Origin: Alphaproteobacteria bacterium
Lineage (GTDB): Bacteria > Pseudomonadota > Alphaproteobacteria > UBA2966
Assembly: GCA_965200265.1 (NCBI GenBank)
Contig: OZ241357.1
Coordinates: 1,731,003 to 1,795,002, forward strand
Length of the DNA: 64,000 bases
Reading direction: 5' to 3'
In this document: one piece after another, positions 1-64,000 of the stretch
How positions within the stretch are numbered: position 1 is the stretch's first letter
Layout of the letters: each line of letters starts with the position of its first letter
Translations under genes and position numbers: made by a program
The notes under the pieces: model-generated
What the model saw: the letters and a program-made list of their open reading frames with translations, nothing else
Told to the model about the DNA's origin: nothing
Databases searched by the model: none

Positions 1-3000
1 ATTTCCGCCTCTTGCGTGGCGACGTCGGCGTTCGGGTCGGTTTCCTTTGCGGTCTGGATGTGGTTTGCGAGGGTGGCGAGGCGCCGTTTCGTCTTTGCCG
101 GCGGCGTCGCGATGGGCGCGCGCTCCATGTCCGCCGAGAAGAACCTCATGTCGCCGCCGTCGAAGGGGTCGTCGAGGCAGGGCATGGAGAGGCGGAACCA
201 GAAATCCATGAGCCTGGAGTTCAGGAGGGCGAGAAGGCAGGCGTCGTCGCCGGGAACGATGTAGCAGGTATTGCCGACCAGACGGCCCTCACGGTCGAGC
301 ACGGCCCGCATTTCTGTTCCGATGTCGGGATAGACGATCTTCGGACGGGCGAATGCTTCGTGATAGGCGATGTTTGTCTGAAGCTCGAACCATTCGTAGC
401 TGCCCGGCGCTCGCCCTCGTCTGTCGTTGCGCTTCACCTTCGGCTCCAGGTCGGCGCGGAAGCGTGACAGATGCCGTTCGATGGCCGGGTAGTCCCCGAT
501 GTTCGTGCCCCGGCGGGTGAAGATGACGTACAGCCCCCGCCAATCCGCGCGCCAGCGGCGGACATCGCGGCCACGCAGCCAGGGCTTGATGAGATCAGCG
601 CCGTTCGGGTCCTCGTCGAGCAGCGCCGCGCGGGTATCAGCGTCGATGACGAAGGCGGCGTTCAGACCCGTCTTGATGCCGTAATAAATCTTCTCCGTCA
701 GATACTCCCGCAGCGGCGTTCCGGCGGCCTCGATCCTGGCCCGCAACTTCAGCAATTCCGGGGCCGCCAGGGTCCAGCCCGAATCCGGCAAGTCGGCAAC
801 CTTCATCGGAAACCCGTTCTCGTCCATGAACGCGCCAAGACCAGCCGCGCCGTCCACGCCGCGCACGGTGGCGGCGCGGAACTCGCCGTGGCCACCGCCC
901 TTGCGCGCCAGCAGCACCAGAGGCCGGACCGTCGCGTCGAACGCGCCCGTGCGCCCGAAATCGAGGATGGCGAGCGGCGGCGCCTCCCGCTTCAGGAACT
1001 CGCGCAACGGCCTGCCGTAATCGGCGCGCATGAACTTGTTGGAAGCGATGAAGCAGAGGGTTCCGCCGTCGGCCAGGAGGTCCGCGCCCTTGCGGAAGAA
1101 GTAGGTGTAGACGTCCGCCGCTCCCCGGTGGAACGCCCCGAACGCCGCCGCGAGCCGCGCCTTGCCGGCGATCTTCTCACCCCGGATGTAGGGCGGGTTG
1201 CCGATGACGACGTCGAATCCGCCCGGCGCGCCGAACATGTATTCCGGGTCGAACCATTCGGCGCGGGCGTTCTGGTCGTAAGGGTCCCAGCGGGCGACGG
1301 CCTCAGCGGCGTCGTGACCAAAGCCCAGGTTCTCCAATTCGCGGGCGAGCTCGGCCCGGAGCCTTTCGTCTTCCTCGCGCAGCCGGCGCTTGGTTTCCCG
1401 CGCGCCGGCGTTGAAGTAACGCTCGCGCACGTCCCGCAGGCGGTCTTCGATGGCCTTCACGGCGTCGTTGCCGAGCGTCCCTTGCGCCTCCTCGACGCCC
1501 AGCCCGATCAGCGCGTCGGCGGCGACGAAGCGGGTCTCCAGGTTGGGCAGCGGCTTGATGCCGAGGTTGGGCGCCTCCCGGTCCGGCTCCTGCTCGATGG
1601 CGAGCGAGACGAAGAAGCGCAGCTTGGCGATCTGGCAGGCGATGGGCTGGACGTCGACGCCGTAGATGCCGTTCTGGATCAGGTACAGCTTGCGCCCGAA
1701 ATCCGATTGCCGATACCTCTCGAACGTGTCGTTGATCTCCCGGAGCTCGTCCTCGCGCGCGTCCCGGTCGCCGCCGTCGAAGGCGGCGCCCGCCCGCGCC
1801 TTCGCCCGCTCCTTCTGAAACGCCTCCCACAGCGCGTTGTCCGGGTCCAGCCGCCGCAGCGCCAGCGTGAGCGTCTGCAGGACGCCCATCGGGAAGGCCC
1901 CGGACCCCGCCGCCGGGTCGAGCACCCGCAGGCCGGCGATGGCGCGCACCAGCGACGCCGCCTCCTCCGGCTCGAAGAAGTCGCCGGCGTCGGCCCTGGC
2001 GCTCTCCCAATCCAGCAGGTAAAGCAGCCGGGCGCGCCAGAAGTCGCCGCCGGCGACGGTCGGGCTGGCGCACTCCGCCAGGGCTTCCGCCAGCGCCTCG
2101 CGGACCATGTAGTCGACGACCGCCCGCGGCGTGTAGTAGGAGCCGGTGGCCTTGCGCGCCGTCTCCCGCGTCTCCGGGTTGTAGGCCGCCAGCAGGTTCT
2201 CGAACGCCCGGCCCAGCAGCTCCGGGTCGAGCGCCACCTCCCGGTCGAGCGGCGTGTTCTCCTCGACCGTGAACTTGTAGCGCCGGAACAGCGGGAACAG
2301 GCCGCGTTCCGGGTCGAGGAACAGCCGCGCCGGGACCTCCAGGCCCTTGCCCTGGGCCGGATTGTCGGTGAAGGCGTCGATGCGCCGCCCGCCCTCCTGC
2401 TTGCCGGCGAAGTCGTCCAGGCAGTCGAACAGCCCGCCGTTGACGAAGGGAACGGCCTTCAGCGTCTCGACGAAGCCGTCCGGGTCGGACAGCAGATCGC
2501 GGTAGCGGTATCTGGCGAAGTCGCGGTGGCCGCCCGGGTTCCGCCCGCTGAAGGCGCGCCTGTCGACCTCGGTGTTGAGGGTGGCGAAGAACAGGTTCTG
2601 GAGCACGGCGCGGTAGTAGTCCGTGCCATCCAGCGCGTAGCCCTTGAGCGCCGCGCGGGCGAAGCCGTCCTCGAACAACGCCTCCGGGATCAATCCCTTC
2701 TCCTTCATGAACCAGACGAAGAGAAGGCGCGTGATCAGGCGGATGACGTGGCGTTCGGTCGAACCCTCCCCGGCGCCGTCGTCGGGAAAGCGGCACGCCT
2801 TCGCCGCCCGCTCGAACCACGCGAACAACTCGCGATAGAAGCGCCGGTTGAGTTCCTCGATGTCGAGCGTCCGCTCCCACGCCGCGTGCAAATCGTCGAA
2901 GTCGCGGACGCCGTGGGCCTCGATCAGGCGCGGCAGCGCGAGGTTGGCGAGGACGTCGACGTGCGCCCGGTGCGGGTCGGCGGCGCGCACGTCCTTGATC

Positions 3001-3491
3001 AGGGTCACGCGCTCCAGCACGTCGCGGTCCGGCTCGCGCCTGTGGGCGCGGCGGTGGACGACGGCCAGCGTCACGGCCGCGCCGTGACGGAACAGGACGA
3101 TGACCGGCATGGCGAAGCCGAGATTGGCGGCGCGCGCCATCTCCGCCAGTTCGGTCCGGCTCCAGGGGCGGTCCTCGAGGTCGGCGGCCACGAACAGGAA
3201 CGACCTGGCGCGCCCGCGGTCGAAGTCCTGGAACAGGCCCGGACGGTCGCCGATCTCCTCGCCGGTGACCTGGAAGACGATGTCGGCCGAGCGCCAGGCG
3301 CCGAGCAGCTTGCGCCGCCGCGCCGTCAGGGGCCTCCTCTCCTCCAGCAGGGCCACGAACGCATCGACGCCGCCCACGTCCTCCGTCCGCTCACTGCTAT
3401 AGCCGAGCGCGCCCAGCAGCGCCGCGGCGCCTTCGCGCGGCGGGCGTCCCGGCGCCAGGCCGGCCAGGGCTTGCTTCACGGAATCGCGCAT
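1..3491 (-). CDS. Eco57I/PglX-family N6-adenine DNA methyltransferase with TaqI_C-like target-recognition domain (type IIG RM-like). 3' end truncated at window start.
   Basis: Reverse-strand ORF from ATG at 3491 (MRDSVKQALAGLAPGRPPREG...). SAM-binding motif I DPAAGSGAF around 1900 and catalytic NPPY around 1190 (motif I before IV). C-terminal region TaqI_C-like (YYGIKTGLNAAFVID...WFEL). No stop codon before position 1, so it is absent from the ORF track. The antisense +ORF 471..4874 is an artefact over this region. Confidence 0.8.
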   Translation of the reverse strand, partial: MRDSVKQALAGLAPGRPPREGAAALLGALGYSSERTEDVGGVDAFVALLEERRPLTARRRKLLGAWRSADIVFQVTGEEIGDRPGLFQDFDRGRARSFLFVAADLEDRPWSRTELAEMARAANLGFAMPVIVLFRHGAAVTLAVVHRRAHRREPDRDVLERVTLIKDVRAADPHRAHVDVLANLALPRLIEAHGVRDFDDLHAAWERTLDIEELNRRFYRELFAWFERAAKACRFPDDGAGEGSTERHVIRLITRLLFVWFMKEKGLIPEALFEDGFARAALKGYALDGTDYYRAVLQNLFFATLNTEVDRRAFSGRNPGGHRDFARYRYRDLLSDPDGFVETLKAVPFVNGGLFDCLDDFAGKQEGGRRIDAFTDNPAQGKGLEVPARLFLDPERGLFPLFRRYKFTVEENTPLDREVALDPELLGRAFENLLAAYNPETRETARKATGSYYTPRAVVDYMVREALAEALAECASPTVAGGDFWRARLLYLLDWESARADAGDFFEPEEAASLVRAIAGLRVLDPAAGSGAFPMGVLQTLTLALRRLDPDNALWEAFQKERAKARAGAAFDGGDRDAREDELREINDTFERYRQSDFGRKLYLIQNGIYGVDVQPIACQIAKLRFFVSLAIEQEPDREAPNLGIKPLPNLETRFVAADALIGLGVEEAQGTLGNDAVKAIEDRLRDVRERYFNAGARETKRRLREEDERLRAELARELENLGFGHDAAEAVARWDPYDQNARAEWFDPEYMFGAPGGFDVVIGNPPYIRGEKIAGKARLAAAFGAFHRGAADVYTYFFRKGADLLADGGTLCFIASNKFMRADYGRPLREFLKREAPPLAILDFGRTGAFDATVRPLVLLARKGGGHGEFRAATVRGVDGAAGLGAFMDENGFPMKVADLPDSGWTLAAPELLKLRARIEAAGTPLREYLTEKIYYGIKTGLNAAFVIDADTRAALLDEDPNGADLIKPWLRGRDVRRWRADWRGLYVIFTRRGTNIGDYPAIERHLSRFRADLEPKVKRNDRRGRAPGSYEWFELQTNIAYHEAFARPKIVYPDIGTEMRAVLDREGRLVGNTCYIVPGDDACLLALLNSRLMDFWFRLSMPCLDDPFDGGDMRFFSADMERAPIATPPAKTKRRLATLANHIQTAKETDPNADVATQEAE

Positions 3492-3537
3492 CGGATCGGG
3501 GGCGGAGTGTACCGACCGGCGGCGGCCGCGGTCCATC

Positions 3538-3618
3538 CTGGCCGGTGGCCGGTGGCCAGTGGCCAGTTGCCGGCACCTGCCGGCACCGATCACCGGCAAC
3601 CGGCAACCGTCCACGGCG
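3538..3618. repeat. REP-like hairpin element made of 7-bp repeats (CCGGTGG/CCAGTGG ... CCACCGG/CCACTGG) around a CCGGCACCGATCACCGG centre
   Basis: Read directly in the sequence. Same family as the copies at 8664, 26314 and 19589. It lies in the divergent intergenic region between the MTase and rnd. Confidence 0.7.
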
Positions 3619-3695
3619 GGCGCGGGCGGGGGAATCCCTCTATGCTGCCGCGGCGCCGCGAGGCGTCGACCCGCAACAGGAACGGCGATCCGGTC

Positions 3696-4874
3696 ATGGC
3701 CGCGAACCTGGTGAGCAACACCCCGGAACTGATCTCCGCCTGCCGGCGGCTCCGCGCCGCCGACTATGTCGCGGTCGATACCGAATTCATCCGCGACAAC
3801 ACCTACTGGCCCCGGCTCTGCCTCGTGCAGGTCGCCGGCGAGGCCGGGGCGCTCGCGATCGACCCGCTCGGCGCCGACCTCGACCTGAAGCCCTTTCTCG
3901 AGCTGCTGACGGACGAGAGCGTGCTCAAGGTGTTCCACGCCGCGCGCCAGGACGTCGAGATCTTCCACTTGCTGGGGGCCATGCCGGCGCCGCTCTTCGA
4001 TACGCAACTCGCCGCGATGGTCTGCGGTTTCGGCGACGCCGCGGGATACGAGACCCTCGTCAAGCGCCTGCTCGGCCATGCCGTCGACAAGTCGTCCCGG
4101 CTTTCCGACTGGTCCCGCCGCCCCCTGAGCGAACGGCAGATCCGATACGCCCTCGACGACGTGGTCCATCTTCGCGGCGTCTACGCCGAGCTCGCCCGGC
4201 GGCTGCGGGACTCGGGACGCGAACGATGGCTCGCCGAGGAACTCGCCCTCCTCACCGACCCGGAGACCTACGCCAACCCGCCGGAAGAGGCCTGGCGGCG
4301 GATCAGGAGCCGGAGCGCCAAGCCGCGCCACATGGCCGTCCTGCGGGAGCTCGCGGCCTGGCGCGAGCGCGCGGCGCAAGCGCGGGACCGCCCGCGAAAC
4401 CGCGTGCTCCGCGACGAGGCCCTGGCGGAAATCGCGGCGCATCCGCCGAGGAGCGCGGCCGACCTGAAGCGGATGCGCGGCCTCCCGAAGGGCCTGCCGA
4501 CCCGGGCCGACGGCGAAACGATCGCGCGCATCGTGGCGGACGTCATGGCGCTGCCGGAAGGAGACCTTCCCCGGCCGGAGGCCCGGTCGCGCCCGAACAA
4601 GGGCAAGGCGCCGCTCGTCGAACTGCTCAAGGTGCTCCTCAAGGCGAAATGCGAGGAACACGGCGTGGCCCCGAAGCTGGTGGCGACGGGCGACGACCTC
4701 GAACGCATCGCGGCCGGCGACAAGCACGGGATCCCGTCGCTGACGGGATGGCGCCGCGGGCTTTTCGGCGAGGACGCGCTGCGGCTGACGCGGGGCGAGG
4801 TCGCGCTGACGGCCGATTCGCGCGGCATCCGGCTGATCGGCGCGGCCCCGCCGGACGGCGGCGGCCCGGCATGA
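3696..4874 (+). CDS. rnd: Ribonuclease D (3'-5' exonuclease plus HRDC domain)
   Basis: MAANLVSNTPELISACRRLRAADYVAVDTEFIRDNTYWPRLCLVQVA... is a DEDDy exonuclease motif region, with an HRDC-like C-terminus. The ATG at 3696 is the C-terminal third of track ORF 471..4874. Confidence 0.9.
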   Translation: MAANLVSNTPELISACRRLRAADYVAVDTEFIRDNTYWPRLCLVQVAGEAGALAIDPLGADLDLKPFLELLTDESVLKVFHAARQDVEIFHLLGAMPAPLFDTQLAAMVCGFGDAAGYETLVKRLLGHAVDKSSRLSDWSRRPLSERQIRYALDDVVHLRGVYAELARRLRDSGRERWLAEELALLTDPETYANPPEEAWRRIRSRSAKPRHMAVLRELAAWRERAAQARDRPRNRVLRDEALAEIAAHPPRSAADLKRMRGLPKGLPTRADGETIARIVADVMALPEGDLPRPEARSRPNKGKAPLVELLKVLLKAKCEEHGVAPKLVATGDDLERIAAGDKHGIPSLTGWRRGLFGEDALRLTRGEVALTADSRGIRLIGAAPPDGGGPA

Positions 4875-4898
4875 CGGACGCCGCGGCGCGCCGGCGGC

Positions 4899-6434
4899 CT
4901 ACGCGCCGGCCTCGATCCGGCGCCGCGGCGCCAGATTCAGGCATCGCGCGACGGACGCGAGCCGCCTGTCGACGAGTTCGCTGTAAAGGCAGGAGTCCTC
5001 GGGGCGCATGTGGAGCACCGCCTCGCCGGCGGCCCGCTCCAGCCGGGTGCGCGCGAGAACGCCGGGAGCGCCGCCGGAGAGCGTGAGCCCGAGACGGAGC
5101 GCAACCCCGACGAGCTTCGCCCGTTCGGCCGTCGCCAGGTCGACGAGGGTTCGCGCGGGCTCCGTGACCGGCGCGTCGCCGGCGCCGTGATGCCGCGCGT
5201 GAACGGCCAGCGCGACGAACGCGCGCCCGGCGTGATCTATCCCGACGACGGGCGCCCGCAACACCTCCTCGAAGGCCTGCGCCGCGCGGTAGCCGGGGTG
5301 CGCGCGCCAGGCGACGTCGGACAGCAGACAGGCCGCCAGGCGCAACCGGCGGTCTTCCGGGCCTTCCTCCCCGAACAGGGGCGCCATCCACGCCGCCAGT
5401 TCGTCGCCCGTATCCCCGAACCGCGAGGCGCGCGCCGCGAACGCCCGGCACCGGTCGATCAGCGGGTCCGCGGCCCGGACCTCCTCCGGCAGGCGCTCGT
5501 GCAGCAGGCCCTCGCGGAGCCCGCCGGCCAGGAACATGACCCGTCCGGGCCGCAGGCGGCGCAGGACCCGGGAGAGGACGGCGGCGGCGGCGGGGAGCGA
5601 CTCCAGCCGGCGCTGGTTCACGCCCTCGATTCTCGCCAGGGAGTCGGCGCCGAGGCCGGAGATCAGGTCCGCCAGGGCGGCCGCCTCCTCCCGCGCGATC
5701 TCGTACTGGTGGACGATACGCAGCGGATAGTCGCGCCGCGCCATGTGGATGCGCGCCAGCGAGCGCCACGCGCCGCCGACGGCGTAGAAATCCTTCTTCC
5801 GCGCCTTCCCGAGCCAGGCCACCTTGTCGAGGGCGCGGTCGGCGGCGGCGATGCGCTTGCCGGGCGCGAGACCGGTCAGGCGCAGCGCGCCCAGAGGCAG
5901 CGTCACGCCGTCCCCCGCGGCGCCCGACTCCAGCCTCACCAGTTCGAGGCTGCCGCCCCCCAGGTCGCCCATGACGCCATCGGCGCGGGAGAGCGCCGAC
6001 GTGGCGCCCAGGGCCGACAGGCGCGCCTCCTCCGCCCCGGACAGGACGCGCACCTCCAGACCGCAGGCGTCGCGCGCGCGGGCGACGAACGCCGGCCCGT
6101 CGGCCGCCTCGCGCACGGCCGCGGTCGCCACCGCCTCGGGGACGCCGGCGCCGAGCTCCCGCGATAGGGCGACGAACCGCCCGATCGTGGAAAGGGCGAG
6201 GTCGACGCCGCCCGCGTGCAGCGCGCCGGTCTCGGCGAGGTCGCGGCCGATGCCGCACAGGACGCGCTCGTTGAAGACCGGCAGGGGCGCGCGCACCAGG
6301 CCTTCGAAGACGACCAGCCGGACGGAGTTCGACCCGACGTCGATGACGGCCCGCCGCCGCCGCGCGCCGGCGATGCCGGATCGCGGGTGGCGGACGCGGG
6401 CCTCGGGCGCCGGGTCAATCGCCGTCGAGGACAA
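4899..6434 (-). CDS. ppx: Exopolyphosphatase (Ppx/GppA family)
   Basis: N-terminal [16 protein letters not shown] Ppx/GppA signature, about 511 aa. The start may be an internal codon; the gene overlaps the ppk 3' end by 20 nt (operon). Confidence 0.85.
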
Positions 6435-8601
6435 GGTGCGGGTCGGGGGCGGACGTCTCCAGCGCCTTGCCGCGCCCGGAAAGACTGGGATTGGTCATGA
6501 AGTAGGTATGCGCCGAAAACGCCTCGTCGTCCAGTTCCGATCTCGCATAGGTCCCGTCGGGCTGGAGCGTCCAGCTCTGGGCCTTGTCCTTGAAGTTGGC
6601 GACCATGATCTGATCGAGGACCTGCTCGTGAACCGTCGGGTTCTCCAGCGGGGTCAGCAGCTCGACCCGCCAGTCGAAGTTTCTCGGCATCCAGTCGGCG
6701 GACGAGATGAAGACCCGGGCGCCGGGCGACGGCAGGCCGCGGCCGGCGCCGAAGCAGACGATGCGGGAGTGCTCCAGAAAGCGGCCGATCACGCTCTTCA
6801 CGCGGATGTTGTCCGAAAGGCCGGGCACGCCGGGGCGCAGGCAGCAGATGCCGCGCACGACGAGGTCGATCTGCACGCCGGCCCGGCTCGCCCGGTAGAG
6901 GGCGTCGATGATCTTCCCGTCCACCAGGGAGTTCATCTTCGCCCAGATCTCGGCCGGACGGCCCGCCTTGGCGTGGGCTATTTCCCGGTCCACCATGTCG
7001 ATCAGCGTGCCGCGCAGGTTCTGGGGCGAGTTCACGAGCCGCTCCAGATGGCGGGGCGGGGCGGTTCCCGTCATGTAGTTGAAGATGTCGGCGGCATCGC
7101 GGCCGATGGCCGGGTCGGAGGTGAAGAACGAGAGGTCCGTGTACACCCTGGCGGTGACCGGGTGGTAGTTCCCGGTGCCCAGATGCACGTAGGTCTCGAG
7201 GCCGTCCTTCTCGCGCCGGACGACGAGCGAGACCTTGGCGTGCGTCTTCAGCGAGACGAAGCCGTACACGACCTGCACGCCGGCGCGCTCGAGGTTCCGC
7301 GCCCAGCGCAGGTTGGCCTCCTCGTCGAACCGCGCCTTGAGCTCGACCAGGGCGGTCACGGACTTGCCGGATTCGGCCGCGTCGATCAGCGCCGCGACGA
7401 TCGGCGAATCATCGCTGGTGCGATAGAGGGTCTGCTTGACGGCGATCACGTCGGGGTCCGCCGCCGCCTGTTCGACGAACTGCACGACGACGTCGAAGCT
7501 CTCGTAGGGATGATGGACCACGAAGTCCTTCTCCCGGATCGCGGCGAACAGGTTCCCCCCGGCTTCCCTGACGCGCTCCGGGTAGCGCGGACTGTAGGGC
7601 GTGAACAGCAGTTCGGCGCGCTGGCCGAGGATGAGCTCGCTGGTGTCTCCGAGGCCGAGAATCCCGTCGACCACCGTCACCGCGTCATCCGGCGCCCCGA
7701 TCTCCGCGGCGACGAACCGGCGCAGGTCCTCGGGCATTCCCGAATCGACGAACAGCAGCGTCACGCTGCCCCGGCGGCGGCGCTTGATCGCCGATTCGTA
7801 GAACCGGATCAGATCCTCCGATTCGTCCTCGATCTGTATGTCCGAATCGCGCAGGACCCGCACCAGCCCTTCGCCCGCGACGTCGTAGCCGGGGAGGAGC
7901 TGGTCGACGAACATCCGCACGATGTTCTCGAGCGAGAGGAAGCGGGCGGCGTCGCCGGGCAGCCGGAAGAACCGATCGACCTGATGCGACAGCGGGATCA
8001 GGGCCTGCAGCACGTGGCCGTCGCTCCGGCGGGACAGCTGAAGCACCATCGCGAAGCCGCGGTTCGGAAGGAACGGAAAGGGATGGGCCGGGTCGACCGC
8101 GATCGGCGTGAGCACGGGAAACACGCGCTCGAGAAAGAGGCGGCCGATGAACTCCCTGTCCGCGTCCGTCAGATCGGCGGTATCGAGCACGACGATGCCG
8201 GTCTCGCGGAGCCGCTGCCGGAGCGCCGACCAGACGCGCGCCTGGTCGGCCATCAGCCTGTTGGCGCGGGTGTTGATCTCGGTCAGCTGCTCTTCCGGAG
8301 ACAGCCCGTCCTGGCTGAGCTCGTGGACGCCGGCCGCGATCTGGCCGCGGATGCCGGCCACGCGAACGGTGTAGAACTCGTCCAGGTTGACCGCCGAGAT
8401 CGACAGGAACCGGAGCCGCTCCAGCAGCGGGTGGGACGGGTTCTCGGCCTCCTCGAGGACCCGTTCGTTGAACGACAGCCACGACAGCTCGCGGTTGATG
8501 TAGCGCTCGCTCGACCGGAGCGGCGCCTCGTCGCGGCCGTCCCCGCCGGCCGCCGCGTCCCGGTCCGTCGTCTCGCGAGGTCGCGTCTCGGCGATCGTCA
8601 C
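6415..8601 (-). CDS. ppk: Polyphosphate kinase 1
   Basis: [22 protein letters not shown]... and the PPK1 domain series. The likely start is GTG at 8601, preceded by GGAGGAGG. The first ~47 residues of the track ORF (8742..8602) lie over the REP element and are not coding. Confidence 0.9.
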
Positions 8602-8663
8602 GTGGCCTCCTCCGATTTCCCCGCACCGCGCCGGCGGGCGGATGCCCGGCATGGTAGCAGATG

Positions 8664-8763
8664 CGCCGGTGGCCGGTTGCCGGTGGCCGGTGGCCGGTTG
8701 CCAGTGGCCGGTGGCCAGTTGCCAGTGGCCGGCACCGATCACCGGTCACCGGCCACCGGCCAC
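8664..8763. repeat. REP-like 7-mer-array hairpin element
   Basis: ...gccggtggccggttgccggtggccggtggccggttgccagtggccggtggccagttgccagtggccggcaccgatcaccggtcaccggccaccggccactg. Divergent intergenic region between ppk and the FAD monooxygenase. Confidence 0.7.
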
Positions 8764-8887
8764 TGATAACAAGGCCGCGATGCCGGCGGGACGGAGTTTG
8801 ACCCCGAACGGCCGGCCGCATATTACGGCGGGCACGCCGGGCGCGCGCCGCGTCCGGCCGCCGCCGAAACCGATCCGGACGAGGGCG

Positions 8888-9982
8888 ATGCCCCTTTCCC
8901 GTCACGCCGAAATCGCCGGCGCCGGATTCGCCGGCCTGACCGCGGCCGCGGCGCTGGCCCGGCGCGGGTGGTCGGTGCGCGTGCACGAGAAAGGCCCCGA
9001 GGTTCGCGCGTTCGGCGCCGGGATCTGGATCTGGACGAACGGCTGGCGCGTCCTCAAGGCGGTAGGCGCCTACGCGCGGGCGCGCGAGGACGGCTACGAA
9101 AGCCCCTCGATCGAGAGATACGACCACAACGGCAGGCTACTCATGCCGCCGGTCCGGTTCGCCGACCACGGCGCCCGGATGATCGCCGTCGTCCGGCAGA
9201 AGCTGATCGAGGCCCTGCTCGAGACGTGCCTCGAGGCGGGCGTCGACGTCGTCACGGATTCGGAGGTGTCGGGCGCCTCCGAGGACGGCGAACTGAAAAC
9301 CGCCGCCGGCGGGACGTTTCCCGCGGACCTCGTGATCGGCGCCGACGGCGTCAACTCCGCCGTCCGCGATTCGCTGAAGCTGACCCGGCGCCGCAACCGC
9401 CTCGCCTACGGCGGCTCCCGGCTGCTCATCCCGCGCACCGGGGAAGAGATGGCGGACGCGACGGACCGGGTCCTGACCTACGTCAACGGGGAAAGAAGGC
9501 TGCTGTACACGCCCTGCGGGCGGACGCTGACCTATCTCTGCTTCACCGTCCGCCCCGACGACGCGGAGGGCCGCGCCGTTCCGGTCAGAAAGAAGGCGTG
9601 GATCGAGTCGTTCCCGATGCTGGAACACGTCCTGGAGCGCGTGGGGACCGACGGCCGCTGGGACCGCTACGAGGTGATACGGCTCAAGCGCTGGACGCGC
9701 GGGCGGGTCGCCATCGTCGGCGACGCGGCTCACGCCATGGCGCCCTCGCTCGGGCAGGGCGGCGGGTGCGCGATGATGAACGCCCTGTCCCTGGCCGCCG
9801 CCGCCGGAGACGCGGCCGACGTTCCCGGCGCCCTCGCGGCGTGGGAGGAGCGGGAGCGGCCGCTGACCGAACGGGCGCAGCACGTCTCCTCGATGTTTTC
9901 GGGCCAGCGGACGGACTGGCGGCGGCGCGGCATATTCGAAACGGCCCGTCACCGGCCGACGGGCGCCGAGGGCATCGACTGA
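8888..9982 (+). CDS. FAD-dependent aromatic-ring monooxygenase (class A flavoprotein hydroxylase, salicylate/3-hydroxybenzoate hydroxylase-like)
   Basis: HAEIAGAGFAGLTAAAALARRGWSVRVHE (dinucleotide-binding GxGxxG), DLVIGADGVNSAVR, and the GDAAHAMAPSLGQGGGCAMMNA motif. Paralogue of 16442..17644. Confidence 0.85.
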   Translation: MPLSRHAEIAGAGFAGLTAAAALARRGWSVRVHEKGPEVRAFGAGIWIWTNGWRVLKAVGAYARAREDGYESPSIERYDHNGRLLMPPVRFADHGARMIAVVRQKLIEALLETCLEAGVDVVTDSEVSGASEDGELKTAAGGTFPADLVIGADGVNSAVRDSLKLTRRRNRLAYGGSRLLIPRTGEEMADATDRVLTYVNGERRLLYTPCGRTLTYLCFTVRPDDAEGRAVPVRKKAWIESFPMLEHVLERVGTDGRWDRYEVIRLKRWTRGRVAIVGDAAHAMAPSLGQGGGCAMMNALSLAAAAGDAADVPGALAAWEERERPLTERAQHVSSMFSGQRTDWRRRGIFETARHRPTGAEGID

Positions 9983-10022
9983 GCGCCCGTCCCGGAATAC
10001 GCCGTCCCGGCGGGGAACGCGC

Positions 10023-11472
10023 TCACTCGGCGGCGCGGGCGAAGCCTTTCCCGGCGCCGCGCTTCGTCTTCGCCTTCCCGGCCGTCGCCTTCCTGACCAT
10101 CCATTCCGGCTTGCGCGTGGCCTCGGTGCGGACGAACTCCTGCGTCGCCGTGCGCGGATCGGACCAGATTCTCTGCGGCTTTTCCCAGCGGTGGATGCGA
10201 GGCTGCGGCAGCGGAGTCGTGGTATCCACGATCTCGCCGTCCTTCATGACGACGTCGAGACGCTCCTTGTCCTGAAGGACCGTGATGTCGGCCAACGGAT
10301 CGCCGTCGACCACCAGCACGTCGGCGTACTTCCCCTCCTCCAGGGTGCCGATCCTGTCCTCCATGCCGAGCGCGAACGCGGCGTTCCTGGTGCCGGTCTG
10401 GATGGCCTCCATGGCGCTCATGCCGAGCACGTCCTGCATGATCTCGAGTTCGCGGGCGTGCCACTCGCCGTAGGGCACGCTGCTCTGGCCCGAGTCGGAC
10501 CCGGCCATCATCGTCACGCCGGCCCGGTGGGCGCGGGACAGGTTCCTGTGGGCGGCGTCCAGCTCCCGCTTGAGGCCCTCCAGGATCGGCGCGGGACACC
10601 CGAGATCGGGACCCCACTCGACGACGTTGGCGAGCAGGACCAGCGTCGGGTTGATGGGGGTTCCGGTCTCCAGGAAGGCGTCGACGTCCTCCTCCTCGAT
10701 GTACGAGGCGTGAATGATCCAGTCGAACCCCGCCTCGACGGCATCGCGGGCCGCCCGCCGGCCGCGCGCGTGGATGGTGCAGCGCTTGCCGAGAAGGTGG
10801 GTGATCTCCGACACGGCCTTGAGATCGTCGAGCGTCAGGCTGCCGCCCATCCCGCCTTCGCTGCGCAGCACGTCGCCGTCGCCCGAGACCTTGATGACGT
10901 CGACGCTGTCCCGGACCTGCCGGCGCACCTCCTTCACCAGTTCGTCGCGGGTGTTGCACATCACCGAGAACGCGGAAACGGGATGCTCGACCCACGTCGG
11001 GAACACGCTGCCGATGCCGTTGTAGGTCGTGAGGTACTGGGACGCGACCTTCATGCGGGGACCCTCGATCATGCCCGCGTTCACCGCGTCGCGCAGGGCC
11101 GTGGCCACCCGCCAGGTGCCGCCGGGGTCGACCAGGCTGGTGACTCCGGCGCGCAGCACCTTGCGGATGTTGAGCGCGCCGCGCAGGGCCCTGTACTCGC
11201 CCGAGGCGTAGAGGTTGAGCTCCTCGGCCGACGTGACGTCGCCATACGACGTGTGGACGTGCACGTCGATCATGCCCGGCATGACGGTCTTTCCCGTCGC
11301 GTCGATCGTCCGGCAGGCGTTTCCGCACACCTTGGCGGCGTGCGCCTTCACGGCCTCCTCCCTGCCGATCCTGGCGATGCGGCCGTCCTCGATGAACAGG
11401 GCCGTCTTCTTCTTCGGCTTGGAACCGGTCGCATCGAGGACAGATCCGCCGGTGATGAGATAGCGCGTCATG
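10023..11472 (-). CDS. Amidohydrolase-family metal-dependent hydrolase (imidazolonepropionase / prolidase-like fold)
   Basis: MTRYLITGGSVLDATG...MPGMIDVHVH (metal-binding HxH), ...IHASY..., GSDSGQSSVPYGEWHARELE. The start ATG at 11472 was chosen over the track's 11702. The C-terminus is Lys/Arg-rich. Confidence 0.75.
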
Positions 11473-11643
11473 TCACGGGTCCTTCCGTCAATTGCGGCGC
11501 CGGCGGGCGCAACCCGGCGGCGCGGCGTGTTGAACGAACCGGAGGACGGATAGTATACAATCGGAACCGCCGGACGAAACGCCGGCGCGGACGCGGGCCG
11601 GACTCCCCGCGCCGCATTGTTCGAGGGGAAACGGGAGGGCGCG

Positions 11644-12057
11644 ATGCCGGGCGACGGGAAGGTGACGATCGAACTGATGGAAGAGATCAACGCGGCGTTC
11701 AACAGCCGCGATGCGGACCGCGTCGCGTCCTATTTCGCGGAAGACGGCGTCTTCGCCACCGCCCGCGGACCCGACCCCTGGGGCCACCGCGTACAGGGCC
11801 GCGACAACATCCGCGACTTCGTGGCCAGGCGGTTCGAGGTGGTGCCCGACATGAAATGGGAGCACGACTACAAGTACGTGACCGAAAATCGGGCGGTCAC
11901 CGTATGGACCGTCACCGGCAAGAGCGCCGGGGGAGAGACGTTCAACTACCGGGGCTGCGACCTGTACGACTTCAAGGACGGCAAGATCACCTACAAGGAC
12001 ACGTTCTGGAAGATCGTCGACCCCGACGACCTGGGCGGGCTGCCGGCTTCGGAGTAG
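11644..12057 (+). CDS. SnoaL-like / NTF2-fold protein (ketosteroid-isomerase-like)
   Basis: [38 protein letters not shown]... is the typical SnoaL_2 pattern. RBS GGGAGG. Confidence 0.6.
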
Positions 12058-12139
12058 CGGAGTCCGGGCGCCGGTCCCGGCCCCGCGGGATCATGCCTCC
12101 GCCGGCGGGGCGAGCGGGCGGCCCTCCGCGCCCCGGACG

Positions 12140-13405
12140 ATGCGCCCCGATGCTCCCCGGTCGACCGCGCCGGAAAGGCGGCCCGTGCCCGTAACGGTCC
12201 GCGCCGAGCGCTTGTCGAAGGTGTTCGGCGATTCGCCCGGCGCCGCGCTGGACATGCTCGGCGGCGGCGCGTCGAAGGACGAGATACTGCGGGAGACGGG
12301 CAACGTCGTCGCGGTCTCCGAGGCCGGCTTCGACATCGAAGAGGGCGAGATCTTCATGGTCATGGGTTTGTCGGGGTCCGGCAAATCGACGCTCGTCCGC
12401 TGTCTCAACCGCCTCATCGAACCCACCGCCGGCGCCGTGCTCATCGACGGCGAGAACATCCTCGCCGCCGACGAGGGCCGCGTGCGGGAGCTGAGGCGGA
12501 CGAAGATGTCGATGGTGTTCCAGCACTTCGCCCTGTTCCCCCACAAGTCCGTCAGGGAAAACGCGGAGTTCGGGCTCAAGATCCGGGGCGCCGCGCCCGC
12601 CGAGCGGGGCGCGGCGGCGCTGGAGACCCTGCGCCTCGTCGGCCTGGAGGACTGGGCGGAGCACTACCCCGCCAGCCTGAGCGGCGGGATGCAGCAACGG
12701 GTCGGCCTCGCGCGGGCGCTGGCCACGGACCCCGGCATCCTGCTGATGGACGAGGCGTTCAGCGCCCTGGACCCCCTCATCCGGCGGGACATGCAGGACG
12801 AACTGCTCGACCTTCAGCGCAAGGTCCGCAAGACCATCGTCTTCATCACGCACGACTTCCACGAGGCGCTGAAGCTGGGCGACCGCATCGCCATGATGCG
12901 CGACGGAAAGATCGTCCAGATCGGGCCGCCCGAGGAGATCGTCTCCCGGCCCGCCGACGACTACGTCGCCGACTTCACCCGCGACGTCGACCGGGGCCGC
13001 GTCTTCTCCTGCGCCTCGATCATGCGGCAGGTGCCGCCGCTGCGGCTCGGCGAGGACACGCTCGATGACGCCGTGACGCGGATGCGGCGGGAATCCCGCG
13101 ACGCGCTCCACGCGGTCGACGGCGACGGCAGGCCGCGGGGGCTCGCCCGCGCCGGCGCGGTCGCCAGGTCCGTCCAGGCCGGCGAAACGGAGCTCGCCGG
13201 CGCGCTGGTGGACGGGTTCCCGACGACCCCGGAGACCGCGAGGATCGCCGACCTCTACGCGATGTGCGGCGACGGCCTCCCGATCGCGGTCGTGGACTCC
13301 CGCGGCGCCTACGCGGGCGTGCTCATGCCGCTCGACGTCCTGACCAAGCTCACGCCGGACGCGCCGGACGCGCCGGACCCCGGCGCCGCGCGGCCGCGGC
13401 CATGA
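12140..13405 (+). CDS. proV: Glycine betaine/proline-type ABC transporter ATP-binding protein with tandem CBS domains (ProV/OpuAA family)
   Basis: Walker [25 protein letters not shown] signature, Walker [13 protein letters not shown]-terminal CBS region. Confidence 0.85.
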
Positions 13406-14379
13406 ACGACCCTTCCGATCTCTTCCTGCTGCCGCTGGAGGACTGGATACAGACGGCCGTGGAATGGGTGGTCGCCAACTGGCGCCCGGTCTTCCAGGCA
13501 ATCCGCTGGCCCATCTCCTACACGCTCGACGGGCTGGAGGCGGCGCTCCAGGGAATCCCCTACCTCGTGGTCGTGGCCGCGATGTTCGCCGTCGCGTGGC
13601 GCGCCGCCGGCTGGCGCACCGGCGCCTTCAGCCTCGCCGCCATGCTGTTCATCGGGTTCCTGGGCCTGTGGGACAAGGCGATGACGACGCTCGCCATCGT
13701 CTTCACGGCGGTCGTGTTCTGCGTGATCGTCGGCCTGCCGCTCGGAATCCTGGCGGGCAGAAGCGACCGGTTCTGGTCGTGGCTGAGGCCGGTCCTGGAC
13801 GTGATGCAGACCACGCCGTCCTTCGTCTACCTCGTTCCCGTGGTGATGCTGTTCGGCATCGGCACCGTTCCGGGCGTCATCGCCACGATCATATTCTCCC
13901 TGCCGCCGCTCATCCGCCTGACCAACCTGGGGCTCCGGCAGGTGCGGACCGAGGTGGTGGAGGCCGGCCTGGCGTTCGGGTCGACCCGCTGGCAGCTGCT
14001 GAAGGAGGTGCAGTTCCCCCTGGCCCTCCCCACCATCATGGCGGGGCTCAACCAGACGCTTCTGCTGGCGATGGTCATGAGCGTCATCGCCGCCATGATC
14101 GGCGCCGAAGGTCTGGGACTCACCGTGTTGCGGGGGATCGGCAGGCTCGACGTCGGCCTGGCGGCGATCGGCGGCATCAGCATCGCGCTGCTGGCCATCA
14201 TCCTCGACCGGGTGACCCAGGCGCTGGGCCAGGCGCGGCGGGACGGCCCGCCGATCGAGCGCCGGAGCTGGCTGGCGATGGTGTTCGGCTCGCGTCCGCG
14301 GCCCGGCGAAAGCCCGGCGGCGGGCGGGAGCGACTCCTTCCGGGAGCCCTCCGGGCGGTTCTCCAGGGGCGGGGGGTGA
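13402..14379 (+). CDS. proW: Glycine betaine/proline-type ABC transporter permease (ProW/OpuAB family)
   Basis: Multi-TM protein with the EAA-loop region ([39 protein letters not shown]). ATGA start/stop overlap with proV. Confidence 0.85.
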
Positions 14380-14474
14380 GCGGCTTGACTCGCGAAAGGC
14401 GACTCGCGGACAATCCCCTTTCACGATCACGCACCACGCACACACGATCGCACGTGCGAAACGGGGAGGCGGGA

Positions 14475-15503
14475 ATGAACATCAGCCTGCGCAACGTCGG
14501 CATCGTCGCCGGACTCGCATTGTTCGCCCTGGCGGCGCCGGCGGCGGAATCCGCCGCCGCCGAGAAGTCGGCCAAGCCGGCCCGGGCCACCTGGGACACG
14601 TTCTGGTTCGGCGAACGGATTCTGAAGATCGGCCTGGAGCGCCTCGGCTATACCGTCGCGGAGCCGAAGACGCTCAACAACCCGGCGCGCTATCCCGCCG
14701 TCGCGCAAGGCGACGTCGATTACGAGACGGACGCCGTGATCCCGAACGCCAGCGCCTTCATCGAGAAGGTCAAGGCCGACGTCGAACTGGTCGGGCCGCT
14801 CATGAATCCGGGCTCCATCCAGGGTTATCTGATCGACAGGAAGACGGCGGAGGCCCACGGCATAACGAGCCTCGAGGACCTCAAGAAAGACGACGTCCGG
14901 AAGCTCTTCGACGGCGACGGCGACGGCAAGGCGGACCTGATCGGCTGCAATCCCGGCTGGAACTGCGAGAAGTTCATCAACCACCACATCGGCGCCTACG
15001 GGCTGGCCGACCACGTGAAGCACGTGCAGGGCGAGTACAACGTGCTGGTCGGAGATACGGTCGGCCGGTTGAAGCGCGGGGACTCCGTGCTCCTCTACGC
15101 CTGGTATCCGAACACCGCCACCATCCAGATGACGCCGGGCGAGGACCTGGTCTGGATCACGGTGCCCTACACCGACCTTCCGGACGGCGGCAAGGCCGAC
15201 ACGACGCAGGAGGGGCTGAAGTCCTGCGCCGCCGGCGCCGGGGCGTCGTGCAACCTCGGCTGGGCCGCGACCCAGTACTACGTCGCCGCGAACAGGAAGT
15301 GGCTGGCCGCGAACCCCCAGGCCCGGAAGCTGTTCGAGCTGGTCAAGGTCGGCCTCGAGGACCGGGTGACCCAGAACCTGGCCATGAAGAACGGCGAGGA
15401 CTCCGAAGCGGACCTGACGCGCCACGCGGAGCAGTGGATCGCCAACAACAAGGCCGCGTTCGACGGCTGGGTGGAAGAGGCCCGCAAGGCCGGCAGCTAC
15501 TAG
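14475..15503 (+). CDS. proX: Quaternary-amine (betaine-type) ABC transporter substrate-binding protein (ProX/OpuAC family)
   Basis: Signal peptide MNISLRNVGIVAGLALFALAAPAAESA, then an OpuAC-like fold (GCNPGWNCEKFINHHI, YAWYPNTA). Confidence 0.8.
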   Translation: MNISLRNVGIVAGLALFALAAPAAESAAAEKSAKPARATWDTFWFGERILKIGLERLGYTVAEPKTLNNPARYPAVAQGDVDYETDAVIPNASAFIEKVKADVELVGPLMNPGSIQGYLIDRKTAEAHGITSLEDLKKDDVRKLFDGDGDGKADLIGCNPGWNCEKFINHHIGAYGLADHVKHVQGEYNVLVGDTVGRLKRGDSVLLYAWYPNTATIQMTPGEDLVWITVPYTDLPDGGKADTTQEGLKSCAAGAGASCNLGWAATQYYVAANRKWLAANPQARKLFELVKVGLEDRVTQNLAMKNGEDSEADLTRHAEQWIANNKAAFDGWVEEARKAGSY

Positions 15504-15506
15504 CGG

Positions 15507-15540
15507 GCAGCGGGTAGCGGGCCGTTTCGCGCCCGCAACC
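15507..15540 (+). terminator. GC-rich hairpin downstream of proX (GCGGGCcgtttcGCGCCCGC)
   Basis: Inverted repeat immediately after the proX stop codon. There is no T-tract, as is common in high-GC genomes. Confidence 0.35.
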
Positions 15541-15598
15541 CCGTCCGTGGCGGCCGCCTCCCGCGCCGGGACGCCGCAGGCCGAAGGACGTTCGCTTC

Positions 15599-16411
15599 AT
15601 GCCGCTCGAGGAACGGGACATCGAATTCGAGGGGACGACCGTTCACGTCTGGGAGGGCGGAAGCGGCTTCCCGGTCCTGATGCTGCACGGATCGGGGGCC
15701 GGCGCCTCGATCTTCTCCAACTTCGAGCGTGTTCTCGAGCCTCTCGGCGAACGCTACCGGATACTGGCCGCGGACCTCGTCGGCTTCGGCCAATCGGGGC
15801 TGAAGCCGGAGATGCCGTACTTCGACGTCGAGATGTGGCTGCGTCAGGGGCTGCGCCTGGCGGAACTGCTTCCCGACGGGCCGATCGGCGTCATCGGGCA
15901 CTCGCTCTCCGGGGCGTTCGCGCTCAAGCTCGCCGCCCGAACCGGCCGGATCGCCAAGGTCATGGCCACCGGCACCATGGGGGCCAGCTTCGAGGTCCCC
16001 GAGGCGCGCAACCGCGCGTGGACCTACCCGGAAACGGACGAGGCCATCCGCGGCGTCGCCGAGCACATGGTCGTCGACAAGTCGATCGTCACCGACCGTC
16101 ACGTCGCCCACCGCAAGGCGATCCTGACCCGGCCCGGCTATCGCGAGTACTTCAGGGCGATGTTCGAGAAGGACCGGCAGCATTTCGTCGACGCCTCGGC
16201 CGTGACCCCGGACGAACTCTCCCGGATCGGCTGCGACGTCCTGTTCGTGCACGGCCGGCAGGACGCGTCGTTCCCGCCGGACAAGACGACGCTGGTCCTC
16301 GCCCGGGCGATCCCGACTTCCGACGTCGTCCTGCTGTCCCGGTGCGGGCACAACGTCGCCTACGAACAGCCCGCGAAATTCCTGCGCGCCTGCGAGATGC
16401 TCTTTGGATAG
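15599..16411 (+). CDS. Alpha/beta-fold hydrolase (meta-cleavage-product hydrolase / MhpC-BphD-like)
   Basis: Nucleophile elbow GHSLSG, LMLHGSGAGAS oxyanion region, C-terminal catalytic His (CGHNVAYEQP). Confidence 0.8.
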   Translation: MPLEERDIEFEGTTVHVWEGGSGFPVLMLHGSGAGASIFSNFERVLEPLGERYRILAADLVGFGQSGLKPEMPYFDVEMWLRQGLRLAELLPDGPIGVIGHSLSGAFALKLAARTGRIAKVMATGTMGASFEVPEARNRAWTYPETDEAIRGVAEHMVVDKSIVTDRHVAHRKAILTRPGYREYFRAMFEKDRQHFVDASAVTPDELSRIGCDVLFVHGRQDASFPPDKTTLVLARAIPTSDVVLLSRCGHNVAYEQPAKFLRACEMLFG

Positions 16412-16441
16412 GCCGTTTCCCGAGGCGCCGGGCGCCGGCGC

Positions 16442-17644
16442 ATGACCCGGCACGCGGAGATCGCCGGCGCCGGCTTCTCCGGCCTCGCGATGGCCGCCGC
16501 GCTGGCCCGGCGCGGGTGGTCGGTGCGCGTCCACGAGCGGTCTGCCGAGGTGCGGGCGTTCGGCGCCGGGATCTGGACGTGGGAGAACGGCGTCCGCGCG
16601 CTCGCCAGCATCGAGGCCGCCGACGACGCCTTCGCCGACTGCATCCCGCCGCCCCGATACCTCGAACGGGACGCCGGGCAGCGCATCATCCGGTCGCTGC
16701 CCTTCCCGCCGCCACGCAGCGCCAGCGGCGTCCGCATGTTCTGCATCACGCGGCAGCAGCTCCTCATGGCCATTCACGGCGCGGCGATGCGGGCGGGGGT
16801 GGAGGTCGCCGTCAATTCCGAGGTCGTTTCCGCGCGGCCCGAAGGCGCACTCGAAACCGCCGACGGAAGGACCTTGCGGGCGGACCTCGTCGTCGGCGCG
16901 GACGGGGTCAATTCCCGGGTCCGCGATTCCCTCGGCCTGCTGCGAAGCCGCCGCCGGCACGCGGACGGGGGGATCCGGGTGCTGGTGGCGCACGAGGGAG
17001 GCTACGGCGACACCGAGGAAGGGAGCCTGCTGCGCTCGTGGTGGAGCGGCCGGCGGCGGTTGCTGTACACGCCGTGCACGAGCGACGTCTTCTACATGTG
17101 CTTCACGGGACGGGCGCGGGACGGCCAAGCGTCGCGGGTTCCCCTGCACAAGGAGTCGTGGATCCGCCATTTCCCGTTCATGGAATCGATGATCGACCGC
17201 GTGGGCGAGGAGCAGCGCTACGACGTCTTCGAAACGGTGAAGTCCAAGCGCTGGCGCGCCGGCCGGGCGGCGATCATCGGCGACGCCGGCCACGCCATGG
17301 TTCCGGGGCTCGGCCAGGGGTGCGGCATGGCCATCTGCAACGCCCTGTCGCTGGCCGGCCATCTGGCCGATCACCGGGACGTCGAGCGCGCGCTCGACGA
17401 ATGGGAAACGCGCTGGCGCCCGATCACGGAGCACGCCCAGCTCTGGTCCCGGATCAGCTGGCCGCTGACGCAGATCCCGGTCGGCGTCGCCCGCTGGGCC
17501 TTCCGGACTCCGGCGGTTCACGACTGGGTGGCGGCCCAGCGCAGCAAGCCTTCCCGCGTCATGCCCCACGGCAGCGAGAACGACCCGCGCTGGCTCCCGC
17601 GGGACGCGGCCGCGCCGATCGCAACGCCGGGCGGGAAGCCATGA
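16442..17644 (+). CDS. FAD-dependent aromatic-ring monooxygenase, paralogue of 8888..9982
   Basis: MTRHAEIAGAGFSGLAMAAALARRGWSVRVHE..., DLVVGADGVNSRVR, GDAGHAMVPGLGQGCGMAICNA. The N-terminal 30 aa are nearly identical to the paralogue. Confidence 0.85.
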   Translation: MTRHAEIAGAGFSGLAMAAALARRGWSVRVHERSAEVRAFGAGIWTWENGVRALASIEAADDAFADCIPPPRYLERDAGQRIIRSLPFPPPRSASGVRMFCITRQQLLMAIHGAAMRAGVEVAVNSEVVSARPEGALETADGRTLRADLVVGADGVNSRVRDSLGLLRSRRRHADGGIRVLVAHEGGYGDTEEGSLLRSWWSGRRRLLYTPCTSDVFYMCFTGRARDGQASRVPLHKESWIRHFPFMESMIDRVGEEQRYDVFETVKSKRWRAGRAAIIGDAGHAMVPGLGQGCGMAICNALSLAGHLADHRDVERALDEWETRWRPITEHAQLWSRISWPLTQIPVGVARWAFRTPAVHDWVAAQRSKPSRVMPHGSENDPRWLPRDAAAPIATPGGKP

Positions 17645-19191
17645 AGAAAACGCCGCTGTTCGACATCCATGTGGCGTCGGCGAGACGCATGGTCAACCTC
17701 AAGGGCTTCGCCCGCCCCGTCGAGTACGCGGGCCACGCCGAGGAGCACCGGGCCATCCGGGAACGGGTCAGCCTGTGCGACGTGTCCCACATGGGCGAGA
17801 TCGAAATCAGCGGTCCGGACGCGCCGGCGCTGGTGGACAGGCTGATCACGAACGACGCCGCCCGCCTCGACGCGGGCCAGGCCCTCTACACCGTCATGTG
17901 CGATGAACGCGGCCACGTCATCGACGATCTGGTCTGCCTCCGCCTGGCGGAAGACCGGTTCCTCTGGGTCGTCAACGTCACCAGGACCGACGAGGACCAT
18001 CGCTGGGTCCTGAAGCACGCCCAGGGCCTCGATACGCACGTCCGCGACCGGTCGGCGGAACTCGCCCTCCTCGCCCTCCAGGGGCCGTATTCGAGCGAGG
18101 TCCTGCAAAAGGTCGTCGCGGCCGACCTTTCGGGAATGGCCTACTACCGGCTGGCGGAAACCACCGTCACGACCGACGAGACGGAGGCCCCCTGCATCGT
18201 CAGCCGCACCGGATACACCGGCGAACGGGGATACGAGATCTGCGTTTCCCGGGACTTCGCCCCGTCCGTGTGGCGGGCGCTGATGCGCGCCGGGCGTCCC
18301 CTGGGCATCGCGCCGCACGGGGTCGCCGCCCGCGAGAGCGCGCGCACCGAAGCCGGCTACCTGCTCAACGGCAACGACATCGACGACCGGACCTACCCCC
18401 ACGAGGTCGGTCTCGGCTGGGTGGTGAAGCCGCACAAGGACTTCATCGGGCGCGACGCGCTGGCCGCCGTCGCCGAAGGGGGAGCGCCGCGGAAGCTGGT
18501 GGGGCTGGAGATGGCGGGACGGGTCACGATCCGCCACGGATACCCCGTCTTCAGGGACGGCGAGCGGATCGGGCGGGTCACGAGCGGCCCGCTGTCTCCC
18601 GACCTGGTGGGCGGCGCCGCGAGCCTGGGGCTGGGATTGGTCGCCAGCGCCCACGCCGGGGACGGCGGCGTCCTCCAGATCGGCGTGCGCGGCGCGCGCC
18701 ACGATGCGCGAATCGTCCCCTACCCCTTCCGGGAACGGCGGGTGCGCGACGACGCCAGGGTGGACACCCTGTCTCCCTGCGGGCTGCGCTACGGCGAGGA
18801 TCATTTGTGGGTCGGGGCGGAGTCCGACGGCCGGGCCACGATCGGGCTCACCGACTTCGGACAGCGGTATCTGGGGGAAGCGCTGTCGGCGGTGCTGCCG
18901 GTGCCGGGCGACCGCATCGTGCGGGGATCGCCGTTCGGCTGGCTCGACGCCTACCGCAGGCCCTTCGACCTGATCGCGCCGGTGTCGGGGACGGTCGTGG
19001 CGGTGAACGCGGCCGCGGTCGAACGACCGGGCGACGTCAACCGCTATCCCTACGCGCGCGACGGCCTGATCCGGATCGAACCCGACGATGCCGGGGAGAT
19101 CCCGGCGCTCGCCGGGTTCGCCGCCTACACCGAGACCACGCGCCGGCTCGAGCGCTACGACTCCTGGTCCCGGGACCTCAGGCTGACCTGA
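17641..19191 (+). CDS. gcvT: Aminomethyltransferase (GcvT-type, folate-dependent) fused to a C-terminal GcvH-like domain that lacks the lipoyl-lysine
   Basis: The N-terminal ~360 aa align closely with GcvT (TPLFDIHVASARRMVNLKGF...CDVSHMGEIEISG..., GYTGERGYEI). The C-terminal ~150 aa align with the genome's own GcvH (LRYGEDHLWV..GLTDFGQRYLGE..), but ESVKAAS is replaced by LDAYRRP, so there is no lipoylatable Lys. Start overlaps the preceding stop (ATGA). Confidence 0.8.
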   Translation: MKKTPLFDIHVASARRMVNLKGFARPVEYAGHAEEHRAIRERVSLCDVSHMGEIEISGPDAPALVDRLITNDAARLDAGQALYTVMCDERGHVIDDLVCLRLAEDRFLWVVNVTRTDEDHRWVLKHAQGLDTHVRDRSAELALLALQGPYSSEVLQKVVAADLSGMAYYRLAETTVTTDETEAPCIVSRTGYTGERGYEICVSRDFAPSVWRALMRAGRPLGIAPHGVAARESARTEAGYLLNGNDIDDRTYPHEVGLGWVVKPHKDFIGRDALAAVAEGGAPRKLVGLEMAGRVTIRHGYPVFRDGERIGRVTSGPLSPDLVGGAASLGLGLVASAHAGDGGVLQIGVRGARHDARIVPYPFRERRVRDDARVDTLSPCGLRYGEDHLWVGAESDGRATIGLTDFGQRYLGEALSAVLPVPGDRIVRGSPFGWLDAYRRPFDLIAPVSGTVVAVNAAAVERPGDVNRYPYARDGLIRIEPDDAGEIPALAGFAAYTETTRRLERYDSWSRDLRLT

Positions 19192-19248
19192 ACGTCCATC
19201 TGTTCTCCCCTCGGGGCGCCACTCGGACCTTCGCGAGACACGGCCGAG

Positions 19249-19760
19249 GGTGTGCAAGGTGTGCAATTCGACGCACCGGGTCCGCCCTCCATACGGTGTG
19301 CAAGGTGTGCCATTCCGGGCGCGATCCGGACCTCCGCGGAATGCGCCCGACGGTGTGCAAGCTGTGCAATTCGACGCGCCGGGTCCGCCCTCCATACGGT
19401 GTGCAAGCTGTGCCATTCCGGGTACGGCCCGGACCTCCGCAGGATGCGCCCCACGGTGTGCAAGGTGTGCAAGTCGGCGCGCCGGGCACACCCCCCATAC
19501 GGTGTGCAATGTGTGCCATTCCGGGCGCGGCCCGGACTTCCGCGAGATGCGCCCGACGGTGTGCAAGGTGTGCAAGTCGGCGCACCGTGCCGCGACTGGC
19601 GACTGGCGACTGGCGACTGGCCACCGGCGACCGACCTTAGTGTGCAACGTGTGCCATTCCGGGCGCGGCCCAGACTTCCGCGGAATGCGCCCCCACGGTG
19701 TGCAAGGTGTGCAAGTCGGCGCGCCGCGTCCCGCTCGCCGTTCCCGGCGCCGGGCGGGTT
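19249..19760. repeat. Composite tandem repeat array (about 104-bp dimer unit, roughly 4.5 copies). Each half-unit begins GGTGTGCAAGGTGTGC(A/C)A. Unit B carries the hairpin CATTCCG...CGGAATG.
   Basis: Read directly. Half-units start near 19249, 19295, 19352, 19399, 19455, 19501, 19558, 19639 and 19698. It sits in the convergent intergenic region between the gcvT fusion (+) and the SDR gene (-). Confidence 0.8.
19589..19636. repeat. GCGACTG heptamer microsatellite / REP-like insertion inside the tandem-repeat array
   Basis: gccgcgactggcgactggcgactggcgactggccaccggcgaccgacc shows the same 7-mer logic as the other REP-like elements. Confidence 0.6.
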
Positions 19761-19781
19761 TCACGGACGCCGGGGCCGCCG

Positions 19782-20561
19782 TCAGAACAGCGCCGGATTC
19801 AGCCCGCCGTCCAGCAGAATGCTCTGGGCCGTGATGTAGCCCGCCCTGTCGCCGCACAGGAACGCGCAGGCTTCGCCGAATTCCTCCGGCGCGCCGAACC
19901 GGCCGACCGGGATGCGCGCGATCCGGCGCTCCGCGGCCGCTTCCGGACTCACCCCCTCGCGCCTGGCGACGGCCTCGGTCGTGGCGCGAAGGCGATCGGT
20001 AAGGATCTCTCCGGGAAGCAGGTTGTTGATCGTCACGTTGTGCCGGGCGACTTCACGGGCGATGGTGCCGACCGCGCCCGTGAGGCCCGCCCTCGCGCCG
20101 TTCGACAGCACCAGGATGTCGACGGGCGCCTTCACGGAACCGGACGTGACGTTGACGATGCGGCCCCATCGGCGCGCGATCATGCCGTCGACCGTCGCCT
20201 GGATCAGGGCGATGGCCGTCAGCATGTTGGCGTCCAGCGCCGCGATCCAGTCCTCGCGCGTGAAATCCCGAAAGTTGCCGGGCGGCGGACCTCCGGCGTT
20301 GTTGATCAGGATGTCCGGCTCGGGACACGCGCCCAGCGCCGCCTCGCGCCCTTCCTCGGTCGTGACGTCGCCGACGACGGCCGTGACCTGCGCCGCCGTC
20401 GCGGCCCGGATCTCCGCGGCGGTCGCCTCGACGGTTTCCGGGGTGCGGCCGGTGACGGTCACGTCGACGCCTTCCCGCGCCAGCGAGAACGCGCAGGCCC
20501 TGCCGAGGCCGCGACTCGAGGCGCACACGAGCGCCTTCCTTCCCGCGATACCGAGATCCAT
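19782..20561 (-). CDS. SDR-family oxidoreductase (3-oxoacyl-ACP reductase-like)
   Basis: N-terminal GRKALVCASSRGLGRA (TGxxxGxG), the NNAG motif, and the classical SDR active-site region. Confidence 0.85.
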   Translation of the reverse strand: MDLGIAGRKALVCASSRGLGRACAFSLAREGVDVTVTGRTPETVEATAAEIRAATAAQVTAVVGDVTTEEGREAALGACPEPDILINNAGGPPPGNFRDFTREDWIAALDANMLTAIALIQATVDGMIARRWGRIVNVTSGSVKAPVDILVLSNGARAGLTGAVGTIAREVARHNVTINNLLPGEILTDRLRATTEAVARREGVSPEAAAERRIARIPVGRFGAPEEFGEACAFLCGDRAGYITAQSILLDGGLNPALF

Positions 20562-20563
20562 GC

Positions 20564-21244
20564 CTAATCTCCTTCCAGGTCCTGACGAAGGGCCAGTATC
20601 CGGCGCGCGAGCGGAACCGTTATCTCCCGCCGGTCGGCGAGCGAACGCGCGTCGAGCGCCGCGACGATATCACGGGCGGCGCGGAACGAACGCTCCATGT
20701 GGCGCACCAGATACGTCACGACCGCGTTTCCGACCCGCAGCTGCCGGTCGGCGAGCAGCTTGACCAGAACCGCCGCGAGCAGCGCGTCGTCCGGCGGCCC
20801 GACGGCGACCGCTCCCAGCGCGTTGACGCGGGAGCGAAGATCGGGCAGGTCCACGTCCCAGGACCGGGGCGGACGCCGGCTCGTCAGCAACAGGCTTCCG
20901 CCGCGCTCGACCGCGGCGTTGTAGGTATGGAGAAGGCCCCGCGCGTCGACGCCCGAATCGACGTCCTCGACGACCAGATCGGCGGGCCGCGCGTAGGCGC
21001 CCGCCGCCGTCACCGCGGACGCCGGCGCGACGCCGGCGCCGGAATGCGCCCGGAAGACGTGCGCCAGATGCGTCTTCCCGCACCCGGCGGGACCGTGCAC
21101 GACGAGCCCGCGGCCGGGCCAGCGGGGCCAGCGGTCGAGCCAGGCCACCGCGTCCGAGTTGCACGGGGCGACGAGGAAATCGTCCCGGCACAGGGCCGGC
21201 CGCCGGGCGAGGTCCAGGGCGAGCTGCGCCCCGGCCCGGCTCAA
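20564..21244 (-). CDS. hda: DnaA-regulatory inactivator Hda/HdaA (DnaA-related AAA+ protein)
   Basis: ...LVAPCNSDAVAWLDRWPRWPGRGLVVHGPAGCGKTHLAHVF... (Walker A), about 226 aa. The probable TTG start overlaps the upstream gene's stop (TTGA). Confidence 0.7.
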   Translation of the reverse strand: MSRAGAQLALDLARRPALCRDDFLVAPCNSDAVAWLDRWPRWPGRGLVVHGPAGCGKTHLAHVFRAHSGAGVAPASAVTAAGAYARPADLVVEDVDSGVDARGLLHTYNAAVERGGSLLLTSRRPPRSWDVDLPDLRSRVNALGAVAVGPPDDALLAAVLVKLLADRQLRVGNAVVTYLVRHMERSFRAARDIVAALDARSLADRREITVPLARRILALRQDLEGD

Positions 21245-22311
21245 GGCTCGCCCCGCTTCTCTTCCAGGAAATAACCGCTCCGGCGGTAGCGCTCGACCCA
21301 GAAGCGGACGAAGACCCCGATCACCGCGGCCGCGGGCACGGCCACGAGGATCCCGACGATCCCGAACAGGGCACCCCCCGCCATGAGCGCGAATATGACC
21401 CAGACCGGATGGAGCCCGATCCGTTCGCCGACGAGGCTGGGCGTCAGATAGAACCCGTCCAGGGTCTGTCCGATCACGAACACCAGGGCGACGAGACCCA
21501 GGGGCAGCGGATCGAACCCGAACTGCACCAGCGCCACGACGAACGCGGTTCCGAAACCGATGATGGCGCCGACGTAGGGTATGAACGCGAGCAATCCGGC
21601 GCCGAGGCCGATGAGCAGGCCGAACTCCAGCCCGACCAGCGACCATCCGACGGCGAAGATCACGCCCAGAACGAGGGCGACCGTGCCCTGGCCGCGAATG
21701 AAGCCCGACAGCGCCCGGTCGACGAGGCGCATCTGCTCGCGGATCGTCTCCAGGCTCCGCCGGGGCAGGAGGGCGTCGACCCGGGCGACGACACGGTCCC
21801 AATCGCGGATCAGGTAGAAGGCCACGACCGGCGTGATGAAGAGCAGCGAGAGGAAGTTGAAGAGAACGATCCCTCCGCGCCAGATGCCCGCCAGCGCCGC
21901 GATCCAGGCGGCCGACCCTTCCGCCAGCCTCGTCACGATGCCCCGCGCCTTTTCGAGGTCGGCGGCGTCCAGACCGGGAATCCGGCCCTCCAGAACGAGA
22001 AGGGCCAGCTTGCGAATCCGTTCCGCGTACTCGGGGAGCCGCTCCAGAAAGCCCGTGGTCTGGGCCTCCAGCGGCGGAAACAGGACGAGGATGGACAGGA
22101 TCGCGAGCACGAAGAACCCGCCGACGATCGTCGTCGTCGCGAGCGTCCGCGAAAGGCCGGCCGCCTCCAGGCGATCCGCCGCCGGGTCGAGCAGATAGGC
22201 GATCGCGAACCCGACGACGAACGGCAGCAGAATGGTCCGCAGGAGATAGAGGAGAAGCACGGCCACGGCGATTCCCGCAGCCCAGACGAGGAGTCGGTCG
22301 TACCGGATCAT
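21241..22311 (-). CDS. AI-2E family transporter (PerM/YdiK, UPF0118) membrane protein
   Basis: 356 aa, 8 predicted TM segments, characteristic AI-2E topology. Confidence 0.8.
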   Translation of the reverse strand: MIRYDRLLVWAAGIAVAVLLLYLLRTILLPFVVGFAIAYLLDPAADRLEAAGLSRTLATTTIVGGFFVLAILSILVLFPPLEAQTTGFLERLPEYAERIRKLALLVLEGRIPGLDAADLEKARGIVTRLAEGSAAWIAALAGIWRGGIVLFNFLSLLFITPVVAFYLIRDWDRVVARVDALLPRRSLETIREQMRLVDRALSGFIRGQGTVALVLGVIFAVGWSLVGLEFGLLIGLGAGLLAFIPYVGAIIGFGTAFVVALVQFGFDPLPLGLVALVFVIGQTLDGFYLTPSLVGERIGLHPVWVIFALMAGGALFGIVGILVAVPAAAVIGVFVRFWVERYRRSGYFLEEKRGEP

Positions 22312-22850
22312 CGAGCCCGCTCCATGCCGCTGTCCCGGACCCAGTTGACCAGGTATCGGGCGCCCGACAGGGCGGTGGTCGCCGCGACGGCGTATATCAG
22401 CACCGTGGCCAGCACCTCCAGCCCCACCCGGAACGCGACGTCCCCCAGCACCGTCGCCGCCAGGGAAATCTGCAGGACCGTGTTGATCTTGCTGATGAAC
22501 AGGGGCGTCGGCCGCATGGGTTGGGACATGGTGTACGCGAGCAACGCCCCGCCGACGATCAGGAGGTCGCGGGACACCACGAGGATGACCAGCCAGACGG
22601 GCAGGATCTCCTGATAGCCGAGCGTGATGTATATCGACACGAGGAGCGTCTTGTCGGCGATGGGGTCGAGAAACCTGCCGATTTCGGTATCCATCCCGAA
22701 CTGCTTGGCGAGGTAGCCGTCGACGGCGTCGGACACCCCGGCGAGCACGAAGACCACGAACGCGCCGACGTATGCTTCCTGCAACAGCAGCCAGACGATG
22801 ACGGGAACGGCGAGGAGGCGTCCCAGGGACAGGGCGTTCGGGAGATTCAC
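22308..22850 (-). CDS. pgsA: CDP-diacylglycerol--glycerol-3-phosphate 3-phosphatidyltransferase
   Basis: NLPNALSLGRLLAVPVIVWLL...GAFVVFVLAGVSDAVDGYLAKQFGMDTEIGRFLDPIADK is the CDP-alcohol phosphatidyltransferase motif D-G-x2-A-R-x8-G-x3-D-x3-D. GTG start at 22850 overlaps the upstream stop (GTGA). Confidence 0.85.
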   Translation of the reverse strand: MNLPNALSLGRLLAVPVIVWLLLQEAYVGAFVVFVLAGVSDAVDGYLAKQFGMDTEIGRFLDPIADKTLLVSIYITLGYQEILPVWLVILVVSRDLLIVGGALLAYTMSQPMRPTPLFISKINTVLQISLAATVLGDVAFRVGLEVLATVLIYAVAATTALSGARYLVNWVRDSGMERAR

Positions 22851-24015
22851 TTGCCCGCGGCCCGCCTCTCGCCGGCCGTCGCGTCCGGCCTCCCGCGCGC
22901 GCGCAGGACCCAGGACCCGTTCTCCTCCACCAGATCGAGGTCGCGCTGCGCGAGGGCCACGGCCAGCTGCCGCGTCGATCCGAAATGGCGCAGCACCACC
23001 CGCGCCGCCTCCCGGTTTATCTCGACCATCTCCACCCCGCCGACCTCGGGCGCCAGGGACAGCCGGGATCGAACCTCCGTCCAGTCGGCGAGGCCCGAGA
23101 GCGGCACGCTCGCGTCGAGCACGCCCTCGTCCTCGAAGCGCAGGAGCATCAGGTGCTTCCAGTCGTCCTCGATCCGCGACGCGGCCTCGTCGGCGGCCCT
23201 CTTCAGGAGCGCGTCGACCATCGTCCGGGACGCGCCGCGGAAGCTCCCCACCGGCGTCGATCCGCTCTCCGATCCGTGCCGATGCAGGGTGACGGAAAGG
23301 CGCGGAACGCCGGTGGCGAGATCGTGGCGCAGGACGGCGTGGGCGACCAGCACGTCCGCGACCCCGTATCTCCGCGCGACCGCCGCCAGCGCCGTTTCGT
23401 CGCCGGCGACGGCCTGCTCCGCGCCGATGGCCGCGACGTCGGCCAGGTCGCCGAACGGCATGACGAACGGCACCGCCGATTCCACTTCCGCCCGCGTCCG
23501 CCAGGCCGCCCGCCAGGGATTCGGGTCGTCCCACAGGTTGCGGGCACCGGCCGCCTCGTACACCGGCAACACGAGCAGCGGCTTGCCCGGCGTCTCGCCG
23601 AACGGAATCCCGCTCCCCCGAAGCAGGGTCCTGACCCGATCCCTCCTGAAGCTCACCGTCAGGCCGGCCAGATACCGGTTCGGCGAGGTCTTTTCCCCCT
23701 CGATCTCGATTCCCCGGACCAGCTCGGCGATCGCGGCGTCCTCGAGCCTCGGTATCCGCGGATAATACGCACGCGAGGTGAGGCGGCGAATCAGGCGGTC
23801 CAGGGCCTCCCGCTGTCCCGACGCGAGGGCGATCCCGCGCGCCGCGATGGCCGTCTCCGCGACCGCGTCGACGCGGATGCCGGCGACGGAATAGAAGTCG
23901 GCGGACCGCGCCCGGGCCGTCGGATCCTCGGCGAAGGCGGCCACGTGCGGAACCATGCAGAGGACCATGCAGACAGGGGCGATTCGAATCGCCCCGCCGC
24001 CCACGGCGGGGATCA
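22847..24015 (-). CDS. DUF2066-family secreted protein (conserved alphaproteobacterial partner of pgsA)
   Basis: About 390 aa. With start 24015 the N-terminus MIPAVGGGAIRIAPVCMVLCMVPHVAAFA/EDP reads as a Sec signal peptide. Alternative starts at 23960 or 23948 would place the 20-bp palindrome in the 5' UTR. The track start 24118 is probably too long. Confidence 0.5.
23968..23987. promoter_or_regulatory. 20-bp perfect palindrome GGGGCGATTCGAATCGCCCC upstream of purM (candidate operator)
   Basis: Read directly. It lies 50-70 bp upstream of the purM ATG in the divergent DUF2066/purM control region. Confidence 0.4.
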
Positions 24016-24037
24016 TTGCAAACGGGCCCGGATTCGC

Positions 24038-25166
24038 TATGTTCGACGGACGCCGCGGCAGAATACCTGGGATCGAGGCCGCCATCAACAAGAACGCCCG
24101 GACCCCGGCCCCTTCCACGAACGCCTACCGCGCCGCCGGCGTCGACGTCGATGCCGGCGACCGGTTCGTGCGCGGGATCGCGCCTCTCGCCGCGGCCACG
24201 CGAAGGCCCGGCGGCGACGCCGAAATCGGCGGTTTCGGGGCCTTCTTCGACCTCGGGAGCGCCGGCTACGAGGATCCGATCCTCGTCGCCGCGACGGACG
24301 GCGTCGGCACGAAGCTGCTGATCGCGCGCGACGTCGGCCGGCATCGCGCGGTGGGCCGGGACGTGGTCGCCATGTGCGTGAACGACCTCGTCGTCCACGG
24401 CGCCGAGCCGCTCTTCTTCCTGGACTATCTGGCGATGGGAGAGCTCGACGCGGTCGCCGGGAAAGCCGTCGTCGAGGGCATCGCGGACGCCTGCGTCGAA
24501 GCCGGCTGCGCCCTCGCCGGGGGCGAAACGGCCGAACTGCCCGGCCTCTACCCGCCGTCCGGGTACGACCTGGCGGGGTTCGCCGTCGGCGCGGTCGAAC
24601 GCGGGATGCTGGTCACCGGCGAACACGTGCGGCCCGGCGACGCCGTTCTCGGTCTCGCCTCGAACGGGCTCCACTCGAACGGGTTTTCCCTCGTCAGATC
24701 GATCGTTTCCCGGCTGTCCCTGAGCTACGCCGATCCCGCGCCCTTCGAACCCGGACGGCCTCTCGGGCGCGCGCTCCTCGAACCCACGCGGCTCTACGTC
24801 GGCTCCTGTCTCGCCGCGGCCCGGTCGCGCCTCGTCCATGCCCTGGCGCACGTCACCGGGGGCGGGCTGGCCGGCAATCTCGCCCGCGTGCTGCCCGGCG
24901 ACGTCCGCGCCGAGATCGACGCCGCGTCGTGGCCCGTGCCGCCGGTGTTCCGGTGGCTCGTGAACGAGGGCGGCGTGCCGCCGGACGACGCCCTCCGAAC
25001 CTTCAACATGGGCATCGGCATGGCCGTCGTCGCCGCCGCCGGACGCGCGGAGGAAACCATCCGGCTCCTCGCCGACCGGGGCGAAACGGTCTTCCGAATC
25101 GGCGCCGTCGCGGACAGGACGGGAGAAGGCCCGAGCGTCGCGATCGAGGGAGACCTCGGATTGTGA
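24038..25166 (+). CDS. purM: Phosphoribosylformylglycinamidine cyclo-ligase (AIR synthetase)
   Basis: AYRAAGVDVDAGDRFV..., ATDGVGTKLLIA, LASNGLHSNGFSL. Confidence 0.9.
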
Positions 25167-25816
25167 CCCTGCGGGTCGGAGTCCTGATCTCGGGGCGCGG
25201 CGCCAACCTCCAGGCGCTGATCGACGCCTGCGCGGCGCCGGCGTATCCCGCCGAGATCGCGGTCGTGATCTCGAACGAGCCCGAGGCCAGGGGCCTGACG
25301 CGCGCGCGCGACGCAGGGATCCCGGCGGAGATCGTCGAGCATCGCGCGTTCGCGGACCGGTCGGCGTTCGAGGACGCGCTCACCGGCGCCCTCCGGCGCG
25401 CCGGCGTCGAACTGGTGTGCGCCGCCGGCTTCATGCGCGTCCTGACCGGGACCTTCCTCGACGTCTGGCGCGACCGCGTCGTCAACGTCCACCCGTCCCT
25501 GTTGCCCGCGTTCAGAGGCTTGGGAACCCACGAACGGGCCATCCGGGCGGGGGTCCGGTTCAGCGGCTGCACGGTCCATTTCATCCGCGCCGACCTGGAC
25601 GCGGGACCCGTCATCGTTCAGTCCGCCGTACCGGTGCTTCCGTCCGACACCCCCGACGACCTCGCCGCGCGCGTGCTCGAAAGCGAGCGCCGGTGCCTGC
25701 CCCTGGCCGTGCGCTGGATCGCCGAGGGACGGGTGCGCGTCGTCGACGAAATCGTCCACGTCGACGGCGCCGGCGGCCCCGCGGGCGCGTCGATCAACCC
25801 CCCGGACGCGCGCTAA
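25165..25816 (+). CDS. purN: Phosphoribosylglycinamide formyltransferase
   Basis: [20 protein letters not shown]..., [12 protein letters not shown]..., [18 protein letters not shown] start overlaps the purM stop. Confidence 0.9.
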
Positions 25817-26235
25817 CCGACGATCTCCTCTTCCCCGAAGAAGAAGGCGATCTCGTCCGCCGCCGTGCCCGGCGAGTCCGAACCGTGCACGCTGTTGGCT
25901 TCGATGGACTCGGCGAATTGCGCGCGGATCGTGCCGGGCGCGGCTTCCTCGGGGTTCGTCGCGCCCATGACGTCCCGGTTGCGCCGGATCGCGTCGTCGC
26001 CTTCCAGAACCTGAACCACGACCGGTCCCGACGTCATGAAGGCGCACAGCGCGTCGAAGAAGGGGCGCTCCCGGTGAACGGCGTAGAATCCCTCGGCGCG
26101 CTCCCGCGTGAGCCGGATCCGCTTCTGGGCGACGATGCACAGCCCGGCCCCCTCGAACTCGGCGTTGATGCGGCCCGTCAGATTGCGCCGGGTCGCGTCG
26201 GGCTTGATGATGGAAAGGGTGCGCTCGAGCGCCAT
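25813..26235 (-). CDS. ndk: Nucleoside diphosphate kinase
   Basis: [14 protein letters not shown]...NSVHGSDS (active-site His). Confidence 0.95.
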
Positions 26236-26313
26236 GAACGGCCGTCCTGTCGAAGCGGCGAATGGCGCGCCTTATAGCCGGAGCCCGGCGGCGCCGCAAC
26301 CGGCCCTGGGAGC

Positions 26314-26393
26314 GCCGGTGGCCGGTGATCAGTGACCGGTGGCCAGTTGCCAGTTGCCAGCACCGATCACCGGCCACTGGCCACTGGCCACTG
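26314..26393. repeat. REP-like 7-mer-array hairpin element
   Basis: gccggtggccggtgatcagtgaccggtggccagttgccagttgccagcaccgatcaccggccactggccactggccactg, located between the gcvP 3' end and the ndk 5' end. Confidence 0.7.
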
Positions 26394-26411
26394 AAAGCCC
26401 GGCGCTCCCGG

Positions 26412-29309
<2,898 letters not shown>

Positions 29310-29338
29310 CTTCCTTCTCCCTCGCAGGCGAACGCGCG

Positions 29339-29728
29339 TCACGGCCCGGATCGGTCCGGGTCCTTCACGAACGCCGCGTACTGGTCCGCGTCCATCAGCC
29401 CGTCGAGCTCGCCGGGGTCGCTGATCCTGATCTTGACGAACCAGCCGCTTCCCTCGGCGTCCCGGTTGACCTGCGCCGGGTCGTCGCCGAGGGCCTCGTT
29501 GACCTCGACGATCTCGCCGCTCACGGGGGCGTAGACCTCGCTGGCGGCCTTGACCGACTCCACGACCGCCGCCTCGGCGCCCTTCGAGACCGACTCGCCG
29601 ATTCCGGGAAGGTCGACGTAGACCACGTCGCCGAGTTGCTCCTGCGCGTAATCGCTGACCCCGACGGTCGCCACCTCGCCCTCGAGGCGGATCCATTCGT
29701 GGTCCCTGGTGTATCTGAGATCGCTCAT
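29339..29728 (-). CDS. gcvH: Glycine cleavage system H protein (lipoyl carrier)
   Basis: [41 protein letters not shown]...[21 protein letters not shown], with the lipoyl-Lys present. Confidence 0.95.
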
Positions 29729-29884
29729 CGTCCGTTTCTCCCGTATCCGTGGCGCGCCGGGCCGCCGCCGACCGGAACCCGCGCGGCGGCAGCGCCCGAC
29801 CGCCGGCGCGCGGACCTCTCCAGACGCCGCGCGGCGTCCGCCCATCGGTCGCACATGCGTTGACGTTCAAGGAAGGAGTCTCTC

Positions 29885-30140
29885 ATGGCGACCTCGCGAC
29901 AGGGCTCTCCGCCGATGCAGCGGAGCCTGCCCCCTCTGTCGCTGGACCTGAGAGATTGACCGGCGCGCATCGGGCCACGCGGACCCTGCCGGTTTTCCCC
30001 TTCGGTGGAAGCCGCGCCGGCATCCGCCGCGACTCCGCTTTCCAGAGCGCCGTCCCCCCGCGGTCCTTTCGCCTGAGAGTTTCCGGGGCGGTTGCTCCTT
30101 CGGCGCCGGCTCCCGGAGGAACCGGCCTCTCCCGCGGGGA
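29885..30140 (-). ncRNA. Glycine riboswitch (tandem aptamers) in the gcvH-gcvP leader
   Basis: Reverse complement reads ...CGGGAGAGgccggttcctccgggagccggcgCCGAAGGAGCAAccgccccggaaaCTCTCAGGCGAAAGGACcg (aptamer 1), then CTCTGGAAAGcgg...CCACCGAAGGGGAAAAccgg...CTCTCAGGtccagcGACAGAGG (aptamer 2). This matches the conserved glycine-riboswitch cores. Confidence 0.8.
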
Positions 30141-30228
30141 TCGTCCGGCTGTAGCCGCGATGATAGGCGGCGCCCAGCCCCTGTCAACCGCCGGACGCGG
30201 CGGCCGGGGCCACCCTCGTCACCGGCCG

Positions 30229-31421
30229 CCTTCAACGTCACCTCGGCGCTGGGCCGAGGGATATGACGATCACACGCTTGTTGCCCGGCGATACGACGCC
30301 CTTCAACGTCACCTCGGCACTTGGCCGAGGGATACCGGGCTCAACTGCCACACCCCCATCCACATCCCCTCCCTTCAACGTCACCTCGGCGCTCGGCCGA
30401 GGGATACAACGCACGGGCGCGCCCGGCGATATCGGACGCCATCCTTCAACGTCACCTCGGCGCTTGGCCGAGGGATATTCGGTAGCGGCGCGTGCCGTCG
30501 CCCAGGACTTCGGCCCTTCAACGTCACCTCGGCGTTTGGCCGAGGGATACGCAGGTCGATGCCCGGATCGATGCGGCGATTCCGGCCCTTCAACGTCACC
30601 TCGGCGCTTGGCCGAGGGATACGCGGGCGGCGGGGTGGCCGCCGAGATCGTCGTCGACCTCCTTCAACGTCACCTCGGCGCTTGGCCGAGGGATACGACT
30701 CGACGCTAGCGGACGTCGCCTGCGCCGACGGCCTTCAACGTCACCTCGGCGCTGGGCCGAGGGATACCGTTCGAGGCCGCCCGGTCCGGGTCCGGGTACA
30801 GCGCCCTTCAACGTCACCTCGGCGCTGGGCCGAGGGATACCGCCCACCGGCCCGAAGAACGACGCCGCCAGCGCGACCCTTCAACGTCACCTCGGCGCTT
30901 GGCCGAGGGATACTCACCGCGCAGTCGCCGATCGAGGCGGCGGAGATCAGCCTTCAACGTCACCTCGGCGCTTGGCCGAGGGATACGCAGCGCCGGGTGC
31001 GTGATCTCGACCCCCGACAGGACCTTCAACGTCACCTCGGCGCTGGGCCGAGGGATACCCGGGCCTTGTCGTTCAGCGCCGCGTGCCACTCGAACCTTCA
31101 ACGTCACCTCGGCGCTGGGCCGAGGGATACCGCGCAGGCGCTGGCGATCGGCGACGTCGTGCCCCACCCTTCAACGTCACCTCGGCGCTGGGCCGAGGGA
31201 TACGCCCTCGTTGATCGCCTCGCGCTTGTCGGCGCGGGCGTCCTTCAACGTCACCTCGGCGCTGGGCCGAGGGATACTGTCGTCCGTGTGACGCGGTGGC
31301 GGCGCAGGCCGGACCTTCAACGTCACCTCGGCGCTGGGCCGAGGGATACCCCGTCGACACCGGCCTCCTCCAGCGCCTTGAGCGCCCTTCAACGTCACCT
31401 CGGCGCTGGGCCGAGGGATAC
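30229..31421 (-). CRISPR. CRISPR array of 17 repeats and 16 spacers. 36-bp repeat GTATCCCTCGGCCCAGCGCCGAGGTGACGTTGAAGG (transcribed strand), spacers 35-39 bp.
   Basis: Plus-strand repeat CCTTCAACGTCACCTCGGCGCTGGGCCGAGGGATAC, period 71-73 bp. Internal 7-bp stem CCTCGGC/GCCGAGG with single-base loop polymorphism (ctGggcc / ctTggcc / ctCggcc / ttTggcc). The 5'...TTGAAGG 3' end and the adjacent minus-strand cas genes fix the transcription direction. Confidence 0.95.
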
Positions 31422-31556
31422 GGCGGCCTCGCGGGCCGTTGATTCGAGACGGATATTTCCCCTGATTTCGAGAGCCTCCCCGTTCCTCGCGTTTCACGCT
31501 TTCCGCGGGATCGGCCGCGAGCGCGCAAGCCGTTGATCCGACGCCCGGTTTCGCGA
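31422..31556 (-). promoter_or_regulatory. CRISPR leader
   Basis: 135-bp non-coding, comparatively AT-richer segment between the csb2 stop and the first repeat (...gattcgagacggatatttcccctgatttcgagag...). Confidence 0.6.
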
Positions 31557-33008
31557 TCACGAACCTTCCCGAGTCCGCCAGCCGCCGCCGGCCCGCGCCC
31601 AGTCCTCGATTCTCGTCGGCAGGAACAGTCCGAGCCCGTATCCGATGCCCGCGCCGAGCAGGACCGGCCCCGCCACCGGCTCCTTCCATCGAATGGACAT
31701 GTGCTGACACGGATAGCCCGCCAGGTGACGGGGCCGGTCGTACCGGGACGGCATGTCGCTCCCGCGCAACCGGCCGGCGGGCTCCATGGTCGCGCTTTCC
31801 AGCATCGCCTCGGGGATACCCGCGCGCCGCAACAGCCGCCGCACCGAGCGTTCCGGCCGCGGCCGGCCGCGCCGGTGGTCGCGCCCCCACAGCACGACCG
31901 GCGTCGCCGTCGTCCATGCCTGCGCCTCTCCGTAATATCGGGCGAGTATCCGGTCGGCGCCCGCGATCGGCGTCAGCATCCCGGCTGGCTCCGTCTGCCC
32001 TTCGGGGATCAGTTCCGCTCCGATCAAGCGGTGCAGCACGCCGAGCCAGTCGTCCTCCTCGACGCTCTCCGGCGCCGTCAGCATGACCCTCCTGATGCGG
32101 CCGTCGGCGTGTTCGTGCCCGACGTTGGGCAGGGGATGGACCCGTATTCTCCGTTCGCCCCCGTGTCCCATCAATTCGGAGATCGTCCTCTCCGCCAGAC
32201 CCGCGCGCCGCGCCGCGCCGCCGATCGCGTGACGCGCCATGGCCGCGACCGCCATCGCCCGCGTTCCCTCGAACGAGAGCGGCCGCTCGTCCATGTCCTT
32301 CAACGCGAACGCCTCGCACCGGATCGGCGGCAGGTCCTGTTCCGACATGTAGCCCTCCTGCCGATGGTCCGGCTCCGGCACCCCGGCCACCCCCCCGTCC
32401 GGCCCGATACGGCCGCGGAATCGGCAGTATCGCTTTTCGAGAACGTCGAACGCCCCCGGGTAGGGGACGTTCAGCCGACGTTGCCCCGTCGGCGACTGCG
32501 TGTACGCGACCCCCGGCGGACGCGCCGGCCGGTCCGCGAGTTCGAGGCGCGCGACGGCGGAGTCGATTCCGTGCCCGACCGCCGAAACCGACTCGACGAT
32601 CTCCTTCAACGCCCCGAGATGGCGTTCCGTCTCCGTGTCGGCGTCCCACTGGTAGGTCACCGCGCCATCGAGGCTGCGCGGACGCCGGACCCGGGGCGTC
32701 GTCGCTTCTCGGGCTTTCTTGAAAGCGTCCGCGCGCTTGCCTTTGGCGAAGAGATCAAGCATCCGGTCGCCGTCATTGTTCGGAACGAACGACCTCACCG
32801 GCGCTCGGTCCTCGGCTTCCGGCGCATGGATCGTCGGCGGGTCGAGCCTTTCGAGATGCCGCATGGCCGCTTCCAATGCCCGGTCGCCGCGCCGATGCAC
32901 GGCGTACCCCGCGATCATCGCCTGATAGAGCCGGAGCGGCGAAGGCGGCCACTCGGCGCCGTGATAGGTACGGTCGAGCCAGTCGACGGTCACGCGAAGC
33001 GTCGGCAT
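31557..33008 (-). CDS. csb2: Type I-G/I-U Cas5-Cas6 fusion (Csb2 / GSU0054 family)
   Basis: 484 aa starting MPTLRVTVDWLDRTYHGAEWPPSPLRLYQAMIAGY..., the Csb2 N-terminal signature (EWPPSP). RBS GGAGAAGAAAGGG. The first 203 codons of track ORF 31557..33617 are out-of-frame junk. Confidence 0.65.
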   Translation of the reverse strand: MPTLRVTVDWLDRTYHGAEWPPSPLRLYQAMIAGYAVHRRGDRALEAAMRHLERLDPPTIHAPEAEDRAPVRSFVPNNDGDRMLDLFAKGKRADAFKKAREATTPRVRRPRSLDGAVTYQWDADTETERHLGALKEIVESVSAVGHGIDSAVARLELADRPARPPGVAYTQSPTGQRRLNVPYPGAFDVLEKRYCRFRGRIGPDGGVAGVPEPDHRQEGYMSEQDLPPIRCEAFALKDMDERPLSFEGTRAMAVAAMARHAIGGAARRAGLAERTISELMGHGGERRIRVHPLPNVGHEHADGRIRRVMLTAPESVEEDDWLGVLHRLIGAELIPEGQTEPAGMLTPIAGADRILARYYGEAQAWTTATPVVLWGRDHRRGRPRPERSVRRLLRRAGIPEAMLESATMEPAGRLRGSDMPSRYDRPRHLAGYPCQHMSIRWKEPVAGPVLLGAGIGYGLGLFLPTRIEDWARAGGGWRTREGS

Positions 33009-33013
33009 CGGCC

Positions 33014-34152
33014 CTACCCTTTCTTCTCCTCGAACATCGCCATCGCCTTGGCAATCTTGAACTCGTGATCCTTCGGTTCGCCGCCGAGTGCAACGCCGGC
33101 CGTTTCGGACCACTTCTTCGCAATCTCGTCGACCTCTTCGAGAACGGCGCTCTCGTCGACCTCGATCGACCGCCGCTCGCCGCCCCTGGTGACCGCCCGC
33201 CATTCGGCCGGCGCGGCGGGCACGAGGGAACATCCCGACCGGAGATCGTAGTCCCCGCCGCCGACCAGCAGCCCGCCCAACGCCAAGCCGAGCAGGTAGT
33301 TCGGCAGAACGTCGCTCCCGTCGTCGGTCCGGTATTTCCTGATGGCGTTCAGCAGAATCGAGGCCGAGTGGACGATCTCGCCATGCGCCAGGATTCCTCC
33401 GCGTGCGCCGTCGTCGTCCGTCGCCGGCGTCGGAGCTAAGCCGACCCCCGCGGCGCCACCTTTCTTCCTGCTCCAGATCTTTTCGTCTATGCCGAGTTCC
33501 TCCCGCTTGAAAGCTCCCGAGTATTGGGCCGACCGCGTGAAGACCGAGACGTCGTGGGCGCGGATCTCCGATCGAACGACCCGGGGAATCTTCACCTGCG
33601 TGTCGCGGGAGTCCCACGCTCCGTAGACCAACGACGTGGGAGCGGCTTTGGCGAGAGGCACCGGTTTTCCCCTCTCAAAGTCCCGCATCCACTCGCGAAT
33701 GTCGTCGGCGAGGTCCGTGGCGCGTATCGAGGCATCGACGATGCGATGGGGCAGTTTCGTCAGTTCGACTCGGTGATCGCCTGCCTGTACCGCGTGTTGC
33801 GGAACGACGCCGGCGAGCCCGTCCGTGAACGCCGCTTCCATCCGGTTGGCCTGCGACTGGTCCGGGGTCGTCGGGGCCGGGCGGCGGCGGGTGAACGCCG
33901 CTTCCATACGGTTGGCCTGCGACTGGACCGAGTCGAGATCGCAGACGAGCACGCCATCCTTCGTTTCGTTGACGGTGTAGGGCGTATCGTGACGGTGTAT
34001 CCCCGTCTTCTCCGGAGCAGGATAGGTCGGTGGGAAGATCGGCACGCCGGGGCCGTCTATCGATTCCAGCTTCCGCTTGAACGTCAAGGCGACGACCTCC
34101 CGGTCGGCCACAAGACTCTCGATCAGCTTCCCGTTCCCGGTCGCTTTCGACA
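33014..34152 (-). CDS. cas7: Type I-G/I-U Cas7 (Csb1 / GSU0053 family)
   Basis: 379 aa from MSKATGNGKLIESLVADREVVALTFKRKLESIDGPGVPIFPPTYP..., RBS AAGGAGAA. Contains an in-frame 66-bp tandem duplication (QSQANRMEAAFT x2). Confidence 0.65.
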
Positions 34153-34193
34153 TGGAAAAGTTCTCCTTGTTCGGTGAATCCGCGAAAACGACC

Positions 34194-34973
34194 TTATGCC
34201 GAATCCGCGCGGCGGAGCACCGTGTTTTCCCCCGACTTCCCGGTTTTCGAGACGAACAACCCATCCGTCGAGTAGACGCCTGGTCCGTGATCGCCGAACG
34301 CGGCAATCGCAACCGCCATGGACGACGGGCGCCACAGGCGGTAACGGAATCCGCCCTCCCTGCTTCCCTGAACGGGAAAAGCCTGGAGGCCGACCGAGGC
34401 GAGAAGTCCCACCCAAGGCCGGCACGACATCTTGATCCCATGCTCGTTGAGGCTGAAACCCATTTCCAGGGCGTTCCAAGTGCAGTCCGTATCGACGTTG
34501 AAGATGGCTCTGCGTTCGGGCTTTCCCTTGACGTCAGGTGGCGCCCTGTGGATCGTCCAATCGGACGGATTCGAATCCCCGACGGCACTGAACAGGTTCT
34601 CGTGAACCGTCAACGCGGATTGATTCCCCGCCCATATCCTGAGCTCCGGGTTCAATCCCCAAGCCTTCAATTTCTCGTCGCCCTTCTTCCTCTTACCCTC
34701 CCGGCTCGGGTCCGTCTTCTTGAGGACTTCCCCACCGTCCATCCACCAATCGAGTTCGACGCCGGCGAAACGAAGGCCGTCCGCCGTCTCTTCGGGCGAC
34801 GCCTTCGCCAGGCGCTCGAACGGCGCCGAGAGATCCGGCGCGACGAAGCGGCGCCGGTGGCCGTCCCGCTCGAAACCGGTTTCCGCCGCCCGGTCCTCGC
34901 GCCACGCGAGATGCGCCAGCCCGGCGCAGGCGAAGACCTCTCCGGGATTGCGGGGATCGATGACCCACTCCAT
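34194..34973 (-). CDS. csb3: Csb3-like small type I-G/I-U cascade subunit (Cas8u-equivalent position)
   Basis: 260 aa, MEWVIDPRNPGEVFACAGLAHLAW..., lying between cas3 and cas7 as in Csb-variant I-U loci. The assignment rests on position and recalled family features only. Confidence 0.45.
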   Translation of the reverse strand: MEWVIDPRNPGEVFACAGLAHLAWREDRAAETGFERDGHRRRFVAPDLSAPFERLAKASPEETADGLRFAGVELDWWMDGGEVLKKTDPSREGKRKKGDEKLKAWGLNPELRIWAGNQSALTVHENLFSAVGDSNPSDWTIHRAPPDVKGKPERRAIFNVDTDCTWNALEMGFSLNEHGIKMSCRPWVGLLASVGLQAFPVQGSREGGFRYRLWRPSSMAVAIAAFGDHGPGVYSTDGLFVSKTGKSGENTVLRRADSA

Positions 34974-34980
34974 CGCGCCC

Positions 34981-37605
34981 TCACGCCTCGCCGCGGCTCG
35001 GCGCGCGCGACGCATGGGCGTCCGCCGCCTTCAGAAGGGCCTCCAGCCATGCGAGACGCCACGGCCCGTACTTCGCCTGGAGGCGCACGAAGCGATTCGC
35101 GGCTTCGACGGCGAGTTTCCGGTTCAACTCGACCGGAACGTCCGGGTCCCACTGCCGGGGATGGGGGAAGCCGGGCCGCGCCCAGCCGTGGTGCGCGGCG
35201 ATCAGGTGCAGAGCAAGGTCGCGATTCGGCGCGTCCACCGGAATCTCCCGTTCCGCTTCGACGAGGGAGCCGAACTCGTGGCGGTAGCCGCCGAGCATCC
35301 ACGAGCGCAGCCGCCCCTTCGTCGATTTCGCGAGAGGCGGCCCGTCCGCCGGCGCGCCGGCCGCCCGCTGCCACACATGCCTCGCCTTTCCCCGGTCGTG
35401 CCAGCAGCCGGCGGCCTCCAGCGCCGCGGTCTCGGCATCGGTGAGCGAAAGCGCCGCGCCGATCCGGCGCGCCGCGTCGCCGACCAGCGCGCAATGTTCG
35501 TCGACGGTCTGGGTCGAGGCGCCGAGCCAGGTCGTCTCGCCTTCGCCCGCCTGGAGCGTGGGGTCGGGGCGGCGAAGCGCATAGACCAGAAAGCGCTCCC
35601 CGGCGTCGTCTTCGCCCTCGTCAGGCAACGGGATGCGGAGTTCGACGGCCTTCTTCAGCCAGTCGGGACGCGGCGCCGCGCTTTCGTCTTCCGCTTCTTC
35701 CGCCTCCTCCCCGTCTTCCCTTTCCTCCCCGCCGGGAGCCGGCTCCCTGTAACGGTATCGATCGTCGCCGTCGCCGACGTCGGAAACCTCGCCCTTCGCG
35801 GTACTTGAAGGAAGGCCGGAAGGCTCCAGACCGCCCGCCGTCGCCGGCAGAACGACGGTCGCGTAGCCGAGCGGGGGGATTTCGGCCTCGCTTTTCACGG
35901 CCTTCGTCAGCACGTCGCCGCCGGGCTCGATCACGATCAGAGGCAGTCCATCGTCATCTCTCCATCTCCGCACCGCCGCCTTGATCACGTTTCGCGCCTC
36001 CGACGCCGGCACGCGCGCGACCTCGTCGGCGCTCGGGCGGAAGAAGGCGAGCACCTCCCCGGCGACGCCCTCGCCAAGCCGCACCAGACCGGCGACCTCC
36101 CGCTCCCGGCGCCACAGGAGAAAGCTCTCGGGCGTCTCCGGGTCCTCCGACACGCCGCGCAGGTAGACGGAAACGGGCGGAAGCCGGAGCGCCGCCGACG
36201 TCGCCGCAAACGCCTCGACGACCTCCGCGTGAAGCCGCGCCGGCCGGGACGACGGCGCGGAGCACGTTTCGAGGGCCGATTTGTCGATGCCCTTCAGAGT
36301 CGCGGGGGAAAGGTCGGGAAGGCCCCGGAGCACCTCGAGCGTCTTCGCGCGGGCCGCGTCGAGCTTTTTGCCACGTGTCGTCGGCGGCTTGCCGTCGTCC
36401 GGTGTCTCCTCTTCCTTCCTCGTGTGGACGACCGCGACTTCCGCCTCGACGCGCCCCGACCGGTTCACCCGGCCGACGCGCTGAATCATGGAGTCGAGGG
36501 TGGCGAGGTCCATGACGGCATGATCGGCGTCGAGATCGACTCCGACTTCGCCGGCGGACGTCATCACGAGGTAGACCGCAGGAGCGCCGGCATCGCGGTC
36601 GCGGTCGCGGTCCGGGCGGAAGCGCCGCCACACCGCACCCGCCGCCAGCCCGGCGCGCTCCTTTCCGCGGAGCGTACCCGTCAGCAGGGCGACACGCTCC
36701 GCGCCGCCGGCGCCCAGCTTCTTCGTCAGCTTGTCCGCGATCTTCCCGGCGGCCTCGACGGTTCCGACGAATACGGCGACGGAACCAGCCTGGTGGGCGG
36801 CGGCCAGTTCGCAGATACGGTCGATACGATTGCGGTCGGCGGGCTTCTCGACCGGATGGAATTGCGGCGTCTTGACCGCGCGCAGGCGGCGGCGGACCTC
36901 GGGGTTCTCTTCGTCCTTCGCGGAGAGGGAAAACACCGCCGACGCCTTCGCGCCGGTCGCCGAAAGCGTCATGGTTCGGAACTTCGGGTGGCCCTGTATC
37001 CCCTCGACGGCACGGAGGAAGGCGTCCATCGCCGGCGACAGATGCGCCTCGTCGAGCATGACGATGCTGTCGTGGCCCAGCAGGCCGGCGTGCATCGGCC
37101 GGCGCGACCGCCCGTCTCCGTAACCGGAGAACAGGACGCGGGAGCCGATCATGTCGACGGTGCCGACGACGACCGCCGGCCTGGCGGGATCGACCCGCCA
37201 CTCCCCGTCGTCGGCCATGCCGCCGCGCAGGACGCCGAGTTGGACGGGGCGGTCGGGCGAGAGCCGCGCGAACGCCGAACACCGGTCGAATGCGTCGGCG
37301 AGCGCAGGCAGCTCGACGATGCGCTCGATCCACGCCCGGATCGCCTCGGCCGTCTGATCGACGATGGCGCGCCTGTCGACCACGTAGACGACCCGCGCCG
37401 GGAGCGCCGGGTTCCGGACCCGCGCGAGCAGGAAGAGCAGGACGCAGAGGGTCTTGCCGAGCCCGGTCGGGACGTCCACGGCTTCGGGGACGTCCCCTTC
37501 GACGAACTTCCCGTACATGCGCCGCTGCCAGGGATAGGGATCGGACCCGACGATCTCCCGGAACCAGGGGACGGCGATTTCAGCGCCGCGCCGCGCGTCG
37601 GTCAC
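34981..37605 (-). CDS. cas3: Cas3 helicase-nuclease with C-terminal HD domain (type I-G/I-U architecture)
   Basis: N-terminal DEAD/DEAH helicase (VPTGLGKTL Walker A, MLDEAH). C-terminal HD nuclease motifs (CWHDRGK, HLIAAHHGW). GTG start at 37605 with RBS GGAGGG. Confidence 0.85.
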   Translation of the reverse strand: MTDARRGAEIAVPWFREIVGSDPYPWQRRMYGKFVEGDVPEAVDVPTGLGKTLCVLLFLLARVRNPALPARVVYVVDRRAIVDQTAEAIRAWIERIVELPALADAFDRCSAFARLSPDRPVQLGVLRGGMADDGEWRVDPARPAVVVGTVDMIGSRVLFSGYGDGRSRRPMHAGLLGHDSIVMLDEAHLSPAMDAFLRAVEGIQGHPKFRTMTLSATGAKASAVFSLSAKDEENPEVRRRLRAVKTPQFHPVEKPADRNRIDRICELAAAHQAGSVAVFVGTVEAAGKIADKLTKKLGAGGAERVALLTGTLRGKERAGLAAGAVWRRFRPDRDRDRDAGAPAVYLVMTSAGEVGVDLDADHAVMDLATLDSMIQRVGRVNRSGRVEAEVAVVHTRKEEETPDDGKPPTTRGKKLDAARAKTLEVLRGLPDLSPATLKGIDKSALETCSAPSSRPARLHAEVVEAFAATSAALRLPPVSVYLRGVSEDPETPESFLLWRREREVAGLVRLGEGVAGEVLAFFRPSADEVARVPASEARNVIKAAVRRWRDDDGLPLIVIEPGGDVLTKAVKSEAEIPPLGYATVVLPATAGGLEPSGLPSSTAKGEVSDVGDGDDRYRYREPAPGGEEREDGEEAEEAEDESAAPRPDWLKKAVELRIPLPDEGEDDAGERFLVYALRRPDPTLQAGEGETTWLGASTQTVDEHCALVGDAARRIGAALSLTDAETAALEAAGCWHDRGKARHVWQRAAGAPADGPPLAKSTKGRLRSWMLGGYRHEFGSLVEAEREIPVDAPNRDLALHLIAAHHGWARPGFPHPRQWDPDVPVELNRKLAVEAANRFVRLQAKYGPWRLAWLEALLKAADAHASRAPSRGEA

Positions 37606-37642
37606 GATGGCTCGCCCTCCCGGCGCGGAACACGAAAGGGAT

Positions 37643-38185
37643 TCAGCGGCCGGACCGGTTGTATTCGAGTTGCTCCGGCGTGAGCTGGAAACCGATCAGG
37701 ACCTGATGACGCCGGCCCGCGTCCGGCCCCGAAACCGGGATCCGCTGGGTCACGACCTCCTCGACCGCGACCCTTCGGCTTCCCGCCGGGAACCCGGCGC
37801 GGCTCTCGAACGTCTCCTTGGCGATCACCCGCCCCTCCGGGTCCACGACGGCGGCGAAAAACTCGACGGACGCCGCGTCGACGTCCGCCTCGGGACCTCG
37901 CGTCGAGACGATCTCGAAGGCCGTCTCCACCTCCACCGACCCGCCGCCGTAGTCGCAGGTCGACCGCAAGTTCGAGATGTCGGCCGCGACGGCGACGTCG
38001 GCGACGCCGCGGCCCGGACCGGGCTTGAACAGGACCAGGCGTTCACCATCGGCCAGAACGGCGACGTCCGGGCACGACGACGAGGCGCCCGGATCGCGAG
38101 AGCCGCACGCGCCCGACGCGAGAAGGACGGCCAGCGCCAGCGCCCCGACGCCAGCCTTGCCGCCGGCCTTGCGCGACGGCGTCAT
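37643..38185 (-). CDS. Predicted lipoprotein of unknown function
   Basis: [29 protein letters not shown] is a lipobox (LASGAC). No recognisable domain. Confidence 0.5.
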
Positions 38186-38225
38186 CGCCTCCCGGCCCTC
38201 GCCGGCGCGCCCGTCACGGGGACCG

Positions 38226-38465
38226 TCACAGGGAATTGTGGGTTCCATCGCAGTACGGTTCGTTCCCCGTCCGCTTGCAGCCGCAGAAGAAGACGGTCTT
38301 GCTCTCCCCGGCCTCCAGGATCACCGGGGTGAACTCCGTCGTGCTGTGCGATCCGTCGCAGTACGGCTGCCTGCCGCTCAGACCGCAGCGGCACCACGCA
38401 TACCGCTTCCCCTGCTCTATCTCCTCGGCGTAGGGAGCCTTTTGCGCGACAACGGGTTCCGACAT
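38226..38465 (-). CDS. CDGSH iron-sulfur domain protein (two CDGSH motifs)
   Basis: [17 protein letters not shown] and [17 protein letters not shown]. Confidence 0.8.
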
Positions 38466-38648
38466 GCCTTCACCGCCCTTCCGTCCCGGTTGCGTTCGCG
38501 GTCCGCGGCGTCCCCGGGGACGTCGACGGCGCCGTTCCGCCTATCTAATACCGATGGTCCGGCGCGGAGTCGAGCCGTATATGGCCCGGGCCGCCGCACG
38601 TCTCGTCAGGCCGGCGGCCTTCGGTTAGACTCCGCTGCGATTCTCGAC

Positions 38649-39593
38649 ATGAACAAGCCGTCCCTCCGAATCCTGCTGGCCAGTCCCCGCGGCTTCTGCG
38701 CCGGGGTCGACCGGGCGATCCTGATCGTGGAAAAGGCGCTGGAGGTCCACGGCGCGCCGGTGTACGTGCGCCACGAGATCGTCCACAACCGGACGGTCGT
38801 GGAAGGCCTGGAGGCGCGCGGCGTGGTGTTCGTGGACGAGCTCGACGAGGTCCCGGAGGAGGCGGTCGTCGTCTTCTCCGCCCACGGCGTGCCCAAATCG
38901 GTCCCGGAGGAGGCCCGCCGCCGGGGGCTGACCTTTCACGACGCCACCTGCCCCCTGGTCGGCAAGGTCCACGCCGAGGCCAGGCGCCATCACGCCGCCG
39001 GGCGCCGGATCATCCTCGTCGGCCACGCCGGCCACCCGGAAGTCGTCGGCGCCATGGGGCAGCTTCCCGACGGCGCCGTCCTCCTGGTCGAGACGGTGGC
39101 GGACGCCGAGGCCGTCGACGTGGGGGATGCCGGCGGCCTGGCCTTCGTCACGCAGACGACGCTGTCGGTCGACGAAACGGCGGACATCGTGGCCGCCCTC
39201 CGCCGGCGTTTCCCCGACATCGCCGGGCCGCGGTCCGAGGACATCTGCTACGCCACGACGAACCGCCAGACGGCGGTCAAGCGGATCGCCGGATCCTGCG
39301 ACGCCTTCCTGGTGGTCGGCGCGCCCAACTCCTCCAACTCCCTGCGCCTGAAGGAGACCGCCCGCCGCCACGGCTGCGCGCGCGCGGCGCTCATCCAGCG
39401 GGCCGGCGACATCGACTGGAGCATGTTCGACGGCGTGCGGACGCTCGGCGTCACCGCCGGCGCGTCGGCGCCGGAGCTTCTCGTCACCGAGGTGATCGAG
39501 GCCTGCCGGCGGCGCTACGAGGTCTCGATCCACGAGGCGCCGGTCGCGCGCGAGGACGTCAGCTTCAAGCTCCCGCGCGCCCTCGACGTCTGA
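38649..39593 (+). CDS. ispH: 4-hydroxy-3-methylbut-2-enyl diphosphate reductase
   Basis: [24 protein letters not shown]..., ...HDATCPLV..., ...YATTNRQ (conserved Cys ligands). Confidence 0.95.
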
Positions 39594-39610
39594 TCCGCCG
39601 CTCCGCGCTC

Positions 39611-40573
39611 ATGGCCGTCTACACCGAAGTCAGCGACGACGACCTCGAACGGTTCGTCGCCGGGTACGACATCGGGAAGGTCACCGCGTTCAAGGGGATC
39701 GCGGAAGGCGTCGAGAACTCCAACTACCTGCTGCAGACGGAGTCGGGGACGTACATCCTCACCGTCTACGAGAAGCGGGTGAGGCGCGAGGACCTCCCGT
39801 TCTTCCTGGCGCTGATGGACCATCTGGCGGCGGCCGGCATCCCCTGTCCGACGCCGATCCACGGACGGGACGGCGACGCCCTGCGCACGCTCTCGGGCAA
39901 GCCGGCCGCGGTCGTGAGCTTTCTCGACGGCGTGTGGCCCAAGGGGCGGTCGCCCAGGCACTGCGCCGGGCTCGGCGAGGCGGTCGCCCGTATGCATATG
40001 GCCGGCGCCGAGTTCCCGATGCGGCGGGAAAACGACCTGCGCGTCGAGGCGTGGCGCCCCTTGTTCGAGTCCTGCCGCGCCGGGGCGGACGACGTCATGC
40101 CCGGACTGGCGGCCGGGATCTCGCGGGAGCTCGACCATCTCGAACGGTCGTGGCCGGAGGCGCTGCCGGAAGGCGTGATCCACGCGGACCTGTTTCCGGA
40201 CAACGTGTTCTTTCTCGGCGGCGAGCTCACGGGAATCATCGACTTCTACTTCGCCTGCAACGACTGGTTCGCCTACGAGATCGCGATCTGCCTCAACGCC
40301 TGGTGCTTCGAACCCGATCATCAGTTCAACGTCACCAAGGCGAGGAGCCTGCTGTCGGCGTACCGGCGCGTGCGGCCGTTTTCGGACAAGGAGCTCGCGG
40401 CGCTTCCCCTGCTGGCCCGCGGCGCCGCCATGCGCTTTCTGCTGACCCGGCTGTACGACTGGCTCAACCGGGTCGACGGCGCCCTGGTGAGGCCGAAGGA
40501 TCCGGTCGAATACGCCGCCAAGCTGAAGTTCCACCAGGGGGTGACCGGGCCGGGCGCCTACGGGCTGGATTGA
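39611..40573 (+). CDS. thrB: Homoserine kinase, type II (APH-fold ThrB)
   Basis: MAVYTEVSDDDLERFVAGYDIGKV...ENSNYLLQT..., VIHADLFPDNVFF (Brenner motif), in the conserved ispH-thrB-rnhA context. Confidence 0.85.
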   Translation: MAVYTEVSDDDLERFVAGYDIGKVTAFKGIAEGVENSNYLLQTESGTYILTVYEKRVRREDLPFFLALMDHLAAAGIPCPTPIHGRDGDALRTLSGKPAAVVSFLDGVWPKGRSPRHCAGLGEAVARMHMAGAEFPMRRENDLRVEAWRPLFESCRAGADDVMPGLAAGISRELDHLERSWPEALPEGVIHADLFPDNVFFLGGELTGIIDFYFACNDWFAYEIAICLNAWCFEPDHQFNVTKARSLLSAYRRVRPFSDKELAALPLLARGAAMRFLLTRLYDWLNRVDGALVRPKDPVEYAAKLKFHQGVTGPGAYGLD

Positions 40574-40579
40574 TCGTCC

Positions 40580-41020
40580 GTGTCCGCCGATTTCGTCGAC
40601 ATCTACACCGACGGCGCCTGCTCGGGGAATCCCGGACCGGGGGGCTGGGGGGCGCTCCTCGTCTGGCGCGGGCGCGAGCGGGAGCTCTGCGGCGGCGAAC
40701 GCGACACCACCAACAACCGCATGGAGTTGACGGCCGCCATCCGGGCCCTCGAGGCGCTCGACCGGCCGAGCCGGGTGCGGCTGCACACCGACAGCGTCTA
40801 CCTGCGCGACGGGATCACCCGGTGGATCCGGCGCTGGAAGGCGAACGGCTGGAGGACGGCGTCCAGGAAACCGGTGAAGAACGTCGACCTGTGGCGGCGC
40901 CTCGATGCGGCCGCCGCGGGCCACGACCTCCGGTGGCGCTGGATCAAGGGACATTCCGGCCACCCGGGCAACGAACGCGCCGACCGGCTGGCCCGCGACG
41001 GCATGGCGCGCGACGGTTGA
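40580..41020 (+). CDS. rnhA: Ribonuclease HI
   Basis: [21 protein letters not shown]..., [34 protein letters not shown] (DEDD catalytic residues). Confidence 0.9.
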
Positions 41021-41123
41021 CCAAGCCGCGACATGCCACCACAAAGGCCCGAGGGCGCTCTCGACGAACAAGCGACACGACGACATGCAGCCGATTCCGC
41101 GAAGCCGACGGCGCGTCCACGCG

Positions 41124-42014
41124 ATGTCCGATCCATATCCAATAATGGAGGTGCGCCCGGAATGGGTCCTGCTGCCCGAGGAAATGGGGAGCAAGACGAA
41201 GCTCTGGTATTCGCCTCAAGAAGATCAGGAGGCCCATTGGCTTTTCAAACACCCCAGGGAAGGAACGGGCGAGCATTGGGCGGAGAAGATCGCGGCGGAG
41301 GTCGCCTCCATCCTCGGAATCGCGCACGCGAAGGTCGAGCTCGCGCGGTTTCAGGGAAACCGCGGGTCGGCGACGGAATCGTTCGTCAGTCCGGGGGAAA
41401 CGTTGGATCACGGCAATCAGGTGTTGGAGAGAGTCCTTCGGGACTACGATCCCGAGAAGACATTCCGTCAGTTCAGCCATACCCTGGAGAACATATGGCG
41501 GGCGATCGACGATGTTTTCGTCGAGCCGGCAGCCCGAGAATCCGCGAGGTTCCGTTTCGCGGAGTATCTGGTTCTGGATGCCCTGATCGGAAACACGGAC
41601 CGACACCACGAGAACTGGGGCATACTGCGCGGACGCGCCGACGACCGGGAGAGCCTCATGGCGCCCTCGTTCGATCACGCATCCTCGTTGGGGCGGGAGC
41701 TTTCGGATGAGCGCCGCGACAGGCTCTTGGCCGAGAGCCGCGTGGGGGACTACGCCGAGAGAGGACGTGGCGCGATCTACTGGTCGGCGAACGAGCCACA
41801 CGGCCCCAGCCCGCTGGAACTGGCGCGGCGCGCGTCTCGACGCCATCCGGAGCTCTTCCGTCCGGCATTGACGAAACTCGAAAGACTGGACGAAGGCGCA
41901 ATGAACGGCCTCGTGGATCGCGTGCCCGCCTGCTGGATGACCCCCTCAAGCCGCGAGTTCGCGGTCGCGTTGATGCGCTACAATCTCGAACAGCTGGAAG
42001 GGCTCGTCCGATGA
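41124..42014 (+). CDS. HipA-homologous Ser/Thr kinase, HipT-like (kinase core only, lacks the HipA N-subdomain-1)
   Basis: 296 aa. Gly-rich loop EEMGSKTK, catalytic loop LIGNTDRHHENWG (D/H/N), Mg-binding APSFDHASS (the HipA APxYD motif). Confidence 0.75.
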   Translation: MSDPYPIMEVRPEWVLLPEEMGSKTKLWYSPQEDQEAHWLFKHPREGTGEHWAEKIAAEVASILGIAHAKVELARFQGNRGSATESFVSPGETLDHGNQVLERVLRDYDPEKTFRQFSHTLENIWRAIDDVFVEPAARESARFRFAEYLVLDALIGNTDRHHENWGILRGRADDRESLMAPSFDHASSLGRELSDERRDRLLAESRVGDYAERGRGAIYWSANEPHGPSPLELARRASRRHPELFRPALTKLERLDEGAMNGLVDRVPACWMTPSSREFAVALMRYNLEQLEGLVR

Positions 42015-51062: not shown

Positions 51063-51917
51063 CTACCCCTGAAGCGCCGTGGCGTTCCAGCTCGCCCACC
51101 AGTAGACGAAGGTGAACAGGAAAAGCCACACGACGTCGACGAAGTGCCAGTACCACGCCGCCGCCTCGAAGCCGAAGTGGTGATCCGGCTTGAAGTGGCC
51201 CTTGTAGGCGCGAATCAGGCAGACCGTCAGGAAGCCCGTCCCGATGATGACGTGCGCGCCGTGGAAGCCGGTCGCCATGTAGAACGTCGAGCCGAAGATC
51301 CCGCCGTCGATGGTGAACGAGGCGTGCATGTACTCGTATGCCTGGACGCCCGTGAACGCGACGCCGAGGAGGATGGTGAGCCACAGGCCGCGGATCATGT
51401 TGTCGCGGTCGCCTTCCTTGAGCGCGTGATGCGCCCACGTGACGGTCGTTCCCGAGGTCAGGAGGATGATGGTGTTGAGAAACGGCAGCGACCAGGGGTT
51501 GAACGGCGTCACGCTGGTCGGCGGCCACTGGCCCCCGGTGTACTCGGCCCGGCCGATCATCTCCATGCTGTTCTCGCTGCCGCCGGGATAGAGCGAGGCG
51601 TCGAAGAAGGCCCAGAACCAGGCGACGAAGAACATCACCTCGGACGCGATGAACAGCACCATGCCGTAGCGCAGTCCGATCTGGACGACCGGCGTGTGGT
51701 CGCCGCGAACCTCGCCCTCGTCGACGACGTCCCGCCACCAGCAGATCATGGTGTAGGCCAGGATCGCCGCGCCGATCACCAGCACCCACGGCGTCATGCC
51801 GTGCATGTAGAAGATCAGGCCGAACGCCGTCACGAGCGCGCCGACGGCCCCCACCGCGGGCCACGGACTCGGATCCACGAGATGGTAGCTGTGTCCTCTT
51901 GCGTGCGTGTCAGCCAT
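51063..51917 (-). CDS. ctaE: Cytochrome c oxidase subunit III
   Basis: HSYHLVDPSPWP...WWRDV...HHFGFEAAAWYWHFVDVVW. Confidence 0.95.
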   Translation of the reverse strand: MADTHARGHSYHLVDPSPWPAVGAVGALVTAFGLIFYMHGMTPWVLVIGAAILAYTMICWWRDVVDEGEVRGDHTPVVQIGLRYGMVLFIASEVMFFVAWFWAFFDASLYPGGSENSMEMIGRAEYTGGQWPPTSVTPFNPWSLPFLNTIILLTSGTTVTWAHHALKEGDRDNMIRGLWLTILLGVAFTGVQAYEYMHASFTIDGGIFGSTFYMATGFHGAHVIIGTGFLTVCLIRAYKGHFKPDHHFGFEAAAWYWHFVDVVWLFLFTFVYWWASWNATALQG

Positions 51918-52521
51918 CTTTCCTGTTCACTCCCGAGCTTTCGATTCGATGCGCGGCGGCGCCGTCGCCTTCCCCGTCGTCTTCCCCGTCCATCCCGGCG
52001 TCGAAGAACGTATAGGACAAGGTGATCGTCTTCACGTCGGACACGCCCGGATCGTCGAGGATCGCGGGATCGATGAAGAACGACACCGGCATCTCCGCGC
52101 GCTCGCCCGCCGCCAGGACCTGGCGTTCGAAGCAGAAGCAGTCGATCTTGTCGAAATACGGCCCCGCCTTGTGCGGCGTGACGTTGAAGGTCGCCGTTCC
52201 GGCGATGGCGTATCCGGCCTCGTTGCGCGCCTCGTAGAACGCGAGCGTCTCCTCGCCGAGCCGCACCGTCACCTCGCGCCGGAGCGGGCGGAAGCGCCAC
52301 GGCAGCCCGCCGGACGTGTCGGCGTTGAACCGGACGGTCATCAGCCGCCCGTCCACGGGGCCCGGCGCGGCGGCCGCTGTCCGCGTGGCGCCGCCGTACC
52401 CCGTCACCTGGCAGAACAGCTCGTAGAGCGGCACGGCCGCGTAGGCCATGCCGACCATGCCGGCGGCCACGCCGGCCAGCGCCATCGCCGTCCGCCGGTT
52501 CCTGCGTCTCGACTCCGCCAT
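51910..52521 (-). CDS. ctaG: Cytochrome c oxidase assembly protein CtaG/Cox11
   Basis: AVPLYELFCQVTGYGG...CFCF copper-binding motif (KIDCFCFERQ). Confidence 0.9.
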   Translation of the reverse strand: MAESRRRNRRTAMALAGVAAGMVGMAYAAVPLYELFCQVTGYGGATRTAAAAPGPVDGRLMTVRFNADTSGGLPWRFRPLRREVTVRLGEETLAFYEARNEAGYAIAGTATFNVTPHKAGPYFDKIDCFCFERQVLAAGERAEMPVSFFIDPAILDDPGVSDVKTITLSYTFFDAGMDGEDDGEGDGAAAHRIESSGVNRKDG

Positions 52522-52643
52522 CAGCCGCCCATCTTCAGCTTGACGATGGTGAGAACGTAGAAAAGGAAGACCAGGCCGCAGAGCACGGCGCCCAACAGGA
52601 CGTTCCGGCCGCGGCGGCGCCTATGTTCCTCCGACGGCGGCAT
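52521..52643 (-). CDS. Small membrane ORF (40 aa) between ctaB and ctaG
   Basis: MPPSEEHRRRRGRNVLLGAVLCGLVFLFYVLTIVKLKMGG. ATG at 52643, stop overlapping the ctaG start (ATGA). Below the ORF-track size cutoff. A small ORF at this position is a recurring feature of alphaproteobacterial cta clusters. Confidence 0.45.
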   Translation of the reverse strand: MPPSEEHRRRRGRNVLLGAVLCGLVFLFYVLTIVKLKMGG

Positions 52644-52644
52644 G

Positions 52645-53556
52645 TCATCCCGGCGGACCCGTCGAGCCGTCGACCACGAGCAGGGCGAAGATCGAGAACA
52701 GGTAGACGATGGAAAATCCGAAGAGGCGGCGCGCCGAGCCCTCGTCCCGCGCGGTTCGCACCCTGATCGCGCCGGCCACGAACAGGGCGCCCAGCGCCGC
52801 CGCGCCGGCGGCGTAGACGGGCCCGGCGAAGCCGAGCACCGTCGGCATCAGGGTCACCGGCGGCAGGATCGCGCTGTAGAGCAGGATCCGGCGGCGCGTC
52901 TCCTCGAGGCCGGCCACGACCGGCAGCATGGGTATCCCGGCGCGCGCGTATTCCGCCGACCGGCAGAGGGCCAGGGCCCAGAAATGGGGCGGCGTCCACA
53001 GGAAGACGATCGCGAACAGGATCAACGGCTCGACCGCCACCTCGCCGGTCACCGCCACCCAGCCGATCAGCGGCGGAAACGCGCCGGCGGCGCCGCCGAT
53101 CACGATGTTCTGCGGCGTCCGGCGCTTGAGCCAGATCGTGTAGACGAACACGTAGAAGGCGATGGCGGCGGCGAGGAGCGCGGCCGCCGGGACGTTGACC
53201 GCGAGGCCCATCAGCGCCACCGACGCGACCGCCAGCGTCACGCCGAAGCCCAGCGCGTCGCCCCCGGCGATCCGCCCCTGGGGAACGGGCCGCGCGCGGG
53301 TGCGCTGCATGACGGCGTCGATGTCGGCGTCGTACCACATGTTGACGGCCCCCGCCGCGCCGGCCCCGACGGCGATGCAGAGCACGGCGATTCCGGCGAG
53401 CACGGGATGCAGGGCGCCGGGCGCCGCCAGCAGGCCCGCGAGGCCGGTGAACGCGACGAGCGACATGACCCGCGGCTTCAGCAGCGCCACGTAGTCCGCG
53501 GCGCCCGACTCCGACCCGGCGATCCCCGGACGGAGGTACGCGCTGCCGGCGGTCAT
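52645..53556 (-). CDS. ctaB: Protoheme IX farnesyltransferase (heme O synthase)
   Basis: [13 protein letters not shown]...[22 protein letters not shown] is the UbiA-family motif; multi-TM. Confidence 0.9.
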
Positions 53557-53595
53557 GGCCCGGTGCGCCGGTCGGCGCGGGCCTTGCCTCGCCGC

Positions 53596-56060
<2,465 letters not shown>

Positions 56061-56352
56061 CGCCAATCCCGTCTCCTCGTTGCGGGACCCCGGGCGCCGG
56101 TCCAGCCACGTGGCCGAACGGCCGCCGGTTGCCCGGACCCGGACACGATCGCCGGCACGGCGCGGCGCGGGCACGGGTCCAAGCGGGCGGTCTCCGGCCG
56201 CTTCCGCAGCGCGCCGACCCGCCGACCGGCCAGCCCGCGAATCGGCCCGGAGGGTACACCAGGGAGGGCGCCGGCGGCAAGACCGCGAAACCGAAAATCG
56301 CGTCGATCTTTCGGCGTTCCTCCGGGCGCCCGGTCCGGGCGCCCGGCCGCGG

Positions 56353-56709
56353 CTACGGAAACAGCTTGAGGGCGGCGACGATCAGGCCGCCGACGGCGAT
56401 GACCAGCCCGCCGAGGCGAAGCATCGACTTGTCCGCCACGGCGTCGATCTTCTCATCGAGACGGACGATCTTCGCATCGAGACGGGTGATCTTCGCATCG
56501 AGACGGGTTTCAAGATTGGCGACCCCGGTCTTGAGGTTGGCGATGTCGGTCTTGATATCGGCTACGTCGGCCTTGCTGGCGACGCCTTCCGCAACGGCGT
56601 CGCGGACGGCCTCGGCGTGCGCTTCGGCCTGGACGTCGTCCACACCGGCCGCTTTCAGCCGCCGCGCGAAGGCGAGCGTATCGAATCCGGGCGTCCCCGT
56701 CGCGGTCAT
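56353..56709 (-). CDS. DUF1640-like coiled-coil protein with C-terminal TM anchor (copy A)
   Basis: MTATGTPGFDTLAFARRLKAAGVDDVQAEAHAEAVRDAVAEGVASKADVADIKTDIANLKT...SMLRLGGLVIAVGGLIVAALKLFP. Confidence 0.55.
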   Translation of the reverse strand: MTATGTPGFDTLAFARRLKAAGVDDVQAEAHAEAVRDAVAEGVASKADVADIKTDIANLKTGVANLETRLDAKITRLDAKIVRLDEKIDAVADKSMLRLGGLVIAVGGLIVAALKLFP

Positions 56710-56833
56710 GGCGGCACGATAGACCGGCCCGGCCCCGGCCACAAGCGCAAGGAGAGGGCGCCGCGCCCGGTCAAGATGCAGGGCAATCGCATCCGGAAAT
56801 TCCGGGTGGCCCTGCGATAGCCGGCGGCCGCGG

Positions 56834-57148
56834 CTACGGAAACAGCTTGAGGGCGGCGACGACCAGGCCGCCGACGGCGATGACCAGCCCGCCGAGGCGA
56901 AGCATCGACTTGTCCGCCACGGCGTCGATCTTCGCATCGAGACGGGCGATCTTCGCATTGAGACGGGTTTCAAGATTGACGACCTCGGTCTTGAGATCGG
57001 CTATGTCGGCCTTGCTGGCGACGCCTTCCGCAACGGCGTCGCGGACGGCTTCGGCGTGCGCTTCGGCCTGGATTTCGTCCACACCGGCCGCTTTCAGCCG
57101 CCGCGCGAAGGCGAGCGTATCGAATCCGGGCGTCCCCGTCGCAGTCAT
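56834..57148 (-). CDS. DUF1640-like coiled-coil membrane-anchored protein (copy B)
   Basis: Same N- and C-termini as copy A with a shorter coiled-coil segment. Confidence 0.55.
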   Translation of the reverse strand: MTATGTPGFDTLAFARRLKAAGVDEIQAEAHAEAVRDAVAEGVASKADIADLKTEVVNLETRLNAKIARLDAKIDAVADKSMLRLGGLVIAVGGLVVAALKLFP

Positions 57149-57273
57149 GGCGACACGATAGACCGGCCCGGCCCCGGCCACAAGCGCAAGGAGAAGGCGC
57201 CGCGCCCGGTCAAGACGCAGGGCAACCGCATCCGGAAATTCCGGGGGGGCCTTGCGGTAGCCGGCGGCCGCGG

Positions 57274-57627
57274 CTACGGAAACAGCTTGAGGGCGGCGAC
57301 GATCAGGCCGCCGACGGCGATGACCAACCCGCCGAGGCGAAGCATCGACTTGTCCGCCACGGCGTCGATCTTCGCATCGAGACGGGCGAACTTCGCATCG
57401 AGACGGGTTTCAAGATTGGCGACCTCGATCTTGAGATTGGCGACCTCGATCTTGAGATCGGCGACATCGGTCTTGAGATCGGCGACATCGGTCTTGAGAT
57501 CGGCGATGTCGGTCTTGAGATTGGCAATGTCGGTCTTGATATCGGCTACGTCGGCCTTGCTGGCGACGCCTTCCGCAACGGCGTCGCGGACGGCTTCGGC
57601 GTGCGCTTCGGCCTGGATTTCGTCCAC
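57274..57627 (-). pseudogene. DUF1640-like copy C, 5'-truncated by a deletion between GCCGCGC direct repeats. Carries a 7x 21-bp intragenic VNTR.
   Basis: Relative to copies A and B it lacks the ATG and the first ~20 codons. An ORF remains only from an in-frame GTG (VDEIQAEAHA...). The coiled coil is expanded by (D/T)(I/V)A(D/N)LK(T/I) heptads encoded by 21-bp tandem repeats at 57400-57560. Confidence 0.45.
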
Positions 57628-57747
57628 ACCGGCCGCTTTCAGGCGCCGCGCCCGGTCAAGACGCAGGGCAATCGCATCCGGAAATTCCGGGGGGCCCTGC
57701 GACAGCCGGCGGCCGCGGCACGGTATCGAGAACGGAGCGCCCGAGAA

Positions 57748-57921
57748 TCATCCGGTCGCACGCGCCCAGGCCACCGCATCGGCCACGTCGGTCTCCGTGA
57801 TGCCGGGCCCGGCCAGCTTGGCGCGCACCGCGTCGGCGCGGTTCACGCGCACCGGAGTCAGCACGATCCGTCCGTTCTCCTCGGTCACGTCGAGATACTC
57901 GCTCCCCTCGACGGCGGACAT
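57748..57921 (-). CDS. Small ORF (57 aa) resembling the C-terminal half of a MazE/AbrB-fold protein, 2 nt downstream of the giant adhesin gene
   Basis: MSAVEGSEYLDVTEENGRIVLTPVRVNRADAVRAKLAGPGITETDVADAVAWARATG, compared with MazE ...[33 protein letters not shown]. Confidence 0.3.
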   Translation of the reverse strand: MSAVEGSEYLDVTEENGRIVLTPVRVNRADAVRAKLAGPGITETDVADAVAWARATG

Positions 57922-57923
57922 CG

Positions 57924-60900
57924 TTACCACCTCAGTCGCAGTTCGAGGCCGGCGCCGTGTTCGGGGGTGGCGGTGCCTTCCTTGCGTTCGGCCTGGAGGC
58001 CCACCGCCACGTCCGGGCCGAACGCGAACCGCGTCCCCAGGCGGTAGCGGCGCTCGCCGTCGTTCCCGTAGCCGACCCCGGCATGGGGCGTCGCCAGGCC
58101 GGACCCCTCCCAGAACCCGATCCCGTACCCCACCTCCGCCTCCAGATGCACCGTGTCGGCAGCGGCATCGGCGGTGGCGCCCGGCGACGCGCGGCCCGTC
58201 ATCCCTTCGTCCCACAGCCGCGCAAGCCCGCTCTCCGACGCCCCCCAGCGCGGCGACAGCGCCAGCGACAGGCCCCGGCCCCCGGACCCCGGCGACAGGC
58301 GCGCCGTGCCCGACACGCCCCATTCCTCCACGTCGCCCTGATGGGCCACCAGCGCCCGCCCCCGCGCCTCCACCGACAGGCCACGCGACGGCAGCGTCCA
58401 CTCCACGCCGCCGCCCAGCTCCATCCCCGCGCCCGTCTCCCCGTCGCCGCCGTCCCAGCGCGCGCCCACCTCCAGCGACGGCGTGAACGCGCCGCCGCCC
58501 GCCAGCGCCCACGTCCGCCGCGCCTCCGCCGCCAGACGCACCCGCCGCGTGTCCACCGACACCTCCGCCAGCGCCAGCCCGTTGTCGTCCACCGAATACC
58601 GCGTCGCCTCCCCCGACCCCTTCACCGACACCACCAGGCCGTTCGCCGACACCACCGGAACCGAGCCGCCCACCGCGACGCCCACGAACGCGCTGTCGCC
58701 CTTCTGAACCCCGAAACGCTCCACGAACTCCGTGTCCGCGATCTCGATCTCGCCCTCGCCGTAGCCCAGCGCACCCCACAGCCGCGAGCCGTCGGCGCCG
58801 GACCAGCCCAGATACGGATGCACCGCCGCGAGACGGCTCACGTGGACGCCCGTCACCGCCTCGTCGCCGCTGCGGTCCGTGTACTCGATCTCGCCCTCGA
58901 TCCACGACGCCGCAAGGCCGCCCCGCAGACCCTCGCCCAGCAGCGCGTCCATGCCCACGTGCGCCGCGAACAGATCGCCCGACCAGTCCAGCGACCCCTT
59001 GTCCAGCGCCAGCGAACGCCGGCTCCCGCCGCCCCACACCACCGCCGAGGAGCCGGAGCCGGAACCGCCGACGCCGCCATCGGCACCGCTGCCGGACCCG
59101 CCGCCACTGCCGCCATCGCCGCCCAGCGCCACCGCGAACGTCCGCCCCTCCACGACATCGCGCCACGTCACCCCGGACTTGTCCTGCATCCCCTCCCGCG
59201 CCTTCAGCGCCGAGGCCAGCGTGTCCGCCATCCCCGAACCCGCGCCCGAGGACTCGAGACGCCCCGTCACCGCTTCCACCACGCTCCCCCACGTCGCCCG
59301 CGACAGCTCCGGCAGAACCGACCGGTTCACCGCCGCATAGCGCGCACGCGCCTTCTTCAGGGTCGACACCACCTCGATGGTGAACTCCAGCACGTCCTGC
59401 TGTTCTGGGTCGATGTCGTCCGTCGCCGTCCAGGTGTAGCGCCTCTCCGCGAACTCCTCCGTCGGCGTCCCCGACAGAACCCGCGTCGCATCGTCGAACC
59501 TCAGCCCCGGCGGCAGGACCAGCGGCCGCGGACCCAACTCGTGGCTCGTGCTGTCGCCGCCTTGCGCCTCTCGCAGCGTCACCGGCGGATCAATGGCCTC
59601 GTCCACCGTGAACACCATCGCCGTCAGGGTGTAGTCGAACTCCGGAACCGTGTCCTTGTACCCCACCGCGAACGGCGAGAACGACGCCACGTCGGCGGCG
59701 CACACCCGTGTGCCCTCGTCGCGCGATCCCCCCGGCAGCGGCGCTCCGTCGTGCAACAGGATCAGCGTCCGGCCCCGCGCCGCCGTCCGCAGGGCGTCCG
59801 TCACCCGCAGGCACAGCCGCTGCACGGCCACCGCCGGAGAGACGTCAATGTCCACCGCCACCCGCGCCTCTTCCGGCCCAAGGCTCCACCCGCTTTCCGC
59901 CTCCGCCGCCGCGCGGCCCCCGGACAGCGCCGCCACCGTCACCGTCACCGGGCGGTCGAGATTCCGCGGCAGCTGGAACTCCACCACGTCCTCGCTAACG
60001 CTCTCCTCCACCGTCTGCGTGACGAGGTGGCCGTTCACGTTGTAGGTCGTCTCCCCCGCCGCGCCATCCGTCACGATCCCGGTATCGCCGTCCTCGTCCA
60101 CCGCCACGGTCAACGTCCCCGTCACCCCGCCGTAACCGCCGCCCGATACCGTGTGCGTCAGCGACGCCGTGTCGGCAAGGTCGTCCTCGTCCGCTTCCGC
60201 GGTCACCGTCACCGTCTGCGGCGCGTTCCAGGCCGACACCGCAAAGGTCAGACGACGGGGATCGACGCTCACATCGTCGTTGTCGCTCGTCACCGCCACC
60301 GTCACCGGCCCCGTGGGCTGCGAGGTCAGTTCCACCGTGTAGCCGGCACCGCCGCCGGCCACATCCACCGCCACCACGCCGGCGGTCGTGCCGGCGGCAA
60401 TCAACAGCAACCCCTTCTCGTCGATGTCCCTGATGGTCAGCGTCGCGGCCGTCACGGTCATGGTCATCGAATCCGCCGTGGCGCGGGAGTTCCCCGGGTT
60501 CCCCATCGCCGAAACCCTCACCATCTTGTTCGGCGTATCCACGGTGTCGTGATTCGCCGTGATCGTCACCACGCCGCCGCTCGATATGCTCCCCGCCGCG
60601 ATCGTCAGCGTCGCCGCCGTGCTCAGCGTGAAGTCGCCCGCAACCGCCGGCGACACCGGCGAAGCCGTCACCGTCACCGTGGTGTCCGCGCTCGACGGGT
60701 GCGACAGCCGCGCCGTCACCGTCGATACCCCGCCGTCCTCCGTAACCGACGACGGCGCCAGCGCCAGCGTCACCCCCGGCGCGTCGTCGTCGTCCGTCGT
60801 CGTCACGTCAACGTTCTCGTCGATGCCGTCGTAGTTGCCGTCGCCGCCGCTCATCGGGTCGAGCCGCACCTGCCACGGCACGTTGCCGTCGTCGACGTCG

Positions 60901-63900
60901 TCGTCCACCCCCGTCACCGTCACCGTCCGCGCCGCGTTCCAGTTCCCCGTCGTGAACGTCAGCGACGACGGCGAGACCGTGCCCTCACCCGTATCCCGGC
61001 TCGAAACCGCCACCGTCACCGCCGCCGACGGCCGCGTCAGCAGCGCCACCGTGAACGTCGCCGTACCTCCCGCCTCCGTCACCGTCAGCCCGGTCGCCCC
61101 CACCAGGTCGAGGCCGAACTCGTCGTCGCGGATCGTCAGCGTCGCGACCGACGGGTCCGACACCCCGTGGCCCCCCGCCGCCGTCGCCGACACGCTCACG
61201 CGCTTGTTCCCATCCGCATCGTTGTTGTCGACCCCCGTCACCGTCACCAGGCCCGCGCTCGTCGTCGATCCCGCCGCGATCGTCAGCGTGTTCCCCGTCC
61301 GCGTGAAGTTGCCCGCAACCGCCGGCGCCACCGCCGTCGTCGCCACCGTCAGCGTCGCCGCCTGCGTCGCCGGATGCGACAGCCGCGCCGTCACCGTCGA
61401 GATGCCCCCGTTCTCCGAGATCGCCGACGGGTTCAGCACCAGCGCCGCCGTCGCCGTCGCATCGTCGTCGGTGATCGTCAGCGTCACGGCCGGCGGCGCC
61501 GCCACCCCGTTGCCGCCCGCCGCCATCGCCGTCACCGTCACCTGCTTGTCCGCGTCGGTCCCGGTGTCCACGTTGTTGTCGACGCCCGTCACCGTCACCG
61601 TCCCGGCGCTGGTCGTCGACCCCGCGGCGATGGTCAGCGTCGTCGCCGTGCTCAGGGTGAAGTCGCCCGCAACCGCGTTCGTCGAGGCCACCGCCGCGGC
61701 AGCGACCGTCACCGTCGTCGCCGCGCTCGACGGACCCGACAGCGTCGCCGTCACCGACGACACCCCGCCGTTCTCCGAAATCGACGCCGGCCCCAGCACC
61801 AGCGCCACCGTCGGCAGCGTCTCGTCGTCGGTCAAGGTCAGCGCCGCGCCCGTCACCGCGCCCGCCCCCTGGCCGTTCGCCAAGGTTCCCGTCACCGTCA
61901 CGCTGCGCCCCGCGGTCCCCTGGTGGACGTCGTCGTCCACGCCCGCGACCGTCGCCGTGTCCGAGGCCGCCGTGGTGGACCCCGCGGCGATGACGATGGT
62001 GGCGTCCGTACCCGCCGTGTAGGCCCCGGAAACCGACGTCACCGTCACCGTCGACGGCTCGCTCGACGGGCCCGACAGCGTCGCCGTCACCGTCGCGATG
62101 CCGCCGTTCTCCGAAACCGACGCCGGGTTCAGCGCCAGCGTCGCCCCCGGCGCCGACTCGTCGTCCTCCAGCGTCAGCGTCGCCCCCGTCACCGTCATCG
62201 TCGTCGAATCGGCCACCGCCCGGGCGTTGGCCGCCGTCGCCGTCACCGTCGCCGTCCGGTTCGGCTCGTCCGTCGTGTTGTCCACCGCCGTCACCAGCAC
62301 CGTGTCCGTGGGCGCCGCTGTCGCCTCCGCCGGGATGACGATGGTGGCGTCCGAACCCACCGTGAAGGCCCCGGAGACCGCCGCCACCGTCAGCGTCGTC
62401 GCCGCCCCCGACCCGTGCGAAAGCCGCGCCGTCACCGTCGCCAGCCCGCCGTTCTCCGCCACCGACGACGGCGACAGCGCCATCGTCACCGTCGGCGGGC
62501 CGTCGTCGTCCGTCGTGGTCACGTCCACGTTCACGTCGTCGAGGCCGTTGTAGTTGCTGTCGCCGCTGCTCGACGTATCCAGGCGCACCTGCCACGTCAC
62601 CGTCCCGTCGTCGATGCTGTCCTGAACCCCCGTCACCGTCACCGTCTGCGCCGTGCTCCAGTCCCCCGTCGTGAAGGTCAGCGTCGGCGGCGACACCGTC
62701 CCCTCGCTCGTATCCCGGCTCGTCACCGCCACCGTCACCTCCGCTGTCGGCTGCGTGTTCAGCCGCACCGTGAAGGTGGCCGTCCCGCCCGCCTCCGTCG
62801 CCTGGCCGCTCACCGCGCTCTCCGACAGCCCGAACTCGTCGTCGCGCAGGATCAGCGTCGCGGCGGACGGGTTCGACACCCCCCGGCCCCCCGCCGCCGT
62901 CGCCGACACCGTCACCTGCCTGTTCCCCGTGGCATCGTTGTTGTCGACGCCCGTCACCGTCACCAGGCCCGTGCTCGTCGTCGCGTTCGCCGCGATGGTC
63001 AGCGTGGTGGTCGAACTCAGCGTGAAGTCCATCGCATCCGCCGGCGAAACCGCAGTCGCCGCCACCGTCAGCGTCGCCGCCTCGGTGGTCGGATGCGACA
63101 GCCGCGCCGTCACCGTCGAGACCCCGCGGTCCTCCAGAATCGTCGACGGGTCCAGCACAAGCGTCGCCGTCGCGTCGTCGTCGTTGGTCAGCGTCAGCGC
63201 GGCGAGACCCGGGTTCTGTATGCCGTTGCCGCCCGTCGCCGTCGCCGAAAGCCGCAACAGCTTGTTGGCCGCGTCCACGTTGTTGTCGACGCCCGTCACC
63301 GTCACCAGCCCCGTGCTGGTCCGCGAACCCGCCGCGATGGTCAGCGTCGTCCCCGACTGCGTGAAGTCGCCCGCCACCGCCCCCGACGACGCCACCGCCG
63401 TCACCGTCACCGTCACCGTCGTCGCCTCGCTCGACTTGCCCGAAAGCCCCGCCAGCTGCGCCGTCACCGTGGCGATGCCGCCGTTCTCCGAGATCGAACC
63501 GGAAAGGGGGTCGATCAACAGCGACGCCGTCGGCAGGTTCTCGTCGTCGGTGATCGTCAGCGACGCGCCGGTCACCGAACCCGCTCCCTGGCCGTTGGTC
63601 AGCGCCGCCGTCACCGTCGCCGAACGCCCCGCGTTCCCGTGGTGGAGGTCGTCGTCCACCACCCTGATCGTCGCCGTGTCCGTCGCGTTCGTCGTCGCAC
63701 CCGCGGCGATGACGATGGTCGCGTCCGTTCCCGCCGTGTAGGCCCCGGAGACCGCCGTCACCGTCACCGTCGACGGCTCGCTCGACGGATGCGACAAGGT
63801 CGCCGTCACCGTCGAGACGCCGCTGGGCTCCGCGATCGACGCCGGGTTCAGCGCCAGCGTCACCCCCGGCCCCGCGTCGTCGTCGGCGATCGCCAGCGTC

Positions 63901-64000
63901 ACGCCGGGCGGGTCGTTGGTCAGGTTGAGGCTGTCGGAGGCCGTTCCCGAGACCGTCACCGACTTGTTCGGCGCGTCGGTGGTGTTGTCCACCGCCGTCA
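57924..64000 (-). CDS. Giant Calx-beta-repeat adhesin with C-terminal autotransporter-type beta-barrel. 5' end beyond the window.
   Basis: More than 2,000 aa in-window. About 100-aa repeats ending ...TLTI(T/R)DDE/ATLTLEDDE (Calx-beta-like VTVTIxDDD signature), with recurring ...GLVTVTGVDNNVD.... The C-terminal ~300 aa are Gly/Ser-rich with alternating hydrophobics, ending ...GAGLELRLRW (terminal aromatic residue typical of autotransporter/OMP barrels). Confidence 0.7.
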   Translation of the reverse strand, partial: TAVDNTTDAPNKSVTVSGTASDSLNLTNDPPGVTLAIADDDAGPGVTLALNPASIAEPSGVSTVTATLSHPSSEPSTVTVTAVSGAYTAGTDATIVIAAGATTNATDTATIRVVDDDLHHGNAGRSATVTAALTNGQGAGSVTGASLTITDDENLPTASLLIDPLSGSISENGGIATVTAQLAGLSGKSSEATTVTVTVTAVASSGAVAGDFTQSGTTLTIAAGSRTSTGLVTVTGVDNNVDAANKLLRLSATATGGNGIQNPGLAALTLTNDDDATATLVLDPSTILEDRGVSTVTARLSHPTTEAATLTVAATAVSPADAMDFTLSSTTTLTIAANATTSTGLVTVTGVDNNDATGNRQVTVSATAAGGRGVSNPSAATLILRDDEFGLSESAVSGQATEAGGTATFTVRLNTQPTAEVTVAVTSRDTSEGTVSPPTLTFTTGDWSTAQTVTVTGVQDSIDDGTVTWQVRLDTSSSGDSNYNGLDDVNVDVTTTDDDGPPTVTMALSPSSVAENGGLATVTARLSHGSGAATTLTVAAVSGAFTVGSDATIVIPAEATAAPTDTVLVTAVDNTTDEPNRTATVTATAANARAVADSTTMTVTGATLTLEDDESAPGATLALNPASVSENGGIATVTATLSGPSSEPSTVTVTSVSGAYTAGTDATIVIAAGSTTAASDTATVAGVDDDVHQGTAGRSVTVTGTLANGQGAGAVTGAALTLTDDETLPTVALVLGPASISENGGVSSVTATLSGPSSAATTVTVAAAAVASTNAVAGDFTLSTATTLTIAAGSTTSAGTVTVTGVDNNVDTGTDADKQVTVTAMAAGGNGVAAPPAVTLTITDDDATATAALVLNPSAISENGGISTVTARLSHPATQAATLTVATTAVAPAVAGNFTRTGNTLTIAAGSTTSAGLVTVTGVDNNDADGNKRVSVSATAAGGHGVSDPSVATLTIRDDEFGLDLVGATGLTVTEAGGTATFTVALLTRPSAAVTVAVSSRDTGEGTVSPSSLTFTTGNWNAARTVTVTGVDDDVDDGNVPWQVRLDPMSGGDGNYDGIDENVDVTTTDDDDAPGVTLALAPSSVTEDGGVSTVTARLSHPSSADTTVTVTASPVSPAVAGDFTLSTAATLTIAAGSISSGGVVTITANHDTVDTPNKMVRVSAMGNPGNSRATADSMTMTVTAATLTIRDIDEKGLLLIAAGTTAGVVAVDVAGGGAGYTVELTSQPTGPVTVAVTSDNDDVSVDPRRLTFAVSAWNAPQTVTVTAEADEDDLADTASLTHTVSGGGYGGVTGTLTVAVDEDGDTGIVTDGAAGETTYNVNGHLVTQTVEESVSEDVVEFQLPRNLDRPVTVTVAALSGGRAAAEAESGWSLGPEEARVAVDIDVSPAVAVQRLCLRVTDALRTAARGRTLILLHDGAPLPGGSRDEGTRVCAADVASFSPFAVGYKDTVPEFDYTLTAMVFTVDEAIDPPVTLREAQGGDSTSHELGPRPLVLPPGLRFDDATRVLSGTPTEEFAERRYTWTATDDIDPEQQDVLEFTIEVVSTLKKARARYAAVNRSVLPELSRATWGSVVEAVTGRLESSGAGSGMADTLASALKAREGMQDKSGVTWRDVVEGRTFAVALGGDGGSGGGSGSGADGGVGGSGSGSSAVVWGGGSRRSLALDKGSLDWSGDLFAAHVGMDALLGEGLRGGLAASWIEGEIEYTDRSGDEAVTGVHVSRLAAVHPYLGWSGADGSRLWGALGYGEGEIEIADTEFVERFGVQKGDSAFVGVAVGGSVPVVSANGLVVSVKGSGEATRYSVDDNGLALAEVSVDTRRVRLAAEARRTWALAGGGAFTPSLEVGARWDGGDGETGAGMELGGGVEWTLPSRGLSVEARGRALVAHQGDVEEWGVSGTARLSPGSGGRGLSLALSPRWGASESGLARLWDEGMTGRASPGATADAAADTVHLEAEVGYGIGFWEGSGLATPHAGVGYGNDGERRYRLGTRFAFGPDVAVGLQAERKEGTATPEHGAGLELRLRW

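Follow-up and report, generated by a model that had tools for sequence, protein, structure and literature searches.

A subtype I-G CRISPR-Cas module with its own array and no adjacent adaptation genes in an uncultured alphaproteobacterium

The locus described here is a chromosomal interference module of CRISPR-Cas subtype I-G, in what is likely its Cas8g2/Csb3 variant, which carries its own array and probably belongs to a widespread branch of loci consistently without adjacent cas4-cas1 and cas2 genes, whose spacers are most likely integrated in trans. By itself a single locus of this kind is routine annotation, real but ordinary, and because a survey of myxobacteria has described I-G adaptation modules as Cas1-Cas2, as Cas4/1-Cas2 or as lacking (PMC11237760), I-G loci without such a module are already on record and the present locus adds one more. 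That survey differs from our study in scope, which there was not a cross-phylum monophyletic branch, spacer turnover or the scars of loss, and in material, since the present loci come from an uncultured alphaproteobacterium and from other MAGs.

Results

Within the window, by which we mean the whole 64-kb stretch of DNA that was analyzed, every element listed in an earlier note on this sequence is present at the coordinates given in Table 1. The genes of this compact 7.4-kb module run on the minus strand in the order cas3g, cas8g2/csb3, cas7g/csb1 and csb2, followed by the leader and array, and all four effector ORFs are intact. NCBIfam, Pfam and PADLOC, together with a Foldseek match to a solved I-G effector, agree on subtype I-G, and the earlier call of a Csb3-variant I-G/I-U system is upheld by profile HMMs. 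For Cas3g, NCBIfam model TIGR02621 matches residues 14-867 with 631 bits (cutoff 400), PADLOC Cas3g gives E=8e-170, the Pfam matches are DEAD, Helicase_C and Cas3-like_C_2, with the helicase domains at residues 27-400, and the GLGKT, DEAH and HD/HH motifs are legible in the translation; the HD domain had been placed at the C-terminus, and the cas3_HD model indeed covers residues 702-856. Csb2 matches TIGR02165 near full-length (residues 3-462 of 481; 207 bits, cutoff 45), PF09609 with 111 bits and PADLOC Cas56g with E=9e-66; it is 100% identical to a database twin (P0001, 483 aa) and has an invariant His in its C-terminal domain (alignment A1). The matches of Cas7g to TIGR02570 (117 bits, cutoff 38) and PF09617 (116 bits) are both split into two stretches. 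Searching the PDB by sequence gave no meaningful match for Cas7, Csb2 or a Csb2 profile and only the fold search succeeded, the AlphaFold model of Cas7g (pLDDT 80.9) having as its best PDB match 8ANE_A, a type I-G effector (Foldseek, E=2.7e-11).

The remaining gene had been described as encoding a csb3-like small subunit. The NCBIfam name for it is Cas8g2, which denotes a short variant of the large subunit and not a Cas11-type protein, and its match to TIGR04106 (E=1.2e-19) reaches 71 bits, under the curated cutoff of 125. Pfam gives no match for this protein. A homolog is found at this place in all related loci, and that of the same-species relative L059 is 96% identical, both starting MEWVIDPRNPG.

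Table 1. Features of the I-G locus and its flanks, in window coordinates
Feature	Position	Strand	Description
tandem glycine riboswitch	29934-30144		other side of locus from ispH; then gcvH, gcvP
CRISPR array	30229-31421	-	17 repeats of 36 nt, 16 spacers of 35-38 nt
leader	31422-31556	-	135 bp, read from sequence
csb2	31557-33008	-	Cas5-Cas6 fusion, I-G signature gene, predicted pre-crRNA endonuclease, 483 aa
cas7g (csb1)	33014-34153	-	Cascade backbone subunit, 379 aa
cas7 insertion	33827-33892	-	private, in-frame, 66 nt = 22 aa, residues about 88-109
cas8g2 (csb3)	34194-34973	-	probable short large-subunit variant, 259 aa
cas3g	34981-37605	-	superfamily-2 helicase and C-terminal HD nuclease, 874 aa
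putative lipoprotein	37643-38248	-	plausible only; no Pfam match
zf-CDGSH	38226-38465	-	confirmed
ispH	within 37977-39593	+	confirmed

To look for adaptation genes we took 29 Cas4-Cas1 fusions and 27 Cas2 proteins from related I-G loci as the basis of HMMs; run with filters off on every six-frame ORF of 50 aa or longer in the 64-kb window, these gave no match even at E<=20. With 71 candidate ORFs as input, the PADLOC families that came back were limited to Cas3g, Cas56g, Cas7g and PDC-M03, as far as the 25 listed of 60 matched families show. Profile HMMs therefore sustain the earlier statement that the window holds no cas1, cas2 or cas4. Housekeeping genes (gcvH/P, ispH, a thrB-like gene and rnhA) make up the flanks, and because they bound the operon on both sides no adaptation gene of the same operon can lie just beyond it. 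The CDGSH protein and ispH that had been placed upstream of cas3 are confirmed, although the lipoprotein named with them is merely plausible. The host is an uncultured alphaproteobacterium of high GC content.

What is missing is best seen against the Geobacter-type I-G layout, which includes a Cas4-Cas1 fusion and Cas2 (PMC10333696) and which the Acidobacteria loci also show. The Geobacter sulfurreducens system (formerly I-U) is of the Cas8g2/Csb3 variant. The similarities to it are that all four effectors match NCBIfam models named GSU0051-GSU0054, weakly and below the cutoff in the case of Cas8g2, that the repeat is likewise 36 nt and that related I-G loci share the order cas3-cas8g2-cas7-csb2. 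Its cas4-cas1 and cas2, by contrast, are absent from the 64 kb analyzed here, where the array directly follows csb2. The Cas4-Cas1 and Cas2 module is an I-G feature but not the signature by which the subtype is assigned.

The 135-bp leader and the 17 repeats have the lengths and number claimed for them earlier. Read on the minus strand, the 36-nt repeat has the sequence GTATCCCTCGGCCCAGCGCCGAGGTGACGTTGAAGG and the 8-nt 3' end GTTGAAGG, and it is laid out as 5 nt, a 7-bp stem with a 5-nt loop, 4 nt and the 8-nt end; the hairpin has a predicted fold of -14.3 kcal/mol, and repeat copies are spaced 71-74 nt apart. The single-base polymorphism reported in the hairpin loop is real (C/A/G on the minus strand, G/T/C on the plus), and there are three further single-base variants and two repeats beginning ATATCC, mostly leader-distal, the array having degenerate repeats at that end. 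Upstream of the first repeat the blocks CTCGAAA, ATATC and AATCAAC are kept in the leaders of relatives with a Csb2 identity of only 71-80%. In consensus scans the leader showed no sigma-70-like promoter, nor was a terminator seen between array and riboswitch, and in Rfam no CRISPR-DR family was above threshold, the glycine riboswitch being the only match to pass.

How would such a module operate? A guide is offered by the I-G effector of Thioalkalivibrio sulfidiphilus, which has been solved (PDB 8ANE/8B2X; Shangguan et al. 2022, PMC9638904) and for which the Csb2 cleavage pattern was mapped experimentally (PMC9638904). The two systems share the Cas7 fold and a Csb2 that is a Cas5-Cas6 fusion, and the window repeat, with its 7-bp hairpin, 4 nt and 8-nt handle, fits the mapped cleavage site. 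By homology, the leader would direct minus-strand transcription of the array and the Cas6-like C-terminal domain of Csb2 would cleave the repeats 4 nt past the 3' side of the hairpin, giving crRNAs of about 72 nt in which the spacer lies between an 8-nt 5' handle (GUUGAAGG) and a 28-nt 3' handle with the hairpin. Cas7 multimers, Cas8g2 and Csb2 would assemble around this crRNA, and Cas3g would be recruited to the complex, the matching DNA being nicked and unwound. Thioalkalivibrio differs in having a long Cas8g1 (Csx17) in place of the short Cas8g2, in having cas4-cas1 nearby with five genes between, and in sequence, similarity being too low for phmmer to recover the PDB chains. The window locus itself would be unable to make new spacers; Cas1-Cas2(-Cas4) from elsewhere in the genome would most likely integrate them in trans.

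The earlier note had left two possibilities for the array, maintenance in trans or a frozen state, and for the lineage the spacers argue against the second of these. Three same-species relatives (L059, L060 and L068) match the window in synteny, at 95-98% nucleotide identity and a dS of about 0.05, and none of the 16 window spacers occurs in any of them. The L060 array is that of L059 with two additional leader-proximal spacers, although this difference could alternatively be a loss of two spacers and not a gain, just as whole replacement could reflect recombination with other arrays. The pairs L064/L067 and L065/L066 likewise share their trailing flank and not their spacers. The six repeats nearest the leader in the window do not differ from one another and carry loop variant C, which is absent at that position from the L059 and L060 repeats and so hints at additions within this lineage. 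Between window spacer 15 and L068 spacer 9 identity is about 77% in the same register, with an alignment score of 19.5 against a maximum of 12.5 in 21,063 shuffled pairs; the pair fits independent capture of homologous protospacers.

As to targets, the 16 spacers concatenated gave only chance-level partial matches to phages and plasmids (E>=0.02), and neither these collections nor IMG/VR, where the protospacer search used six 24-nt seeds, yielded a convincing protospacer for any spacer. No self-target was found in the window or in any related locus retrieved. Interference with DNA that is guided by crRNA and uses a TTN PAM is among the features expected of subtype I-G. The lone IMG/VR match, to spacer 1, was rejected, being confined to the first 24 nt (28/36 positions), lacking a TTN-like PAM and falling in a generic ALKALEEA coding motif.

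A peculiarity of this genome is the insertion in Cas7, which directly follows the universally conserved motif DSVQSQANRME, duplicates the QSQANRMEAAFT motif and is flanked by 40-nt direct repeats (33825-33864 and 33891-33930). It is missing from the 96%-identical ortholog and from about 58 locus homologs, among which the segment shows no length variation at all, and the other 119 database matches listed for Cas7 are 282-371 aa, none being 379 aa. Because the insertion falls in a segment otherwise of constant length, interference is possibly impaired here, and with 22 extra residues beside the motif that is best conserved in Cas7 the system may be weaker in this genome.

Loss of the locus can be seen in a sister genome (L058) whose flanks are 88-91% identical in nucleotides. 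The same site there holds only a scar, in which the 5' 59 nt of cas3 are fused to the 3' 90 nt of csb2 at the same position. The locus is old at this site and is gained and lost as a whole.

Is the window locus, then, a decaying or frozen relic whose array is not updated, whose interference is compromised and which is heading for the deletion already suffered by the sister genome? The Cas7 insertion and the scar would both fit such a course, as would a relative in which only a csb2 fragment remains (L056), five relatives with cas genes and no array within 10 kb (L003, L005, L006, L007 and L008), the failure of any spacer to match a known phage or plasmid, and 64 kb devoid of adaptation genes. 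We nevertheless think a relic unlikely. The ORFs are all intact and the insertion preserves the frame; the AlphaFold model retains the conserved helix and puts the extra residues in a low-confidence loop; and dN/dS is below 1 (0.36-0.52), values of 0.4-0.5 indicating moderate constraint only. The uniform leader-proximal repeats with their loop variant, and a spacer 15 that looks to have been acquired independently of its L068 counterpart, also speak against a frozen array.

Discussion

Trans-supplied adaptation is the likeliest explanation of an array that changes at a locus with no integrase of its own, and it has precedents. The type VI-B system of Flavobacterium uses the Cas1-Cas2 of a II-C system in trans (PMC8092290), and the VI-A locus of Listeria is another that borrows Cas1-Cas2 in this way (bioRxiv 2024.10.25.620265). 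Like our locus, these combine effector and array without an integrase and still gain spacers, but they are class 2, target RNA and have a known donor, whereas the window system is class 1, type I, and its donor is only presumed.

The absence of adaptation genes extends well beyond one species. In a Csb2 tree, which was made by neighbor-joining and carries no support values, a single branch unites about 20 related loci of several phyla (Alpha- and Gammaproteobacteria, Longimicrobiales, Dehalococcoidia and Phycisphaeraceae). All have the layout cas3-cas8g2-cas7-csb2-array, and none has adaptation genes over some 10 kb, or over the whole contig if this is shorter; four JGI metagenome contigs with the same repeat family have none either. 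In the Acidobacteria-rich branch of the same tree cas2 and cas4-cas1 are nearly always present. When Cas4g/Cas1g was used as query, none of the best 120 of 8000 candidates was traceable to genomes with adaptation-less loci. In L062, for example, the module sits in a genomic context unrelated to that of the window at a dS of only 0.17-0.49, which shows horizontal mobility.

These observations invite a wider claim, that a monophyletic I-G branch spanning phyla has long been without its own Cas4-Cas1-Cas2 and has yet turned over its spacers, to which we give a slim chance. If it were true, the branch would be either a "parasitic" interference module obligately using unrelated adaptation modules or one that renews its arrays without dedicated Cas1-Cas2. 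The comparison itself, more useful than the single locus, shows a whole I-G branch of effector and array modules moving between phyla without adaptation genes, its arrays nonetheless wholly different between strains of one species; the branch is a clean natural test case of how effector modules get spacers in trans, the precise deletion in the sister genome illustrating how such modules are lost. A trans donor of a different CRISPR type, or the absence of any donor, would bear on the rules by which Cas1-Cas2 recognizes repeat and leader.

Could the arrays be renewed with no dedicated Cas1-Cas2 at all, by recombination, by horizontal exchange of arrays or modules, or by an unrecognized integration activity? 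Such a route would accord with the clade-wide lack of adaptation genes in several phyla, with a repeat family seen only beside adaptation-less loci in genome and metagenome scans, with the mobility of the module and with a duplicated spacer in L002 that shows intra-array recombination. We regard it as very improbable, however, since the loci share no conserved flanking accessory gene (the sole "clusters" were translated CRISPR repeats), since the polarized leader-end difference between L059 and L060, the leader motifs and spacers of a uniform 35-38 nt are what integration by Cas1-Cas2 normally leaves behind, and since borrowing of another system's adaptation module is documented in other CRISPR types (PMC8092290).

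Supply in trans is also to be preferred to a further reading, in which the locus is a minimal system borne by a transposon or plasmid and serving RNA-guided transposition or competition between mobile elements, as in CRISPR-associated transposons and type IV. Those systems similarly lack adaptation genes, and the module is compact and horizontally mobile, but we hold this reading to be extremely improbable. Cas3 is present with its helicase and HD motifs intact; the housekeeping flanks contain no transposase, TniQ or integrase, and there is neither a Tn7-like tnsABC/tniQ linkage nor a flanking gene common across loci. In addition, the repeat family was not found in IMG/VR viral contigs, and the arrays are long, those of the same-species relatives reaching 19 repeats and others in the branch as many as 24.

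The Locus and Its Subtype

The locus in the window belongs to subtype I-G (Cas8g2 variant) and its adaptation genes are absent, which means that the finding of the earlier note was real and its interpretation correct. The anatomy given in the note was also exact: four genes, all on the same strand, are followed by an array of 17 repeats, which starts 135 bp past the stop codon of csb2. An I-G module lacking adaptation genes has been reported before: myxobacterial I-G loci may be without the adaptation module (PMC11237760) and, consequently, the phenomenon itself is not new. The novelty of our analysis is comparative and lies in the stability of this absence across a branch of related loci, the turnover of arrays within a species, the age of the chromosomal site, the loss of the locus in a sister genome and an insertion in Cas7.

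Coordinates and supporting evidence for the features of the locus and its surroundings (window positions unless labelled otherwise)
Feature	Position	Strand	Evidence
cas3	34981-37605	-	NCBIfam TIGR02621 Cas3g, 631 bits (cutoff 400)
259-aa gene (cas8g2)	34194-34973	-	NCBIfam TIGR04106 Cas8g2, 71 bits (cutoff 125)
cas7	33014-34153	-	NCBIfam TIGR02570 Cas7g/Csb1, 117 bits (cutoff 38)
csb2	31557-33008	-	NCBIfam TIGR02165 Csb2, 207 bits (cutoff 45)
CRISPR array, 17 direct repeats	30229-31421	-	Repeat finders, spacing 71-74 nt
Array-side neighbours: promoter-like site TTGACA-16-TATCAT (strong), tandem glycine riboswitch, gcvH, gcvP, ndk			
cas3-side neighbours: small secreted/lipoprotein-like ORF, CDGSH protein, ispH, thrB-like kinase, rnhA			
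Tandem glycine riboswitch and promoter-like site	29934-30187	-	Riboswitch scores of 70 and 39 bits
HipA_C-like kinase and HIRAN-domain protein	~41130-42757	+	PADLOC PDC-M03, E=1e-85 and 4e-77
103-nt tandem repeat	19224-19587		3.5 copies, 87% matches
ORF of >2000 aa, running past the window end	56300-63998	-	
Deletion scar of the whole locus	L058 9883-10119 (OY282368.1)		

The subtype call was borne out by NCBIfam, Pfam and PADLOC, the latter two concurring with the assignments in the table (Cas_GSU0053, Cas_GSU0054, Cas3g, Cas56g, Cas7g), although the match of the 259-aa protein to Cas8g2 (E=1e-19) is under the curated cutoff. The HD model of Cas3 covers residues 702-856, C-terminal to the helicase core, and the AlphaFold model of Cas7 (52 homologues, mean pLDDT 80.9) has as its best PDB match 8ANE_A, the Cas7 chain of a solved type I-G effector (E=2.7e-11). 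The sole commonly listed I-G feature that the locus does not show is the Cas4-Cas1 fusion, which is not the signature used for classification.

The 36-nt repeat, GTATCCCTCGGCCCAGCGCCGAGGTGACGTTGAAGG on the minus strand, forms a hairpin with 7 bp in the stem and 5 nt in the loop (-14.3 kcal/mol), and the polymorphism that the earlier note saw in the loop is real, being C, A or G on the minus strand at loop position 2. Other single-base variants and two repeats starting with ATATCC are found mainly at the cas-distal end of the array, and variant repeats far from the cas genes are the usual look of an array's old end. The 16 spacers are all unique, 35-38 nt long and have a G+C content of 63-79%. 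The repeat is laid out as 5 nt, a 7-bp stem with its 5-nt loop, 4 nt and the 8-nt GTTGAAGG, which exactly fits the cleavage pattern found experimentally for the Thioalkalivibrio I-G system, where the Csb2 cut falls 4 nt 3′ of the 7-bp stem, so that the crRNA keeps an 8-nt 5′ handle (PMC9638904). A processed crRNA is predicted to be ~72 nt long and would start at its 5′ end with GUUGAAGG. Our alignment of Csb2, the Cas5-Cas6 fusion, has one invariant histidine in the C-terminal domain, whose placement fits that of the Thioalkalivibrio catalytic histidine and which may correspond to it.

Absence of Adaptation Genes

Cas2 and a fused Cas4-Cas1 were recognised by Pfam in two related loci from Acidobacteria, and iterated HMMs made from 27 Cas2 and 29 Cas4-Cas1 sequences gave zero matches among the six-frame ORFs of at least 50 aa in the window, even when the HMMER filters were switched off and the E-value limit was raised to 20. 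PADLOC matched 60 families in 71 candidate ORFs, and the 25 of them that were listed comprised only the I-G effectors and a single candidate system unrelated to them. Since Cas4g/Cas1g is so conserved (hundreds of proteins in the database share >70% identity), a copy in the window would not be missed, and the claim that the window holds no cas1, cas2 or cas4 stands. A cas1-cas2 pair of the same operon just outside is excluded as well, because housekeeping genes bound the operon on both sides.

The tandem glycine riboswitch and the promoter-like site precede gcvH-gcvP, and the latter site, which is near consensus, begins ~40 nt past the last CRISPR repeat. As no terminator-like site was found on the stretch from the array to the riboswitch, read-through of the array could enter the gcv leader.

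A Csb2-profile scan of GTDB species representatives gave 58 loci, in all of which, truncated or fragmentary ones aside, the gene order is cas3-cas8g2-cas7-csb2. The genes cas2 and cas4-cas1 adjoin 27 of these loci, mostly from Acidobacteria, and there the pair is placed between csb2 and the array. No locus with a Csb2 identity of 36% or more to the window protein has them in its 10-kb flanks, and the array of these loci, if present, starts less than ~300 bp from csb2, as in the window. On a neighbour-joining tree of Csb2, which carries no support values, these latter loci, which lack adaptation genes in flanks of up to 10 kb (some contigs are shorter), form a single branch of ~20 members from Alpha- and Gammaproteobacteria, Longimicrobiales, Dehalococcoidia, Phycisphaeraceae, Thiorhodococcus and Halorhodospira. 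A scan of JGI metagenomes with the repeat consensus added four contigs, each with the four cas genes and an array and without adaptation genes. No flanking gene beyond the cas set was found to be conserved across the loci. We conclude that a mobile branch spanning several phyla stably lacks adaptation genes.

Several related loci are unusual in other respects. Five (L003, L005, L006, L007 and L008) have an intact-looking cas3-cas8g2-cas7-csb2 set with no array detected within 10 kb, and two of these (L007, L008) are copies in one Dehalococcoidia MAG; in one Pseudomonadales MAG an identical locus, complete with array, occurs twice (L010, L011). In Halorhodospira neutriphila (L013) there is an array on each side of the cas operon (4719-5227 and 11553-11844), and on the strand of the cas genes the repeats of both read ...CTTCAAC..., apparently inverted relative to the operon, unlike those of all other branch loci. 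In a Paracoccaceae MAG (L056 9935-10267) csb2 is reduced to a C-terminal fragment (residues 405-462, 56% identity) and cas3, cas7 and cas8 are missing; the fragment could be what is left of another lost I-G module.

Probable Renewal of the Arrays

Is an array without adaptation genes of its own frozen, as the earlier note had allowed, or is it renewed? Three metagenome contigs of the same species (L059, L060, L068) keep the synteny of the window from AhpC to the AI-2E transporter at 95-98% nucleotide identity, with a cas-gene dS of ~0.05, and have arrays at the same site with the same repeat that share none of the 16 window spacers. L060 has two extra spacers at the leader end and then the identical 12 spacers of L059 in order, with no other difference, which is, at the level of sequence, the classic footprint of polarised acquisition. 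Likewise, in each of two JGI contig pairs the members agree in their trailing flank and differ entirely in their spacers. Window spacer 15 and spacer 9 of L068 are ~77% identical in the same register (alignment score 19.5, against a maximum of 12.5 for 21,063 shuffled pairs), and because the DNA around them differs by only 2-4%, homologous protospacers were probably captured independently; the two look like spacers taken separately from diverged invaders and not like a shared ancestral spacer. In addition, the six leader-proximal repeats of the window carry loop variant C, which is absent at that position from all L059 and L060 repeats and occurs in some of those of L068, and leader motifs are kept as far as loci with 71-80% Csb2 identity. 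These observations argue against a frozen array and for renewal of the arrays of the branch, the window's own lineage included. The simplest mechanism would be integration of spacers by Cas1-Cas2 encoded elsewhere, a mechanism with an experimental precedent among CRISPR systems of other types (PMC8092290).

Two other spacer similarities were seen. The same spacer occurs twice in a row in the related locus L002 (12305-12482), and hence we attribute it to duplication within the array. Spacers 10 and 16 of L068 appear related by eye, with a score (12.5) no better than that of the top shuffled control.

Searches of phage and plasmid collections with the spacers gave partial matches at chance level only, and six 24-nt seeds gave a single match in IMG/VR, which was not convincing: it was to spacer 1, covered the first 24 nt only (28/36 positions) and lay in a generic coding motif. 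No spacer matched the window or any fetched locus, and the repeat family was not found in IMG/VR. With an uncultured host such an outcome is to be expected, and it carries little weight in either direction.

Gain and Loss at the Site

In the sister genome L058 both flanks are collinear with the window (88-91% nucleotide identity) and the 7.3-kb locus is missing. Its place is taken by a scar made up of three segments: the cas3 upstream region with the initial 59 nt of the gene, in which GTG is mutated to GTA; near-directly joined to it, a stretch of ~90 nt from close to the csb2 3′ end (window 31672-31585) that stops ~25 nt short of the stop codon; and the DNA just past the array, joined via a short CCGGCGG-like microhomology. 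As the scar is at the same site, the locus was present in the common ancestor and deleted in the L058 lineage; it is ancient at this chromosomal site and was cleanly lost in the sister genome. At the related locus L062 the module is 80-89% identical and its neighbours are entirely different; therefore, the module also moves horizontally. The G+C content over cas7 and cas8g2 is 0.63-0.66, relative to 0.70-0.73 in the surroundings.

The Cas7 Insertion and Other Features of the Window

The cas7 gene of the window has a suspicious in-frame insertion of 66 nt at about residues 88-109 of the protein, with 40-nt direct repeats on both sides, which duplicates the QSQANRMEAAFT segment directly after the most conserved motif of the family. 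It is absent from a 96%-identical orthologue and ~58 other locus homologues, and the resulting length of 379 aa is that of the source genome's protein only, being found in none of the other 119 database matches listed. In the Cas7 model the conserved helix is kept and the extra residues form a low-confidence loop. The genes cas3, cas8g2 and csb2 are intact, and dN/dS is 0.36-0.52.

The HipA_C-like kinase and the HIRAN-domain protein match the two components of PDC-M03, a candidate defence system in PADLOC, and have a lower G+C content (0.63-0.66). The pair is present in L059, L060, L068 and a further related locus, L061, with no counterpart in the sister genome, and thus constitutes a second variable defence cassette, 3.3 kb from cas3. 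Elsewhere in the window, the 103-nt tandem repeat is apparently non-coding and each of its units holds the repeated sub-motif GGTGTGCAAGGTGTGC. In the long ORF at the window end GC3 is very high and internal tandem repeats, with periods of 21 nt and 360 nt, are numerous, so that its product is probably a repetitive surface or secreted protein.

What the first reader, a model, noticed from the sequence alone, without database searches (positions are those of the whole stretch)
56353..57627. Tandem triplet of DUF1640-like membrane-anchored coiled-coil genes with intragenic VNTR and a recombination-truncated copy
Three paralogues share a conserved N-terminal domain (MTATGTPGFDTLAFARRLKAAGVD..QAEAHAEAVRDAV) and an identical C-terminal TM anchor (MLRLGGLVIAVGGLIVAALKLFP). 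They differ in the length of the central coiled coil, which is encoded by 21-bp tandem repeats (7 copies at 57400-57560 in copy C, fewer in A and B). Copy C lost its start codon and first ~20 codons through a deletion between GCCGCGC direct repeats. The locus is therefore actively recombining, a hallmark of contingency or variable surface-associated genes. It sits next to a giant adhesin.
Basis: partly seen in the sequence, partly recalled or inferred. Interest (0 to 1): 0.55.

Follow-up and report, generated by a model that had tools for sequence, protein, structure and literature searches.

The report
Tandem DUF1640 membrane-anchored coiled-coil genes
Three side-by-side copies of a small membrane-anchored coiled-coil gene from a known but functionally obscure family (the bacterial relatives of mitochondrial MCUR1/CCDC90B) differ only in the number of 21-base repeats that set stalk length; one copy is a dead remnant, and the genes are probably not a switchable surface-antigen locus.

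Summary
On the minus strand lie two intact paralogues (A, 118 aa; B, 104 aa) and one 5'-truncated paralogue (C). All three belong to the DUF1640/CCDC90-like family: a conserved head, a V-A-S-K-A-D neck, a heptad stalk and a C-terminal membrane helix. The stalks are uninterrupted heptads (5, 7 and 10), each encoded by a 21-bp unit.

A 99-bp in-frame deletion between GCGCGGCG microhomologies removed copy C's inferred promoter, its ATG and 17 codons.

A second public contig is 99.4% identical over 6.3 kb. Within the array it differs only by one extra 21-bp unit in copy C (8 versus 7), so the repeat number does vary.

The "contingency / variable surface gene" reading is not supported:
- The repeat units are in frame.
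- The proteins have no signal peptide and are tail-anchored, so they probably face the cytoplasm.
- The only polymorphism seen lies in the dead copy.

Tandem arrays, and stalk repeats with periods of 7, 9 or 11 residues, recur across the family. Neither the cytochrome oxidase neighbour nor the autotransporter neighbour is conserved.

Verdict: an ordinary new member of a known family. Two side results: an inferred leaderless-promoter architecture, and a large expansion of the family in an uncultured alphaproteobacterial lineage.

The parts
56353..56709 (-). Copy A: intact DUF1640/CCDC90-like gene, 118 aa. Head residues 9-43, neck V-A-S-K-A-D at 43-48, 7 heptads, C-terminal membrane helix.
   Evidence: ORF and translation. 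Pfam PF07798 E 1.5e-7, 31.9 bits. Heptad parsing. The exact protein is also encoded on ENA contig L081. AF2 model helices 11-20, 25-40 and 46-116.
56834..57148 (-). Copy B: intact paralogue, 104 aa, 5 heptads. One residue differs in the membrane helix (I to V).
   Evidence: (PF07798 E 3.6e-7, 30.7 bits).
57274..57642 (-). Copy C: 5'-truncated paralogue, probably a pseudogene. Homology starts at codon 18 (L-K-A-A-G). There are 10 heptads. The only in-frame start codon is GTG at 57627, inside the head domain.
   Evidence: Alignment of the three units. Upstream in-frame translation shows no ATG, GTG or TTG before 57627.
57641..57651 (-). Junction of the 99-bp in-frame deletion in copy C, at the microhomology GCGCGGCG(C/G)CT. 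The deletion removed 48 bp upstream (including the inferred -35 and -10 elements) and codons 1-17.
   Evidence: Distance between anchor sequences is 117 bp in A and B and 18 bp in C. Alignment columns 120-218.
57413..57559 (-). Type-1 21-bp tandem repeat in copy C: 7 units, each encoding one heptad T-D-[IV]-A-[DN]-L-K. Polymorphic: 8 units in contig L081.
   Evidence: TRF 7.0 copies, score 189. Unit list. A 21-bp indel at about 57540 is the only difference from L081 between 53353 and 58298.
56513..56575 (-). Type-1 21-bp repeat in copy A (3 units).
   Evidence: TRF. Unit list.
56446..56508 (-). Type-2 21-bp repeat in copy A, heptad [TAV]-R-L-D-[AE]-K-I, 3 units. The equivalent repeats have 2 units each at 56926-56967 (B) and 57366-57407 (C).
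   Evidence: TRF. Unit list.
56710..56833 (-). Repeated upstream region of copy A with the inferred promoter: -35 TTGTGG (56739-56744), 17 nt, -10 TATCGT (56716-56721), 6 nt, ATG. Contains the 13-bp palindrome CCGGAAATTCCGG (56793-56805).
   Evidence: Sequence. Position-specific enrichment of TAnnnT at -12/-13 across the family. The generic promoter scan found nothing.
57149..57273 (-). Repeated upstream region of copy B with the same inferred promoter (-10 at 57155-57160, -35 at 57178-57183) and the same palindrome (57232-57244).
57643..57723 (-). What remains of copy C's upstream region. The palindrome (57678-57690) is retained; the -35, -10 and ATG are deleted. The left boundary of the repeated unit is at the CCGT(A)GCCGCGGCCG microhomology.
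   Evidence: Alignment. Sequence.
57748..57921 (-). Context: a 57-aa remnant of an AbrB/MazE-type antitoxin. It lacks the N-terminal half and has no toxin gene.
   Evidence: 75% identity to a full-length homologue in L008, which is followed there by a PIN-like ORF. NCBIfam gives only a weak MazE/PemI hit.
57924..63992 (-). Context: giant autotransporter-type ORF (2022 aa or more) with Calx-beta repeats.
   Evidence: PF03797 (weak) on the L081 product.
53596..56060 (-). Context: cytochrome c oxidase subunit II (55194-56060) and subunit I (53596-55197), directly downstream on the same strand.
   Evidence: Pfam COX2 and COX1 on the genes called in L081, with coordinates mapped to the window through.

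Best explanation
This is a lineage-specific tandem array of DUF1640/CCDC90-like genes, with two intact copies and one dead copy.

Architecture. Each intact protein has the family's head-neck-stalk-anchor layout. A strongly conserved two-helix head of about 45 residues (FDTLxFARRLKAAGVD..QAEAHAEAVRDA) is followed by a beta-layer-type neck (V-A-S-K-A-D). Next comes a stalk of uninterrupted heptads, then one C-terminal membrane helix and a 4-residue tail.

Topology (inferred). There is no signal peptide, and the mitochondrial homologues face the matrix. So the protein is most likely tail-anchored in the inner membrane, with stalk and head in the cytoplasm. By analogy with solved family members it is probably a trimer.

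Function (inferred). The conserved head would act as a scaffold held at a set distance from the membrane: 5 heptads in B and 7 in A, roughly 5 and 7 nm.

Origin of the array. The array arose by unequal exchange at a CCGT(A)GCCGCGGCCG microhomology. Stalk length changes by gain or loss of whole 21-bp (one-heptad) units through slippage or unequal recombination, which always preserves the reading frame and the coiled-coil register.

Expression (inferred). Each unit carries its own promoter set directly against the ATG, which implies a leaderless mRNA. A 99-bp microhomology deletion removed that promoter and the start of copy C. Copy C is therefore a recent pseudogene whose repeat tract is still drifting (7 or 8 units).

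Shown here: the anatomy, family membership, the deletion, the polymorphism, and the recurrence of arrays and repeats in relatives. Inferred: topology, oligomeric state, leaderless transcription and the scaffold role.
For: Anatomy.

Family membership:
- PF07798 gives E 1.5e-7 and 3.6e-7.
- 107 of 112 homologues match PF07798 at E 0.001 or better.
- The family profile hits PDB 6h9l (E 2.1e-9) and human CCDC90B 6h9m (E 4.6e-9), with the head motif aligned.
- The neck motif [aliphatic]-A-T-K-[polar]-[DE] at the start of the DUF1640 stalk is described in PMC4786415.
- The profile finds 7338 cluster representatives at E 0.001 or better.

Topology precedent: Put6/Put7 are matrix-facing and form hetero-oligomers (PMC7519068).

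Recurrence in relatives:
- Tandem arrays with unequal stalks occur in L019 (10 copies), Rhodovulum sp. PH10 (3), Rhodoplanes roseus (2) and L012 (3).
- 61 of 111 family genes carry in-frame tandem DNA repeats, mostly of period 21, 33 or 27 bp.

Polymorphism: L081 is 99.4% identical, and the only difference in the array is a single 21-bp unit in copy C.

Promoter: TAnnnT starts at -12 or -13 from the ATG in 42 of 90 distinct upstream regions, against 0-4 at any other offset. In 41 of those 42, TTGnnn lies 16-18 nt further upstream. Only 17 of 93 genes have a Shine-Dalgarno-like motif.
Against: - Neither window protein reaches Pfam's gathering score (31.9 and 30.7 bits against 33.5).
- Topology, trimer state and transcription start are untested.
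- Positive charges flank the membrane helix on both sides, so the positive-inside rule does not settle the orientation.
- a = I/V with d = L would by itself favour dimers.
- The promoter counts include paralogues from a few related genomes and so are not independent. More distant family members lack the motif.
- No bacterial function is known for the family, so 'scaffold' is an analogy.
- The 7-versus-8 difference rests on two assemblies whose reads I could not inspect.
Confidence: 0.72

Rival explanations
1. Contingency locus. The repeats make a surface-exposed protein vary rapidly in length or expression, to evade phage or host recognition, acting together with the neighbouring adhesin.
For: - Repeat number does differ between two near-identical contigs.
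- The array lies next to an autotransporter.
- An autotransporter homologue is also followed by a DUF1640 array in L012, and another lies 3 kb from a DUF1640 gene in L021.
Against: - The units are 21 bp and in frame, so there is no on/off switching.
- The units are imperfect (90% matches).
- There is no signal peptide and the architecture is tail-anchored; eukaryotic homologues face the matrix.
- The head is nearly invariant across paralogues and species, the opposite of an antigenically variable protein.
- The polymorphic tract is in the promoter-less copy.
- Autotransporter adjacency recurs in only 2 of the 77 other loci, both from related genomes.
Confidence: 0.07
2. Periplasmic ruler. The N-terminus is translocated and the stalk spans part of the periplasm, like Lpp or flagellar and secretion-system spacers. 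Different lengths would suit envelope structures such as the adjacent autotransporter.
For: - Stalk lengths are quantised in whole heptads: 5, 7 and 10-11.
- Charges flanking the membrane helix do not fix its orientation (sequence).
- Autotransporter synteny in L012.
Against: - There is no signal peptide or N-terminal hydrophobic segment, and translocating a hydrophilic N-terminal domain of about 95 residues without one is unusual.
- Homologues are matrix-facing.
- Most family loci have no envelope-related neighbours.
Confidence: 0.07
3. Functional link to cytochrome c oxidase. The array sits directly upstream of ctaC-ctaD on the same strand. The mitochondrial homologue MCUR1 was reported as a COX assembly factor (Paupe et al. 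2015, cited in PMC7519068), so these could be ancestral COX-assembly scaffolds.
For: Same-strand adjacency to COX2, COX1 and CtaB in the window and in L081. The COX claim for MCUR1 appears in the literature (reference list).
Against: - None of the 77 other family loci has a coxB or ctaD homologue within 6 kb.
- The yeast homologue Put6 showed no respiratory defect, and the Put6-containing complex was unaffected by loss of respiratory supercomplexes (PMC7519068).
- The family has at least 17 genes in one 3.7-Mb relative, which does not fit a dedicated COX factor.
Confidence: 0.05
4. Mobile-element cargo: a phage- or plasmid-derived small membrane protein, such as an XhlA-like lysis accessory or an MbeB-like protein. 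This would explain the copy number and the nearby toxin-antitoxin debris.
For: - PHROG 17872 (function unknown) matches full length at E 5.6e-10.
- DUF1640 genes are reported in Liberibacter prophages and on small Col plasmids (PMC5291501; PMC13516913).
- A truncated antitoxin is adjacent.
Against: - There are no phage or plasmid genes in the flanks; the array lies between an autotransporter and the cox operon.
- tblastn finds no phage record and only 4 weak plasmid hits.
- XhlA Pfam E 0.36.
- No PADLOC match.
Confidence: 0.05
5. Assembly artefact. The three copies, or the repeat count, result from mis-assembly of repetitive reads.
For: The window comes from an unknown assembly. Repeats of this kind can be collapsed or expanded.
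Against: - An independent 150-kb contig has the same three copies, with A, B and all intergenic sequence identical.
- The copies differ from each other at singleton sites.
- Similar arrays exist in cultured isolates.
Confidence: 0.02

Closest known systems
DUF1640 / CCDC90-like family (Pfam PF07798): human MCUR1 and CCDC90B, yeast Put6/Put7, and the prokaryotic homologue in PDB 6H9L (Adlakha et al. 2019, Structure; cited but not readable here)
   Same: - Head motif FDT..L...L...G.D..QAE.
- An A-T/S-K-x-D neck at the start of the stalk.
- Coiled-coil stalk and a C-terminal membrane anchor.
- Profile-level homology to 6h9l and 6h9m.
- Paralogues coexist and may co-assemble, as Put6-Put7 do.
   Different: - Much shorter (104-118 aa, against a Pfam model of 175 positions), so the score falls just under Pfam's cut-off.
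- No targeting peptide.
- The stalk is made of near-identical DNA-level heptad repeats.
- The genes are arranged as a tandem array with a pseudogene.
- The bacterial function is unknown.
Tandem DUF1640 arrays in other Alphaproteobacteria (L019 in MAG OZ241350.1, Rhodovulum sp. PH10, Rhodoplanes roseus, L012 in MAG OZ241738.1)
   Same: - Head-to-tail paralogues with nearly identical heads and anchors.
- Stalks that differ by in-frame modules of 7, 9 or 11 residues.
- An occasional disabled copy.
- In the MAG relatives (L012, L019), the promoter set against the ATG.
   Different: - The window array uses pure heptads and has the microhomology deletion; the disabled copy in L019 carries a 1-nt frameshift instead.
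- The Rhodovulum and Rhodoplanes arrays lack the promoter motif.
- L012 alternates DUF1640 with a second small membrane and coiled-coil gene that the window lacks.
Coiled-coil proteins whose length varies through in-frame tandem repeats, such as streptococcal M proteins and the stalks of trimeric autotransporter adhesins (from general knowledge, not tested here)
   Same: Repeat units equal to coiled-coil periods. Length changes by unequal recombination or slippage, with the register preserved.
   Different: Those proteins are secreted surface proteins under immune or phage selection. These lack a signal peptide and have an invariant head.
Simple-sequence contingency loci of Haemophilus and Neisseria (from general knowledge)
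   Same: Repeat-number polymorphism between close strains.
   Different: Contingency repeats are short units (1-7 bp) that shift the frame or the promoter spacing and so switch expression. Here the unit is 21 bp, in frame, and the variant tract lies in a pseudogene.

Membership tests
DUF1640 / CCDC90-like (PF07798) | Score at or above Pfam's gathering threshold | tested here: inconclusive
   A scores 31.9 bits and B 30.7 bits, against a cut-off of 33.5, with E 1.5e-7 and 3.6e-7. The proteins cover only part of the 175-position model. 107 of 112 homologues match PF07798 at E 0.001 or better.
DUF1640 / CCDC90-like (PF07798) | Sequence homology to structurally characterised members, with the head domain aligned | tested here: met
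   The profile of 112 family sequences, including A and B, hits 6h9l at E 2.1e-9 and 6h9m (CCDC90B) at E 4.6e-9. In the 6h9m alignment the FDT..L..G.D..QAE head motif is aligned; the 6h9l match covers the neck and stalk repeats.
DUF1640 / CCDC90-like (PF07798) | Beta-layer neck motif [aliphatic]-A-T-K-[polar]-[DE] at the start of the stalk (PMC4786415) | tested here: met
   V-A-S-K-A-D at residues 43-48 of A and B (S in place of T). Relatives have V-A-T-K-A-D.
DUF1640 / CCDC90-like (PF07798) | Coiled-coil stalk followed by a single C-terminal transmembrane anchor | tested here: met
   Uninterrupted heptads with I/V at position a and L at position d. AF2 gives one helix from 46 to 116. The hydrophobic segment LGGLVIAVGGLIVAAL is followed by the tail KLFP (sequence).
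DUF1640 / CCDC90-like (PF07798) | Trimeric assembly, with head and stalk on the cytoplasmic (matrix-equivalent) side | not testable with these tools
   Only monomer models are available. The topology is inferred from the lack of a signal peptide and from Put6/Put7.
DUF1640 / CCDC90-like (PF07798) | Fold similarity of the model to solved members | tested here: inconclusive
Phase-variable / contingency locus | A repeat tract whose unit changes shift the reading frame or alter promoter spacing | tested here: not met
   The unit is 21 bp, in frame, and lies inside the stalk-coding region.
Phase-variable / contingency locus | Repeat-number polymorphism among close strains | tested here: met
   7 versus 8 units in copy C between the window and L081. 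No difference in the intact copies A and B.
Phase-variable / contingency locus | A product that is surface-exposed or secreted | tested here: not met
   The N-terminus MTATGTPGFDTLAFARRLKAAG is hydrophilic with no signal sequence, and the only hydrophobic segment is at the C-terminus (sequence). This is by sequence inspection only.
XhlA-like phage lysis accessory (PF10779) | A significant match to the family profile | tested here: not met
   E 0.36, 11.5 bits, against a cut-off of 34.7.

The most novel reading that the evidence does not exclude
The stalk-length series is functional rather than mutational noise. In this reading, an uncultured alphaproteobacterial lineage has expanded DUF1640 to well over a dozen genes per 3.5-Mb genome. 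Each gene would be expressed from a leaderless promoter and would present the same invariant head at a different, heptad-quantised height above the inner membrane. Together they would form a graded set of membrane-anchored rulers or scaffolds, ancestral to mitochondrial MCUR1/CCDC90B. In this genome the set sits upstream of the cytochrome oxidase operon.
Probability: 0.1. Interest if true: 0.6.

Novelty: new member of a known kind. Interest (0 to 1): 0.3.

Why it matters
DUF1640 is a large family: 7338 cluster representatives match the profile. Its mitochondrial members (MCUR1, CCDC90B, Put6/Put7) are debated scaffolds, and its bacterial members have no known role.

This locus adds no new kind of system, but it gives a clean example of how such stalk proteins evolve:
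- Whole-heptad DNA repeats change stalk length without breaking the register.
- Whole genes duplicate in tandem together with their promoter.
- Microhomology deletions kill copies.

Two family-level observations may help anyone studying the bacterial proteins. First, repeat periods are restricted to coiled-coil-compatible lengths (7, 9 and 11 residues). Second, in the window's clade a -35/-10 promoter sits 6-7 nt from the ATG, which implies leaderless mRNAs. Neither changes current understanding.

Tried and rejected
One used the protein patterns of copy A; the other used a 27-base pattern from the intergenic region. A population-level comparison in JGI metagenomes was therefore not possible.
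- The exact-sequence cluster look-up of A, B and the 124-aa C allele found nothing. The 7-unit C product is not on record.
- I looked for mosaic or gene-conversion patterns among A, B and C. With three sequences every variable site is a singleton, so nothing can be concluded.
- I suspected a recurrent deletion at the same head position in L019. It turned out to be a 1-nt frameshift.
- A conserved link to cox genes was rejected, with 0 of 77 loci.
- The generic promoter and terminator scan found nothing. Rfam gave only chance miRNA-like hits inside the repeat tract. PADLOC gave nothing.
- The Adlakha et al. 2019 paper could not be read. Statements about the head-neck-stalk-anchor trimer therefore rest on its title, on PDB entries 6h9l and 6h9m, and on my own knowledge.
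Full report
**What is in the sequence**

The feature lies on the minus strand. Reading 5' to 3' on that strand, the order is as follows:
- a giant autotransporter-type ORF (57924-63992, 2022 aa or more, with Calx-beta repeats);
- a 57-aa ORF (57748-57921);
- copy C (57274-57642);
- copy B (56834-57148, 104 aa);
- copy A (56353-56709, 118 aa);
- cytochrome c oxidase subunits II and I (55194-56060 and 53596-55197).

The repeated unit is about 440-480 bp. It includes about 125 bp of upstream sequence as well as the gene. A 33-mer from the head-coding part occurs three times in the window, against none expected. Outside the internal repeats the copies differ only at a handful of singleton sites. 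Pairwise identity is 92-96% over all shared columns, including the misaligned repeat columns.

**Internal repeats**

TRF reports a 21-bp period with 7.0 copies at 57413-57559 in copy C (score 189, 90% matches) and 3 copies in A. It also reports a second 21-bp family with 3, 2 and 2 copies in A, B and C.

Parsed as protein, everything between the neck and the membrane helix is an unbroken run of heptads. There are 7 in A, 5 in B and 10 in C. They are of two types, T-D-[IV]-A-[DN]-L-K and [TAV]-R-L-D-[AE]-K-I, followed by a terminal D-A-V-A-D-K-S. Even the anchor is a duplicated heptad, GGLVIAV followed by GGLIVAA.

**The truncated copy**

Copy C lacks exactly 99 bp that A and B have: 48 bp upstream of the ATG plus codons 1-17. 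The breakpoints lie in GCGCGGCG(C/G)CT microhomology. The frame stays open upstream as far as the stop codon of the 57-aa ORF, but it contains no ATG, GTG or TTG before the GTG at 57627, which lies inside the head domain.

**Family**

- Pfam PF07798 (CCDC90-like, formerly DUF1640) is the top hit for A and B, at E 1.5e-7 and 3.6e-7. Both fall 1.6-2.8 bits short of the gathering score.
- The word-indexed search found 43 homologues, the best 71% identical, and most carry a precomputed PF07798 label.
- A full HMMER scan found 7338 cluster representatives at E 0.001 or better and 936 at E 1e-10 or better.
- A profile of 112 members, including A and B, hits the two solved family members. These are 6h9l (listed as 'Uncharacterized protein', E 2.1e-9) and 6h9m (human CCDC90B fused to GCN4, E 4.6e-9). 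In the 6h9m alignment the head motif FDT..L..G.D..QAE is aligned.
- 107 of the 112 members match PF07798 individually.
- The motif V-A-S-K-A-D that opens the stalk matches the beta-layer consensus [aliphatic]-A-T-K-[polar]-[DE]. Hartmann et al. describe this motif as prominent at the start of the DUF1640 stalk (PMC4786415).
- The AF2 model (pLDDT 79) has helices at 11-20, 25-40 and 46-116. Fold searches with this monomer could not separate it from generic coiled coils.

I file the genes as members of the family. The shortfall against Pfam's cut-off is noted.

**Is the repeat number really variable?**

Yes. The exact copy A protein is encoded on an ENA metagenome contig (ERZ25070167, 150 kb; locus L081). 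That contig is 99.4% identical to window 53353-59682. Every SNP and two 3-bp indels lie in the autotransporter (58299-59180). The only difference anywhere in the array, its spacers or the cox genes is one extra 21-bp unit in copy C, giving 8 units instead of 7 and an extra T-D-I-A-N-L-K heptad.

This also rules out a gross assembly artefact, because both assemblies carry the same three copies. I could not inspect reads.

**How typical is this for the family?**

Very typical.
- A profile scan of the 80 loci fetched by then (77 from one-genome-per-species contigs) finds tandem arrays elsewhere: 10 copies in L019 (MAG OZ241350.1), 3 in Rhodovulum sp. PH10, 2 in Rhodoplanes roseus DSM 5909 and 3 in L012. 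Each has near-identical heads and anchors, and stalks that differ by 4, 7, 11, 18 or 22 residues.
- One L019 copy is disabled by a 1-nt frameshift.
- Of 111 non-redundant family genes, 61 contain in-frame tandem DNA repeats. The periods are 21 bp (19 genes), 33 bp (15), 12 bp (13) and 27 bp (5), with the rest other multiples of three. The 21-, 27- and 33-bp periods correspond to coiled-coil repeats of 7, 9 and 11 residues.

Tandem duplication and stalk-length variation are therefore family properties, not a peculiarity of this locus.

**Expression signals (inferred)**

A and B have no Shine-Dalgarno-like sequence. Both have TTGTGG, then 17 nt, then TATCGT, then 6 nt, then ATG. Across the family, TAnnnT begins at -12 or -13 from the ATG in 42 of 90 distinct upstream regions, against 0-4 at any other offset from -60 to -6. 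In 41 of those 42, TTGnnn lies 16-18 nt further upstream. Only 17 of 93 genes have a Shine-Dalgarno-like motif.

The signal comes mainly from the uncultured alphaproteobacterial clade closest to the window. More distant members lack it. This geometry implies leaderless mRNAs.

The 99-bp deletion in C removes the -35, the -10 and the ATG together, so C is most probably silent. The generic promoter and terminator scan found nothing in this 69% G+C stretch.

**Topology and function (inferred)**

The N-terminus is hydrophilic, and the only hydrophobic segment is the C-terminal helix, followed by K-L-F-P. That makes this a tail-anchored protein. The soluble domains of the yeast homologues Put6/Put7 face the mitochondrial matrix, and the two proteins form a hetero-oligomeric complex (PMC7519068).

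By homology the bacterial head and stalk should be cytoplasmic, probably as trimers. The nearly invariant head points to a conserved binding partner. The stalk would set its distance from the membrane at about 1 nm per heptad. No bacterial function is known.

**Why the contingency reading fails**

- In-frame 21-bp units cannot switch expression.
- The variable part is a structural spacer, while the presumed interaction surface (the head) is invariant.
- The protein is unlikely to be exposed on the surface.
- The only polymorphism observed is in the dead copy, as expected for neutral slippage.

**Neighbours**

- No other family locus has cox genes within 6 kb, so the attractive parallel with MCUR1 as a reported COX assembly factor (reference list) has no comparative support.
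- An autotransporter homologue directly precedes a DUF1640 array in L012, and another lies 3 kb from a DUF1640 gene in L021. Both come from closely related MAG genomes, so shared ancestry is the simpler explanation.
- The 57-aa ORF is a 5'-truncated AbrB/MazE-type antitoxin. Its full-length homologue in L008 is followed by a PIN-like ORF.
- No defence-system match was found, no phage records, and only four weak plasmid hits.

**Verdict**

The evolutionary mechanism (unequal exchange, slippage and microhomology deletion) is well supported, including a direct 7-versus-8 repeat polymorphism. The biological interpretation as a contingency or surface locus is not supported. This is a new member of a known family with unknown bacterial function, of modest interest.

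Noticed in passing
window 57748-57921 (-); L008 3118-3340 and the ORF that follows: The 57-aa ORF between the autotransporter and copy C is a 5'-truncated AbrB/MazE-type antitoxin. It is 75% identical to the C-terminal part of a full-length homologue in L008, which is followed by an overlapping PIN-like ORF (MTPPRLVLDTNVLV...). The window has no toxin gene. Its TGA stop is in the same frame as the open frame that runs into copy C.
   Followed up: partly
L012 6378-8391; L001 8291-8967; L002 8291-8620: A second small-protein family alternates with DUF1640 genes in L012 and follows one in L001. It has an N-terminal membrane helix (MTGFETASLAIAAANA...) and a charged coiled coil with RRHDEAM-type repeats. 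Two contigs from one sample carry 2 copies versus 1 (L001 versus L002). The family is absent from the window and has no PADLOC match.
   Followed up: partly
upstream of family genes in L001-L031 and others; window 56716-56744 and 57155-57183: Conserved promoter geometry: TTGCGG/C, then 16-18 nt, then TAnnnT, then 6-7 nt, then ATG. It is present in 41-42 of 90 distinct upstream regions of family genes and implies leaderless mRNAs in the uncultured alphaproteobacterial clade related to the window.
   Followed up: partly
window 56793-56805, 57232-57244, 57678-57690: A perfect 13-bp palindrome, CCGGAAATTCCGG, is conserved in the upstream region of all three units, including the truncated one. It could be a regulator binding site.
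   Followed up: no
window 58299-59180 (autotransporter) compared with L081: All 14 SNPs and two 3-bp indels that separate the window from the 99.4%-identical contig fall within about 900 bp of the autotransporter gene, partly in a Gly/Ser-rich tract. The 4.9 kb from the cox genes up to the 21-bp indel is identical. In L081 the autotransporter product is called at 1013 aa, against an ORF of 2022 aa or more here.
   Followed up: no
window 56321-56346: Two tandem copies of the self-complementary 13-mer TCCGGGCGCCCGG lie just downstream of copy A's stop codon. They may form a terminator-like hairpin between the array and the cox operon, though the terminator scan did not call it.
   Followed up: no
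window 56373-56419, 56854-56900, 57294-57340: The membrane-anchor coding region itself has a 21-bp periodicity (GGLVIAV followed by GGLIVAA). The heptad repeat, with glycines seven residues apart, therefore continues into the membrane helix.
   Followed up: no
L016-L041 (OZ251449.1 and relatives): The family is strongly expanded in some uncultured alphaproteobacterial MAG chromosomes of about 3.5 Mb.
   Followed up: partly
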